Notes: generated from the sequence alone by a model not told the origin. A stretch of 62,984 nt of DNA, filler included, from Lenisia limosa (GCA_001655205.1; 11 parts of 11 records of this genome joined end to end with filler, not necessarily neighbours in it), one strand, 5' to 3'. Shown: positions 1-62,984, counted from the whole stretch's first letter. Numbers and translations: made by a program.

Positions 1-103
1 CTTCATAGGGTGCGGGGGAGGGTGGCTGTTGAGTGGATGGTACCTTCACGCCAATATTCTCCATCGAAATTTCCTTCGTTTTACCCCGCGCCCTCCCCTC
101 CAG

Positions 104-3075
104 ACAATGCTCGAGAAGTTTGACGGAGCGGCTGAAGATCTTTCCTTGTATTCCCTCTACGAAGTTACGGATTCAGGCAGACGCAAGTCTACTGAGACTG
201 AGTGGGGGGGGGGGTGTTTAAGCANNNNNNNNNNNNNNNNNNNNNNNNNNNNNNNNNNNNNNNNNNNNNNNNNNNNNNNNNNNNNNNNNNNNNNNNNNNN
301 NNNNNNNNNNNNNNNNNNNNNNNNNNNNNNNNNNNNNNNNNNNNNNNNNNNNNNNNNNNNNNNNNNNNNNNNNNNNNNNNNNNNNNNNNNNNNNNNNNNN
401 NNNNNNNNNNNNNNNNNNNNNNNNNNNNNNNNNNNNNNNNNNNNNNNNNNNNNNNNNNNNNNNNNNNNNNNNNNATTGAAACCAATAATGACTACCGCAA
501 AAATCCTCACGCCACAGATACGTCTGGGATTTCGAGGACAAGGGCCAAAACCTTCGACTGGAGTGGAAGGAGACGACCTCGGAGGAAGAGTCCGAGGAGA
601 AGAAGGTCGGTAGCAGACGAAGCTTGCGAGGCAAGAAGGACAGCTACACACAGGTATGGGGGCCTGAATTCCGATTAGCCTTATTCTTGTTATTTCATCA
701 TCAAAAAAAGTATCACATACCAATCTCGGTGCTGCAGGAGTGACAGATCTGGGCTTTTTTGTTATCAACCCTTTTGTTGTCAGCCAACAGAGTGGATTTG
801 TGTTTTTTTTTTGTTTCATCGAAATTCCTTCGTTTTACTCCCCTCTCCCAGTCATCCTTCATGGTCAATGAGACGCAGGCTGTAACCAAAAGAGCAACGT
901 CAAGCTCGGTGCGCCAAACCTTCTTCAAGGTTGAAGCCAGGGGTAGGGATGGGAGGAGATTTGTAGTAGTAGTGTTTTTTTTGGAGGAGGGAGGGTTGGC
1001 AGGGTCACACAAGTCTTCCTATAACTCCTTAGAAATTGCCCTCTGTCTCACAGTGGCTGACGCGCAAAACTACGCTCAAATCCAACCCAAAGAATGGTGG
1101 GAGTGGAGGCTATGACAATTGTTGTTATTTTTTGACTGGGTTGCCACTGTCAAAAGCCCAAATGAGAATAAGAACATCACCTATAACGAGTATTACAACT
1201 GTAACTTCATATAGTGTTCCTATTATTCTTATTTTTTTTATGATGACAGGTTGCAACCGTCGTGGTCAAGCGAAGACGTCGGTATTAGAGCCCCCAATAT
1301 CATGAGCATGATTAACCAGTTCAACAATGTCTCTCTTTGGGTCATGCAAACGGTGAGAGCGGCATATGTCTCACTTTTCAAACTATGTCGGATCCCCCTC
1401 AGTCCCCCGCCCAACCTCTTTTGTTTATCAATGATATATTCTTCTATCTCTAAAATGTGGTTCAAGAGCAATCGTTTTTAAGCTATTGCTACTAGAGCTT
1501 CACTGCGGTACGAAACTAAGACAATTTCTCAATAAATCCTCAAAAACTATCGATTTTTTTGTTTTTTTCGAACCGAAGTGAAGCTCTAATTGAAACTCCT
1601 TTGAAGCATCAAATTACTCTTCTCACACCTGCTTAGATTCTCAATGAAGAAAAACCCTCAGATCGAGCCGTCGTGGTGGCAAAAATTATCCAAGTATGGG
1701 GGGAGATGTTTTCTTAAGTACGGATGGCACTTATTTTCAATATTACAAGTAACAAAATTTCGTCAAATCTAAAGATTGAGAAATGCATTCAACAATTCCA
1801 TCTTTGTTTCATTGGGTTTCTCCTTGAGATTCCATTAAAATGATATTACGATAAATGGTGGAAAATGTCACAAACCGAAATTACACAACACTATTCCAAT
1901 AATACGAATGTCCAGGTTGGAGAGCACTTGCTACAGCTTCGTGACTTCCACTCTCTTATGGCTGTCATTGCTGGTGAGAGAGGGTGTGTGATGGGTGTGG
2001 GAGGTGTTTCGCTTCATATATTTAACATATTCCTTCCCTCTGATAACGCTCTCAGGTCTGATGTCGTCTCCCATCGGCCGTTTAAAGGCGACCTGGGCTG
2101 CCCTCAGCAAAAAGAGCTATCAGAGCTTCCTTGAGGTGGGTGGGAGAGGTTGTTGGAAAGTGGTGAAGAGGAAAGGTCATCTTTTTCAATTTGGAATTCT
2201 TCATTTGTCCCACATCATCCCCCCTCCCATCAAACTATTCTCAACTGGAGTGACGGGATGCGGTGCTGTAGAAGCGACTGTTTTGTAATTATCAACCCTC
2301 GTGTGTTGTCAGCCAACAACGTTGATTTGGGCTTTTTGTTAAAAAAAACTTTCCAATTTTACTCCCCCCCCCCCCCCNNNNNNNNNNNNNNNNNNNNNNN
2401 NNNNNNNNNNNNNNNNNNNNNNNNNNNNNNNNNNNNNNNNNNNNNNNNNNNNNNNNNNNNNNNNNNNNNNNNNNNNNNNNNNNNNNNNNNNNNNNNNNCC
2501 GGACTTTACTCAACAATGGCCGTTTCCCTTCAGTTCCTTACATTGGGCTCACCTTGCAGGACCTAACAGCTATTACTGAAGGTTGAGGGGGGAGGGGGGT
2601 CGCTGTTTGTTTTTGTGATATCCCTATGCATGTTGGGGGAATAATAAAAAGAAACTGACCTTATTAGGCAACCCCAATAAGGTGAACGGTCTCATCAATA
2701 TCGCGAAGCGCAGGCTCTATCATCGCATCATGACCGAAATCAGGCACCACCAGAAGGTGGGGAGGGGGTACTTTGCTTTTTGTTTAAATGTTTGTTGTTG
2801 TGTTGTAGTTGTTGTTCCCTTAATGGGAAAAATCTCTCTCTATTTGTTTTTTGTTGTTGATTCCAAACTTTTATGAGTTTTTTTTCCTTGTACTTTGTAT
2901 TTTTTCTACGGCCGTTTTCCTCACTTTTCAGACAACGTTCGCAGTCCAGTCTTCTGCCATGATTGGAGAGTTCATGCGTCCTAAGTCCCTTGTTAGTGTT
3001 GCCCTGATGGAGAGGGAATCCAATATGCTGTATGACCTGTCCCTCGAGAAGGAGCCCAGAGCCCCTAAGGCGTAG
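104..3075 (+). CDS. Ras guanine-nucleotide exchange factor (CDC25-type RasGEF domain, preceded by a probable Ras-association domain); 5'-partial, about 11 exons
   Basis: Hand-spliced GT-AG exons give FFKVEAR|EIALCLTVADAQNYAQIQPKEWWE|LQPSWSSEDVGIRAPNIMSMINQFNNVSLWVMQT|ILNEEKPSDRAVVVAKIIQ|VGEHLLQLRDFHSLMAVIAG|LMSSPIGRLKATW...PYIGLTLQDLTAITEG...VNGLINIAKRRLYHRIMTEIRHHQK|...LYDLSLEKEPRAPKA*. These are the canonical RasGEF motifs, in order. One exon is hidden in the N run 2378-2498. Stop TAG at 3073-3075. Confidence 0.92.
727..851 (+). repeat. Family 2 dispersed intronic repeat (~130 bp) ending at a 3' splice acceptor
   Basis: cggtgctgcag...tatcaacccttttgttgtcagccaacagagtggatttg...tttcatcgaaattccttcgttttactcccctctcccAG|exon. 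Related copies at 36-103, 2245-2377, 10551-10637, 13404-13515, 14082-14139, 52048-52140 (-), 54408-54567, 55122-55264, 57205-57290 (-), 59578-59687 and 61803-61862. Confidence 0.88.
1495..1586. mobile_element. MITE family 1, subtype A' (GAGC...GCTC termini)
   Basis: TA-GAGCTTCAC...GTGAAGCTC-TA. The same termini occur at ~23820, 36430-36516 and 51099-51177. Confidence 0.82.
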
Positions 3076-3369
3076 TTTGTTTAGTTATTTAGTCTGTAGT
3101 CTGTATTTGGCTTGATTTTCAGGATTGGTTGTAGGTGTTCAATGTCAATGCATTTTCTTATCTGTAACAATAGTAGAGCTTCACTTTCGGTTCCCAAAGA
3201 CTATTTGAGCCTTTCTTCATGTGCATGCCCCAGTTCTTAAATTGACATGGTGTGTATAAAGTTAAGGCTTAACTTTATACACAGCAGATCACTGATAATC
3301 TGGGTTTTTCAAGAATGCTTCAAATAATAATTATTTTTTTTACAAAAAAATAATAAACAAAACAGAAAA

Positions 3370-5243
3370 TTAAGTATGCTGTACTGTCAAATTGTCCCCA
3401 TGGTCCAGTAAAATGGCCTTCATGAGTTCATCATCAATGGAGTAACCCTAAGACAGTTAAGGGCTGAAGTATATGTACTCTCTCTCTCTGCTATCATGAA
3501 GTTTAAATGTTGACAAAATGTTTCATCATACAAAAGACTACTGTGCCACGGATATTGCGAAGATAAATAGATCTGAGCTTATAATACTTAACTATTTCTT
3601 TGGTTTTATAATGGTACAGTTTGCCAACCTCACTAACAACAGTGTAGTTGATGACAGCGCCACAATCAATGAGGAACATTACGACATTAATTCGACCATA
3701 GGTAGCAGCGAAAATAAGGGGAGACCTTCGCTGTACAGGGATTAATACCAATTGAAGAAATTATCAATCATGTTGAATTGAAGTCTTATGAAATGGATCA
3801 TTGTTCAAATGGAATAGTCCCTCAATAACAATTATTGGTTCAACCAGTTTCCCACAAGATAGTCAGCTTTGTCCATGTCTGCACCCTTCTCAATGAGGTA
3901 CTTCACTACATCCAGGTGGCCATGGTTAGCAGCATAGCCGAGGGCAGTTGTATCCTGTTTAATCAAAGGCAGAAAATTATATCAAACCCTTAAAAACGTC
4001 TGAACTGTTCTGAACAAAGAGTTGATTGAATATCTGTAATGGTGACCCACATACATAAGCATCAATTTTGTTGACATCTGCACCATTTTCAATGAGACAC
4101 TTCACTATTTCCAAATGGCCATTTTCAGCGGCGTGTACGATGGCAGATTTCTACAGATCCATGAAGGTCAGCATTGTTATCATACACTGGTAATATTCGG
4201 GGCCAGAGTACCAAAATTTTAAATATTTTAAAAAACAACTACACACAAATATAAATATATGAATCTAGGATTAATATTATAATCATTTTATTACGATGCT
4301 GCATTCAAAAACTCCCATTCACCAACCTCATTAAAATCACTTTTGTCGATGTCCGCACCCATCACAATGAGGTACTTCAGGATATCCAAGTGGCCATTTT
4401 CAGCGGCATGACCAAGGTTGGTATTCCTCTTTTCCAATTATTAGACAATGCTAGGAGTCCTCAATAATTAATAAACACGAGTGAATACACTATATACAAT
4501 CTAATACTATATAATATAATTGAATATTTCAAATAGTATATACAAAACTACTTATGACAATAATTGCTGAAGAAATAAAGACAATTATGTAGAGTTGAAA
4601 GCAAGAGAGATCGGAGCGAGAGATGATAAGGAATATTCCTTAATATTTTAAAAAAAGTAGATTACAATTTAATTTCACAACTAACACCCGTACAGGGGGT
4701 ATATTAGTACATAATCAAGCTCCTATATCTAATTATTATTAGAACATACAAAGCTTTCAGGTGTTTCGATGTCAGCGCCTTTCTCAATGAGGTACTTCAC
4801 GATATACAAGTGGCCGTATTTAGTGGCATAGTTCAGAGGAGATATTCCCTGCTCAGTAAACGCTATGAAAGGTTAAGTTATATGCAAAAACATGCGAAGT
4901 AATAAAAGAAATGTTTCTGGCTGAAGCAGTCAACAAACAGTAATATAATAGGCATATGTACTGACAGTTTTCTGGAATAAAACAACATATAACATGTACC
5001 TGGGGTAATTAGTTATATTTATAGAACCCCACAAAGGCACTGAAACTTATTATTCATGTTGATAAATATTGATACCGAAGATGATGGTATCGTTGTCCCC
5101 CTCACCCAGATTGCAGAAGCTTCTGTTTGATTGACATCTCCATTGGCATCAAGGAGCCGCTGTACTTCAGCAAGATTGCCCTTTTCACAGGCGACCAAAA
5201 AACCCATGTCAACGATGGTGGCATTATTCATCCTGTTTTCCAT
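3370..5243 (-). CDS. Ankyrin-repeat protein (about six repeats, one per exon)
   Basis: Exons read FLVACEKGNLAEVQRLLDANGDVN, GISPLNYATKYGHLYIVKYLIEKGADIE (4848-4750, 99 nt), NTNLGHAAENGHLDILKYLIVMGADID, SAIVHAAENGHLEIVKCLIENGADVN, TALGYAANHGHLDVVKYLIEKGADMD and SPLIFAATYGRINVVMFLIDCGAVIN. ATG at 5243, TAA at 3372-3370. Confidence 0.88.
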
Positions 5244-5478
5244 AAATGCCAAGCTAGGAGGAGGAATATACTATTAGAATTTTGCGAGTACCCAAAATGG
5301 AGTGGAGCTACACTGAAGGAGCCTGGTCGTGTTGAGTGGTGCCAATGTCAAGGGGTGGAGAGGAGTGGTGGAGAACGAAAGAAACGGTTCGGAAACGGTG
5401 GCTGCTCGATTGTAGAGACAGGAGCTTAATACGCCCTGGTCCAAAGCCGGCACCCACGTTCCCCGAGCCGGGCCCTTC

Positions 5479-6960
5479 ATGGAAAAATCTCCAACTGCCA
5501 TACTCTGCAACCTCTGCAACATGTCTTCTCCTCCTGGAAATGAGGTTGGTCCTTGGTGCTTTGGTTTTGGCTGTTTATGTCACAATAAATGGCAGAAAAG
5601 CTGAAATATGAATATCAATTGTGAAAGCATTCGGTGATAATGAAATTTACGCTTGACGTTCAAAATTTACCTTGCTATTCTGACATCTCTGTCGGGCTCA
5701 AGGGGCGAAGACCACAATGAAATATAAAGCTATAATTCCAATTATCCCCTGCAGAAACCCTCGAAATCAGAAAATCCGAATGATTTTGTACCCAACCCAC
5801 CTGTAAGCACTTAGATCTTCCTTACGAATTAATTTGTGCTGGTTTATGGTGTATCTTTCCATTTACCTTTACTCGAGTTTATTTGTAACAGTTTCATGTT
5901 CTCATTAACAAAAATTTTACTTTTTAGGAAGAATTCAAATTCAGACATCATTACACTGATCACCCCAGTTTTCGAAAAATTCTGACAGGAAGGTGAGTTA
6001 CCGCTTCAATTTTCCTTTTAAATGGGATTATTACACATGGTATATTTTTAATTTTTGATAAAAAAAAAAGAAGAATTTATTGAAATTTCTGCCTTTTTAT
6101 ATTAACCAGAAATTCTTTTCTTATTCCACCCAGAATATTCCTGACTTCTCTGATGAATTGGAACGACAAGCATCTTAGAAACCTAGCTTCACATTATTTC
6201 GACTCCGCAAATCATTCTGTAAGCTGTCTTGAGGTTACTTACTAATTAAATATTCTGTGTAGTTAATTTTTTTGAAGATACTACTTTGGTAACACATTGT
6301 TTTTGTTGTAGTGGACCCACTTCAAATTTTGATTAATATCGTAATTAATTGCACCGAACCCCTATAATTACACGGTATCGATGGCTTAAAACTTGGTTTT
6401 TGTGGATTTGATTGTGAAGTAGTGGCTTCCACTACTGTGAAGTTTACTAGAGTATCGCTTAAAAGCGTGTTGTGTTGAATTCCTATCATTTAAATATAAT
6501 CTCTAAAATCACAGATAGCTGAATGGAAAGTTGTTAGAATAATGTTTGTTTAATATGTCCCTCTGAATATCATCATCTAATTAGCACACGTTTAAATATA
6601 ACAATTATTCTCAATGATAAATCTTCAAATATTGCATTTTAACTGTTATTATGATTACAGTCGTTCAGCATTAACAACGAAAAAGCCTTCAATGAATTTT
6701 CAAAGTTGGTTGACTTTTTTCGTGTACTTCTGGAAATTGAATGTAATATGGATAATTTTTTGTTTGCTTTGTATGTTTATTGTTTTATTACGTTAGGTTG
6801 ACCAGCACCCCGCTTGAAGACGTTTATACTAAATATGCCACAGAGGTAAGGGTATTTCTGATATGTTGGTAACATTTCGGATATTTGTTACTTTCCAGGC
6901 TGGTATGACTCTATTAGAGTACTATGACTATCAAGTGGAACTCTGTGACAGAATGGGAGT
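5479..6960 (+). CDS. Hypothetical multi-exon protein; start uncertain, probably 3'-partial
   Basis: Short GT-AG bounded open exons: ...MSSPPGNE|KPSKSENPNDFVPNPP|EEFKFRHHYTDHPSFRKILTGR|IFLTSLMNWNDKHLRNLASHYFDSANHS ... LTSTPLEDVYTKYATE|AGMTLLEYYDYQVELCDRMG. No family recognised. Confidence 0.5.
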
Positions 6961-7006
6961 ATGTGGGGAGATTTCATAAATATTTCAAAATAAGTAGAAA
7001 ATATGA

Positions 7007-7074
7007 CAAATTCTCTTCAATGGCCGGGTCCTAGCTGGACCAAATTCTCTTCAATGGCCGGGTCCTAGCTGGAC
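7007..7074. repeat. Perfect 34-bp tandem duplication
   Basis: caaattctcttcaatggccgggtcctagctggac occurs twice, head to tail. Confidence 0.9.
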
Positions 7075-7507
7075 CAGGACGGATAAAAATTCGGGCTTGG
7101 ATTCGGTTTTTATATTTTACAATGTTTAGTTGACAGACACGCACCGGACAGTGTAACACATCCTATCTGAAAATACCGATTAAAGTTTCACCAAAATTAA
7201 TAAACAAACAATAACGAAGTACCAACTATTTCAAATGGAACTTCTTCAGCCAAATATTTATAGGTGAAGGCACATGAGTGTGGGCACTTTTTCATCTTTT
7301 TTAGATAAAAAATCAAAGTTGTTGACTCAAAAACAATTTTTAGAAAGTTTTCATTTTGATTGAATTTTTACGAAATTAGGATCCACTCCCTTTTACCAGT
7401 TTTTTTTTGGTTTTCCTTCCCTTTTTTTGTGGCTTAAAGTTTATTTTTGTTTTTTTTTCAGCCNNNNNNNNNNNNNNNNNNNNNNNNNNNNNNNNNNNNN
7501 NNNNNNN

Positions 7508-7519
7508 TTAATTAATTAA
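7508..7519. other. Artificial assembly linker TTAATTAATTAA (stop codons in all six frames) inside a 100-bp N gap
   Basis: The same N44-TTAATTAATTAA-N44 pattern recurs at 14351, 45741, 46858, 50954, 53819, 55433, 59192, 60738 and 61907. Genes (VPS53, MCM2, CDC45, SLC25A17) are cut at these joins and do not continue across them. Confidence 0.95.
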
Positions 7520-7579
7520 NNNNNNNNNNNNNNNNNNNNNNNNNNNNNNNNNNNNNNNNNNNNAGAACCAGATACCCAC

Positions 7580-9474
7580 CTGAGCTTCAGACTGTACGGC
7601 CTTCTCTTTAATGGACTTCATCTTAGCAAAAAGCTCCTGGACAGTGACTCAAAGAAATGTAGCATTAGGAAGCAAACGAAGTAAGGTTAGATTTATAGAA
7701 ATCTTCGATAAATATCGATATTTAACCACAGTTTTTTGAATGATTGAAAACCGCAAAAAAGTTCAATAAAAAATTTATATTATATGCTATAACATTTATT
7801 AACAGCGAGGAAAGAAGACAGCCTGCTGTTATTATTATACCCCCAACCACCACTCGAATATACACCCCACCCCTACAGCTATACACTCTTTCGCCACTTC
7901 CAGCTCCTGCCTGCCCTGGGCGNNNNNNNNNNNNNNNNNNNNNNNNNNNNNNNNNNNNNNNNNNNNNNNNNNNNNNNNNNNNNNNNNNNNNNNNNNNNNN
8001 NNNNNNNNNNNNNNNNNNNNNNNNNNNNNNNNNNNNNNNNNNNNNNNNNNNNNNNNNNNNNNNNGTTCAGATCCTGGATGGGGTCAGTGTGGCCCCATGC
8101 ATACTATGTACACTGACCGGTATATGTCTTGACCGATTTTCCTGGGGAATCATAGAGCAAATCGGTCAAGTACCACTGTATATAGAGAGGAGAAATAAAC
8201 AAGGTTGTATCAGGCAGAAGCAGTCCACAATAGTGCATTTTTAAGAGATATTGGATGATACTATAATATCAATTCACCCTATCATAACTCTCTTTCTGTG
8301 TTCATTTATAAATACATGCACATAGTAATATAAATCATACTATGTATACTAGTTAGAACATATCATAATATACATAGTAGTAGTATAATGTATATGACGC
8401 AGAATTAGATACAATACAATATTCTAAATAAAGGAAGAAAGTTGACCCATTTTCCCAATAATACATCGAGCAAAAGCGTGACTGTGATATTGAAAGAAAG
8501 CAATGAGAAATAATAAAAAAAAAAGCTAGTATCTGGCCGAAGCCGTTAACACCATCATGCTTACAAGAGAGAGATATTGGATTATTGAATAATATTAATT
8601 CACCCAATCATTTGCCTTACGTGCACACAGCTTTATGCGTGTCTCCCTAGCACTGAGAGCGATATAATAATGGGAATGAAGCGTGTGTTTTGTTACAAAT
8701 CTGTGTCATTCCCTTCTAATAACTCCCCAAATAATTGGCCTTACATTTCTCAAAAGGTTCCATTTATGATAAAATGAAATGGGTACTCACCTCATTGAGA
8801 TTCATAATCCGTGCATTGAGCTTTGTGACCACTTTGGGTACCGACTGCAATGTCGATTCTGAGGGTGGTAAAGTTGGAGCCTTTATGTAAACAAAACCAG
8901 GGCTTCACTTTGGTTCGAACAATAGGTAAAATATCGATAGTTTTCAGGAATTTATCGATAAAATCAATCTTTTTTTGAACCAAAGTGATCTAGGCAAGTC
9001 GCTTCTACAGCACTGCATCCTATCACTCCAGTGTATTGGAAAATTTTTCAATCATGATATTTAATTATGCAATAACTGTCTGGCTAATGAGAAAGTGGAG
9101 GTGTAAGGTCGGGGACAGGAGAAATGATACATAAACTCAATAATATTTAATATACAATAGTATATACATAAGTATGCCAATAAACCATTGTAGAGAGTAA
9201 TCAGGGAATATATATATAATTATATATAATTATATATATAATAGTTACAGAATACAGGTAATCAATACATTTAATGTTTTAAACAAATAAATCTTCTTAT
9301 CAGAATATTAGAACTGACAAACAGCTCGACAACTCTCATACCAGTGGGAAACACTGCGTTGATATAGTCGATAGCATCAAACGAATCTGCCTTTAAGAGG
9401 GCACTGGCTTCAGCCATTCTCTGTGACAGTCCAATATCATCATTGACGGCTTCTGGCGTGTCAGCAGCGTTCAT
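7580..9474 (-). CDS. VPS53: GARP/EARP complex subunit Vps53, N-terminal part (3'-truncated by segment end)
   Basis: MNAADTPEAVNDDIGLSQRMAEASALLKADSFDAIDYINAVFPT|ESTLQSVPKVVTKLNARIMNLNE|...AQGRQELEVAKECIA|ELFAKMKSIKEKAVQSEAQ matches the Vps53_N pattern DFNAVEYINTLFPTEQSL...[32 protein letters not shown]. Part of exon 3 lies in the N run 7923-8064. Confidence 0.88.
8111..8178. mobile_element. MITE family 4 (TA-CASTGACCGGGATAAGTCTTGACCG TIR, Tc1/mariner-like ends)
   Basis: TA-CACTGACCGG...CTTGACCGATTT...AATCGGTCAAG...CACTG-TA. Further copies at ~33748-33832, ~58654-58722 and ~12455-12630 (split by a family 1 MITE). Confidence 0.75.
8540..8610 (-). repeat. Family 3 dispersed repeat (gtgaattaatatt...caatatctctcttgtaagcatgatggtgtgaacggcttcggccag)
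   Basis: Related copies at ~10350-10415, 10935-10980, 53876-53900, 54950-55000, 56870-56915 and 58220-58244. Confidence 0.75.
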
Positions 9475-9863
9475 TTGCGCTATGTGCGACCAGAAACGAC
9501 AGAAAGTGCACCACTGAAGATCCTGTTCTTACTTATTTCTCTTGAATTTATAATAACTCTCTGTAATACTTCTGAATAGAGCCCTTTAGTGTTGTGAAAG
9601 AGCCACAAATATTGTATGATATAAAACCGAAAATCCCCGAAATATTTCGATAAATATTATTATGACGTCATGACTTCAGTCAGCTATCGCAATGCTGGCT
9701 GGCTCCCTTTTCTCATTTACCTTCTATAAACTTGTTTAAATTACATTTATACAGTGATTGGTTTGAGTTAAAAGTCTTGCCATCGCGATTTTCCTTCACA
9801 CAAGCAAATCTTTTCCAGCGATCCAGCCCCCTATGTAGTCACAGACACATCAGCTCAGTAATC

Positions 9864-12800
9864 ATGCTTATGGACAAGCAAAAAGAATCCCAGGTGAGTA
9901 CTAATATGAGGTCTCTTCATAGCGCGATGAGCTTCAGAAAGATCAGCATTTGTTTTTTCCGAGTGTCAAAAGCTCATTAACACATATTACATACACATCA
10001 TAGTCCGCCTCTATTACACATCATAGTCCGCCTTTATTAGATATCATAGTACTAATTAAGCACAGTCTGTATGACAGCAAATATCCGGTTTTAGTATGTG
10101 GACCATGATTTGTTGTAAGGCAAATGATGAGGTGAAATAATATTTTGCCAATATCACTATAAGCGGGATGTTGTATCTGTCTGAAGCTCTCCACAACATC
10201 ACGCTTATTGATGATGAATAATAAGTTCTAAGTGCAGGCAGATGTAGGGTATAATAAATGCGGACTATGATGTTTGTATAATGAGTGAAAAAAAGAGACA
10301 ACAGCAGATGGTCTGCTTTTCATGCACAATAATTATGTGTACAAATGATTGGTGAATTAATATTATACTATAATCCAATATATCTTACAGCGTGATGGTG
10401 TGGCTTCCGCCTGATTCATCCTTATTTTTTATTTCTTTGCTCTATATAATGTGTGTGGACAATAATAAATGGACAGAAATAATTACAGACTTCTTCACCT
10501 CATCTTTTTTGACATTGTTTTATACATCAATTTTCTGATTTTACTCAACGCTGGAGTGATGCAGGTACTGTAGAAGCGACTGGCCGGGGCTTGGTTTGTT
10601 TTGTTGTTATCAATCCTCGTATGTTGTCAGCCAACGGNNNNNNNNNNNNNNNNNNNNNNNNNNNNNNNNNNNNNNNNNNNNNNNNNNNNNNNNNNNNNNN
10701 NNNNNNNNNNNNNNNNNNNNNNNNNNNNNNNNNNNNNNNNNNNNNNNNNNNNNNNNNNNNNNNNNNNNNNNNNNNNNNNNNNNNNNNNNNNNNNNNNNNN
10801 NNNNNNNNNNNNNNNCTATATTGAGGGCACTATTCTCAAGCTTGTATCTCAGTGAGGGAGGGGTTATGAATATGTATTCACATTGTATGCCTGCGGGACG
10901 CAGAAAGCTATGTATACAGAGTTTAAGGCAAATAGTATCTCTTATAAGCGTGATGGTGCGAACGGCTTAGGCCAGAAACAACCCTGTTTTTTTTATCATT
11001 GCTATATTTTCACATTGGTATACAGTCCGAATAAGACCGGTAAAGCATCAATTGATCATTGATATCGCTAAATTCAGGCTGTTTTTTTTCGAAATAGCCT
11101 CACAATGTAGTATGAAGTTTACCAAGAAGTTCAAGCCACGATTTGCCATTATACGTGACGGATTTCTGTACTATGCAGTTGATGAGGTTTGGGGGGGGGG
11201 GTTATGTCTTTATGCACATATTATATGATGGGATGTCTGTTCGGTGGGTATNNNNNNNNNNNNNNNNNNNNNNNNNNNNNNNNNNNNNNNNNNNNNNNNN
11301 NNNNNNNNNNNNNNNNNNNNNNNNNNNNNNNNNNNNNNNNNNNNNNNNNNNNNNNNNNNNNNNNNNNNNNNNNNNNNNNNNNNNNNNNNNNNNNNNNNNN
11401 NNNNNNNNNNNNNNNNNNNNNNNNNNNNNNNNNNNNNNNNNNNNNNNNNNNNNNNNNNNNNNNNNNNNNNNNNNNNNNNNNNNNNCTCCGCTAATCTGAC
11501 CAAAGGTGTCCACAACACGAGGAGTCATGAGTCTGGCCAGCAGCGAAGTAAAGAAGATCACATCAAAGCAACACCCTTATGTTCTTGAAATTACTAAAGT
11601 GGATTGGGGGCGGGGGTGGGTGGGTACGATGAGGGCTTCGCTTGGTTCTAAAAAAGACTGAATTTCTCGATAAATCCTTTAAAACTATCGATATTTCTCC
11701 GGTCTTTGTCGAACCGAAGTGAAACCCAATACTAGAAACTTAGATTGGTAGAGTAGGGTGGGAGGATTCAATTATTTCCTTGAACATATTAATATAGACG
11801 GCTTCGGCCGGAACCTTGGTTGATTTCTCATCTCAATATAAAAAAACATTGACCATTTTGTGTTTTGTGTATTCTTAAACGGTATTTTGCACTCATTTTG
11901 CTCACTCATTTTGCTAGCTGATTTTGTTAACTAATTTTGTTAACTCATTTTGTTAACTCATTTTGTTAACTCTGTGGCTCTCTTTGAGGCGGTTGTGTTT
12001 TTTTTTTAACCTCTATTCAAAATATTGTGCTGCGTTCATTCTGGTGNNNNNNNNNNNNNNNNNNNNNNNNNNNNNNNNNNNNNNNNNNNNNNNNNNNNNN
12101 NNNNNNNNNNNNNNNNNNNNNNNNNNNNNNNNNNNNNNNNNNNNNNNNNNNNNNNNNNNCTTTATCATATATTCATTATAACCATGCCTCCACAAGGAAT
12201 CTTTCGCCCCCATCCAATTTGGCTTCAAAGATGACGCCGAGCTCAATGAGTTTGAAGTGGTGTTGCAAACTGCTTCAACCTATGAAAAGGTGAGGGGAGT
12301 ATTTCTCGTATTATATCGGATATTTGGACTATTATCTCAGGTGAGAACTATTTTTTCAGAGATGTGATATGATACCTCATCATATCCACTCTTATGATAA
12401 ATTAATGACAAATCTTAAATATACTTCGTTACACTTGGGATGAACTTACCAATCTAAATCTTGACCGATTGTCTATGGATATTTGTGTGATATCTAGGGC
12501 TTCCCTGATCCCAAAGAAAATCTCGATAATTCCTCGATAAATATCGAGATTTACCGGTCTTTTTCGGACAGTCATGAAGCACTGGTGATGTTCCAAGGGA
12601 AGTCGGTCAAGACTTACCATGGTTACTCTATAAACCCATTTTGAGTCATTTTCACATGAGGTCCTTTTCAGATACTTTTAATGTTATATTTTGAAAAACA
12701 GTTGGCATTTTTAAATATTTAAATATTTTGGTTTTATTTGATATTTTTAAATAATTTGGTATTCTGAACGTATAGACGTTTTTGACAGCTCGAGTGTCAG

Positions 12801-14290
12801 CAGCTATTACCATTCAAAGACGCTGGCGAGGTGAGTGTGAACCCAGGTTTATAATCTTACACTACGGGGCATCGATCTAGGATTCTTATTATTAATAAGT
12901 TGAGATTGCCAATGTAATTAACTGTATGAGAATCTGAAGAACTGTTTGGGATTACCAAATACTGCATGGGAATTCCAAGTCGATGTGTAGCGGTCAGATA
13001 TGGGTAAATTAAGGCTTCACTCTGCTATGAATAAGATCGGTAATTTTTTTTTTGACAAGAGAAACACTATACATTAAAAATCTGGAGAAATAAATAAATA
13101 CATAGGGATACCATCAACAAATTGCCAAACCTCCGCGCCCGATCGGTAAACTACCGATAAATATTGATGATTTATTATAAATGATCTAATCAAACCTCAG
13201 GCTTCTACTATCATCTTCATCGAACAACTCCCGCTTGATTTCAGGCATTTTNNNNNNNNNNNNNNNNNNNNNNNNNNNNNNNNNNNNNNNNNNNNNNNNN
13301 NNNNNNNNNNNNNNNNNNNNNNNNNNNNNNNNNNNNNNNNNNNNNNNNNNNNNNNNNNNNNNNNNNNNNNNNNNNNNNNNNNNNNNNNNNNNNNNNNNNN
13401 NNNGACTGGACTGGGCTTTGTTTGTTTTGTTTTTATCAACCCTTGTTGGTCAGCCAACAGAGTTGATTTTGGATTTTTTTTGTTTGATAAATTTTACCGC
13501 CCCCCTCCCCCCAAGGAGTGTCACAACGAGCCAAATACCCCAAGGAAATTGCAGCCTACCGCGCGGCCAGGTCTATTCAGAGAATATGTAGAGGTTGGTG
13601 GTAGGGCTTCACTTCGGTAAAAAACAAGACTGAATATCTCGAAAAATCCTCGAAAACTATCAATATTTTCCCGGTTTCTTTGGAACCGAAGTGAAGCCCT
13701 AGCTGGGGGTGCGTCCCATTCAGTTCCTTCGGTTTTGTTTTATTTCATAACTTCTCTGATTTTCCCCAGAACACACACATAGTACATATTCTAATTTACC
13801 CCCCCCCCCCCCNNNNNNNNNNNNNNNNNNNNNNNNNNNNNNNNNNNNNNNNNNNNNNNNNNNNNNNNNNNNNNNNNNNNNNNNNNNNNNNNNNNNNNNN
13901 NNNNNNNNNNNNNNNNNNNNNNNNNNNNNNNNNNNNNNNNNNNNNNNNNNNNNNNNNNNNNNNNNNNNNCATAAATTTTCCTATTTTGCACCTGGTTTTG
14001 TCTAGTTTTAGCGGGTTATTCGTGTTTGTTATAGCTTGTGTTTTTGTTTGTTTGGAGTTTCAGATTATCCGGTTCGTGATTAGTACCTTTATGCCAATAT
14101 TCTTCATTGAAATTTTCTTCGTTTTACTCACCCCTCCAGGACTATTAGCCCGTGTCAACTTCAAAAAGTCCTTGCAATCCGTAGTGTACATCCAAAGCTC
14201 AGTGCGGCGATGGGTAGTACGGTCGCGGCTTGAGAGGGAGCAACAGGCCGCCACTAGGATCCAAAGCGTGTTTAGGATGCATCGTGATAG
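9864..14290 (+). CDS. PH-domain plus multiple IQ-motif protein (3'-truncated)
   Basis: PH-like exons: YIEGTILKLVS; VSTTRGVMSLASSEVKKITSKQHPYVLEITK; ESFAPIQFGFKDDAELNEFEVVLQTASTYEK. IQ motifs: AAITIQRRWRG; AARSIQRICRG; SVVYIQSSVRRW; AATRIQSVFRMHRDR. The start exon MLMDKQKESQ is tentative. Divergent from VPS53. Confidence 0.65.
11888..11970. repeat. 13-bp minisatellite
   Basis: (ttttgttaactca)-like units, about 6 copies, decaying toward the left. Confidence 0.75.
13604..13699. mobile_element. MITE family 1, subtype A (TIR GGGCTTCACTTCGGTTCGAAAAAAGAC, TA-flanked)
   Basis: TA-GGGCTTCACTTCGG...CCGAAGTGAAGCCC-TA, with internal core tgaatttctcgataaatcctcgaaaactatcgatattttaccg. Intronic, about 10 nt after a donor. 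Confidence 0.88.
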
Positions 14291-14406
14291 GTTGGGGAGA
14301 ATTCTTNNNNNNNNNNNNNNNNNNNNNNNNNNNNNNNNNNNNNNNNNNNNTTAATTAATTAANNNNNNNNNNNNNNNNNNNNNNNNNNNNNNNNNNNNNN
14401 NNNNNN

Positions 14407-17400
14407 TGTCGTCTGTTTCTGAAGGCGCCAAGATTGGTTCCGAAGCTGTCAAAGCCGACATCCTACAAGGTCAGTAGAGGCAAGGCTCAGAATCGTTATA
14501 GGAATGATGAAAACTAACCGTTTTGAAACACATATTACAAAATTGTCATTGAAGGTCAGGAGAAGGAAGGCTCAGAATCGTGATTGAAATGATGATAAAA
14601 GCCAATTGTGTTGTGTTAGATAAAATTATGATTGACATGTTGATAAGGCTTAATAGACAGGAAGATAAAATACCTAGAAATATCAAAAAAAAAAACCATG
14701 AAGCCAATGATAGAAATGACAACAAAATTCCCAAAATGATGATGGGTATTACAAAAAATACAACAGAATCGTGAAAGAAATGTAAATAAAAGTTTTATAA
14801 ATAAATGACGGAGGTTCTGAAAGGAAAAAGACGACAAAGCATTTGCAGAAAGAATATAAATGACACCGCACAACTATGGTAGGAACAAGGAAAACAATGA
14901 CAAAAATAACAGAACAAACTCTAATCTCAAAAATACAATAAAAAGAATTCAGAGGTTGAGAATCGAGCAAAATATTGATATTTATCGGGGATTTATCGAG
15001 AATAAAATGCAGTATCTTGCCCAAAAAAGGGACATAATTAGGACCTCGTGCAATAAATTGAAAATTACTGGTAAAATTTGAACATATTGTAACGAGAACT
15101 CAATTTCAGCCAATTTAATTTCAAATTTTGTCAAATATTTCTTTAAATATTTAATTGCACTGAGTCCTATGTGTTGTAACGAATATAACATGAGGCATGG
15201 AGGTTCAACCAGTATCAGAGTACCATGAAGACTCCTTAGTCAACTATATCAGGAGGATATGGGGTTCACTGTACGAAAAAAAAAAAACAGTTCATATGAT
15301 TACTTTGTTATATTGACATGGAAAAGATATGCTTTTTTCACAAATTTGCCCAAGTTATATTATAATTCAATATCTCGTATAAATGTGTTAGTGTGGACGG
15401 TTTTGGACTATTATATTTCTCATCTCTACGAAACTAATATTATGATTTCGGGGAAACAGAAGAAGAGGAAAAGGCGTTTAGTTAAAAGACATAAGCTTTC
15501 AATATTCTCAAAAAGGGAATCTTTAATAGAGTAGAACAGCTTAAAAGGGTTAAAAGAGCAGGAGAATCTCACACAGGAAGATGATTGGCAATAAAACAAA
15601 CAATCTGGGAAATCGAAAAGGGGGGAAGAGCCAATCACTCCGCGGTCCTACCTGAACATTCTTCAATTCACTGCTTGGCACAGTTTTGGCCGACGCAAGG
15701 GCGATAAACTCTTCCATTTCGGAAGCGAACGGAGATCAACGACACCACAGCCTTCCTTTGTTGGCTCGTTCTTTTGTTTTGTGTTTTTTTTGTTTATGGC
15801 TGTTTTATGGTATGTGTTGTATAGTTGTTCAGTCCTCAAATAGATATTACTCAATACAATACCCCATGTGGGGATATTCTCAAGTCCTCCTCCTTGTTCC
15901 TCTCTCTTTCCCATTCTTATCCCCTACTACGACCCTACTGCTATACTATATCTAGTTTTCGCTAGTTAGCTGGCGAAAAAGTCTATTTTTGTTGATACCC
16001 CCCTCCCCCTATACTCTTCTATTGGAAGTATTTTCCTTCATGCTGTCTTTCCAAACTGAAACCCAACAGAGCAGTATGTGTGGAAAGGAGAGCGGCAATT
16101 ATGTTAGTTTGAAGAAGCATTTTTTGAGGTGGTCAGCCATATTTACCACACAAATTGAAGAAAGTGCTTAAACAATTTTTGAATGTGAATTGTGCAGTCC
16201 TCAACTTTTCATTTCCCCCTCTCCCCGATATTGAAAAGACTTTGACACCCTAGTTTTACCCTGAGACCAACATATTTTCACATATTCCACAACTACACCC
16301 ATGTTATTACTAAGGCTTCTCAACGATCCCAACAAAGACTGATATTCCCGATAAATACTCAATATATTCTCGATAAATACTCGATAAATTGGCGATAAAT
16401 ACTCGATAAATTCTCGATAAGTTCTCGATAAATACTCGATAAATCCTCGATAAATGTCGACATGTACCAGTCTTTGAACGTAGGGAAGCCCCTGTTAATT
16501 TTTTTCATTCACAACCCAGATTGGCAATTCACCACTCCATTGTGCTACTCAGAGTGGATACCTTTGAAAGTGGCGCGTGGTTAGACGCTAAAAATCGACG
16601 TGTGGGTTATTAGCTGATTACTTGCTTCAGCTGTCGAACTTACCGAGTGAACGGCCAATTTATCCTCTCAGTGGAACATGAGGCCCCTTCACTGGGCTGC
16701 CCAAAACGGACATACGGACTGTTTTCAGCTTTTGATTGAGGTTGGGGCTGACCGGAACAAGAAAGTTATGGTGATACTTTGGGATTATTACCTGGCTATA
16801 CTTCGTTCATTAAAATACGGCTTCTTGAGCCCCTGAGGAGAAATAAACAGTCGCCTATTCACACCAGATAGAGTGGAGGGACACCTCTTCAAAGGGCCAA
16901 AAACCAAGGAAAGTCAGAAATATTGTCGAGTATCAGTCTGGGTTTGAATAATGTAATTTGCAAATCCAAGTTACAGTTGGACAAGTGATTTAAACAACGA
17001 CATGCACCACTACGGCTCGTCGACTTGGAATTCTTGTGAAAATCCTGGGAATTCCCCTCCTTGTCAAAGCGGGGTAACATTGTGGAGCCTCCGAGCTGGC
17101 AATTCTCATATCCAAATCCATGGCCACCTGGGACCTGGATGCTGTTATCGGTATGGGGGGAGGATTGAGGTATATTCATGGAAATTTGAAGAAAGTTATG
17201 GAATTCACTACAAGGCAATCGCAAGTCGATGCGCCGTAGTGAAATATATCCAGTTGAACAAAATTCATCCTCTCCAATAGTGACAGTATGGCTGGGGTAG
17301 CTATTCCCTATATATCCGAAATCACGACGGCGGTTGGTTTTGATGTATTTGTATCGAAGATGTACCGGTATATCTAGGATGAGAGGCGAGGGGGTCCAGC

Positions 17401-17630
17401 ATTTCCTTGATTGCTTTGAGGTATTTGTTTAAGTTGACGAGAATGAATAACGTGTGGGTTGGTAGGAGAGGTACACTGCGGCGCATTGACTTGGGCTTTT
17501 AATTAACTAGTTGGGAATTCCCATATTTCATATGCCCATGATTTTATGGGAATCGGAAGATTTAGGGAATTGCCAAACACTACATGGGAATCCCAAGCCG
17601 AAGCGACGTTGAGTAAGGCAGAGGCGTACT
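14407..17630 (+). pseudogene. Ankyrin-repeat-containing gene with one frameshifted repeat exon (pseudogene or assembly error); boundaries uncertain
   Basis: The exon starting at 16520 reads IGNSPLHCATQSGYL, then TGA at 16565, while FESGAWLDAKNR continues in another frame (about 17-19 nt missing versus a 99-nt ANK exon). Intact ANK exons WNMRPLHWAAQNGHTDCFQLLIEVGADRNK and GGTPLQRAKNQGKSEIL follow. Flanking exons are unassigned. Confidence 0.45.
16314..16492. mobile_element. MITE family 1 copy with its internal 11-bp unit expanded about ten times
   Basis: Family TIRs enclose a (CTCGATAAATN)n array at ~16340-16460. Confidence 0.85.
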
Positions 17631-17983
17631 CTAAGACAGTGTTACATACAAAAAACAACACTACGCCGCATCGAAGGGTCTCATGTAGTGTTTGGAAATT
17701 CCATAAATTTCTCATCTATTCTCATTGTCTGTGCCTAGTACATATAGAGACTAGATATTTTTGTTTCAGATATTCAGCCAGTGTTAATTAATCGGTTACT
17801 TTTCCTGCTGGATCTTGGTTTAACACAATACATAATGTAGCTGAGGAACCAAGCCTTCAAGGGTCCTATAGTTTTGAAAATTGGCAATTTGGACAATTGT
17901 TTTGGAAATATGCTGTTTCAGTCGTTGCTTGGAATTATTTGAAAATATCATATATTATCTATACATCGCACAAAACAACACAA

Positions 17984-18920
17984 TTAAAACTTGATTAAAT
18001 ACTTCGGCAAAATCTAAAAACAGTCATCTCAATTGAAGTGACAGGTCTGGTTATAGAAACATTTCTTTATGTGAAAAGGGCTCAAGTTTACCTGCTTCTT
18101 TGACCGAATGACGATGTTCTGTGAGGCGGAATAATCGTGGTGATTACTGTCGTAGCCACTAGGCATTCCTGAACCATTGTAGATCTAAACAATCAGTGGT
18201 GATTTGAGGCTTCATAACGTCTGAAAATGAAGAACAATTTTTCGATAAACAACCGTATTAGTTTTGTCATCTTTGTAAACCAGCACAGTCGGTATTAATC
18301 TCTTCCATATTGTCACTCAAAATATCACTCAAATATATCCAACAAAAGAATCATGCGTTGCCATGTCTCACCTGCCCTTGAAGAACCTCGCAAATGAACA
18401 TTTTTCTTGGGCTTTCATTTTTGCAGTAGCTGACGGACGTCTTAGGAACTGTAGCAAAGTATGTTCCCGGTCCGTATGCATTGGTAACTTTTTTGCCTTT
18501 CTAAATATGTATTAAGCTGTTTAAATCATGTTTTATTATCCAAAACAGATCAATATTGAAAGCGTTGGGTTACCAAACTCTCCAAACAAAAATATAAATC
18601 ATCAATTAGACAAAATCCTTGAGAGTAGTTCTAAAAAAACTATTATATGATATGAACTTTTATGATGATTAAAATCAAAATATAATGGTATTGATCGATA
18701 TATTGCAAATTTACCAACGTACAGCTCGTAATTCGTCAGGGTCCAAGAAGCCATTCTTCATAATCTCTCCAACAGAATCTCCGGTGGTTCCATGAAAAAA
18801 CATTCTAAGTTGTCCATCAAACAAGGAGTGCATACCTTGCTTCTCCGACATTTCTTTTCTCAAACTCCTTCTTGGTTTGATTAAAGCGGTCAAGAACGAA
18901 TTTGCTTTCAAAGATGGTCA
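17984..18920 (-). CDS. PARP catalytic domain 2 (mono-ART-like; catalytic Glu position appears to be Asn), within the ZNFX1-like gene
   Basis: VTIFESKFVLDRFNQTKKEFEKRNVGEAR|MFFHGTTGDSVGEIMKNGF...NAYGPGTYFATVPKTSVSYC...KMFICEVLQGQ|IYNGSGMPSGYDSNHHDYSASQNIVIRSKKQ|ILPKYLIKF*. Confidence 0.85.
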
Positions 18921-21900
18921 CCTGTGTTAATATTATGATTGCCACTTGATCATACATGTACATGCAGTAGTTTAAGAGTGATCCTGAAAATAATATATCT
19001 GTATTTTGGCTCAGAAGTAGTTAAATCTAAACTCCAAACACGAAGTTTGGGCAATGGCTTGTCAAATTTTGAAACCGACGGCCATATTTATCAAAACTTG
19101 TCCCATGCTGCCATACTTAGAGCTATATTCCTCGGTCCGAAAAAAAGACCAGTAAAATTATCGAAGGATTGTATGGTATTCAGTCTTTTTTCGAACCAAC
19201 GTCAAGTCCTAGCTTTACTAAACCAACGTTGAAGAAAGTATCTTCTTGTCTAGTTTAGAGCTCCAACTACCGCCTACAGAAATCGGATTGTAACTTTGAT
19301 TTGATCCCAAGAGGAATTTAAAGACTCCAACTGCTCGTTGGAATTCCTCTGCTTTCCATCCTAGAAGGTGAAACTGATTTCAAGAGAAAATGGTTTAAAA
19401 GATTTTAGGACTAATGTGAATTTAGCTCGTATGGTAGAAATGAAATGAAAAAAATTCTAATTGACAATTGAAATAATTTGTTTATGGTATCCCAGTGTAT
19501 TTATTTGTTTTCCTAAATTTATGATAGATTATTTCTCTTGTTCAAAAAAATATAAAAAAATATGACAAATCCTTTATGTTATCACATGCAACTATATTAT
19601 GGTAAATGCCAGGAAAATAGTAAATTGATGCTTAATAAAATTCCATTCCAATAAACCTGTGGCGTTTTTGAATTTGTCTGCCAAAAGTTCTTCTTCAAAG
19701 TAACTGCTGCGAGAAATCTGAAAAGTGTAAGTGGAATTAAAGCAAGTTATAATTCAAGAAACTTGTCACGGATATCCTAACATAAACTATGATGACGTCA
19801 GCTATATACTACTTTTTACTTGAATTGAATTCAGGTTTGTCATTATGAAAATCATAATTTTTGTTCTCTTAAGTCAATAATAATTATTTATATTAGATTA
19901 AATCCAAATCACGCAGTTTATGCTCGTTTACGGTTCTCTTTGTTCTTCGACCGAGCCAGTTTTTGGAACTTTAAAGCAAATACATATACTACCTGTATTT
20001 AGTACTATTATACGGATCCTAATAAGTTTGTATGATATAGAGTATTGTGTTCGGTTATATCAAATTCAAAGAACTTACTGGTCTATTTTTGGATTTCCAA
20101 GATGGCGCATTGACCACCACAAATTTGACGAGGTACTTAGGGCGGACTAAGCGAGCATCATAACAAACGTATTCAGAGTTTTGGAGCTAAAATGTAAGAG
20201 ACTTTCCCTCTGAAGCTTCAGAATCACAAAAATATTCCATTTTCTATCTTTCGATGATTGGGTTAAAGCCTTCAATAAAGAAATAATTAAGAAATAATAA
20301 AGAAATAATATTGAAATATAATAAAGAAACGATAAAGAAATAATAAAGAAATAGCCGAGGTTACTTATCATTTGTTTCTAAAAACCGCCAACATTTGCAA
20401 CACCTTTGTTTGCAAGTAAGGAATGGCGCTTCATTTTAGTGAGGACGTCTTGAGCTGAGTAACCATTTAGGGCTTCCGTGGCAATATGGGTGCGGCCTGG
20501 GTTCAACTGGTGTGCGTGTGTTAAGAATTGTTCACATTTATCAACTGGCACATTGTAATTATTTTAAGGAAATTAATTGACAATTAAAGGGTCTGAAGGA
20601 AGGGGAGTTCTCGTTACAAATACTCCACTTCAAATTTTTGAATTTCTTATTTATTCGCAATACCACTTCAACAATCGACTTAATTATTATGTCTCCCAAC
20701 TAACGTCACAGACAAGAATGTGACCAGAGTTTCCTTGGGCAACGCTGTTGGTGTACATGTCCTGGGCGCTTTTCGAAGGGTCAGTAGCTAGGTACACTCC
20801 TTGACCAAACATGTTGCTAAACTGTTACAAATCTCCTTGGTTATACTTCTCAATACAAAATAACCTGGAATTATACGAAAATATAGTCAACTGCACCTTG
20901 GATATAATTTTAATTTGATGTCTAAAGAATATCTTTCCACTATGTATTGCTGACAATCATCATTTACGATTTTTCTGATCATAAACAGCCCTTCACACAC
21001 CCTTTCCCTTTGGTTTTGACCTTGTCTTTAGGGTCCACATCGAAGATCTTGAAGCCTTCTTGCGTAATCTTATTGACAACTGAAATGGTTTAAAATCATA
21101 TGTAGTCTATGTATAATTCACTGTATATACGTATAAATATCATATGTATGTATATCTGTATATCTTGGATAGTCACCCTTACCTTACAGTCCACAAGAAG
21201 AGTTGGCCGCGCCATGTACATTAATTACTTTTTTTATATCCCATATTATTACAGCAACTTTGCTAAAAAAAATGTCATTACGACGATATTAAACCAGTTA
21301 GTTGCGAATTGTTAATGGAAGATTAGAAGCGTTCCTTGGACTTCAACAAAAGACTGAACTTTATGACAAATCCTCTCATTATTTGAACCAACCTTCGTTT
21401 TTGGTTCCATGGTATACTTCGACAGAGGAACTGCTATTGCTGTTCAGACCTAAGGTATAAAGAAAGGCATGAGTTTTATTCAAAAACAAACAGAAACGGA
21501 TATTTTATTAACGTTGAAGATCACTGTACAGCTATTGTTGGCTTATTTTTCCACACACACGATAATTTTTTGCAATGATATAGTCACGACCGCTCAAAAG
21601 TAACAACCAGCGAAAGATAATAAAAAAGACATCTCAATTCTCAAACCGTACTCCCTGCAAGCTTGGAGGTACTTCTTCTGAATGTTCGAGTTCTCCAACT
21701 TGTAAACAGCTTTAACCCTATTATGTTAAATAAAAAGACTGTAATATATTGCATGGTAACACAAAAACACAAATAATATAGAATCGTCAAAATAATATTA
21801 TGTTGAGTCCTCTTGAAATACAAAGTGTAATAAATAGACATGAAGAATGTGTGCAATTCTATCCTGCCTACTCGATTTGCTGCGGGTTAGATTGGTATGT

Positions 21901-24900
21901 GTTGTTGATGTTCTCTTGGATGGTATGGAACACCAGTGGGTCGGCTTTCTAATGATGTCACTTTTTGACCTCACTTCAGTGCGAAGAAAGACTATTTTTC
22001 TTGATAATCCTTAGGATAAATATCGGTATTTCATATTTCACTTGTCTTTTCTAGAATAGAGGGCGGACCTAGGTGCCACTGGTCAAGACGTTTGTCATTG
22101 GACACATTTTTTTCAAATGAAAGAAAGAAATTAGATACGGACTTGGGCTTCACTAGGTAAGGAAAATAGTGGTAAAACATCTATATTTATCTACGATTGA
22201 TTGTTAAATAAATTCACTCTTATTTTGAACCCAAGTGAAGCCTTCGATCAGGTATACCACCAATTACAATGACACTGTTTTCATACGGATATTTATCTGA
22301 AATGAGTCAATTGAGAAATTATAGATACACACAATCCGTTACCAACCATGTATCTCAATACAACTAATCAACCTAATGAAAAGTCTGATTCAAAGAAGGC
22401 AAATGAACAACATCCATTCAACTGTATTTTAACCACCCAAACCGTTTTATTGAAGTAGTCAACTTTCTTCGACAGCTGATGAATTCTAAAAGTTTCAGAG
22501 ACATATGTATTTATGCAGCATGGTTCAGATTGACCACCTTTATGAGAAAATAATGTCAGAGGGACGGGATTAGAGTTTCACTTCCATTGCATAAATAGAG
22601 ACTCAAGTCTAGCAAAATGCTCATAATTGATATTAACCAGCTAATTATTATCCACATGCTGATATCAATGAGTCAGTTTGAAGGAAATCCGCCTGAAATT
22701 GAACGAGTCAAAAAATTACACTTAATAAAACTTTCTTATTGCTCCATATTATAATTAAAGCGTTTTGACAACTTACTGCTTGTCCAGTTCTTGTTTTCGA
22801 AGGCGGATTCTTTCAGCATTTTGACGGCAACAAACTAAAGGATTAACAAGTTTCGTTCAATATAATCAATCAAATGGTAAAATAAAGGCTTAGTTAGTAA
22901 AAGTCCTGGAAAATATTAGAGTTTTCGAGGATTGATAAAAAAATTCAGTCTTTTTTCGAACGGAAATGAAGTACAAGACCCTGATATTCACCTGTGCAAT
23001 CCTTAATAGTGCTACAGCTGTCTCCACATAGGTTGGTGCAAGGATGACCACAGTCCAGTTTGTTTTCACATGGATGGTCACAGAATCCAGTTCCAAGAGA
23101 GCAAATAGTGTATATCTGAGTATTATATGAGTTTGTAATGAAAAGGAGAGAAATAGTATTGAGCACATTTGAAATCATATAACTGCCACATTAATACTTA
23201 CCTTGTGTTTTCCATTTTTGCACATTGTTTGAGATTCAGCAGCGCATCTGTCAAATGTCATAGTCAAAACTATTGGATTTTAAAATGTAGATAATACTCA
23301 CGTTTTATGAAAAAAATGTGTAAAAACAGTGTTCTGTATCAGAGATAAAAAGAAATACGTTGAGAATTGCGGGCTATTCCAAGAATGTGATCATAGAGAG
23401 CTTACGGAGGACATATGCCACTGTGGCATTGCCAATCACATTTGTGGTCGCAATTTTGGTGGCGTCTTAAGAAGTCAACATATTAAACCGAATTGGAAGT
23501 AAACGACAAAATATCGATTGTTTTCAAGGATTTATCGAAGAATTCAGTCTCTTTTCAGACAAATGTAATGAAAAAAAATTCCTTTATCACAAACCCAGTT
23601 CCCACAGATTGCATTTTTCGAGGCAAAGTGGATCAGATTCGTGACACTTCGCTTGAATACGATGTGTTCTGTCCCGCTTGCACGTTTTAACAACAGTCAC
23701 CATACATCTTCTTTGGTGAAATATAATCTTTTGCATTTATCAAGATTCAACATTATTAATCTAATCACCAAATGTTCATTGATAACGAAGTCAAGTGTAA
23801 AAAACCTGCATATGAACTAGAGCTTTATGTTTGGTTCCAAAATACATTGTATATAATACATGTATGTATCGAGATATTATCAATAATTTATTATTTTTGT
23901 AACAGAAAGTGAAGCTCTAAGTTGAAAACTGTTTATTTTCATATTGTCCTACCTGACATCACAAGGTCCGCTGTGGCACTTTGATGGGCAGCTATGCCGA
24001 CATTTGAGTTGTCCATCGCATAATTGTGTACAAGTCACATTTAGAGGAAGGGAATTGGTTTTGCACACTGTGGTATGGTGAGTTTAAGCATACAGTTTCT
24101 ATATGAATACTTTGTTGATCTATAACACTTCAAATAACAATTGTGACTTGTGTAGGAGAGCAGGTGAAAAAAAAATCCGGTCACCTTAAGTCAAATTCTT
24201 CTCTAATTTAGGTATTATTTGTCCAACAAACATGAATCCGGATGCTTTGGACATCTAAGGACAAGGTACTTTTCTAGTGGTGACGGATCGTCTCTTGCCA
24301 GGGTTCTGAATACATGCTTCCAAGTTCTAAATTGATGAGGAAAGAATCTATGAAAGGGGTTTTCAGAATATTTAAAAATCCCTCAATAAGAGGCAGTTGA
24401 GATTTAGGTGAAACATGACATTACCATACTTTGAATTGCGGAGATGCTGAATATTGCCCATAATGATGAGTCCTCGACGAGCACGAGTGAGGGATACACA
24501 ACTACATGGTAATGGTGGGGTGTATTTTCGAATTAAATCTACACAAATTATTTAACATTATCGATGAATCCTATTTACTATCGATATTTAACTGCCCTTT
24601 TACAGCCCAAAGAGAATCCTTACTCAACTATATTACAAATAGTACTTCACTTCGGTTCGTGAAGAACATATAGAAAGTTTTCGAGAAATTCCAGTCTATT
24701 ATCGAACCGAAGTAAACACTAGTTATACAGCTTACTTGAGGCTGTCAGTAGCAACATGCCCTAGGCAGTTTTCATCGTTGTTTCGAACTGTACTCAGAAT
24801 TACAATCTAAAAGCAGGTAATTATTTTAAGGTGTTCAAAGAAATAATGATCAAATGATCCAGATGTTACCTACGTATACATAAATGTACATAACAAACAC

Positions 24901-27900
24901 ACTTACAAAAACGAAGTGAATCATGACAAAACATTACCAAACAATTGTCAAAAATTCAAAAACCAACATCATTTTCATCACCCTGGTAGCGGTTGACAGT
25001 AGACACGACAATCTACATCATTATTTTGGCGATAATTTTTTTTTATTAAAACAGCTCCAAATCTAGAAGTGAAGGATTTTGGATGCTAATCAACAAATTT
25101 TGAAGGTTTGTTTGTTAGACCTTCTAACAAGGATTTAAGTTCAGTTATAAACTTGTAGGATTATGATATGATATATTATGAACATACAATACATGTATTA
25201 CGTATATGATATACTCTACATATATTGCAGAACCGTCTCACATCAGAAGCACCTGCAATGCCTTTTCTTGAGAGTTCATTAGAGACACAATCGGCCTACA
25301 AGGAAACGTGAAATGTTGCTATTTTATTAAAATTTGGTCAAGTTGTTACGTACTTTAAGCGTAAAATAGTTTTTATTTTTGTATAACTTTGATAAAGTTG
25401 TTACATTCATTGACGTGAAAAAGGGTAATCGATAAAATAGTTATGATGAGTGCATTTTTGTTTAATATAATATCAAAATAAACGTATTTTTTGTTAATTA
25501 TAAATAGTTAGAGGAATTGCTGATACGCTTCATGTTTTTATACATAAACACGTCTCCATCGAATAAGGAATGAATAAAGGTATTTCAGTACATATATTTT
25601 TAATATGCTAAGAGAGTACCCCTATCATGAATTTAAATTGATGATAGTTACAATTGAGACCGTAATATGTATTACATTACACAACTTTTTACAAAATTAA
25701 CTAATGAGTTAAATCCAATCTTGGAATAACTAAATATATTTGATCTTAGCGTGAGTTAAAATATCATAGAAATTGTGCTGATCTTGTTTTTACAATCATG
25801 TTGACATCATGTATGTCAATTTCTTGGTTACAAAATATGTTAACAAAATTTTCAAAGTGTCAATATGAGCATATGGCTTAATTCTGACCTGAGCTTTGTA
25901 AGTACATAGAATTGTAATCTTCTTGAAGTCAATTTGCTCTTTTCGATGAAGGAAAATGGCAATTTCAGACGACATTTGCGCTTCAAACCTTGAAACATCA
26001 AACGCTTACAGTTGAGCATTTTAGATAAATAAAATGGCGATGAAAAATATTCAAAGCTGTTTCACCAATCGTGACTAACATGTTGTACTTTGAAGTTTCC
26101 TTGTTTGTCTCCTTATGGGAATGGTCAAAGAAAGCGATTCCGTTGTACCCAATTGACTTCATTGGTTTGATATGGCGAAGCTGAAAAAGTAAAATTGGCA
26201 AATATTGAAGCAGAATTCAAGTGAAAACTAAAATGGGAAATTTCACATCTCCAACTTTCCCATAAAATCTGTATTCTTGATCGAGTCCCCTCCTCAGTTT
26301 TGTTAGCTTGCCAAAGTGGCATACTGCCATCACTTTATCAATCATAATGCTAGAAAGAGTATTATCAGTATAAGGGATCATACTCTTTCCATGTTATCCT
26401 CCAATTCTGGGTAGATGTACTTAGCGAGTCGCGAAATCGCAGGAATCATCCGAGCTTGTCTCTAGAGGTGTTGAAACAAATGTGGAGGAGAAACATCATC
26501 CCTTAATACTCCCAGAGATGCGCCGATGGTAACATTTCTCCTTTTTGAGAAAAATAAAACAAATTCTTTAAGGTGTGATGCATCTATCAATGAATTAAAT
26601 ATATTACAGTATTTGTAACATTTATCGAATGTAATATTTGCTATTTTGTTTCCAATTAAATTACCTTAAGTGAGGTGAATCCGGGATAGTTGTTGGTGAC
26701 AAGGCGCTCAAGAAGCGATACATCCAGATGGTAGTCTGTTTCAGAAAATTAGTAGCAGATATAGCACCACCATGTAATACTTATATCGCAGAAAAAGACA
26801 TTTTGACTTTCCAAAAAAAAAATAGATTATCCGAAATGTATTACTCTAATTTGACAATACTTTAGGTTTTCAAGTGAATTTTTGAACAAGTACAACACCA
26901 GGTCTAAGTTAAACCTTTACGTTGTTGACAGTCCAAAATATACCTCCCTCCAACAATACCATTTCCCCCAAGTAACCCTATATATATCACCTTGAACAAG
27001 GGCAACCAGGACACTACCCCTTTCCCCCACCTTTTTCGAGAGCGTGGACATTCACACTTCCACGGAGCTAAGTAGTAAGTATAATATAAAACCACCTAAT
27101 GTTAGTCAAAAAATAACAGTGTTTTTAAAATTTTGTTTGCATACCTGTTTATGATCTCCAATCATAACTAATCGCTCAATTCTAGAAAGTGGTCAAATAT
27201 AATAGTTTGGAATGAACAGAAGTTTCAAGAAAATTCTAAATAACGTTGTAATAAAGTGTAATATTCAACAATCTTTAATGGTAGATTTCATATGCGCATA
27301 ATGTACAAGAGTGATGGAGCATATCTCACGTGGGAGACAGCATAGCGGCAAGTAGTGGTTCCAGAATCTCTCCAGCCTCTTCGACAACTAGAGCTCGCGG
27401 CTTCATGGTGCGTAGCAGTCCCTGATTCTTATTAGAATAGTTGTTTTTATTTATTAATTGCGAGTAGCATAACAAATAATATCATCTCTCCTTGGTTTCA
27501 TTAGGGCCACATACACATATCAATATATGATTAGTATATCACATACTGTATTTGTATATATCCTGCTCTAAATCCTAAATACCAAGCAAATTTGCAGCGA
27601 CAAAAAGGTTTTTCAAGGCACGTGTATTTAAACAAAGATAAATAATAGAAATCACTAAATTTTACAAATTACTTCCCCGACAATTCAAGTCACATGTTTT
27701 GGTATATTCTTCCATCTTCACATTTAGATAATTATTTTAACTAAAGACAACAAAGAACAGTCTTATGGTATATAATATATCCCCTTAGATGCAATAAAGT
27801 AATGGAAATAAAACTTATCCTTAGTCTCGCTGTTGTAATAGCTCACTAACAGCTGATGAAAAAGCTCTCACAATTTAAATGGAATGATCAGGAAATCGTA

Positions 27901-30900
27901 CTTTCAGGTTGTCAAAGAGGAGCAAAGCATGTTCTACGCAGGACTTTACTATATTCCAGAAATTGATTGAATTTTCCACACAACATCGACACTTGTCAAT
28001 CATATATGTACCGGAGTGAAACCGTTACCTTACCGAATGTATCGAACCTCCAGTCACAGTAAAGGCAACAATATCAGCATTTTTCAAAATCTATAACCGT
28101 GTCAAAATATTAATAATGATCTACAATATCGAAAAGTTCGACGTTATGATAATAACATGTACTAAGAGAGAAATCACAAAATATCTGGCTGAAGCTGTAC
28201 AAAGTCAATTCCTTGGTATCCATACGTGGGCTTGCATTGACATCTTGGCTTCCTTCAAACAAGAACCCTCCTTCTTTGCTTCGAGGAGAATCTAAAATGG
28301 CATTAAAAGAACAGTTAGGGAAATAAAAAATCAATTACAAAAGCCTACGTTTTGCAAATTCTGATGGGCTCTTTCGATAGCTTTGTGTGACCAGTACCGC
28401 AGAACCTGAAGGTGAACAACATTCATAATTATGTTGTCTCTAATTAAGCTTCTCTGCGTCCCAACACTACATAATATGTATAAAAGAATTGTCTTGAAAC
28501 ATCCACCTGTTGTCTTTTGAGCTTGTCATCTCCGATTTTACTGATATCAGGCTGCTCGGCAAGGAACACAATGTCCTCAGTGAGATCAGGGATTTTGGCT
28601 TAATATGTGAACTTCATATAAGATTAATATTTAAGTAGTTGTAAGTTGCAAAAAAATTGAAGCAATCATTCGAAATGAAATCCCACATGAGACCACAATA
28701 AATATTAAAAACTATTCCTGTTTCATCAATAATACGAACCGTGAATGGCTCGAAGTTTGATATCCTTGTCAGTAAGGCTTTCAAACGTATTAGCAACATC
28801 ACGTTGGCGCTCAGAGGCCTCTTTCCTGAAAAAATATTAGCTTTGAAAGATTGCATCATTATAATTTTATGTTCCAAGCATGGTTTGCATCCTACATTCT
28901 CTCAAGTTCGTATTCAGTAGATTTAACGGCAACTCTCTTTGAAGTGCGTTTCTTTTCGGTTCTATAGCTAAAAAGTGAACTAAAAGAGTCGATTCTGAAA
29001 TACAGGAAAACAGCATCATATATTTCAAAGTTCAATATTCAGTTAAAATAACTATAAATATATTTCATATACCCAATAATATGTTAGGCTTCACTTCGGC
29101 CGTATAGGGACTATATTTCTTGATAAACATTGATAAATATTGATATTTACCGTTCTATTTCGGACTGAAGTGAAGGACCAATACCAACCCACACGCTCGC
29201 AGAGACGCCAGCCCAATGGCGCACCGCATTTTCCAAGGTCTGTCTAATTACAAACACGAACCTAAAGAAGAAATAACTCGACAATTTCCCGATTCCAAGG
29301 TTGAAAAACATCACAATCACAAAATACATCTTGGAGGAAAGTGATCGCTCACTTTGCAATTTCACAGGCCATGGTAAAACATTCCATTTCTGTTTGGTGG
29401 CTTCGGCGCTTCTAAATTGTAATACAAATATTTGATCAAACAGTTGGACGGACACTAATTTTTAGATATAATAATACACTCAAACCTGAAGGAAGAACTC
29501 TTTGAGATCGGCAATACAGTTCAAGGAACCAGGGTTACGGGCCTATATTGTAATTGTTTCAAAACCTCTGCATGGGTTGCAAAAAATGCTATTGGATAGC
29601 GTTTTCTGGTTGTCAATTCATCAAAATTTCAGATGCCACTGAGCTAGCAAAACCTACATCAAGTTTGTTGATTTGTTCCTGGGTTACCGTGCAAAGAGAT
29701 GGATACTGTAGAATAAGTATAAGGTGATTAACGGAATTCAATTGTCAATCTCACCAGCAAAAGAATAATACGCAAGATATGATGTTAAGCAAAATTTTAG
29801 AAGATATATTGTGTTAAACATTTGTCTTACCATAATAATCTGCTTCATGAAACGTTCGATATTGATAATGCTGCTGTATTCTTGTACCTAAGATAGAAGG
29901 TGAGACAATAGTCCATTAAATTTATGATATCATATATAATATATGTAATATGTTGATCTTAGTAACTCTTGACAATAATCAGATGTCTGTTTTGGTACCT
30001 TTTTGGAATTCTTGCACTCTTTAGTTTTTGAGTAGTACCCCATGAGCCCTTGGATCTGGAATGTTGTCATTGTTTTGAAAAAAAAGGTTATGTTCAAATA
30101 ATATACAAATAGATTGTGAATAACATACAGATATCATGAAAGCAATAAAAAGATAATTTATCATAGATATGTGCAACAATGTTTTGTATAATGATAATGT
30201 AATTAAAATTTGCATTGTTCAAGACAAAGGAATCTGAGCGATGGTGCATTTTTATTTAACTTATGAGAAACCCCTAACTTGTTCATTGGAGCATCCGAGA
30301 AAAACTGTAACAGCTGTGGCGGTATCAGGTTCGCCATTTCCAGCCATTGTCAGCATTTCTGCACAGTCAAGCAAGATTTTTGGGTTCTAATATTGTTTTA
30401 TCCAGTTATGGCGTAGTTCACCAATCTTACCAATAAAGCCTCTGCAGTTATCGGTGATTTCTTTGAGATTTTTCTTCGCAGTAAAATAAGCCTCACAGGC
30501 TGGATCTCTATACTTGTCATGAAACAAACATATTTCAAATTTCTAGACAGAATTGAAACAATCTTTGATGGAGTCCAATAATATCATATTATGATAAATG
30601 TATCTCTCAATAATCTTATATTATTGAAATAGCAATTGCCTGATATATCAGGTCCTACCTTTTTTCAATCAGTTTACTCTCATGAGCTTTTAGGGTAAAC
30701 TTCTCAGAAGCCTCATCTTCAGCTCTTAAAGGTGAACTTATTTTCTTTGAAATTTTCAATAGAGCATATCTGCGATGTATTTATACATCATATCGATCAT
30801 CTTATAATCTATTGGCAAATTCTTAAAAATAAGCAAAAATTATCTGTTTACAAAGGTACAAACAAATCAAATGACGACATACTTTCCACCAATTCGAACA

Positions 30901-33900
30901 ATCTTCTGAGTGAACCACTGAATATCCTTCAAAAATTCATCAAGCGCATGGTTCTTGTAAGTTGTTACCACTATAGGTCCAACTGAAATCGTTAAATCAA
31001 TATTCTACTAAGTTGCTATTTCCTTTGACATATTGGTAGATATTCCCTACGGTTCGAAAAAGACTAGTAAAATATGAACATTTATCAAGGATTTATCATG
31101 CAATTATGTATTTTTGGGACCTTAGGGAAGTTTAAAATGTTGAAATATGAAACGCAAACCCCATGTTTAGTCGAAAATTAATATCACAGTATGCTCTGAC
31201 TCCCATCTCTTAACAAAAGTATCAGAATATAAATATCGATGATTTATAGAAATGCAGTTATTTTTAAATCGGGTTGAAGTCTTACTCACATCCATTAGCG
31301 AGAAGGTCGAGAGCAATGCGGACGCCAAGATAAGACTTTCCCGTCCCGGGTGGCCCTTGAATACAAGACAGTGCTACACCATTAATCGTTTCAATAGATC
31401 AAAAACCGGGCACTATTACAAATGAAAATTCCAAACAATAATATTCGATTCCTAAACAAATTAACAATATCTGTGATGTAGAGATTTGGACATGTATTTA
31501 GAAGTGAAATTACAAGAAGGCTGTTGCAACGATGGATCTAATATGATGCCGTTTGAAAATGTCCTACAATATTCTCGCTGTAACACAAAAGCTTCTTGTT
31601 GACTTGGGTCGAGGCTTTCAATCGCCTTAAGTTGTGTTAAAGGTACGGGGATATATGATATACGGATCGAAGTGAAACCTTATGGTAAGGGGTTATCTGG
31701 TGTAATAAGTAGCCAACTTTTTCAACAGTTTCATGTGTAATAGCAGAATGTCGTGGCTCAAAGCAAGGAGATGCATATGATGGCACAGTAGGATCCAACT
31801 GCAAGTAATGAAACCTCAATTTACACGTCATATTAAAGCAATATCAGATCAAACGGACAGTTATTATAATGGATTAGTGAACATACAATTGTGTTTTGGA
31901 ACGGGAGCTCTTTTGTATGTTTGATAATCTTCATAGCCTAAAGAAATAAAGCGTTTCCATACAATGGGATTTTGTGAGGGAATAATTATAAATATGGGGT
32001 TTTCAGTGACTATGAGCATATTGTACGTTCTGCTAACTACTCAAGTGAAATGTTTCAAAAAAGATGAACTCTTCTCAATACTCTCGCCAACAGGATTGGT
32101 GGCTGAATAGAAGACAGGGCTTTCCAGAGCCACAGCGAAACCGCTCCATGTGTACAGATTTTCAATGCACTTGATAAGCCAATTGTCGTCACTAATTGAT
32201 AATTATTAAATAACAAATGCATTACTTTATTCTTCTCAAAATTGCCGCCAGACATCATGTTCACAAAAACACCAATATGCCTACTCGAAAACAAAGTCTT
32301 CAGGTGGTCTTTCGAAACTACAGGTTGCAACACTGACATAGGTTTTGTCTTCTTTGTATTGTTCAACTCTTCGAACTTCAAGATACACAACTTCCTTGAA
32401 TGATGAAATGGAATTCAGTAATATCCCTCTAAATGCTATAAGGTCCATCTAAAATATTCTAGTTTATAATATTATGTGTGAGGATACAATTACAAAGATA
32501 ACACACAAATGGCAAACTTGTGTCCCTAGAGATGTAGTATCTCATGAATAAATTGAAACAGAAATCAACAAATAGCGTTATCAAAAAGATTGTGTCTTAT
32601 GATTTGGTCAATTATTGAGATAATTAGATGTATTTTATCACCTATCACCTTGAATAACTCAGTAGCAGCAATACACAGCAGTGAGCCTGTCATGAAGTTG
32701 CAGCCTTTATGTGCTTCAGTTGACCTCAGCTATAACATAATTTTAAAGTAGTTCATATAGATATAGTATAGCTAATTTGTTTCAGAAGTAAGACTTTCTT
32801 TTGAATCTGAAATATTTGCCTCTTGTGCTTTTGATTATTACTATATCTATTTTGAATGATAAATTTAAATCACTTCAACAAAGGCTTAATAATTGCTAAT
32901 AATCCTATACTATATGTACGTATACATGTATAATAGATACGCATTACAGTAGGGCTAGGATAATTATTATTCACAGATAACTGCTTGAATTTTCAAACTA
33001 CAATAATTTGATAACCTATTCCTCTTACCTCAACTTTGACAAGAATATCACCTTGACCCCCAAAGTCAATAGCTGATAGTAAAAAGCAAGAAAAATATGC
33101 GTATTATTTACTAATGAAAACAATTTCAGGAAGTGAAATCTACTCCCACTAACCAACAACTTCAACGTTTTTGTATAAAGTTGGAAGCATGGTATTTTCA
33201 GCAAGTGGACGGCGTAGGCGGATGGAGGAACACACATTGCCTTTAGGAGGTAATATTCAGGGAATATTATTACATAAGGTTTTTTACACAAATCATAGAT
33301 ACCAGAATTAACGCCTTTTCAAATAACTTATTCTTGTATTTATGACAAGCATATAAATATCTCATTCAACAACAGGAATACAATAGTAACACAATATACT
33401 AATGGAGTTAAGTGAAGGCAGAATGAAATACATTTTAACGCCTACTAAGGTTATAGAATGTTTCGCAACGAAGGAGTGTGTAAAACGTCTCCAAATAATG
33501 GGACAAACTATTCCAAGAACCTAAGAGAGGTAATGAAAAACGGGAATGCTCAAGCAAAAGGTCATATAATTTACTGATTGTTTCTTACTAATACAGTTCC
33601 GATCGAAATATTGATAATTCAGTAAGCATTCAATCACCTTAAATAAGTAATGTATCTTGTCAAAGCCGTCATACGGTCCCACTTACAATACGCAAAATAT
33701 ATTCTGCATACATTTCATTTGATATATTAATATACTATAGTTTACAAATATACAGCGACTGTGATAAATCTTGACCGATTTTCAATTTGATTTCCCAAGG
33801 AAAATTGATCAAGACTTATCCTGGTCACTGTATACATCTGCATGCGTTACTGTTGTATCTTTTGCCAAATTACAGTGAGTCATACCGTTTGTGATATTCG

Positions 33901-36640
33901 GCTGCAAGCCTTTGAGAAAAAAGTTTCTCGAATCGATTTCATTGAAAGCCAAACTTGGATCGGGAAGGATTGCTGAAGGCATAACACAAAATAAAATAAA
34001 AAATGGCCAAAAACTGTGTTTTTCAAAATAACAAGTCGATAGTTCATGTTTGATGGGAAAATACAAACGCATTATAATCCAATATCCAAACGTGAAGAGA
34101 TACCACCCATACCCACGGGCGACTGTCCAATAAAGCTCTCTGTTACTTCCGGGAACACGCAGGTAGATCAGAGACAATATACTATATATGAAAGCCTAAG
34201 TATTTAAAAATTTAAGTGTTTCAAAGTAAATACTTTAACATAATACAGAAAGGTGTCCCAGGTTCCAATTTGGATCATACTCCATAACTACCCCATTTCA
34301 TATGATATGTTGTTTTCTGTAGAATTTCACTTTTATTTCCAAAAGACAGCTATAATATCAATATTTATCGACAATTTTTAAAAATAGAGAACCGAAAGGG
34401 ACGCTCTGGTATTGTTAACCAACCTGTTCCGTTGTGGCAAATTTATCTGCTTCTGCCAAATTAGCTGTAAAAGGTCCGAGTGCAGGAGATGTCAGTATAT
34501 TCTTGTTAGCTGGAGGAAGTCGACTAATACGTAAGGGACATAAATTTTTTGTGACTGATACCTTATTTCTTGAAGTGTCTATTACTTATATCAGCAGACA
34601 CACCCCCAATGATAGCAAGGCACACAACATCTTTAATGCACTGAGTTCGAAGTGAAAATTCAACATATAATATTATATACTGTATGATTTGGTAAATATA
34701 TTGCAAACATAATATACGTTATTCAATTGCTTGAAACCAAGAGTTTTATTGCGTTCATGTGTCCCATTGCTCTTCACTCTTGTATAGACCGGTGAAATAT
34801 CGATATTTAACGATATTTATCGACAATTTATCGAGAAATCCAATCATTTTATAAAACCAGAGTGAAGCTGTAATACCACATTACTAATCAACACCCACTT
34901 TATTTGCAGTGTAACAGCTTCCATGATGAGTTGAGACATAGATGGCAGAATGTGAGGTGAAGCTGTGACCAAAGTCGTCAGCAGCTTTGGGAAACTCTGG
35001 AATTTCATCTGAATGTTTTAGTTGTTAAAATGACTACACCAAGACAACGAAGCAGTTTTGATTAGCTCAGCTTACAATTGAATTGCCGATAAGAGAGTTC
35101 CAATCCACAGCAATTTGCTGCACTAACTTCTTCAAGGCAGTATACTTCATAAGGCTTGTAAGTCCGGATAAAATTGTGTTAAGAGCCCTGAAATGTGTAT
35201 TAAACTGAATGAATACAAGGAGAGGTTCTTGATAATAGAGTTAGTCATACTCGATAAAAGGAAGTAGCGCCTTTACTGCTTTTGTCTTGATTTCATTTGT
35301 CCTAATAAGTCATTCAAATTTAACGAGACAAGAGCTAAATGTGAGAATTAATAACGAGTAACCCGTTAGCTTCAAAAATTGCTGTGATAAGAATAGAATA
35401 TGTGTAGCTCACATCTAATTTATTTAGATGCCGCGTGATTTCTTATTATTTTACATGGAATACCGTGGCTTGTATTGTTATTAGAGGAACATACATGATT
35501 TGGGTAAATGAGAGATTGAACCAGTTGGCAATTAGAATGGTGTTGTTGACGATGAAATCTGCGCCATAGAGCTGGTCTGAACAGTCAAGGAATACGAAAT
35601 CAAAGTTTAAATCAAGCTCAAGTGTCTCCGTGCATAATTTTTATTACAAAAAATATATTAAAGTGCCAATTACACTTAGATAGAATGTCATAATACAGCA
35701 AACCCACCAACCAGAAATCTCGGCAGTAGGCTGAAGCAGTTTGAGCCAGTGATCTGAACAAACTGCAGCAAGTCTTTCACGGCATTGCTTATTGAATCCA
35801 GTGATCTCAGCATGCCGGATTTTTGAGTTTTGAGTCTTAAAGTTTAATGAGCAAATATTATAATGAAAAAAAATGTAATGCGTACCCAGCATCTCCATTT
35901 TCAAGAGATCTAGAAATTAAGCTTATCCCAACGTTGAGTTTATTTTTGGTTAGATAGTGGAAGTATGGATAAAAAAGTGTTGTGTAAGTTTTTGGGACCG
36001 AAAGTGAAGCTCTTCAAAGGAGATTGGTCTTATAGTGCGAACAGTATATCAAAGCTCACAGATTCCGAATTGGGATCATCCTGCCCTCTTTTCAAATAAC
36101 CTTCAATCTAAAATAGATAAAACAAGGCTAAATATCAATGTCATTCCAACAAGACAAATTTGAAACTCATCTTCTTCCACTCACTTTCCATCCTGTTTCA
36201 GGGACGAGAGGAAGCTTCTTGAGTAGCCTTTCACTCCAACCAGCAAACTAAATAATCACAGCCAAAGGTTTGTTCTAATATTCCTTTAGTGTTTTTGATA
36301 ACCTCTTATTAAATGAATTATTTCAAAAGAAAACTAAAGTAGAACCATAAGCTAATGATATTCGAAGCTCGAACCTATGAAGATGCGTATAATGTTCAGT
36401 AAATAGCATTATCTGTAAGTAGATCTTTACTTTTGATTCAAAAAGACAGAGTTTTCGATAAATCATCGATAAATATCGATATCTTGTCAGTCTTTGAAAC
36501 CAAAAGTGAAGCTCTAAGCTGAAAGGAGCCTCCTACACCATCAGGATAGAGTCGTGGTTTGCCAATGTCTTCTCCAGGAATCCAGACAATGCATGTATTT
36601 GAGTCCATGACCTTGTCGATTTGACCCACAACGCGACCCT
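17984..36640 (-). CDS. ZNFX1-like UPF1-type SF1 RNA helicase with NF-X1-type zinc fingers, apparently fused to two tandem PARP catalytic domains; start may lie up to ~37755
   Basis: Ordered ZNFX1-type motifs: LQPNITNG|SWNSLSHYLETFYTLLRCE; LSCIQGPPGTGKSYLGVRIA (Walker A 31356-31336); PIVVTTYKNHALDEFLKDI; NADIVAFTVTGG; ALVVEEAGEILEP; RLVMIGDHKQ|LRG; LDVSLLERL; RQARM; ITILCTYKAQ; STVNRYQGDEND|IVILSTVRNN; CVSLTRARRGLIIMGN; LRCPKHP. Cys/His fingers follow (CDGQLKCRHSCPSKCHSGPC; CDHKCDWQCHSGICPP; CENKLDCGHPCTNLCGDSC), then two PARP domains and ILPKYLIKF*. Helicase-to-PARP continuity is inferred from phase-compatible exons at 22850-21870. Confidence 0.8.
20085..21950 (-). CDS. PARP catalytic domain 1 (H-Y-E triad intact), within the ZNFX1-like gene
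   Basis: IEVKAVYKLENSNIQKKY...VEVYHGTKNEG|VVNKITQEGFK...SNMFGQGVYLATDPSKSAQ...GHILVCD|LNPGRT...NKGVAN|LQNSEYVCYDARLVRPKYLVKF. Confidence 0.88.
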
Positions 36641-37964
36641 AGAAAGAGGTAATAAACATATTTAGTTTAATGTTTTCCCCAAAAAGCATTAAAATCGTTG
36701 GGAAACTGGGTAAAATATTGATTATGAAGTGTTGGTTGATAGCTTCGGCCATATACTTCCTAGTATTTAAAAACACCGTCAATCCCGTAATCATCATGGC
36801 CCACCATCTTTATCTTCTTTCAGTATTTATATTGGAAATCAGACTTTAATTGCGCTTATTGTTGAGTAGTAAGCATTAAACTGGAAGGAGATGTGGGAGA
36901 GTGGAGGACACGGGAGTTAGAGTTGGATACACAGAACACAAAGAACAAGCTGAGTTGATGCTGTAGTATTGGAATGTAGTTGTTGTGTCATACAATAGAA
37001 GATAGGAGGCTTAAAGAGAAAGCGGCAAATCAAAAGTGGATCTGTATCGATAAAAGTCGAAATAATTCGATATAAATATCATATTTAAACGGTCTTTTTG
37101 AGCCCGATTCAAGCATGAATTAAGAAGAACATTCAAGAAAAACACAAAATAATAGAAAGACCTAAGCATTGTGGCGTGATTAAACCAATAAGTGCTTTCT
37201 TCAGGTGAGAATGACAACAGCGTAAATTTGTTGCCACATGGTTGTTAGTTATATCCCTAACCCTTCCACAAGGAAGTTTTGTGTAGTGATAGATATACTT
37301 GTGATAGCATGCGCAAAATGTGAAACAACATTCATACTCGTCAGTATGGGTTTCGGTTTATCGAAAAGCACTGGTCGGAAGGTGGCCTGGTAGAGTCTTT
37401 ATGGCCTTACTGGGTGTTATAGCCGGCCGTACAATCTTGCATATACTTATATCCGAGGCTTTAATCATAACATGCATTCATTTCCAGTCTTTTCAGGATC
37501 TTTCCAACAGATCTCGATCTTTGTTTGTACCGGGAACTTAGCGGGAAACATTATACATATTTTCTTCATCAATCCTCTTCTTTCTCTGTTGTTTTTTTTT
37601 TTTTTTTTTNNNNNNNNNNNNNNNNNNNNNNNNNNNNNNNNNNNNNNNNNNNNNNNNNNNNNNNNNNNNNNNNNNNNNNNNNNNNNNNNNNNNNNNNNNN
37701 NCTTATAGTCCTGATGTAATGGACCGCTTCGGATAGATACAACCTTATATTTCATTGCTACGTCTTATCTCACCGCTAATTGCTTTACCTCCTTCCCACC
37801 AACCACACACCCCACTTTATTCCCAACCGTATTCAACAAAACCTTGTAAAACTTTTTTTTTCTAGTTCATGAAATTATGTGTGAGTATATAACGCACAAA
37901 TGGCAAACTTGTGCTCACTAAAAGATGAGCTTGTTTTGTTATTTACTATCTCAGGTTTACGCCA

Positions 37965-40900
37965 ATGTCTTCGCGACCACCTCGTCGAGGGGGACGTGGA
38001 GGAAGAGGTCGTGGCCGAGGCAGAAGAGACCGAAGTATTGGAGAGAGTATGGGGGGGATCTACATTGATGTATTTGTACAAGTAAGGGTGGGGGTAGGTT
38101 TGAGTATCATGCAGGATGTTATACCTGATTAATCATATAATACGCTTAAACGAAGTGATTTTATAAGATTTGACATTTTTAGGATTAATAAATGCTTCAA
38201 AATCGGAGAAAGAGCCTTCCTCTTCAGCCCTGAGTAAAACGACCTTATTCCTTCGCACGCAGTCAAGTGGACTGTCAAAAGATAAACTTCAAAGTTACTG
38301 CAGAGTACGTCCAATTTTTACACTAATAACCATTTGTGGTTATCAGAACTTCACTTTCTCTTCCAAGAATGATTGAATTTCTTGATAAATATCTTTATTT
38401 TGCCCAGCTTTTGATTTGTGCAAATTGTAATACACTTTATTGTTAAAGTTCGTGGATGGATTAGAGCTTCATTTTTCGTTCAAAGAGACATATGAAATAT
38501 TGATATTTATGGAGGGTTTATTGATGAATCAGTCTTTTGAGGAACCGGAAAGGGGAGCCTCAGTTATGTATCTTTTACACTTCAGACATTCGGACCTCTG
38601 GAAAGATTCAGCTACATCAGTTCAAAGAATATTTGCTTTGTTGGGTTCAAAACCGCTGAACAAGCTGAAAAGGTTTGGTTATTCTCAAGATTATTTTGCA
38701 CTCTACCCCAGTCCCCCCATCTTGAACAAGTGGGAAATTTTCTATCAAATAACAGACTCTATCTGGTTTCTTACTATTGTGTTTTTAGTAGAAATTAAAC
38801 AACAGTAGTATCTTTAAGTATCTCTATTAATGCAACTTAGGCACTTCAAGGCCTAAAAACCAATTTTGGATTATCCGTTCAATACGCAAGTAAGAAAGGT
38901 TTTTTGATTTATAGTTTTTTTGTTGATACAAATATCATCGTATTTGCATTTACCAATAATTGAGAATTTGACATTTGATTTTCTCCAGAGTCCAAAATTG
39001 AAGAACCAGAATCTTCCTCCAGGGGGACACGGGGAGGTGCAAGTCGCGGTGGCAAAGGCCCAAGAGATCCCAACGAATTTGAAACTGTTGGGTTTTATTG
39101 TATTATCTTTTTTTTTTTCATAATAAAAAAATATACTTCTAATCATTCAGCACCTTCGAGAAAAGAGACAAAACCCTCAAGATGGAAGATATTGCAAGAA
39201 CACGGTTTGTAGGAAAATATTAAGAAGGGTATTAGCACATTTTTACCAGCTCCTCTTCATGATATATAGTATATCTTCGCCATGAATATATAATCCTTCA
39301 GCCTGCTCAAATAGTAGATGTTAGTTTTGCTAATGGAATAAATGATTCTTTCAGTCAAGCTTTATTTTTGGTTACCATAAAATATTACTTCAATATTATG
39401 CAGTTTAAAGAACTGAATACGAATTTCCTGTTTGAAAGTGACATCCCTAGAATGTACTTGCAGACAAATCTAAAATGAAGAAGGAGATTGAAACAGAAGC
39501 TATTTTGTCACAGTGGGTTTTAGTTGTTCAATGCTGGAGGATGCTATTGTTAAGCTTTTGAAAATGATACACATGATAGGTTATCATGCACTATGGTAAC
39601 ATAATATTTGATGCGTATTTTAATATATTGATATGTACTCCTACAATCTGATAATAACCAAAATACCGTTGCGTGTATAAAATAATATTGTTTCACTTAG
39701 GTTTAAAAATGGATGTAAAATACCGATATTTGTCGACGACTCAGTCTTTTTGAATAATATGCGAAGCTGGACTTTTTAATTTAAACAATGTGGAATTGAT
39801 AGATTAATATCATATATTCAGATGGGATGAAATGTCGAAGGAAAATCCCAACGAAAGGCTTGAAGAGGCTCTTGCAAACAGACTGAGCATATCCAAAGCT
39901 GGTACATGGGGTTTGATAAAGCTATGCTCGTGCGACAAAACCCCATCATTTTAAGATATCACGTCACTTTTAAATTTGGAGAAATAAATAAGCATGCAAT
40001 TGTTGTTTATTCTGCTTCATATCGAAGTGAAGCTTTCAAAATAAGCAATATCCACAATTTATTCATTGTTCTAGAAACCATTGAGCTCCCTCATGTAGCC
40101 CCTTTTATGGACAACGTCTTCGCTGATGACGGTGATATGGTCTTAGTGCCGCATCTTCCTTGCGCTCATTCGGTATGCTGAGAGGTTGCCCTGGTCAAAT
40201 CGTATAGTTTTCAAGTCTAAAATCACCCATAGAAAGTGCAAAATTCCATTAATTTAGATGATGATTTCACAAAGTGGTGTAAAACAGAGACATTACTATG
40301 AATTCAGCTTCTAGTCTCACATAATCGATTAAACTCCTTTCTTCTACATTTGTCCACCTCACCTCAGAACAATAATTGTATAAAATTACGAAGAAAAATT
40401 AAGCAGAATCCCGCTTTTATACGTGTTTTGAGGCAATATTAAGCTCCAAGTTGCAAAATGATAGTTGAAAAACTTTGAAGGTTAATTTTAGTGAAATAAT
40501 GGACCTACAGTATTTACTGGGACAACAGTTGTCCTCATTTTTTCCTTGATACTAATCGCTAAAATTAATGGTGAAATATTTATAGAAAAAATATAGGATG
40601 AAAAGAAACACTTTTTTGAATATTTTTGGGATTGATTGTTTTAGTCATCTGAAATGGCCAACAAAGTTCTTCCAGGTGCCATTCTTGGAGTGAGTGGGGC
40701 TGTTCAAGGATGATCTCTATGTGAAAACCATTCATGGTGGATTTCACAATGGAGAATTATTTTATTTCCTCAGTATTGGTTGACTCTCCTTGTAATGTTA
40801 CAATCGCTTTGGCGTGAAAAACCCATGAAAGATTTATCAACAAATTCAGTAAACAAAAGTGAAGCCCTGAATATACAAGCTAATCAATATATGTAGGGCG

Positions 40901-43900
40901 AAGAAGACGTTGACAAATACGTCAAAACAAGCGCGGTTCTATTTCAACATGACCAATACAGTGAATTCTACTCCCATGCTAGATTCCTGAGGTTTGGAGT
41001 TTGTTGTATAGCTTTCACTTGATGTTATCATTCATTATTCCTTTTAATCATCATTTTCTTATTCATTCAGGCACCACGTTGGAATAGCTGGATACGACGA
41101 AAAAAGGGTTGGAGCAGTGAACTTCTTGATATATTGTTGATTCAATATTTGACCTTCACTTTTGATTCCAAGAGACTGAAATAATATCGCAACTTATCAA
41201 GGTTTAATCAAGAAATTCACTCATTTTTGGAACCAAAAGTGAAGCGCTATCAAACATACGGTCGATGGCCTTCCACCTCATGTCATGACACCAAGAATTA
41301 CCACCATTACTGTATGTTTAACTTGTTCAGTTTCTCAATGAAGCCAATATCAAGAGACTCACTCGCAGAACATTTTCTGGGCTCATCAATAATGGTACTG
41401 TTCGGTATTTATAATTTATCCAATTGTTTGATCTGTATTGTATTTTTACACACCATAATGACTTTTGAAAAAAGTGCTGTTACATACGATATTTTCCATA
41501 AGCTGAATATAGAATCCCACCAATCAAAATACTAAGCTATTGTGTAATCAGCAAGTTTCTACCCGATCAGGAATTTATGCATGTATTATTCTTTCAAAAG
41601 AACAACTGGCAGAAATGACACAAGTGACAACGCTTTCGTCTTATTATAATAATGAATCGCGTGATTTTCCAGGAACCAAAGTACAACGCAATCGATTGCC
41701 TTATGTCTGCATGTCCTTGGAACCAGATGACTGTTTGCCTTTAAGACGGAAATTGTACCAGAGCAAGGGGCGGACTGTTGACAATATCTTTTTGGTACGC
41801 GAATAAGCTCTGTTTAATGTGATTCTTGGAAACGTACAATACGACATGCGTCAATATTTCTGAATCTAATGCTTGTAGGTTTGCTGAGGAGTACAATAAC
41901 CATTTTAAACAGAACAAGCACAATATTGGGTGAATTAATACTATAATAATGACATTATACCTCTTTTATTTTATAATTTCTCATTTCTATATACCGGTAT
42001 ATATATATACTATAATACAAGGAGTTTTCAAACAATATATTGTATGGAGCTATATATTGGCAATACTGTCAGTAAAACATAAAATTGAGTAGTTATCTCA
42101 TATTTATAATATTTTTACAATATAGAAAAGAGGGGCGAACCTCATGCTCACCAATGATGTCTTTACCAAGTCTGTTATTCCTACAACTGTTGAAGAGATT
42201 ATGATACCAAACGGAAAATCAGAAACCAAAAGTAAGCACTGATGAAATATCAGTCAGCATTAATATATTCTTATCATGTTGAATAAATTTGAATCAATTA
42301 ATATTACCTATTTTGATTAAAGCTGTATACACTATTAATACAATTTGCAATTTGAAATTCTTGCAATTTCAACACTAGATTAAAACGATATTTTGTGACT
42401 GTCCTCTAGTTCAGTTGAGTCTATCGGTTTCAAGCCCACATCATCTAACTCAGCTTCTTGGAAAACACACCAAAACTGTTGTCAACGAAATAGTAAGCTT
42501 ATTGACTCAAAATATATCATTCTGTTTTCCCAATTACCAATCAGGATATTCCTTGTATGAAAAACTGGACGGCAATCCAAACCGAGCTCTTTATGACGGA
42601 AGCGAACCCTACTTTCCTTGGCATTGTGTTGGTGTGGGAATTTCCCAGGACAACTACACATACGTTGGAACAATAAACTGTATCTTATATTAAAATGTTG
42701 TGCTTTAAGTTTCCCAATTAAGCCAACTGAGACGCTTTAATAATTGTTTTCTGATCAGTTTGTTATCATTTTGTTAGACAGCTAAATTTGGACCGACACC
42801 ATCAATATTTGGATGGAAGAGAAATTCTATTTGAAGACAGCACATCAGAATACAGTCAATCAGAATTTTATTCAGAAGAAGATTCGGAAGTAGAAGATTC
42901 GTCAAAACAGGAAGCTTCGTTTATCTACCAGGTAAATCCTCTTGTCTTCATTTGCCATAAAAAGTTTCATTTCTCTAATATATACATGTGCAATATCTAT
43001 TAGTCTCATTAAAGAGTGGCACAAGTGCAATTGTCATAATATGTACCGACATAACAAGTAATTAAAGTGGTTTGTTAGGATTTTCCATGTTCAACAAATA
43101 TCTGAACTAATAGAGGTGCATCGTCAATGGTGATCTGCCGAACCCCACCAACCACCCTGCATTGGAGCACTTACAAGTAAGTTACTACTAGGGCTTCACT
43201 TCGGTTCGAAAAATACTGGTAAAAAAGCGAGAATTTTCGAGGATTTATCGAGAAGTTCAGTCGTTTTTTGAACCGAAGTGAAGCCCTAGTTACTAAAGCT
43301 CTACTTTGGTTTCAAAAAATACTGAATTTCTTGATAAATCTTCGTATATTATCGATGTTTTACCAGTGTTTTTCGAACCGAAGTAAAACCTCGTTTACTA
43401 CAACCATTAATACCTTTCAACAATCTTGTGAATGTGCTAATCAGGCAGCAGTATTTAATTCTTTTGCTGAGATTATTCTCATTTGATTTGAATACTAGTG
43501 TATATCCGTATTCATATTACAGGCGGTTACAGAAGGTGCCATTGACCAATACTCAAGAAATTCATTGATGGATGAATCACAGGTTGGTACAAGACATCAC
43601 TATATCGGTGGCATCACTACCTTCTAAGGAAAGGCAGCAAAATGTGACAATGTTCCATTGTCATTTTATGAAAGCAATGACATTATTTTTCAGAAACAAG
43701 CCTTCAAATTAGCCCTAACGAGTCCCATTTCTCTCATTCAAGGCTCTCCAGGATCAGGTAAATAATCACAGTAAATTGCATTTTTGCTTCTTATTCTATT
43801 TATTTAAAACTACAAAAGAATCAATACTGAAGAAACAATATTTATTGTCTGCTACACATCATCATCCTTTTGTGACAATAAATTTATACTTATCATCATA

Positions 43901-45470
43901 ATTATTCAACATCATCTTTATGAATTCAGGTAAGACTTGGGTCGCTCGACATATCGTTGATTTTCTTCTTAAAACTGTTCCTAAGACACGTTTTGCTGTT
44001 ATCACATACAAGGTAAGATGATATGATAATAGTAATAAATACAATTACCTATTTGAGAGATAATATATGCGACAATCATGGTTTAAACCCCTTTATCTTT
44101 TTAGAATATGTCGCTGGACCATCTTTTGGAAGGTATTGCTGATGGTGAAAGCATCTGTTGGTGGGGTGTTTTATGTGTAGGTTTCACTTCTGACAAAGAA
44201 ATGAAAAAATAATTGATAAATCAGCGATAAACGTAGATGTATTACCTGCCTTTTCTGGACAGAAATGAATGCCTATTGGTTTAAATCTAAATTTCATAAA
44301 GCATTACCCTGTTACTCTTTCGATATCACAGTTCTGGTGTATCGTGATAGACTTGCCATTTATTAATTAACAAACATCAAATTCCTTTTGAAATTTATCT
44401 GAGGTATTTATTCTTTCAGCGGGGTCTGAGATACTTCGGCTTGGTAGCGGATCAAAATCTCGCACCCTCCAAACAAGGCTGGAATACAAAATCCGAACAG
44501 ACAAACCGTATGTTCAATTTCAGAGTCTCTCATAGTTTGTAGAAGACTTCCCAAATGCTTTACCAACAAAATTGAAAATAATCTCAAAGACAAGCTCAAT
44601 CATCTTATCACTTCCAACAAAAATAAAAGCCCTGACTCAAATGAAATTGTAGGTGCACTCATTTAAGGATGATATTAATGTGAATAGTTTTATTTATTAA
44701 ATACCAACTGAAACTGGCTTAAACATAAAAAAATTTATTCCTCATAAACAAGATAATGTGAAAGGCTTAAGTGAGATCGCTTTTAATTGTCCAGCCGGAT
44801 ATTCCTTACTCCGAATTTTTAAACGCATTTCCAAACATGTCCCGATTGAGCAATAGAGTACGTTTGGATGATAAGTTGTTATAAAATGACTGTGTTACCT
44901 CATAATTTTGCAGAGCTATGAAGAGTGGTATCCTCAGGATTTTTATGAGACTGAAGAAATACTTCATCAAACAATGGAAAATCTTGAATTTGAAGAATCT
45001 GAATCCGAAGACGAAGTAGACAATGGCAATGATGGTGTCATCAAGGTTTGCCTGTCATCTATTAAGTTGATAAACATATTTTTGTAATTTTTTAACGTTA
45101 TAGGAACTTAACAAAGAAGAACTCTTAGCACAACTTGAGGTATGGATTATCCTTACCGGTCTGACTACTATTAACTATCGCTGGAATGTTTAATATCATA
45201 ATTTCTGAGATCTTTTTAATCTTTTGTAGAGTTCCGATGATGAAGCCGATTTGAAAGATGACAAAAATCAAGAAGTAAGCTTAATTTGGTTTTGAATAAG
45301 AATAATTGTGCAAGTGCTGTGCTGTAAAAAAGATTATTTTTTTTGAAATCATATATTTGAACGACTTTCAGGCCGCCCCTCAAATTAAAGACGAATTTGA
45401 CACCGAGCATTTGGCAGCTCTTGACGATGCCAATGAGGTACAGCAACAACGAGAGGAGAACTTAACAACG
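37965..45470 (+). CDS. Second ZNFX1-like SF1 helicase with N-terminal RGG box and RRM (3'-truncated by segment end)
   Basis: MSSRPPRRGGRGGRGRGRGRRDRSIGE|TLSKTTLFLRTQSSGLSKDKLQSYCR|TFGPLERFSYISSKNICFVGFKTAEQAEK (RRM). Later KQAFKLALTSPISLIQGSPGSG|KTWVARHIVDFLL...FAVITYK|NMSLDHLLEGIAD|AGSEILRLGSGSK, followed by a long acidic insert. Motif II onward lies beyond the gap at 45698. Confidence 0.8.
43192..43390. mobile_element. MITE family 1, two tandem copies in opposite internal orientation in one intron
   Basis: The first copy is near-perfect, ctaGGGCTTCACTTCGGTTCG...GAACCGAAGTGAAGCCCtag (43192-43287). A second, more decayed copy starts about 10 nt later. Confidence 0.88.
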
Positions 45471-45796
45471 GTAAGAACAGGCAACTATTGAATTAAAAGA
45501 AGCCCTCTTTTTCACAATAATAACCTTTAAAAAGGCATGCCACATTTTCAATTTGAACTATTTGAACTTTAAAAGGTCATGCATGACTAGTTTCACATGT
45601 CGTATTGAACAACTCTTTGATACTCATTGTATTTATTATATAGGTGGGGGGACATGACCGTGTCCAGGGACATGACCGTGTCCACTTTTTAAAAAANNNN
45701 NNNNNNNNNNNNNNNNNNNNNNNNNNNNNNNNNNNNNNNNTTAATTAATTAANNNNNNNNNNNNNNNNNNNNNNNNNNNNNNNNNNNNNNNNNNNN

Positions 45797-46345
45797 ACCC
45801 TCTTACCTCATCGCGGGTAAGGGGGTTTTTTACTTAATGGACTCTCTCGACTTATCGAGGACCCCCCCCTTGACCCTCTTACCTCATCGCGGGTAAGGGG
45901 GTTTTTTGCTTAATGGACTCCCTCGAGTTTTCGAGGATTGCCCCTACTTGACCCTCTTACCTCATCGCGGGTAAGGGGGTTTTTACTTAATGGACTCTCT
46001 CGACTTATCGTGGATTGTCCCTACTTGACCCTCTTACCTCATCGCGGGTAAGGGGGTTTTTTGCTTAATGGACTCCCTCGACTNNNNNNNNNNTTTACTT
46101 AACCCCTTGACCCTCTTACCTCATCGCGGGTAAGGGGGTTTTTTGCTTAATGGACTCCCTCGAGTTTTCGAGGATTGCCCCTACTTGACCCTCTTACCTC
46201 ATCGCGGGTAAGGGGGTTTTTTTTTTACTTAACCCCTTGACCCTCTTACCTCATCGCGGGTAAGGGGGTTTTTTCATTAATAGATTCCCTCGACTTATCG
46301 AGGACCGTTCCCCCTTGACCCTCTTACCTCATTGCCAGTGAGGGT
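45797..46345. repeat. Tandem array of about 8 hairpin-containing units (~50-80 bp)
   Basis: Conserved core TTGACCCTCTTACCTCATCGCGGGTAAGGGGGTTTTT (stem accctcttacc/ggtaagggggt) at ~45797, 45871, 45950, 46027, 46110, 46187, 46238 and 46317 (degenerate), separated by mutually related linkers. Confidence 0.9.
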
Positions 46346-46930
46346 TTTTTTAACTTAGAGATTTTTGCGAATTTGATATTTTTTTTTTCACCATTTTGAC
46401 CATTATTTTTTCTTAGTAGTCATTGCTATCATGTTATCTCGACAATCGGTTGAAGAACCAAATTTAACGGAAGTCAGTAGTTGACAATGGTTTCTTCTAA
46501 TAGGAACCGGTATGACCATATTGCTTCCCGTAAGTGGTACCGATGTAAGGCCACCAACATTGTTGTAATTTTTTTTTTTTTTTTTATTTCCCCCCGATTG
46601 GTTTTGGTTTTTCTCTTGTCAAAATTTCATACCATGTTTTCTCGACAAATCATCTGAAGGTTCAATATTTCGACCTATGCCAGTAATTGACATATATTTC
46701 CTCTAGTTGGAACCGGTATGGTGGTAACGCATCCCTTAACTGGTGCCGCAGCCAAGCCCCCAACATTAAGTCTAAATTTAGGCCCGGTTTTTTTTTTTTT
46801 TTTTGTCACATTCNNNNNNNNNNNNNNNNNNNNNNNNNNNNNNNNNNNNNNNNNNNNTTAATTAATTAANNNNNNNNNNNNNNNNNNNNNNNNNNNNNNN
46901 NNNNNNNNNNNNNTGCTCCTCACAAAACAG

Positions 46931-48770
46931 ATTCCTACGCCAGTGCAGTGACTATTGAGAATATTTCCGAGGCCTTAAACCTGGCCAAGCTCGACAAACG
47001 ACGGCATAAAGCAGCCCAGGTGTGAGGATTTGTTATCTGGTAAAGGAAGAAAAAGGAGACATTGAATCAAGTTGTTTGAGCTCAAGAAATATGCAATATA
47101 ATCCTGGGATACAAAAGAAGAATACCTATAGGAATACGATATCTATCAGAATAATATTCTGTTTTCTCATTACCCCCCAGAAGACAGCTGAAGTGCCGTG
47201 TGAGCCACAGCCAAAACATCCGTCAACCGACAGTCGAAAGTTTGCCTCCATCTTCACGCCTTCGCAGCAGCCGGTTTTGAACGACCGCAGCTCACGCTCC
47301 AAGGACTATCTCAAAAAGGGTAGGAATGTGATATTTTTACTACTTTTGGAGGATTTGTCGATAATTGGAACAAGAGTTGAACATTGCTATTTCGTGTCAA
47401 GCAATGGGATCACATAACGCGCCACTAACTCTCCAGATGACGAACTTTATTGTGAGAGCGGCGATGCAGAGCTGTTCGGAATTCCACAGGTTGGCAAATA
47501 GGTCGATATTGTGTATCCAGAATGTATTGTGGAACCAAATAGTGTCCAACTAAATAGACTAGCCTAATTGCTGTACTGACTACAGTAGGAGCTGCGTCAA
47601 TTCAAAGCCGAAGGCATTAGAAGGGGACCCGGGGGTATTATGTTCAAGGTTGGGGGGGTAATTCCTTGCATTTTTTATCTATTCCCTCGGGTAGTGTAAC
47701 ATTTACGTGATGGTGTAGACATTATTTTTCTCTTATTTGTACACGACTTCGAAATAAAGGGACAGAAACGAAGGTCACTCAGCATTATTAATTTCAGCAT
47801 TATCAATGTGGATATGGGTTAACATTCATCTCCCAAATGGAGGACATTCCAATGACTCATTAGTTTGGGACCTTCACGCCACTCTTCGATAGTAGCGCTG
47901 TAATTGTCCTCGAGATCGACCGCAAGGGCTGCATCCATGCTGATGGCGTGGAGGTGGCTGTTAGCTGCGGGTGGGGGGTGTTGCAAAAATGGAGGGTGGG
48001 TGATGGATTTCTTCAATATTTGGTCTATGTCGTCATCTTCATTACTACAGAATGATCATTGAACGAGATGCGTTTTTGAACTCATTGGTGCCAAAGTCAA
48101 GTTCCCCCAAAGCCCTATGGTGGGTAACTTCTTTTCAAATTAAACAAATTACTATAATCCCCTGTTTTAGAGTATACCTGGAATCATACAGAAAATGGTA
48201 TACTACATCTGAACTTATGGAAGCAAATGATTGTGATAAATAATTTACTACATATTTGGACTGACCAAATCATACCATTATTTCCTGGCTACACACTTCT
48301 GCTATTTACGCGCCTTTCTGTTCTACTTTCCGACTTCTATCTGACTCACAGGAATTGGGCCGTTTTTGAAACTAGTCTTGCCCAGATCAGAGTTCTCTCA
48401 AAGCAGCTCAAGTTGGAAAACATCCCAGAATGCTCTGACGTAAGTCTTTGTTTTATAGAAGTCATATTGAACATGAGATGACCTATTTCACAAGAAATTC
48501 TGACTTACTAAACAAATAGTAATAGAAAGGGATGTACATCTGTGTCGTATACTAACCATGCACTACTGTATGGACGGCTTTGGACTGAATAATTATATAT
48601 GGTCACGTCCACATCACACTTCAAAACCTGTAATAACGTTGACAATAGGCCTTCACACACTGGAGCGGTAAGGACGGAGTGTATCTTTTTGAGATTCGCG
48701 GCCAAAATGAATGGAACGCCTGGGTACTGGCAAGTGACAAGAACGTCTTCGATGACATCATAAATACCGT
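46931..48770 (+). CDS. Hypothetical multi-exon protein (5'-partial; exon chain not fully resolved)
   Basis: GT-AG bounded open exons: DSYASAVTIENISEALNLAKLDKRRHKAAQ|KTAEVPCEPQPKHPSTDSRKF...DYLKK|DDELYCESGDAELFGIPQ|ELRQFKAEGIRRGPG, and further + strand exons to ~48770. Phases do not all join cleanly. Confidence 0.4.
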
Positions 48771-49074
48771 AGGAAGGTATTTTCTATCCATATTATGCTA
48801 TTATGCAAATATCACTGATGGTGTAGACTACAGCTTCTTTTATTTTTATCATTTCTTCATATCCAGTAGTATTTCAAACATGCCCCTCTCCATTTGTTAT
48901 AAATCCAGGCAAAGAAAACTCTTGGAGAAAACTCTCAGAGGTTGGCTTCTGAGAAACCCAATAATACTACTAGTATATAATGGGTGATTTGTTACTCTGA
49001 AAAATATGTACCAGAGAGACTACTTTTATTATTCAGTGATTAAGAAACCATATCAAACTTGGCCATACCCCAAA

Positions 49075-49152
49075 TGAAACTGAAACCCCAGGTTCAGCAA
49101 TGAAACTGACACCCCAAGTTATCAGCAATGAAACTGACACCACAGGTTATCA
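49075..49152. repeat. ~27-bp tandem repeat x3
   Basis: aatgaaactgacaccccaagttatcagc-like units. Confidence 0.7.
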
Positions 49153-49725
49153 GCCCTTTGGCCTCTTCCCGTCAAATCCACTACCAAAAAGAGCAACCTG
49201 ATATTTTACATCCTTGTTGCGTGGCTCATGTTCATCATTATCGAGCTTCTGATCTGGCCCTCTGATTGATTGGTTGGGGTGCTACTGGTGCTATTGCTAC
49301 TGGTGCTACTACTTGATTGCTGGATTCAAATAAACGATATATAAATTCGCGGATGAATGATCGATAAATCACCTTGTTCTACATAATCTAGAATCCTTAT
49401 TAATCTCAGGTACACCACCCTCCCCAGGACTCTCACCCTTGCTGTGAGAGCAACTGACCGAGATTGGGCACAGATTGGCGTTTTTGGAATTGAGGTCGCC
49501 CAGTTCACATCGATTCAAGCATTTTACGATCAGCTACCTGTTGCTATCATTTCTTATTATTGGTTAACCAATTTGTTTTTTTTTTGTTTGTTTCAAAACC
49601 AGAGAAACTGAGATAGATCTCTGTGACTGTGTGACGTCATGTAAATGTGTCTGTTTACGTTTACCTTTTACAAGGCTTGAGTGTTAAAGGGCAATTGGCT
49701 AATGATTTTTGATTATCCCTTCGAA

Positions 49726-50471
49726 ATGCCACGAAAGGTGTGGAAACTAACAAACGAACTCACACTGCAACTGCTCTCTCTGCAACCACCAGGCAACCCA
49801 CCTTGCATATCAGTTGGACATTCCTGCAACTATCCAACTATCCATTGACTATCCAACTGAAACAAAACTCCAATACTGCATGAGAGACCGACGCAGGACA
49901 TATCACATTCACGTAAAAGGGGGGACACAGAAAATCAGATCAAAAGATCTCTTTTTTTTTAAAAAAATCAACCCTGTTGTATCTCGTTCAGTACTATTTT
50001 TAGTCCAGCTAGTTTTTTTATTGGTATAAGCGAGACATAAAGGAGGTATTCATCTGGAAGAGCGGAACTGATATGATATGATCTGAGTCTTTTGTTTTCC
50101 ACCATGGTAGGCTTCTGTTATCACGTTAACAAAACATAGAACGAAGAAGAACAGCCACCAGCTTTCGTTGAAGAAGCGCCAGCCTCACCTCAGCCCTCCA
50201 CTGAATCGAAATGCTGGTTTTGTGGGACTCCTAGTGACGACCTAAGCAAAGATGCCAACCTCTGTGAAGGTAACTACCCTCTCAAACTATCTTTTCTCAC
50301 TTCTTAGAATGCTATTCCAAGTACAAGGTTTGTGCTTCTGTTTGGGTCTTCCAAACACTGATGCGAATATTGTCCTCATTTATCAACCAACCTAATCAAC
50401 CCTCCTGTGGCACATAGAGGGGGTATTTTTATTATCGAAGATAAGGCATGTATTTACTGTGTGTGGTGTTT

Positions 50472-50507
<36 letters not shown>

Positions 50508-50825
50508 ATGTTTGTGTATTTGTGTGTTGGAGGTGGTCTCATATATAGTTTTTTTTTCCCCGTAGATTCAATGTTTATTTTGCTATCCCAGTCTGTTCAT
50601 CTTGGTGCATCTTGTTTGTGTTTGTGCGTGGGGGCATCATAACTTCAGCCCCCATTTCAATAGCTCCATTTCACCCCTTCTTTCAGAGTGTTGTATATCA
50701 TGGTATTGTTTTATGAACCTTCTCTTGTATCATTTAGCCTCCAATGGTCCTCTTTTGTCCTTTTGATCCCTCAGCCTATACCGGAGGAGGTGGAGGAAAC
50801 CGCAGAACCCGAGAGGATACCCACG
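49726..50825 (+). CDS. Hypothetical protein with a CxxC...CxxC zinc-binding motif (3'-partial)
   Basis: MPRK|ATHLAYQLDIPATIQ...YHIH|...NEEEQPPAFVEEAPASPQPSTESKCWFCGTPSDDLSKDANLCE|ECYSKYK|PIPEEVEETAEPERIPT. Confidence 0.5.
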
Positions 50826-51009
50826 GTATGGGGTGATATGGGGAATGAATGTACATGTGTGTGGTGGAGAATGGAATATATCTTGGAACGTGGTGATGGA
50901 AATGCATGTNNNNNNNNNNNNNNNNNNNNNNNNNNNNNNNNNNNNNNNNNNNNTTAATTAATTAANNNNNNNNNNNNNNNNNNNNNNNNNNNNNNNNNNN
51001 NNNNNNNNN

Positions 51010-52638
51010 AAATGATCTACTGATCTGAGAACGTGATCGGATCTCAATAAGCGCGCACCAGATTGGAAAAGAGAATACCTGGGAGTAAAAATGGAAAAGC
51101 TTCACTTTCGGAATCCTCGATAAATCCTCAATAAATATTGATATTTTCTGGTCTTTTGGAACCGAAAGTGAAGCTCTAAAAATGGAAAAGTTATAACAAA
51201 AAAAACCAAAATCCCCCATCCCCCCAGACACATACGAAAAAACAAACTTAGTACCCCACTTGAAAAAACAAAACGTTTTTGTTTTCTTTTTCAGCCCCAC
51301 CCCCCTTTCTTACCAGTAGAAAAACAAGGCGTTTGACACCCCCATGCCGAAAAGGGAGGCGGAGAGGCCGGAGTAGATTCCTCCGAGCCCGTTTCCTTCA
51401 TGGTCTAGAGTATTAGAAGTGGGGCTTCACTTCGGTTCGAAAAAAGACTTAATATCTCCAAAAATCCTCGAAAACTATCGATATTTTCCCGAACCGAAGT
51501 GAACCTAATTGAGAAGTCGTTTAGTGGTTTTATAGGTGCGGGAGAAGAGTTTCATGGTGTAGAGGAGTTGAAGTTGTGAAGTATTGGAATATTTTTATGT
51601 TGTGTGAATAATATCATAATATATTACATATCATACGATAGAGATAAATCCTGACACGGATATTGAGCTTTATCTTGAGTTCTCGTATCATGACTCGCAG
51701 TAGTATACTGGATAGATTCTACAGTAAGGTGAATTTTTACAGCACGCATAATCCAATATCTCTGATAAATGTGATTGTAGCGTCGGTCAGAAAATCCCCT
51801 TTTTATCCATATAACCTCAAGCATATATCGATATATATACTATATGACATCATAGCTTTTTATTAAGGGAAGTGTACCAAATGTCGGGAGCATGGTTGTG
51901 ACTTAATTATATCCCTAGTTATTTATTCATTTCCCAAGATTCCCAATGTATATAATTTATCTTGTTCAAAAAAATAAGATTGTGTTACCCCCCACAGAGG
52001 TCTTTGAGGGTCTGAAGCAAAGAGGCTTTTGAGAGGTTATCGGAGCACTGACTGAGTAAAATCGGAAACTTTATGAAACAAAAACAATCAACTCTGTTGG
52101 CTAGCAACAAAAACTGGGGGGTTGATATGCAACAAAAACTGGGGGGTTGTTATGTGGTTATTATCAGAGAAATGGGGGTAAGTGTGGGTAGCAATAAAAG
52201 ATTGCAATTACAGGGGAAAAAAAGATGAATTATTGAATTGCCAATTCGCCAATTTCAAACCAAATTTGACAAAATTCATTGATATGCCTTCAATGCATGA
52301 TGAGAGGACTAAATTAAAGAGAATTAAAGCTGTCCAAAGGGAATGCGGAGAACTGCTTTTAAAAAGCATGTCAAATGAAAAACCAACCAGAGGAATAATA
52401 TGACCTTCAAATGGATACGTATTTCCCAATTTCGTCTCAATTGCCCCAGCAACCTGCATTCTAATACAGGCGGAAGTGAGAGGGTAGACACAAGTTACTG
52501 CGGTCATAGCGCTGACGGATCCAGCCATGCCATGGGCAGCTGACACAAGAGAACTATACCGTCACATCCTGCGTGCAAGCTTCGTTTTCACGATTATATA
52601 CATAATGATGAGGGCTAAGCTCACCTAGGGTGACTCAT
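51010..52638 (-). CDS. SLC25A17: Mitochondrial-carrier-family protein, peroxisomal PMP34/SLC25A17-like (3'-truncated)
   Basis: MSHPS|SLVSAAHGMAGSVSAMTAVTCVYPLTSACIRMQ|CSDNLSKASLLQTLKDL|YHEGNGLGGIYSGLSASLFGMGVSNALFFYW|YSLFQ resembles PMP34 [30 protein letters not shown]...SNFVYFY. All splice phases join. Confidence 0.72.
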
Positions 52639-54307
52639 TTTGAATTGAAGATGCTGGATCAAAAGGAAAGAGCGGAAAGCGCCAGTTTCTTTCAAAATCT
52701 AAGAAAACTAGCTAGAAATGCTGTAACTATAGATGCAGTTAGCGGCAAAAGGCTGCTATTTCTCCAAAATTGCGTTAAAGAGATAATTATACACCCCGCA
52801 GGTTATTATTATGGATTGGTGATTTGGTCTTCCTTGGGTCTTCCTCCACACTTCCAGCACTTTCGTATTGACTAGAGTATTGGGAATTTTCTTAGAATAC
52901 AGTAGACACAAAGAATAAAGTAACGTATCAAGCTTGGAATGTCGAAAATATGCCTCCAAATGAAGAATGAATAGCTTTTGCCGACGCTAAACACAATTAA
53001 AATGACTATTTATCAACCAGAGGCCTTTTCAGACACGTCTTCCTCCTTTGCTTCAACTCCGAAGTCAAAATGGGGCTCACATATGCAGGAGAGAATCTTC
53101 TCTCTCCCTCCTTGCAATATTTTCAATGAATTTTATGACAGGGACCTTGAAGAAGAGTTTCTGTACTACCATTTTGTAGGCCAGGTGGTGGAAAATCCAT
53201 ACCTTCTTCGCTTAGAGACCCTTTTTAACCATGTTTAGATCCAAAGAAGAAAAGCGAATCTAACAGCATGTTTGGTGGTAACGATTGCCCAGGTGGTGGG
53301 TTGTATTTTCGTTCTTTTACGCGGGAACATCGAAACCACTCTTGCCCAGCTCGTAATGGCTCCGTACTTCCTTTACCTCTGGGTGCATGGCGAAAAACGT
53401 GGGCTTCGGCTATTTTTTCGTTTTTTTCTCCTTTTACCACACTTTCGTTGTTTCTCTTGCTGGGCTACTGAGCTTCTATGTTTGCACTATTGTCTTTAAA
53501 ATGAATTTTATCTTCGTGTTGCGGAGGAATAGCATTCATCTCGCTTTCACAACATCGCCCACCTCCTTTTGGTTTATCTGATGATGTTTCATAGCCCTTT
53601 TCTCTTGTATCCATTCTCAACCAATTTTCTTCCTGTCTTTCAAATATGTCATCAGCATTACTACTATTTTACACACAACTTGCTTCTCCTCTATCCACCA
53701 TTTTTTTCTCCAGTAGTCTGGCGGCAAGTTTTTTTCTTTACCACCACCAAGGACCTCCCAGAACAACCGTTTCCNNNNNNNNNNNNNNNNNNNNNNNNNN
53801 NNNNNNNNNNNNNNNNNNTTAATTAATTAANNNNNNNNNNNNNNNNNNNNNNNNNNNNNNNNNNNNNNNNNNNNTGGACGGCTTCGGCCAGATACAAACT
53901 TTTTTCTCCTTGCTATATATCCCTTGGTATGTCACTGTTATGAAATCTGATTTTGTCTGTCAAGACTTACACTCTATTTCTAACCTAGCTCAATTGGTTA
54001 AGACTTCACACGGCACTGTATACAGTCTTATACTATAATCGATTCGGCCGGGAATATGTACAACTGGAATTATTCATTGGTTCGAAAAAGGACTAAATTT
54101 ATCGATAAATCCTCGAAAACTATCGATATTTTACCGGTATTTTTCGCCCTAAGTGTAACAACATGTATTCTCAAGAGATATGAGACATAAGATGTGTGAT
54201 CATTAATTATTAAGGTTGAATTGCTGTATGGATAATGATAGTTCACGTGTACACCTATCATAAAATCTCCTAGGTTGAATTGCTTCAGTTTTTTATTTGA
54301 ATCCCAG

Positions 54308-55322
54308 GCATCATGGGACCTGAGCACTACTTCCAGCTTGCATCAGGTGTGTGAAAGGGGAAATTAGAGCTTCAATTATTTTAGCATTTCATATAGTTTC
54401 CAATTTACCGTGTGATGGGATACAGTGCTGCAGAAGCGACNNNNNNNNNNNNNNNNNNNNNNNNNNNNNNNNNNNNNNNNNNNNNNNNNNNNNNNNNNNN
54501 NNNNNNNAGTTGATTTTGGGCTCTTTTTGTTTCATAAATTGTCCGATTTACCCTCCCCACCTCCCAGCCAGTCTCGTGGTTTCCGAAGTATGTGTTCTCC
54601 CCACCCTCTTCAGAGATTTCGCCTTCATGCTTCTCCGAACCACTGGTCTAGTGGACGCGGAGGAAGATGTGGGGGGGAGTAGAGGAGTATTATTTATGGA
54701 ACACCTAAATGATTAACTAGTTTTATTCCAACATTATATTGAGTTAGTTCAACACATATAATATAGAGTAATAGTTTTTAGTTCAACACAATTGCCTTCA
54801 ACCTACCAGAGTTTGAGAAGGTCAAAGGGTTGTCAATGGTCATGATAACATTGTGAGAGGGAGTGATTTCTTGTAGCTCATTTTGTTTAATTGTTTATTT
54901 TATGTTGTTGGAAATTTAGCGGCTAAGGCTCTCATGACGAATGAATTAATAAAATGCAATATCTCTTGTAAACATGATGGTGTGGATGGCTTCTTTGAGA
55001 TACAGTTTTGTTTTATTTCTCATTTCCTCGTATCATCATCTCTTATGGTAAGTCATATGTTGTGGAATCATTGCGTGTCAATTGTAAGGATTTTTTTTCA
55101 ATAATATATCTTTTCTCACATACGCTGGAGTGGGATGCGGTGCTGCAGAAGCGATTGACCTGGGCATTTTTTGTTTTGTTGTGTTCAACCCGTGTGTTGT
55201 CAGCCAACAGAGTTGAGGCTTTTTTGTTTCATAGATTTTCCCATTTTACTCCCCCCATCCCCAGCTACGTAGCCCTTCGTCTTGCTTATAGCTACAAACT
55301 GCAGCCCTTTGTTGTCATAAAA
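54308..55322 (+). CDS. Internal exons of an unidentified gene
   Basis: IMGPEHYFQLAS|ASLVVSEVCVLPTLFRDFAFMLLRTTGLVDAEED and YVALRLAYSYKLQPFVVIKQ, each bounded by AG/GT. The join between the last two is unresolved. Confidence 0.35.
55122..55264 (+). repeat. Family 2 repeat, most complete copy
   Basis: cgctggagtgggatgcggtgctgcagaagcgattgacctgggc...caacccgtgtgttgtcagccaacagagttgaggctttttgtttcatagattttcccattttactccccccatccccAG. Confidence 0.88.
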
Positions 55323-56494
55323 CAGTCAGGGGGGGGGGTGTTTTCATTTCATCTCGAAAGTCGGTATTATGGTCATATCACTAGTGGANNNNNNNNNNNN
55401 NNNNNNNNNNNNNNNNNNNNNNNNNNNNNNNNTTAATTAATTAANNNNNNNNNNNNNNNNNNNNNNNNNNNNNNNNNNNNNNNNNNNNATCACGAACCGA
55501 GTAATCTGAAACTATAAACAGGGGGGTGATCAAAATCAAAAATTCATCAATATTATGAAGTAGTATACATATCATCATATGTACAAATGTAGATACTAAA
55601 GCTCCATGCAATTAATTTTTTTGAGGAATTAATGAAGTGTCTCAAATAAGGTTCTCGTTACACAATCCCACTTCAAATTTTGAAATTAATTGTTCAATTA
55701 ATTGCACAGGGCCCTAGTAGATACATATGCATGAACGGCTAAACCCTATAAAACCCTATAAATCCCGATAGTTTATAAACTTTTTGAATAATTTCCCTCA
55801 ATAAACTTGGACATCAATAAAAACCAATAGAAATACGAAATAATGACCGAATGTGAAATTTCACACAAATTGCAGGAAAATTGGCACTCCGGGCCGGGCG
55901 CCCTGGGTCATTTTCTGAAATAGTCAGTTCAAAAATCTTGCTCTTTTTGTTACTTTGGATGTTCTCAAATTTGGAATTAAGTTCGTGGAAGTTTCATAAC
56001 TTTTGCAATATTTTGTGATTCGGACCCCGAAAGTTCCAGAAAGTTTCTTACTTGCCTAATTAGGAAAATAGGGCTTTGAAAGNNNNNNNNNNNNNNNNNN
56101 NNNNNNNNNNNNNNNNNNNNNNNNNNNNNNNNNNNNNNNNNNNNNNNNNNNNNNNNNNNNNNNNNNNNNNNNNNNNNNNNNNNNNNNNNNNNNNNNNNNN
56201 NNNNNNNNNNNNNNNNNNNNNNNNNNNNNNNNNNNNNNNNNNNNNNNNNNNNNNNNNNNNNNNNNNNNNNNNNNNNNNNNNNNNNNNNNNNNNNNNNNNN
56301 NNNNNNNNNNNNNNNNNNNNNNNNNNNNNNNNNNNNNNNNNNNCATAAGTTATGATCAAATAACTACAGTAACAGAGCATATTTCATAACCGTCACAGTT
56401 TTTCAAAACCGTCACAGTTTTTGTTCGGGAGCATATATATATATCGATATGGTGAAATAAAATATAATCTTTGGATACACAATAATACATAAAG

Positions 56495-56586
56495 GCTTCA
56501 CTTTGGTAAAAAAGACTGAATTTCTCGATAAATCCTCGAAAACTATCGATGTTTTACCGGTCTTTTTCGAACCGAAGTGAAGCCCT
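56495..56586. mobile_element. MITE family 1, subtype A
   Basis: GGCTTCACTTTGGTAAAAAAGAC...GTCTTTTTCGAACCGAAGTGAAGCCC-TA with the family core. Confidence 0.88.
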
Positions 56587-56672
56587 AGATACCATAAAAA
56601 CATACACCTGGGTTTCCTCGCTTCTCTGACGACCCAAACAATTGACGGTGGTCTATCTAACCTAACGCTCAG

Positions 56673-58487
56673 GTTGCGATAAAGCTGCGTACGTGGACCG
56701 ATGCTGGCGCCACCAAGCTGAAGACGATGTTTGCCAAGGTATGACGTGCCCCCGGGTAGTATTGTATAATACTTGTATTGTGGTTGAATTATTATTGTGT
56801 GCTGGGGAGGCACACAGATAGCTGTGTGCTCTCAGAGTGGTAAGGTGTGACCTATTATTTTACTTTCATCCTATATCTCTGATAAGCGTGATGGTGTGAA
56901 CGGTTTCGACCAGATTGTAACGAGAAAGTCATTTTAGACACTTTTTCATATCGCTTAATTTGTTCGAATAATGAAATGCACGGAGTCGATTTTCATTGAA
57001 ATTACCGTCATCTTTAGATGGGAGTCTCATTACGGCTTGCTGACGTGGACTGGTTGAGCTGTGGGGGGAGGGGGAGGTAGAGATATAACTAGGGCTTCAC
57101 TACGTCCCAAAAAAAGACTGAGTTTCCCGATAAATTCTCGATAAATATCGATATTTTGACGACCGTAGGGAAGCCCTAGATATAATATCATATACAAGAT
57201 GTAAAATGGGGGGGAGTAAAATTGGAAAATTTATGAAACAAATAAAACCCAAATCAACTCTGTTGGCAACACGCAAGGGTAAATTGGGGGGGGGGGTCAC
57301 TTTTCCTAGGTGATTGTAAATGCACCAGATAATTTAATCGGACTCACTTTTTTATTTCACACGTCTTCAGGCAAAGATAAGGACCGCGAATATATCACTG
57401 AACAGCTCAATGCCTACGCTCCCCAATACGAAATCGACCTTCGGCCTTACCCCACATTCACCAAAGTTTGTCGGTTTTGTTGGGATACATCGTACAGTTT
57501 GTCGTTTTATTAGGATTCATCGTAACATTCACCAAAGTTTGTCAAGATTTGAAGATATTTCGGGGGTCTCTTCCAATTCGACCAGCCTTGATTTACAATT
57601 TTAGAACACCTTCTCCGCGGCTGACTCCGTCTACGCCGTTTCTGCTATTCTCGAATCGCCTACCCCCATCCTGTGCGCTTGGCTATGCAGGGAAGGGGAA
57701 CGCTCCGATTAATTTGTTAAGAGAAATATTAATTTTCACAAGAAGAGAAATATTAATTTTCACAAGAAGAGAAATATTGATATTCTACTTCATTTAGCCC
57801 ATCTCTCGGGAATATTTTCTTTTCCCCATAACCATTCCCTCTATCGTTATGTTCTCACCAGGATCTTAAGATTGTTGCATTTTACGATTAAAATTACGAT
57901 TTTCAGTTACTTTGGGTACATTTATACCAAAAATCGTGATGGNNNNNNNNNNNNNNNNNNNNNNNNNNNNNNNNNNNNNNNNNNNNNNNNNNNNNNNNNN
58001 NNNNNNNNCTCCAACGAAGAACGCAAAGACCTCACCAACTCCTCGTAGGCTTCTTTCCTCGTATTTTGGTTGATTCTATCTAATATATAATCTTGTCAAT
58101 ACCATCTTCTGCTCATTATTCTGGAAAGCTTTGCTTTCCACTTCACCTTCTCTATTCCTCATTTGATGAAGAACTATAAATAAAACTCCATTTATTAGGA
58201 ATTGTTAATGAATATGCTATAATCGAATATCTCTTATAAGCGTGNNNNNNNNNNNNNNNNNNNNNNNNNNNNNNNNNNNNNNNNNNNNNNNNNNNNNNNN
58301 NNNTTGTTAACAATTTCGTTCTTATGAGGAAATTTCATATCTTGTAACTATCTCTAAAAATTCTTATTATGCAGAATTGATAACAATAATCAATAACTGT
58401 CTTTCTGAGGTAAAAATATCAATTTAGATCCTTATTTTGCAGAATGGTTACATCAAACTTTTGGCGAGCGTATTCGATACTCGGAAG
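56673..58487 (+). CDS. CDC45: DNA replication factor Cdc45, internal exons
   Basis: VAIKLRTWTDAGATKLKTMFAK|MGVSLRLADVDWLS|CKDKDREYITEQLNAYAPQYEIDLRPYPTFTK|NTFSAADSVYAVSAILESP...NFWRAYSIL follows the Cdc45 pattern LWT..G.K.L..LLAKMG...SASDVVYA..ALLE...NF..AYDAL. Confidence 0.8.
57091..57177. mobile_element. MITE family 1, subtype B (TIR GGGCTTCCCTACGGTCC)
   Basis: TA-GGGCTTCACTACGTCCC...GACCGTAGGGAAGCCC-TA. Other B-type copies at ~12496, 16314, 31045, 58512, 61449 and 62838. Confidence 0.85.
57720..57785. repeat. 24-bp tandem repeat x3
   Basis: aagagaaatattaattttcacaag repeated in a CDC45 intron. Confidence 0.8.
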
Positions 58488-59247
58488 GTGGGCTATTCAT
58501 TACAATTACGTCTTCTCTACTGTCCGAAAAAGACCAGAAAATTATCCCTCTTTATCGAGAATTTATCGAGTAATTCACTCTTTTTGGGACCGTAGTGAGG
58601 AAGCCCTAATTACAATACCAGGAAGTTATTTCATTTGAGGTTTTTTCTGGATACTGTGACCGGGATAATTCCTGACCGTTTTGTCATACGGTTTCTCGGT
58701 CAAGACTTGTCCCGGTCAGTGTATATGCATGAACGGCTAAACCTTATAAAACCCTATAAATCCCGATATTTTTATAAACTTTTTGAATAATTTCCCTCAA
58801 AAAACTTGGACATCAATAAAAACCAATAAAAATACGAAATAATGACCAAATGTAAAATTTCACACAAATTGCAGAAAAATTGGCACTACGAACCGGGCAC
58901 CCGGGGTCATTTTCTGAAATAATCAGTTCAAAAATCTTGCTCTTTTTGTTATTTTGGGATGTTCTCAAATTTGGAATTAAGTTTGTGGAAGTTTCATAAC
59001 TTTTGCGATATTTTTGTGATTCGGACCCCGAAAGTTCCAGAAAGTTTCTTACTTGCCTAATTAGGAAAATAGGGCTTTGAAAGTCTTAAAAAAACAGCCT
59101 TTTCTCTTCTGACAGCCCTTTAAAACTTATAATGACGTTAGAAACAGNNNNNNNNNNNNNNNNNNNNNNNNNNNNNNNNNNNNNNNNNNNNTTAATTAAT
59201 TAANNNNNNNNNNNNNNNNNNNNNNNNNNNNNNNNNNNNNNNNNNNN

Positions 59248-60629
59248 AAGATGACCCTTTTGCTTTTGCTGCACCCACAACCTACCCTCAGGTATGCACC
59301 CCTCTCATTCTCAACTCATTATGCTAGTTTTTTTTGTCGTTTTTCTCTCTAGGGTGTCTGAATCCTCTTAAGATAGTGTTTAATGTTCATTTCGCGATAA
59401 GTTTTTTCACGATTGACTAAATATGAAGCTTAATATCCGTATCAGGAAGAATGACAAGATAGAGTACTGTTTGTTTTAAAAACATCAATTATTGTTTTAT
59501 TCTTAAAAACATTCTGTATGACTTATCACGTTCAAAAGTGTGTGTATCTCTAGATTATTTGTAAAGTTAATTCACCCGACTGGTCTGGCCTTTGTTTGTT
59601 TTGTTGTTCTTAACCCGTGTTGTCAGCCAACATAGTTGATTTGGGCTTTTTTGTTTCATCAATTATCCAGTTTTACTCCCCCATCAGGACGTGTCTGTCG
59701 ACCCGTTTGCTTTTGCCCAGCCAAAACAGGAGCCGCCCGTGACAAACCTGCCAAATAAGGATGTTCCTTCTAGTAACTTGCCTTATCAAGAAGTTCCCTC
59801 AAGCAACTTGCCTAATATGGCAAGCGAAGCTTCTCCAACCACCATATCCCTCCAAGTGAGTGGATAAAACAAAATACAATGAGTAGTAGAGTGCTTGTTA
59901 CACTATTAGAACTTGTGTGTTAAACTCAAGGGGAGATTTTGGGGGGTCCAGAGTGATTATACCGGTCTTTTCGAAACGAAGTGAAGCCCTAAGCACTTGA
60001 TTCCAAAACAAAAAGAGCTAACTCGATAAGTTTCTATATTTTTTTTATGTATATTTGAACCGAAAATGAAGTTCAACAATACTTTCCACTTCAAATTGCA
60101 CATTTAATTTCCAATTAAGGGTACAATGTCATGTGAAGCTACAAATATTCTCACATGGCTTAACACCCTCCTGTGTACATATTGAAATATTTAAAGGAAC
60201 TCAATTATCCTGGAATCGCCCATTAATGTTCCAACTTTACTCCCTACCCCCACACATCACCTCCTCCCCCCAGGAACCGGAACCCGAAGAAGATCCGTTT
60301 GCTTTTGCCGCAGCTGGCCCGACTGGCGGTCAAGTCGTGGTGGGTGGGGATGTCGTTGTTATGATATTAATGATTACAATGATTCAATGATAATGGTGAT
60401 GATAATGATGATAATGATGTCAATGATGTTAATGATGTTGTTGATGAAAATTATCTTAATGATGATGATGACGATATGATGATGATGATGACGATATGAT
60501 GATGTTAATTGATGTTAATAATGTTAATTATAATTAATGATGACGATGAAGGAGGCGGAAGAAGACCCATTTGCATTTGCCACGGCCGCCCCGGCTGAAA
60601 AAAGCCCTTTTATGTCACCCGAGCCTCAG
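59248..60629 (+). CDS. Low-complexity protein with a repeated DPFAFA motif (internal fragment)
   Basis: Four exons each carry DPFAFA: DDPFAFAAPTTYPQ|DVSVDPFAFAQPKQEPP...SLQ|EPEPEEDPFAFAAAGPTGGQ|EAEEDPFAFATAAPAEKSPFMSPEPQ. All phase 0. Confidence 0.7.
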
Positions 60630-60793
60630 GTGGATGAGGTATTATTGGTTATTTTGAGGGAATGATGAGTGGACTTATTTAGCTCCGCCCCCCNNNNNNN
60701 NNNNNNNNNNNNNNNNNNNNNNNNNNNNNNNNNNNNNTTAATTAATTAANNNNNNNNNNNNNNNNNNNNNNNNNNNNNNNNNNNNNNNNNNNN

Positions 60794-61663
60794 CAAAACG
60801 TTGATATCTCCTCTGGAGAGGTGAAAAGGAAAAAAAAATATCAAACAAGAAAAAATGGAAATGAAACAAATAAAAAACGCAAAATTAACGTTCATTGGGA
60901 ACTAAATGCCAGTCGCCTCGGGTGGTAGAAGTTAAACGGATGCAATAAAAGAGAGAAAGAGAGATTGAGTGAGAAAATAATAATAATAATAAAAATTAAT
61001 AATAACAGCACTGTATTAATATGAGGTACAAAAGTTTCCTAATCCGAAGTAGAAGACGCACCTGAGTCTGGTCTTTCCGGCCACTTCCTTGGCCACTCCT
61101 CCGAACATAGTAAGGGCAATAGCTTCCTAATATGGTAAGTGCAAACAAAGGGGATTTCCTAATATGTCTCAAAAGATTTGGAAGGTACCGGTCTTTTCAA
61201 TGTAATGTTGATAATATCCACAAAGATTCGGGGGAGCATGGGCTTATCAAACCTTAGTGCTTTGGTGGCCATAAATGGAGGGTGCAATGGAAGCAAGGAT
61301 GCGGGCCTGAAAATCGTCAAAAAATAAAAATTGCTGAAAGAAAAAGGAAGAATAATTTGTGAAATTCAGATGATAGCAAGCCTCAACCTTGGTAGGTAGC
61401 TAGTACGTAATAATAGTACCCCCCCCCTCCATTAATATTCATTCATAGTAGGGCTTACATATGGTTCCAAACAAAGATCAAATTTCTCGATAAATCCTCG
61501 AAAAATATCCAAATTTTACCGGTCTTTTTCGGACCGTAGAGAAGCCCTAATCATATGAAACACCCTCACCTTGATGTTTGGGAGTTGTGCCAGTTCGCGG
61601 ATGGTCTTCTCGTCGTCTTCTGACAGGTTATGGCAGGCAAACTTCTCGCGCTTCTTGCTGATT
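60794..61663 (-). CDS. MCM2: MCM2-7 helicase subunit, most like Mcm2, internal exons
   Basis: ISKKREKFACHNLSEDDEKTIRELAQLPNIK|ARILASIAPSIYGHQSTK|EAIALTMFGGVAKEVAGKTRLR|GDINVL is the MCM AAA+ entry region (SIAPSIYGH...FGG...RGDINVL). Confidence 0.85.
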
Positions 61664-62085
61664 CTGAGGAGTAAGGGGTTCTTAAGGGGGAAAATAAATA
61701 AATACTAAAAAACCTGGGGATCCAAGAAAACTACAAAAGGGAATCATAAACTAAAAAGTGCCTGGGTCTTTTTGTTAAGTTCCATCGTATGCGTAGTCAG
61801 GAAAACAGGTTGATTTGGGCTTTTTATTTCATAAATTTATCCAATATTGCCCCCCCCCCCCCNNNNNNNNNNNNNNNNNNNNNNNNNNNNNNNNNNNNNN
61901 NNNNNNTTAATTAATTAANNNNNNNNNNNNNNNNNNNNNNNNNNNNNNNNNNNNNNNNNNNNGGAGAGGGGGGGAGGGGTGAAATGATATAATGTTTAAT
62001 TTTCAATTTTTCTGTTGTGTATTTCCATTCCATGAGCTTTACACTATTTTGTCTTTTTTGTATTTATTTTATTATTCCATTTCAG

Positions 62086-62716
62086 AACCAGTCGCAGTTC
62101 CTGAGTTTGAGGACTTTATCCATAGAATCGAAGAAATCTCGGGAATTCAAAAAGACAACTTGGTGCGATTACTTTTCTTTTGGATAATCTAATGTCAAGC
62201 AATTTCTTGCATGCCTGATTCCCCTGTTTACAGTTCAAACATTTGGGTGCATTCTCCTGTTTACAGTTCAGACAATTGTGTACAACGGCAACCGATTGAC
62301 TTCCTGGTCGCTCATCAAGGCCTTCAATAAAGAATCCATGCCAGTGTTCCGCTGCTTCGACTCTTCCGACGCCAAATGTTGGGGGAGTGTTATCATTTTC
62401 TGCAAATGGTATGGTGTGTGATCATTTTGGGCATATGGTTTGATCATCTTATTGTGTGATGACTTTGTTTATGGCATAGTAGTTGCGGCGATTGTAAGTT
62501 TGTTAATTCTGTTCCAAATTTGAACTTTGATTTTGAAGGTTTTCATTTGTTTGGTGTTTGTCGTTTGTTTGAAGGGGTTTTTTGCTCATCATTTCAGACA
62601 TTCCTGAACATTTGAGAAAGCTAAAACCACATTTCGATCCGATTCCAAGCGATCATCTCAAGTCGGCTCAACAAACCCCTCCTCTAACTCCTGGAAGAAC
62701 CGATCTTCGAGTCAAG
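62086..62716 (+). CDS. Hypothetical protein with a ubiquitin-like segment (partial)
   Basis: EPVAVPEFEDFIHRIEEISGIQKDNL|...TIVYNGNRLTSWSLIKAFNK...|DIPEHLRKLKPHF...TDLRVK. The 'I.EISGI....Q.IVYNG..L' pattern is ubiquitin-fold-like. Confidence 0.45.
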
Positions 62717-62984
62717 GTACGTTGAGGTTCAAATTGTTTTTTTAGGTTTTGCCTTTATTGAATGACCTTTGGGATCTCCTTGATATTTGGAAACAATTCC
62801 TTATCTCTCTTCACATAATGTACATTTTTGGGGATTCCCCACGGTTCCAAAAATGAATCAATTTCCCGAAAAATTGTCGATATATTTAGAAATGGTATCT
62901 TGCCTTGTCGGACCGTAGGGTACATATTAGTATATATTTATATACTAATTATATATGATATACTATATGCTCACGGTCCTAAAT

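Follow-up and report, generated by a model that had tools for sequence, protein, structure and literature searches.

A transcribed Lenisia limosa gene with a ZNFX1-type RNA helicase, zinc fingers and a pair of PARP domains

Canonical ZNFX1, its PARP-bearing relatives and other known systems

Human ZNFX1 binds RNA via its SF1 core, and the E3 activity of its Z-RING and RZ finger ubiquitinates RNA (bioRxiv 10.1101/2025.09.05.674436; PMC13710534). Worm ZNFX1 relatives work in heritable RNA silencing (review PMC11959080). The gene described here lies in a window of 62,984 nucleotides (the whole stretch of DNA that was analysed). It shares with canonical ZNFX1 (human, PDB 9q9z; C. elegans ZNFX-1; S. 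pombe Hrr1) (i) the UPF1-like SF1 core with its EE pair, (ii) the ZNFX1-type motif Ia (YxNHALDxFL...IVRxGG) and (iii) NF-X1-type zinc fingers directly after the helicase. The zinc-finger region is shorter, approx. 165 residues in the window gene as against approx. 500, and the C-termini are different. The earlier note had held that canonical proteins do not end in PARP domains, and indeed they end in a Z-RING and an RNA-ubiquitinating RZ finger (PF20173), whereas the window gene ends in two PARP domains. The RZ finger was located at residues 1686-1733 of the canonical protein P0133 and is listed for none of the 92 PARP-bearing proteins introduced below.

The closest known proteins include those of Limulus polyphemus (LOC106460493), Tachypleus tridentatus, Tigriopus californicus (TCAL_04452), Dendronephthya gigantea, Rhopilema esculentum, Symsagittifera roscoffensis (XP_063720468), Cryptomeria japonica and Taxus chinensis. 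Public proteins named "NFX1-type zinc finger-containing protein 1-like" or "Poly [ADP-ribose] polymerase", all of them automatic annotations, have the same domain order as the window gene and, like it, stop right after PARP-B. A family search seeded with a homologue yielded 92 protein clusters that carry a PARP domain, nearly all with helicase domains too, and in 79 of them two PARPs stand in tandem. Besides the genera named above, RefSeq/UniRef entries include Paramuricea, and the holders comprise Limulus, Tachypleus, Tigriopus, corals, a jellyfish, an acoel, Cryptomeria and Taxus. The novelty implied by the earlier note was therefore not borne out, since this architecture is already widely annotated. 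A literature search revealed no paper describing the helicase and tandem-PARP family and no functional study of its entries. The window gene is identified by its sequence as a divergent new member of this catalogued yet unstudied family, the architecture of which is already in public databases. Many public members carry an N-terminal cold-shock domain (PF00313), and the counterpart region of the window gene is the 5′ part that lies outside our model.

In a tree based on the helicase and zinc-finger columns, a branch with an SH-aLRT of 99 separates canonical ZNFX1 from a group containing the window gene, Euglena and 30 PARP-bearing proteins. A placement of the window gene inside the canonical clade was rejected, as this branch parts it from the PARP-less ZNFX1 of vertebrates, insects and others. 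In the same tree the gene branches outside the members from animals and conifers, in an unresolved position relative to a Euglena gracilis helicase; long branches lead to both of them, that of the window gene measuring 1.7 substitutions per site, and no relative shares more than 38% identity with it. The long branch may be what places the gene at the base and next to Euglena, as an artefact. Collinear similarity to the family, an A-type and then a B-type PARP domain ending the protein, and the triad pattern were all found in the window gene. Each of its PARP domains is orthologous to the counterpart in the public helicase and PARP proteins, which are also grouped with it by the helicase-only tree. 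As judged from domains and trees, the family is a clade of ZNFX1 paralogues, widespread in eukaryotes, with a PARP-A (H-Y-E) and PARP-B (H-Y-x) pair at the C-terminus.

Two further systems bear a looser likeness. The helicase cores of family members match models of MkoA, the helicase of the bacterial Mokosh anti-phage system (E 2.5e-45 and 2.3e-53), and in both cases a UPF1-like SF1 RNA helicase is tied to an effector. The Mokosh effector, however, is a PLD-type nuclease, and Mokosh has neither zinc fingers nor a PARP; a resemblance of this kind is shared across the UPF1-like superfamily and is no sign of direct descent. DTX3L-PARP9 and PARP14 are antiviral modules of vertebrates that connect ADP-ribosylation with ubiquitin, innate immune factors linked to nucleic acids in which a PARP domain is coupled to a further reader or writer. 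They offer an analogy only. No sequence relationship beyond the PARP fold is known, nor are macrodomains or a DTX domain known from the window gene, or a helicase from these factors.

Gene model and helicase core

The minus-strand locus (Table 1) is one transcribed, intron-rich gene that encodes a ZNFX1-type RNA helicase, zinc fingers and two PARP domains. The 39 exons of the spliced model lie between 33521 and 17984 and together give a single open frame (1037 codons), in the order helicase, short NF-X1-type zinc-finger region, basic linker, PARP-A, PARP-B, stop. Splice-aware alignment with a family profile (a model built from 39 full-length members) gave 325 bits on the minus strand compared with 24 bits for the opposite-strand control, and the partial spliced protein scored 615 bits (E 1.7e-188), collinear over profile positions 377-1923; the match of the locus is thus above chance.

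Table 1. Features of the helicase-PARP gene, in the direction of transcription
Feature	Coordinates	Strand	Basis
N-terminal exon, GSWNSLSHYLETFYTLLRCETFYNLSR	33440..33521	-	family profile positions 376-402, hmmsearch E 0.012
Rec1A exon, LDPSQQEAF	31568-31678	-	spliced profile alignment
Rec1A exon, Walker A GPPGTGKS	31290-31373	-	Pfam AAA_11 and PhoH match on piece
Rec1A exon, motif Ia VVTTYKNHALDEFLKDI...IVRIGG, reads TTYKNHALDEF	30876-30982	-	spliced profile alignment
Variable helicase insert, expected location (profile positions 683-984)	28091..30875	-	no significant profile match in this stretch
Helicase exon	28034-28090	-	spliced profile alignment
Motif II exon, VVEEAGE	27330-27421	-	spliced profile alignment
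Motif III exon, IGDHKQL	27145-27181	-	spliced profile alignment
Helicase exon	27031-27067	-	spliced profile alignment
Exon with LLERLV, start of Rec2A group	26665-26735	-	spliced profile alignment
Exon with RQARM (RQARMIPAIS)	26384-26461	-	spliced profile alignment
Rec2A-start exon	26080-26180	-	spliced profile alignment
Exon with ITILCTYKAQ	25889-25988	-	spliced profile alignment
Motif V exon, STVNRYQGDEND	24968-25012	-	spliced profile alignment
Helicase exon	24736-24806	-	spliced profile alignment
Motif VI exon, LTRARRGLIIMGN (LTRARRGL)	24430-24501	-	Pfam AAA_12 on piece and spliced profile alignment
Last helicase-block exon	24232-24326	-	spliced alignment; in frame with RNA-defined exon 23955-24067
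NF-X1-type zinc-finger exons	23955-24067, 23606-23709, 23406-23465, 23202-23247, 22992-23115	-	RNA contig 3
Linker exons, RQNAERIRLRKQELDKQIHQLSKK..., basic, coiled-coil-like	22777-22834, 22443-22485, 21872-21948	-	RNA contig 3, open frame
PARP-A exons	21647-21717, 21393-21449 (VYHGT), 21001-21079	-	RNA contigs 3 and 2
PARP-A exons	20705-20816 (FGQGVYLA), 20393-20506, 20079-20186 (NSEYVCYD)	-	RNA contigs 3 and 2
Inter-PARP linker exons	19657-19717, 19278-19360	-	spliced in RNA contig 2, in frame
PARP-B exons	18836-18921, 18723-18804 (FFHGT), 18372-18500 (YGPGTYFA)	-	RNA contigs 2 and 1
PARP-B exons	18092-18184, 17987-18013 (SQNIVI...KYLIKF)	-	RNA contigs 2 and 1
Stop codon TAA	17984-17986	-	RNA contig 1 continues past stop into 3′ UTR

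The earlier note had reported the full ordered set of ZNFX1-type SF1 motifs, and all of them are present between 31678 and 24430 on the minus strand: motifs I, Ia, II, III, IV, V and VI follow each other in one frame as GPPGTGKS, TTYKNHALDEF, VVEEAGE, IGDHKQL, RQARM, STVNRYQGDEND and LTRARRGL. This order, with the catalytic Lys, the acidic pair and the Arg fingers, is that of the UPF1-like SF1 helicases (Pfam AAA_11 / AAA_12), and the ATPase motifs (I, II and VI) are intact; the EE pair of motif II is the equivalent of the catalytic Glu1006-Glu1007 of human ZNFX1 (PMC13710534). The motif Ia piece matches residues 734-770 of the ZNFX1 chain 9q9z_A as well as 36 library proteins, and the motif VI piece matches Pfam AAA_12 with an E of 0.029. 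Compared with the family profile, the Rec1A exons gave 6e-08 and 1.1e-12, those of 27031..28090 1.3e-06 and 0.016, those of 25889..26735 8.1e-05, 7.1e-05 and 6.4e-04, and the zinc-finger exons 4.6e-06; the block 24232..25012 also matched it. The N-terminal exon precedes the helicase core, in the part of the protein that bears the Pfam ZNFX1 domain (PF25396) in homologues and, in canonical ZNFX1, an ARM domain as well; it scored 31.8 bits in the spliced alignment compared with 13-14 bits on the opposite strand, and Pfam gave no match on this piece alone.

The model covers approximately half of the expected ~1900 residues, the missing parts being the 5′ third and the helicase insert. A family-profile search of the insert region produced no significant match, the only exons proposed there being low-penalty and unreliable. 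Upstream of 33521 (the earlier note had placed the upper limit of the gene at 36640) no homology signal exceeded the control, Pfam gave no match on the piece 36441-36638, and a codon-usage scan for the 5′ part did not tell the strands apart. The start codon and ~375 N-terminal residues of poor conservation are presumably encoded on the minus strand of 33522..36640. With so much of the protein outside the model, an inactivating lesion might lie in the missing 5′ third or in the insert.

A dispersed repeat is present in several introns of the gene. A second ZNFX1-like helicase is located at 43691-44144, head to head with the helicase-PARP gene.

The very long branch with its low best identity, the half of the coding length not found by homology and the intronic repeat are all features that a decaying copy, i.e. 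a transcribed pseudogene of the family, would also display. We nevertheless regard such decay as very improbable: the 1037 codons are free of stops across 39 exons, all helicase motifs and the NAD+-site His and Tyr of both PARPs are intact, the RNA is correctly spliced (a 31-nt intron included) and polyadenylated, and the regions outside the model are at the same time those in which the family is least conserved. Overall, the locus is best explained as one expressed gene encoding a ZNFX1-like UPF1-type SF1 RNA helicase, a highly divergent basal member of the clade, a reading to which we assign a probability of about 0.8; our confidence is higher still in the narrower claim that a real fused gene of the ZNFX1-helicase and tandem-PARP family is present here.

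Transcripts and the zinc-finger to PARP junction

Three spliced poly(A) RNA contigs (identity of at least 99%) cover the 3′ part of the gene, and all displayed introns are GT-AG. Contig 3 crosses eight consecutive GT-AG junctions, leading in one open frame from the zinc fingers through three linker exons to the first PARP-A exons, and PARP-A is in turn spliced to PARP-B. The phase-compatible exons that the earlier note had proposed as a bridge across 22850-21870 thus exist as the three linker exons, spliced and in frame, and no transcript end was seen in the RNA contigs within this interval, the stretch between 22850 and 21950 included. The reading frame is unbroken from 23709 to the TAA, which lies exactly at the start coordinate of that note, after the second PARP domain as it had claimed. 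The frame set by the RNA junctions also runs in phase into the homology-defined helicase exons, in agreement with one gene.

Some joints have a different basis. No RNA contig was seen to cross the junction between helicase and zinc fingers (24232 to 24067), which is placed by the reading frame, by a spacing that leaves a 164-nt intron and by collinearity with the family; 6% of the words of 24000-33900 were found in the RNA run. Four zinc-finger joints within contig 3 were reconstructed from the coordinates of the record together with bin depths and frame. The joint 21393|21079 is inferred: contig 3 ends at 21408, a single GT donor at or below this position is in frame, and the acceptor 21079 was chosen among five in-frame acceptors for its best fit to the PARP consensus. 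The joint 18723|18500 is based on a 12-nt overhang and GT-AG ends.

The RNA evidence comes from a single small poly(A) library and takes the form of assembled contigs, as opposed to individual molecules, and contig depth climbs towards the 3′ end (8.2, 22.3, 56.3). Unequal depths would also be found if a helicase and zinc-finger gene were followed by a separate tandem-PARP gene, with the fusion being a read-through product or a chimeric assembly, and a contig across two genes does not establish a single transcript. We consider this explanation the least probable of those weighed here. A depth gradient in this direction is expected of a poly(A)-primed library, the eight junctions of contig 3 lie in one open frame, the contigs break within PARP domains and not between domains, and the fusion is conserved in 92 clusters, among them the homologue P0040, which is a single uninterrupted ORF of 6036 nt on a 7.6-kb, mRNA-like Logan contig. 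Since the contigs are assembled and their depth rises 3′-ward, shorter PARP-only isoforms may exist alongside the full gene.

The zinc-finger region itself, encoded in 24326-22992, contains 29 Cys and 11 His in 164 residues. Its NF-X1 type, recognized in the earlier note, was recovered by Pfam zf-NF-X1 on one piece with an E of 0.0014 and 19 bits, which is below the curated cut-off of 22.7 bits. Downstream of 22992, the RNA-defined frame reaches the stop without any Cys-rich module of the RZ type. A Z-RING of ~100 residues between the last finger and PARP-A is unlikely, because this interval is taken up by ~45 residues of non-Cys linker.

The PARP domains and their possible function

When single exons only were submitted to Pfam, PF00644 matched PARP-A with 2.1e-06 (27.8 bits) and PARP-B with 5.3e-06 (26.5 bits; cut-off 26.7), with further pieces at collinear profile positions (0.0046 for A, 0.075 for B); the PARP domains of homologues score 82-122 bits. 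After splicing, the two same-strand domains announced by the earlier note matched a family-built PARP model with 5.4e-31 (PARP-A) and 2.1e-23 (PARP-B). PARP-A gave 100.5 bits with the A-type and 45.3 with the B-type model, PARP-B 81.0 bits with the B-type and 45.9 with the A-type. They occupy residues ~670-850 and 899-1037 of the partial model, and the stop follows directly.

The earlier comparison with PARP12/13/14 holds for one domain. With the family member P0040 as the query, PARP-B was closest to PARP12 and ZAP (1.3e-08), whereas PARP-A was closest to the catalytic domain of tankyrase (PARP5a/b; E 5e-12), with which it has H-Y-E in common. The window's own PARP exon pieces were too short to match PDB chains, and the subfamily is thus assigned at the family level only. 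The RNA-defined frame of the window gene has no room for the ankyrin repeats or SAM domain of tankyrase, nor for the CCCH fingers or WWE domain of PARP12/ZAP (PARP13).

NAD+-site residues are intact in both window domains, the triads being H-Y-E in PARP-A and H-Y-N in PARP-B. In the family, the PARP-A triad is H-Y-E in all 71 members, while PARP-B keeps His and Tyr in all 71 and varies at the third position (M in 41, E in 23, otherwise I, V, A or Q); N occurs there in the window gene only. An H-Y-E triad is no guarantee of polymerase activity. This variability, the N of the window gene and the presence of the inactive ZAP domain among the closest solved relatives of PARP-B would fit a non-catalytic PARP-B, and possibly two non-catalytic PARPs, acting in NAD+/ADP-ribose sensing or as a scaffold (as in ZAP/PARP13 and PARP9), a reader instead of a writer. 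This seems unlikely to us: His and Tyr are invariant in PARP-B, and the constancy of H-Y-E in PARP-A of all 71 members and of the window gene suggests that catalysis is under selection in one of the domains at least.

If the C-terminus is a writer, the protein could work as follows: (i) the helicase would bind single-stranded or structured RNA and hydrolyse ATP, like human ZNFX1, (ii) RNA engagement would switch on or position the C-terminal module, (iii) this module would transfer ADP-ribose from NAD+ instead of ubiquitin, with the tankyrase-like PARP-A as the main transferase, which may extend chains, and the PARP12/ZAP-like PARP-B as a mono-transferase or an NAD+-binding regulatory partner, (iv) the targets would be the bound RNA, the helicase-PARP protein itself or nearby RNP proteins, and (v) the protein would serve the cell as a defence against viral or selfish RNA. 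To RNA-triggered ADP-ribosylation we give a little less than even odds, and an immune role may be viewed as similarly tentative.

More speculative, and in our opinion rather doubtful, is the extension to the whole clade, which might be an ancient, undescribed RNA-sensing defence branch whose RZ module was exchanged for a pair of ADP-ribosyl writers that couple RNA binding to ADP-ribosylation of RNA or RNPs, the fusion predating the animal-plant split. If this is true, the window gene, basal and verified by transcripts, would put the origin of the fusion before that split.

Instead of antiviral defence, a real fused gene might have its role in endogenous small-RNA silencing, in the silencing of transposons or in the quality control of RNA, like C. 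elegans ZNFX-1 or S. pombe Hrr1; we rate such a role below the immune one. PARP12 and ZAP, the subfamilies nearest to PARP-B, are antiviral in vertebrates, and the patchy distribution and long branches seen here are typical of conflict genes; neither point is decisive against silencing. The silencing role of the worm relatives (PMC11959080) speaks for it, the window offers no inducibility or neighbouring immune genes that would point specifically to immunity, and the head-to-head arrangement with the second helicase at 43691-44144 suggests a local helicase family with divided roles.

Exon structure of the helicase-PARP gene

The 14407-45696 part of the window (record LPNZ01002256.1) contains approximately 35% G+C and is devoid of long ORFs. 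Stop-to-stop translation of its minus strand between approx. 33.5 and 18 kb revealed short open pieces carrying the helicase hallmarks GPPGTGKS, VVTTYKNHALDEFL, VVEEAGE and LTRARRGLIIMGN, together with Cys/His-rich CxxC/HxC runs and two HGT / G-x-G-x-Y-x-A motif sets. In Pfam searches with single pieces, the Walker A piece matched AAA_11 and PhoH, the motif VI piece matched AAA_12, and four pieces matched PARP (PF00644) at collinear profile positions corresponding to two separate domains (best values 2.1e-06 and 5.3e-06). The helicase, zinc-finger and double-PARP hallmarks claimed in the earlier note are thus present on this strand. Exon-sized pieces, N-terminal ones included, proved too short for a useful Pfam match, and searches of the rest of the 14407-45696 part detected no RNA family (Rfam) and no further Pfam domain.

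Two runs of one study, one of poly(A) RNA and the other DNA-like, both contain sequence of the locus and were compared over 17950-23900. Within this region the RNA run, a single small library, was assembled into three spliced contigs, all on the minus strand and all with at least 99% identity (see the table). After +1/+2 corrections of the cuts, GT-AG borders were found at every displayed intron, and the four joints that were not displayed were each recovered uniquely. The 106 nt of contig 3 represent two exons; no other combination has AG/GT borders, agrees with the bin depths and keeps the frame open. Two joints are weaker: (i) at 21393|21079 the donor is the sole in-frame GT at or below 21408, where contig 3 ends, and the acceptor was picked among five in-frame acceptors for its best fit to the PARP consensus, and (ii) 18723|18500 is based on a 12-nt overhang and GT-AG ends. 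The reading frame defined in this way is open from position 23709 to the TAA at 17984-17986 (538 residues, no internal stop), which places the terminal stop after the second PARP domain, as had been proposed. The bridge postulated at 22850-21870 was also borne out, since the RNA contigs splice the zinc-finger exons to the first and then to the second of the tandem C-terminal PARP domains (PARP-A and PARP-B).

The rise in contig depth towards the 3′-end fits poly(A) priming, and additional, shorter PARP-only transcripts could exist too. The RNA run contains 6% of the words of 24000-33900, which indicates that the upstream exons are expressed. An exact scan of metagenome contigs found no cDNA contig with an RNA-supported exon junction.

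The intron removed at 18805-18835 is shorter than its neighbours (78-494 nt), and its retention would cause a frame shift just before the PARP-B His motif. The RNA-supported acceptor of exon 23406-23465 (23466-23467) is AAG, not the usual YAG.

Coordinates of features at and around the helicase-PARP gene
Feature	Strand	Position	Remark
Predicted helicase exons	minus	33521 to 23976	19 exons, all helicase motifs
RNA contig 3 (715 nt), 5′ part	minus	exon ending 23955; 23606-23709; 106 nt within 23115-23606 (23406-23465 + 23202-23247); 22992-23115	contig depth 8 (zinc fingers and PARP-A start)
RNA contig 3, 3′ part	minus	22777-22834; 22443-22485; 21872-21948; 21647-21717; start of exon ending 21449	
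RNA contig 2 (685 nt), 5′ part	minus	21001-21027; 20705-20816; 20393-20506; 20079-20186	contig depth 22 (PARP-A to PARP-B)
RNA contig 2, 3′ part	minus	19657-19717; 19278-19360; 18836-18921; 18723-18804; 12-nt overhang matching 18489-18500	
RNA contig 1	minus	18372-18494; 18092-18184; exon ending 18013	contig depth 56 (PARP-B end)
Short intron	minus	18805-18835	31 nt, GT-AG, removed in RNA contig 2
Second helicase	plus	43691-43757; 43930-44012; 44105-44144	46-55 bits
Dispersed repeat		19178-19212; 22212-22246; 22943-22977; 23542-23576	ATTCAGTCTTTTTTCGAAC..., in four introns
Elevated word depth (DNA run)		22925-23123; 23323-23720	7-15x baseline
Tandem repeat		16344-16455	22-nt unit, 5.1 copies, patch of 44% G+C
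Tandem repeat		20274-20353	AT-rich 11-nt unit, ~7 copies
N run (assembly gap)		37610-37701	

For the upstream part, a profile of 39 full-length members of the family described below was aligned to the DNA with a purpose-written GeneWise-like dynamic programme. The best chain on the minus strand scored 325 bits, versus 24 bits on the opposite strand, and eight RNA-defined exons were matched to the base, which validates the spliced-alignment method. With acceptors limited to YAG several exons were missed, including 31568-31678 and 25889-25988, and these were recovered when any AG was allowed. The combined homology and RNA model comprises 39 exons in a single frame of 1037 codons with one terminal stop, and matches the family profile with 615 bits (E 1.7e-188), collinearly over positions 377-1923.

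The helicase exons, which were predicted independently, continue the RNA-fixed frame in phase, and this agreement is the main argument for our conclusion that the helicase and the PARP domains are encoded by one gene. At the transition from the helicase to the zinc fingers (24232 to 24067), the intron is only 164 nt long. A separate PARP gene and a pseudogene were considered and rejected, as was an assembly chimera: the DNA unitig joins at ~19842-19866 and 23510-23537 sit in introns bridged by the RNA contigs.

Homology-guided spliced alignment detected no exons above control upstream of 33521 (to ~36640), a region corresponding to the 5′ third, or in 30875-28091, which corresponds to a variable helicase insert. 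When codon usage was scanned after training on the RNA-supported exons, the two strands could not be told apart, and the scan yielded no ab initio 5′ model. The Lenisia limosa genome thereby gains a soundly annotated, large multi-exon gene that is backed by transcripts.

A family of helicases with tandem PARP domains

With the motif Ia exon as the query, phmmer retrieved 36 proteins. By tblastn, P0022 (1773 aa) from this set aligned in addition with one zinc-finger exon and one PARP-A exon of the window; its Pfam domains are ZNFX1, AAA_11, AAA_12 and PARP. When the C-terminal part of P0022 was used as the query, we obtained 92 clusters with PF00644, nearly all of which contain helicase domains too. 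The members include those of Tachypleus, Limulus, Tigriopus, Dendronephthya, Paramuricea, Rhopilema, the gymnosperms Cryptomeria and Taxus, and, from a cluster look-up, Symsagittifera. According to a PARP model iterated on these proteins, 79 of the 92 clusters have a tandem pair of PARP domains at the C-terminus, and both exceeded 100 bits in 71 of these. The single ORF of another member, P0040, extends over 6036 nt without interruption, and the 7.6-kb contig that carries it resembles a full-length fused mRNA from another organism.

The combination of a helicase with two PARP domains, put forward as possibly novel in the earlier note, therefore represents the usual architecture of a widespread family, present in RefSeq/UniRef under automatic names. 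No description of a ZNFX1-PARP fusion was found in the full-text literature and PARP family surveys searched, which do not include the likeliest source of such a description (Blasi et al. 2022, Fish Shellfish Immunol 121:456), and the ESM Atlas returned generic helicase clusters only. The locus is an unusually divergent further member of a catalogued but unstudied family, and the interest attaches to the family; alone, the locus adds one very divergent member and verified splice junctions.

After splicing, PARP-A and PARP-B of the window matched the family PARP model with values of 5.4e-31 and 2.1e-23, respectively. The PARP-A triad is H-Y-E in 71 of 71 family members and likewise in the window (VYHGT, GVYLA, NSEYVCY). 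In PARP-B, H-Y is present in all 71, and the third residue is M in 41, E in 23 and otherwise I, V, A or Q; the window carries H-Y-N (FFHGT, GTYFA, SQNIVI). The window PARP-A scored 100.5 bits against the A-type model versus 45.3 against the B-type, and PARP-B scored 81.0 bits against the B-type versus 45.9 against the A-type. Each domain thus fits its own type far better, which indicates that the tandem pair was inherited and not formed independently. The nearest solved relative of PARP-A of P0040 is tankyrase (5e-12), and those of its PARP-B are PARP12 and ZAP (1.3e-08); the subfamily assignment rests on this homologue because the window's own PARP exons, which are too short, gave no match in the PDB at E 0.1 or better.

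In many members (P0064, P0040 and ~20 others) the N-terminal part contains a cold-shock domain (PF00313) as a second RNA-binding module. The proteins P0034, P0094 and P0102 are from the two gymnosperms and from Euglena gracilis; the Euglena transcript groups with the PARP clade and lacks a PARP domain over its length of 1499 residues. This very patchy distribution could be explained by an ancient origin followed by many losses, by gene transfer, or by truncation of a transcript.

Relation to canonical ZNFX1 and putative function

Trees were constructed for 109 proteins (FastTree) and for 42 proteins with all PARP regions cut off (IQ-TREE). In both, canonical ZNFX1 falls on one side of a split with a support of 99, and all the PARP-bearing proteins, the window gene and the Euglena gracilis helicase fall on the other. 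The window gene branches basally, and its very long branch makes the exact position uncertain. In canonical ZNFX1 proteins the zinc fingers span ~500 residues and an RZ finger is present (PF20173 at 1686-1733 in P0133), whereas members of the PARP clade have ~140-165 residues of fingers and lack the RZ finger. In the RNA-defined frame of the window, the last finger is separated from PARP-A by a basic linker only. Matches to the Mokosh MkoA models were also obtained with the family's helicase core, which is to be expected of helicases of the UPF1 type.

Human ZNFX1 binds RNA via its SF1 core and is auto-inhibited until RNA binds, and its Z-RING + RZ pair ubiquitinates RNA (bioRxiv 10.1101/2025.09.05.674436; PMC13710534). 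The catalytic Glu-Glu pair of the human protein has its counterpart in VVEEAGE of the window gene. Judging from domain identity, conserved catalytic residues and the analogy with ZNFX1, the family proteins may be RNA-binding, ATP-driven helicase chassis in which an ADP-ribosyl writer replaces the ubiquitin writer; the conserved PARP-A would supply the catalysis, and PARP-B would be a mono-transferase or a regulatory partner. A role against viral or selfish RNA is plausible, and a role in small-RNA silencing instead of antiviral defence is a serious candidate.

The ubiquitin and ADP-ribose systems already meet in vertebrate antiviral defence. A sister clade with a conserved H-Y-E PARP and a second PARP at the position of the C-terminal RZ module suggests a natural swap of writer modules on the same RNA-sensing chassis which, if true, would connect these two modification systems. 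The value of the finding lies in the family as a whole.

Neighbouring helicase and repeats

The main gene has a second ZNFX1-like SF1 helicase gene as its head-to-head neighbour, whose product includes QKQAFKLALTSPISLIQGSPGSGKTW...AVITYKNMSLDHLLEGI (Walker A and motif Ia). Of this second gene only the first helicase exons are recognisable, and it is cut by the end of the 14407-45696 part. The two genes may be a divergently transcribed pair of paralogues. An N run interrupts the stretch from the presumed 5′-end of the main gene to this helicase, which leaves the intergenic/promoter sequence incomplete.

A short dispersed repeat is present in four introns of the main gene, and the DNA run contains extra graph joints at these places (23533 to 22941 and 23538 to 19182). 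Together with the elevated word depth, these joints point to a multi-copy element, or to paralogous copies at other sites of the genome. Two tandem repeats were also found, one downstream of the gene and the other in an intron between PARP-A exons.
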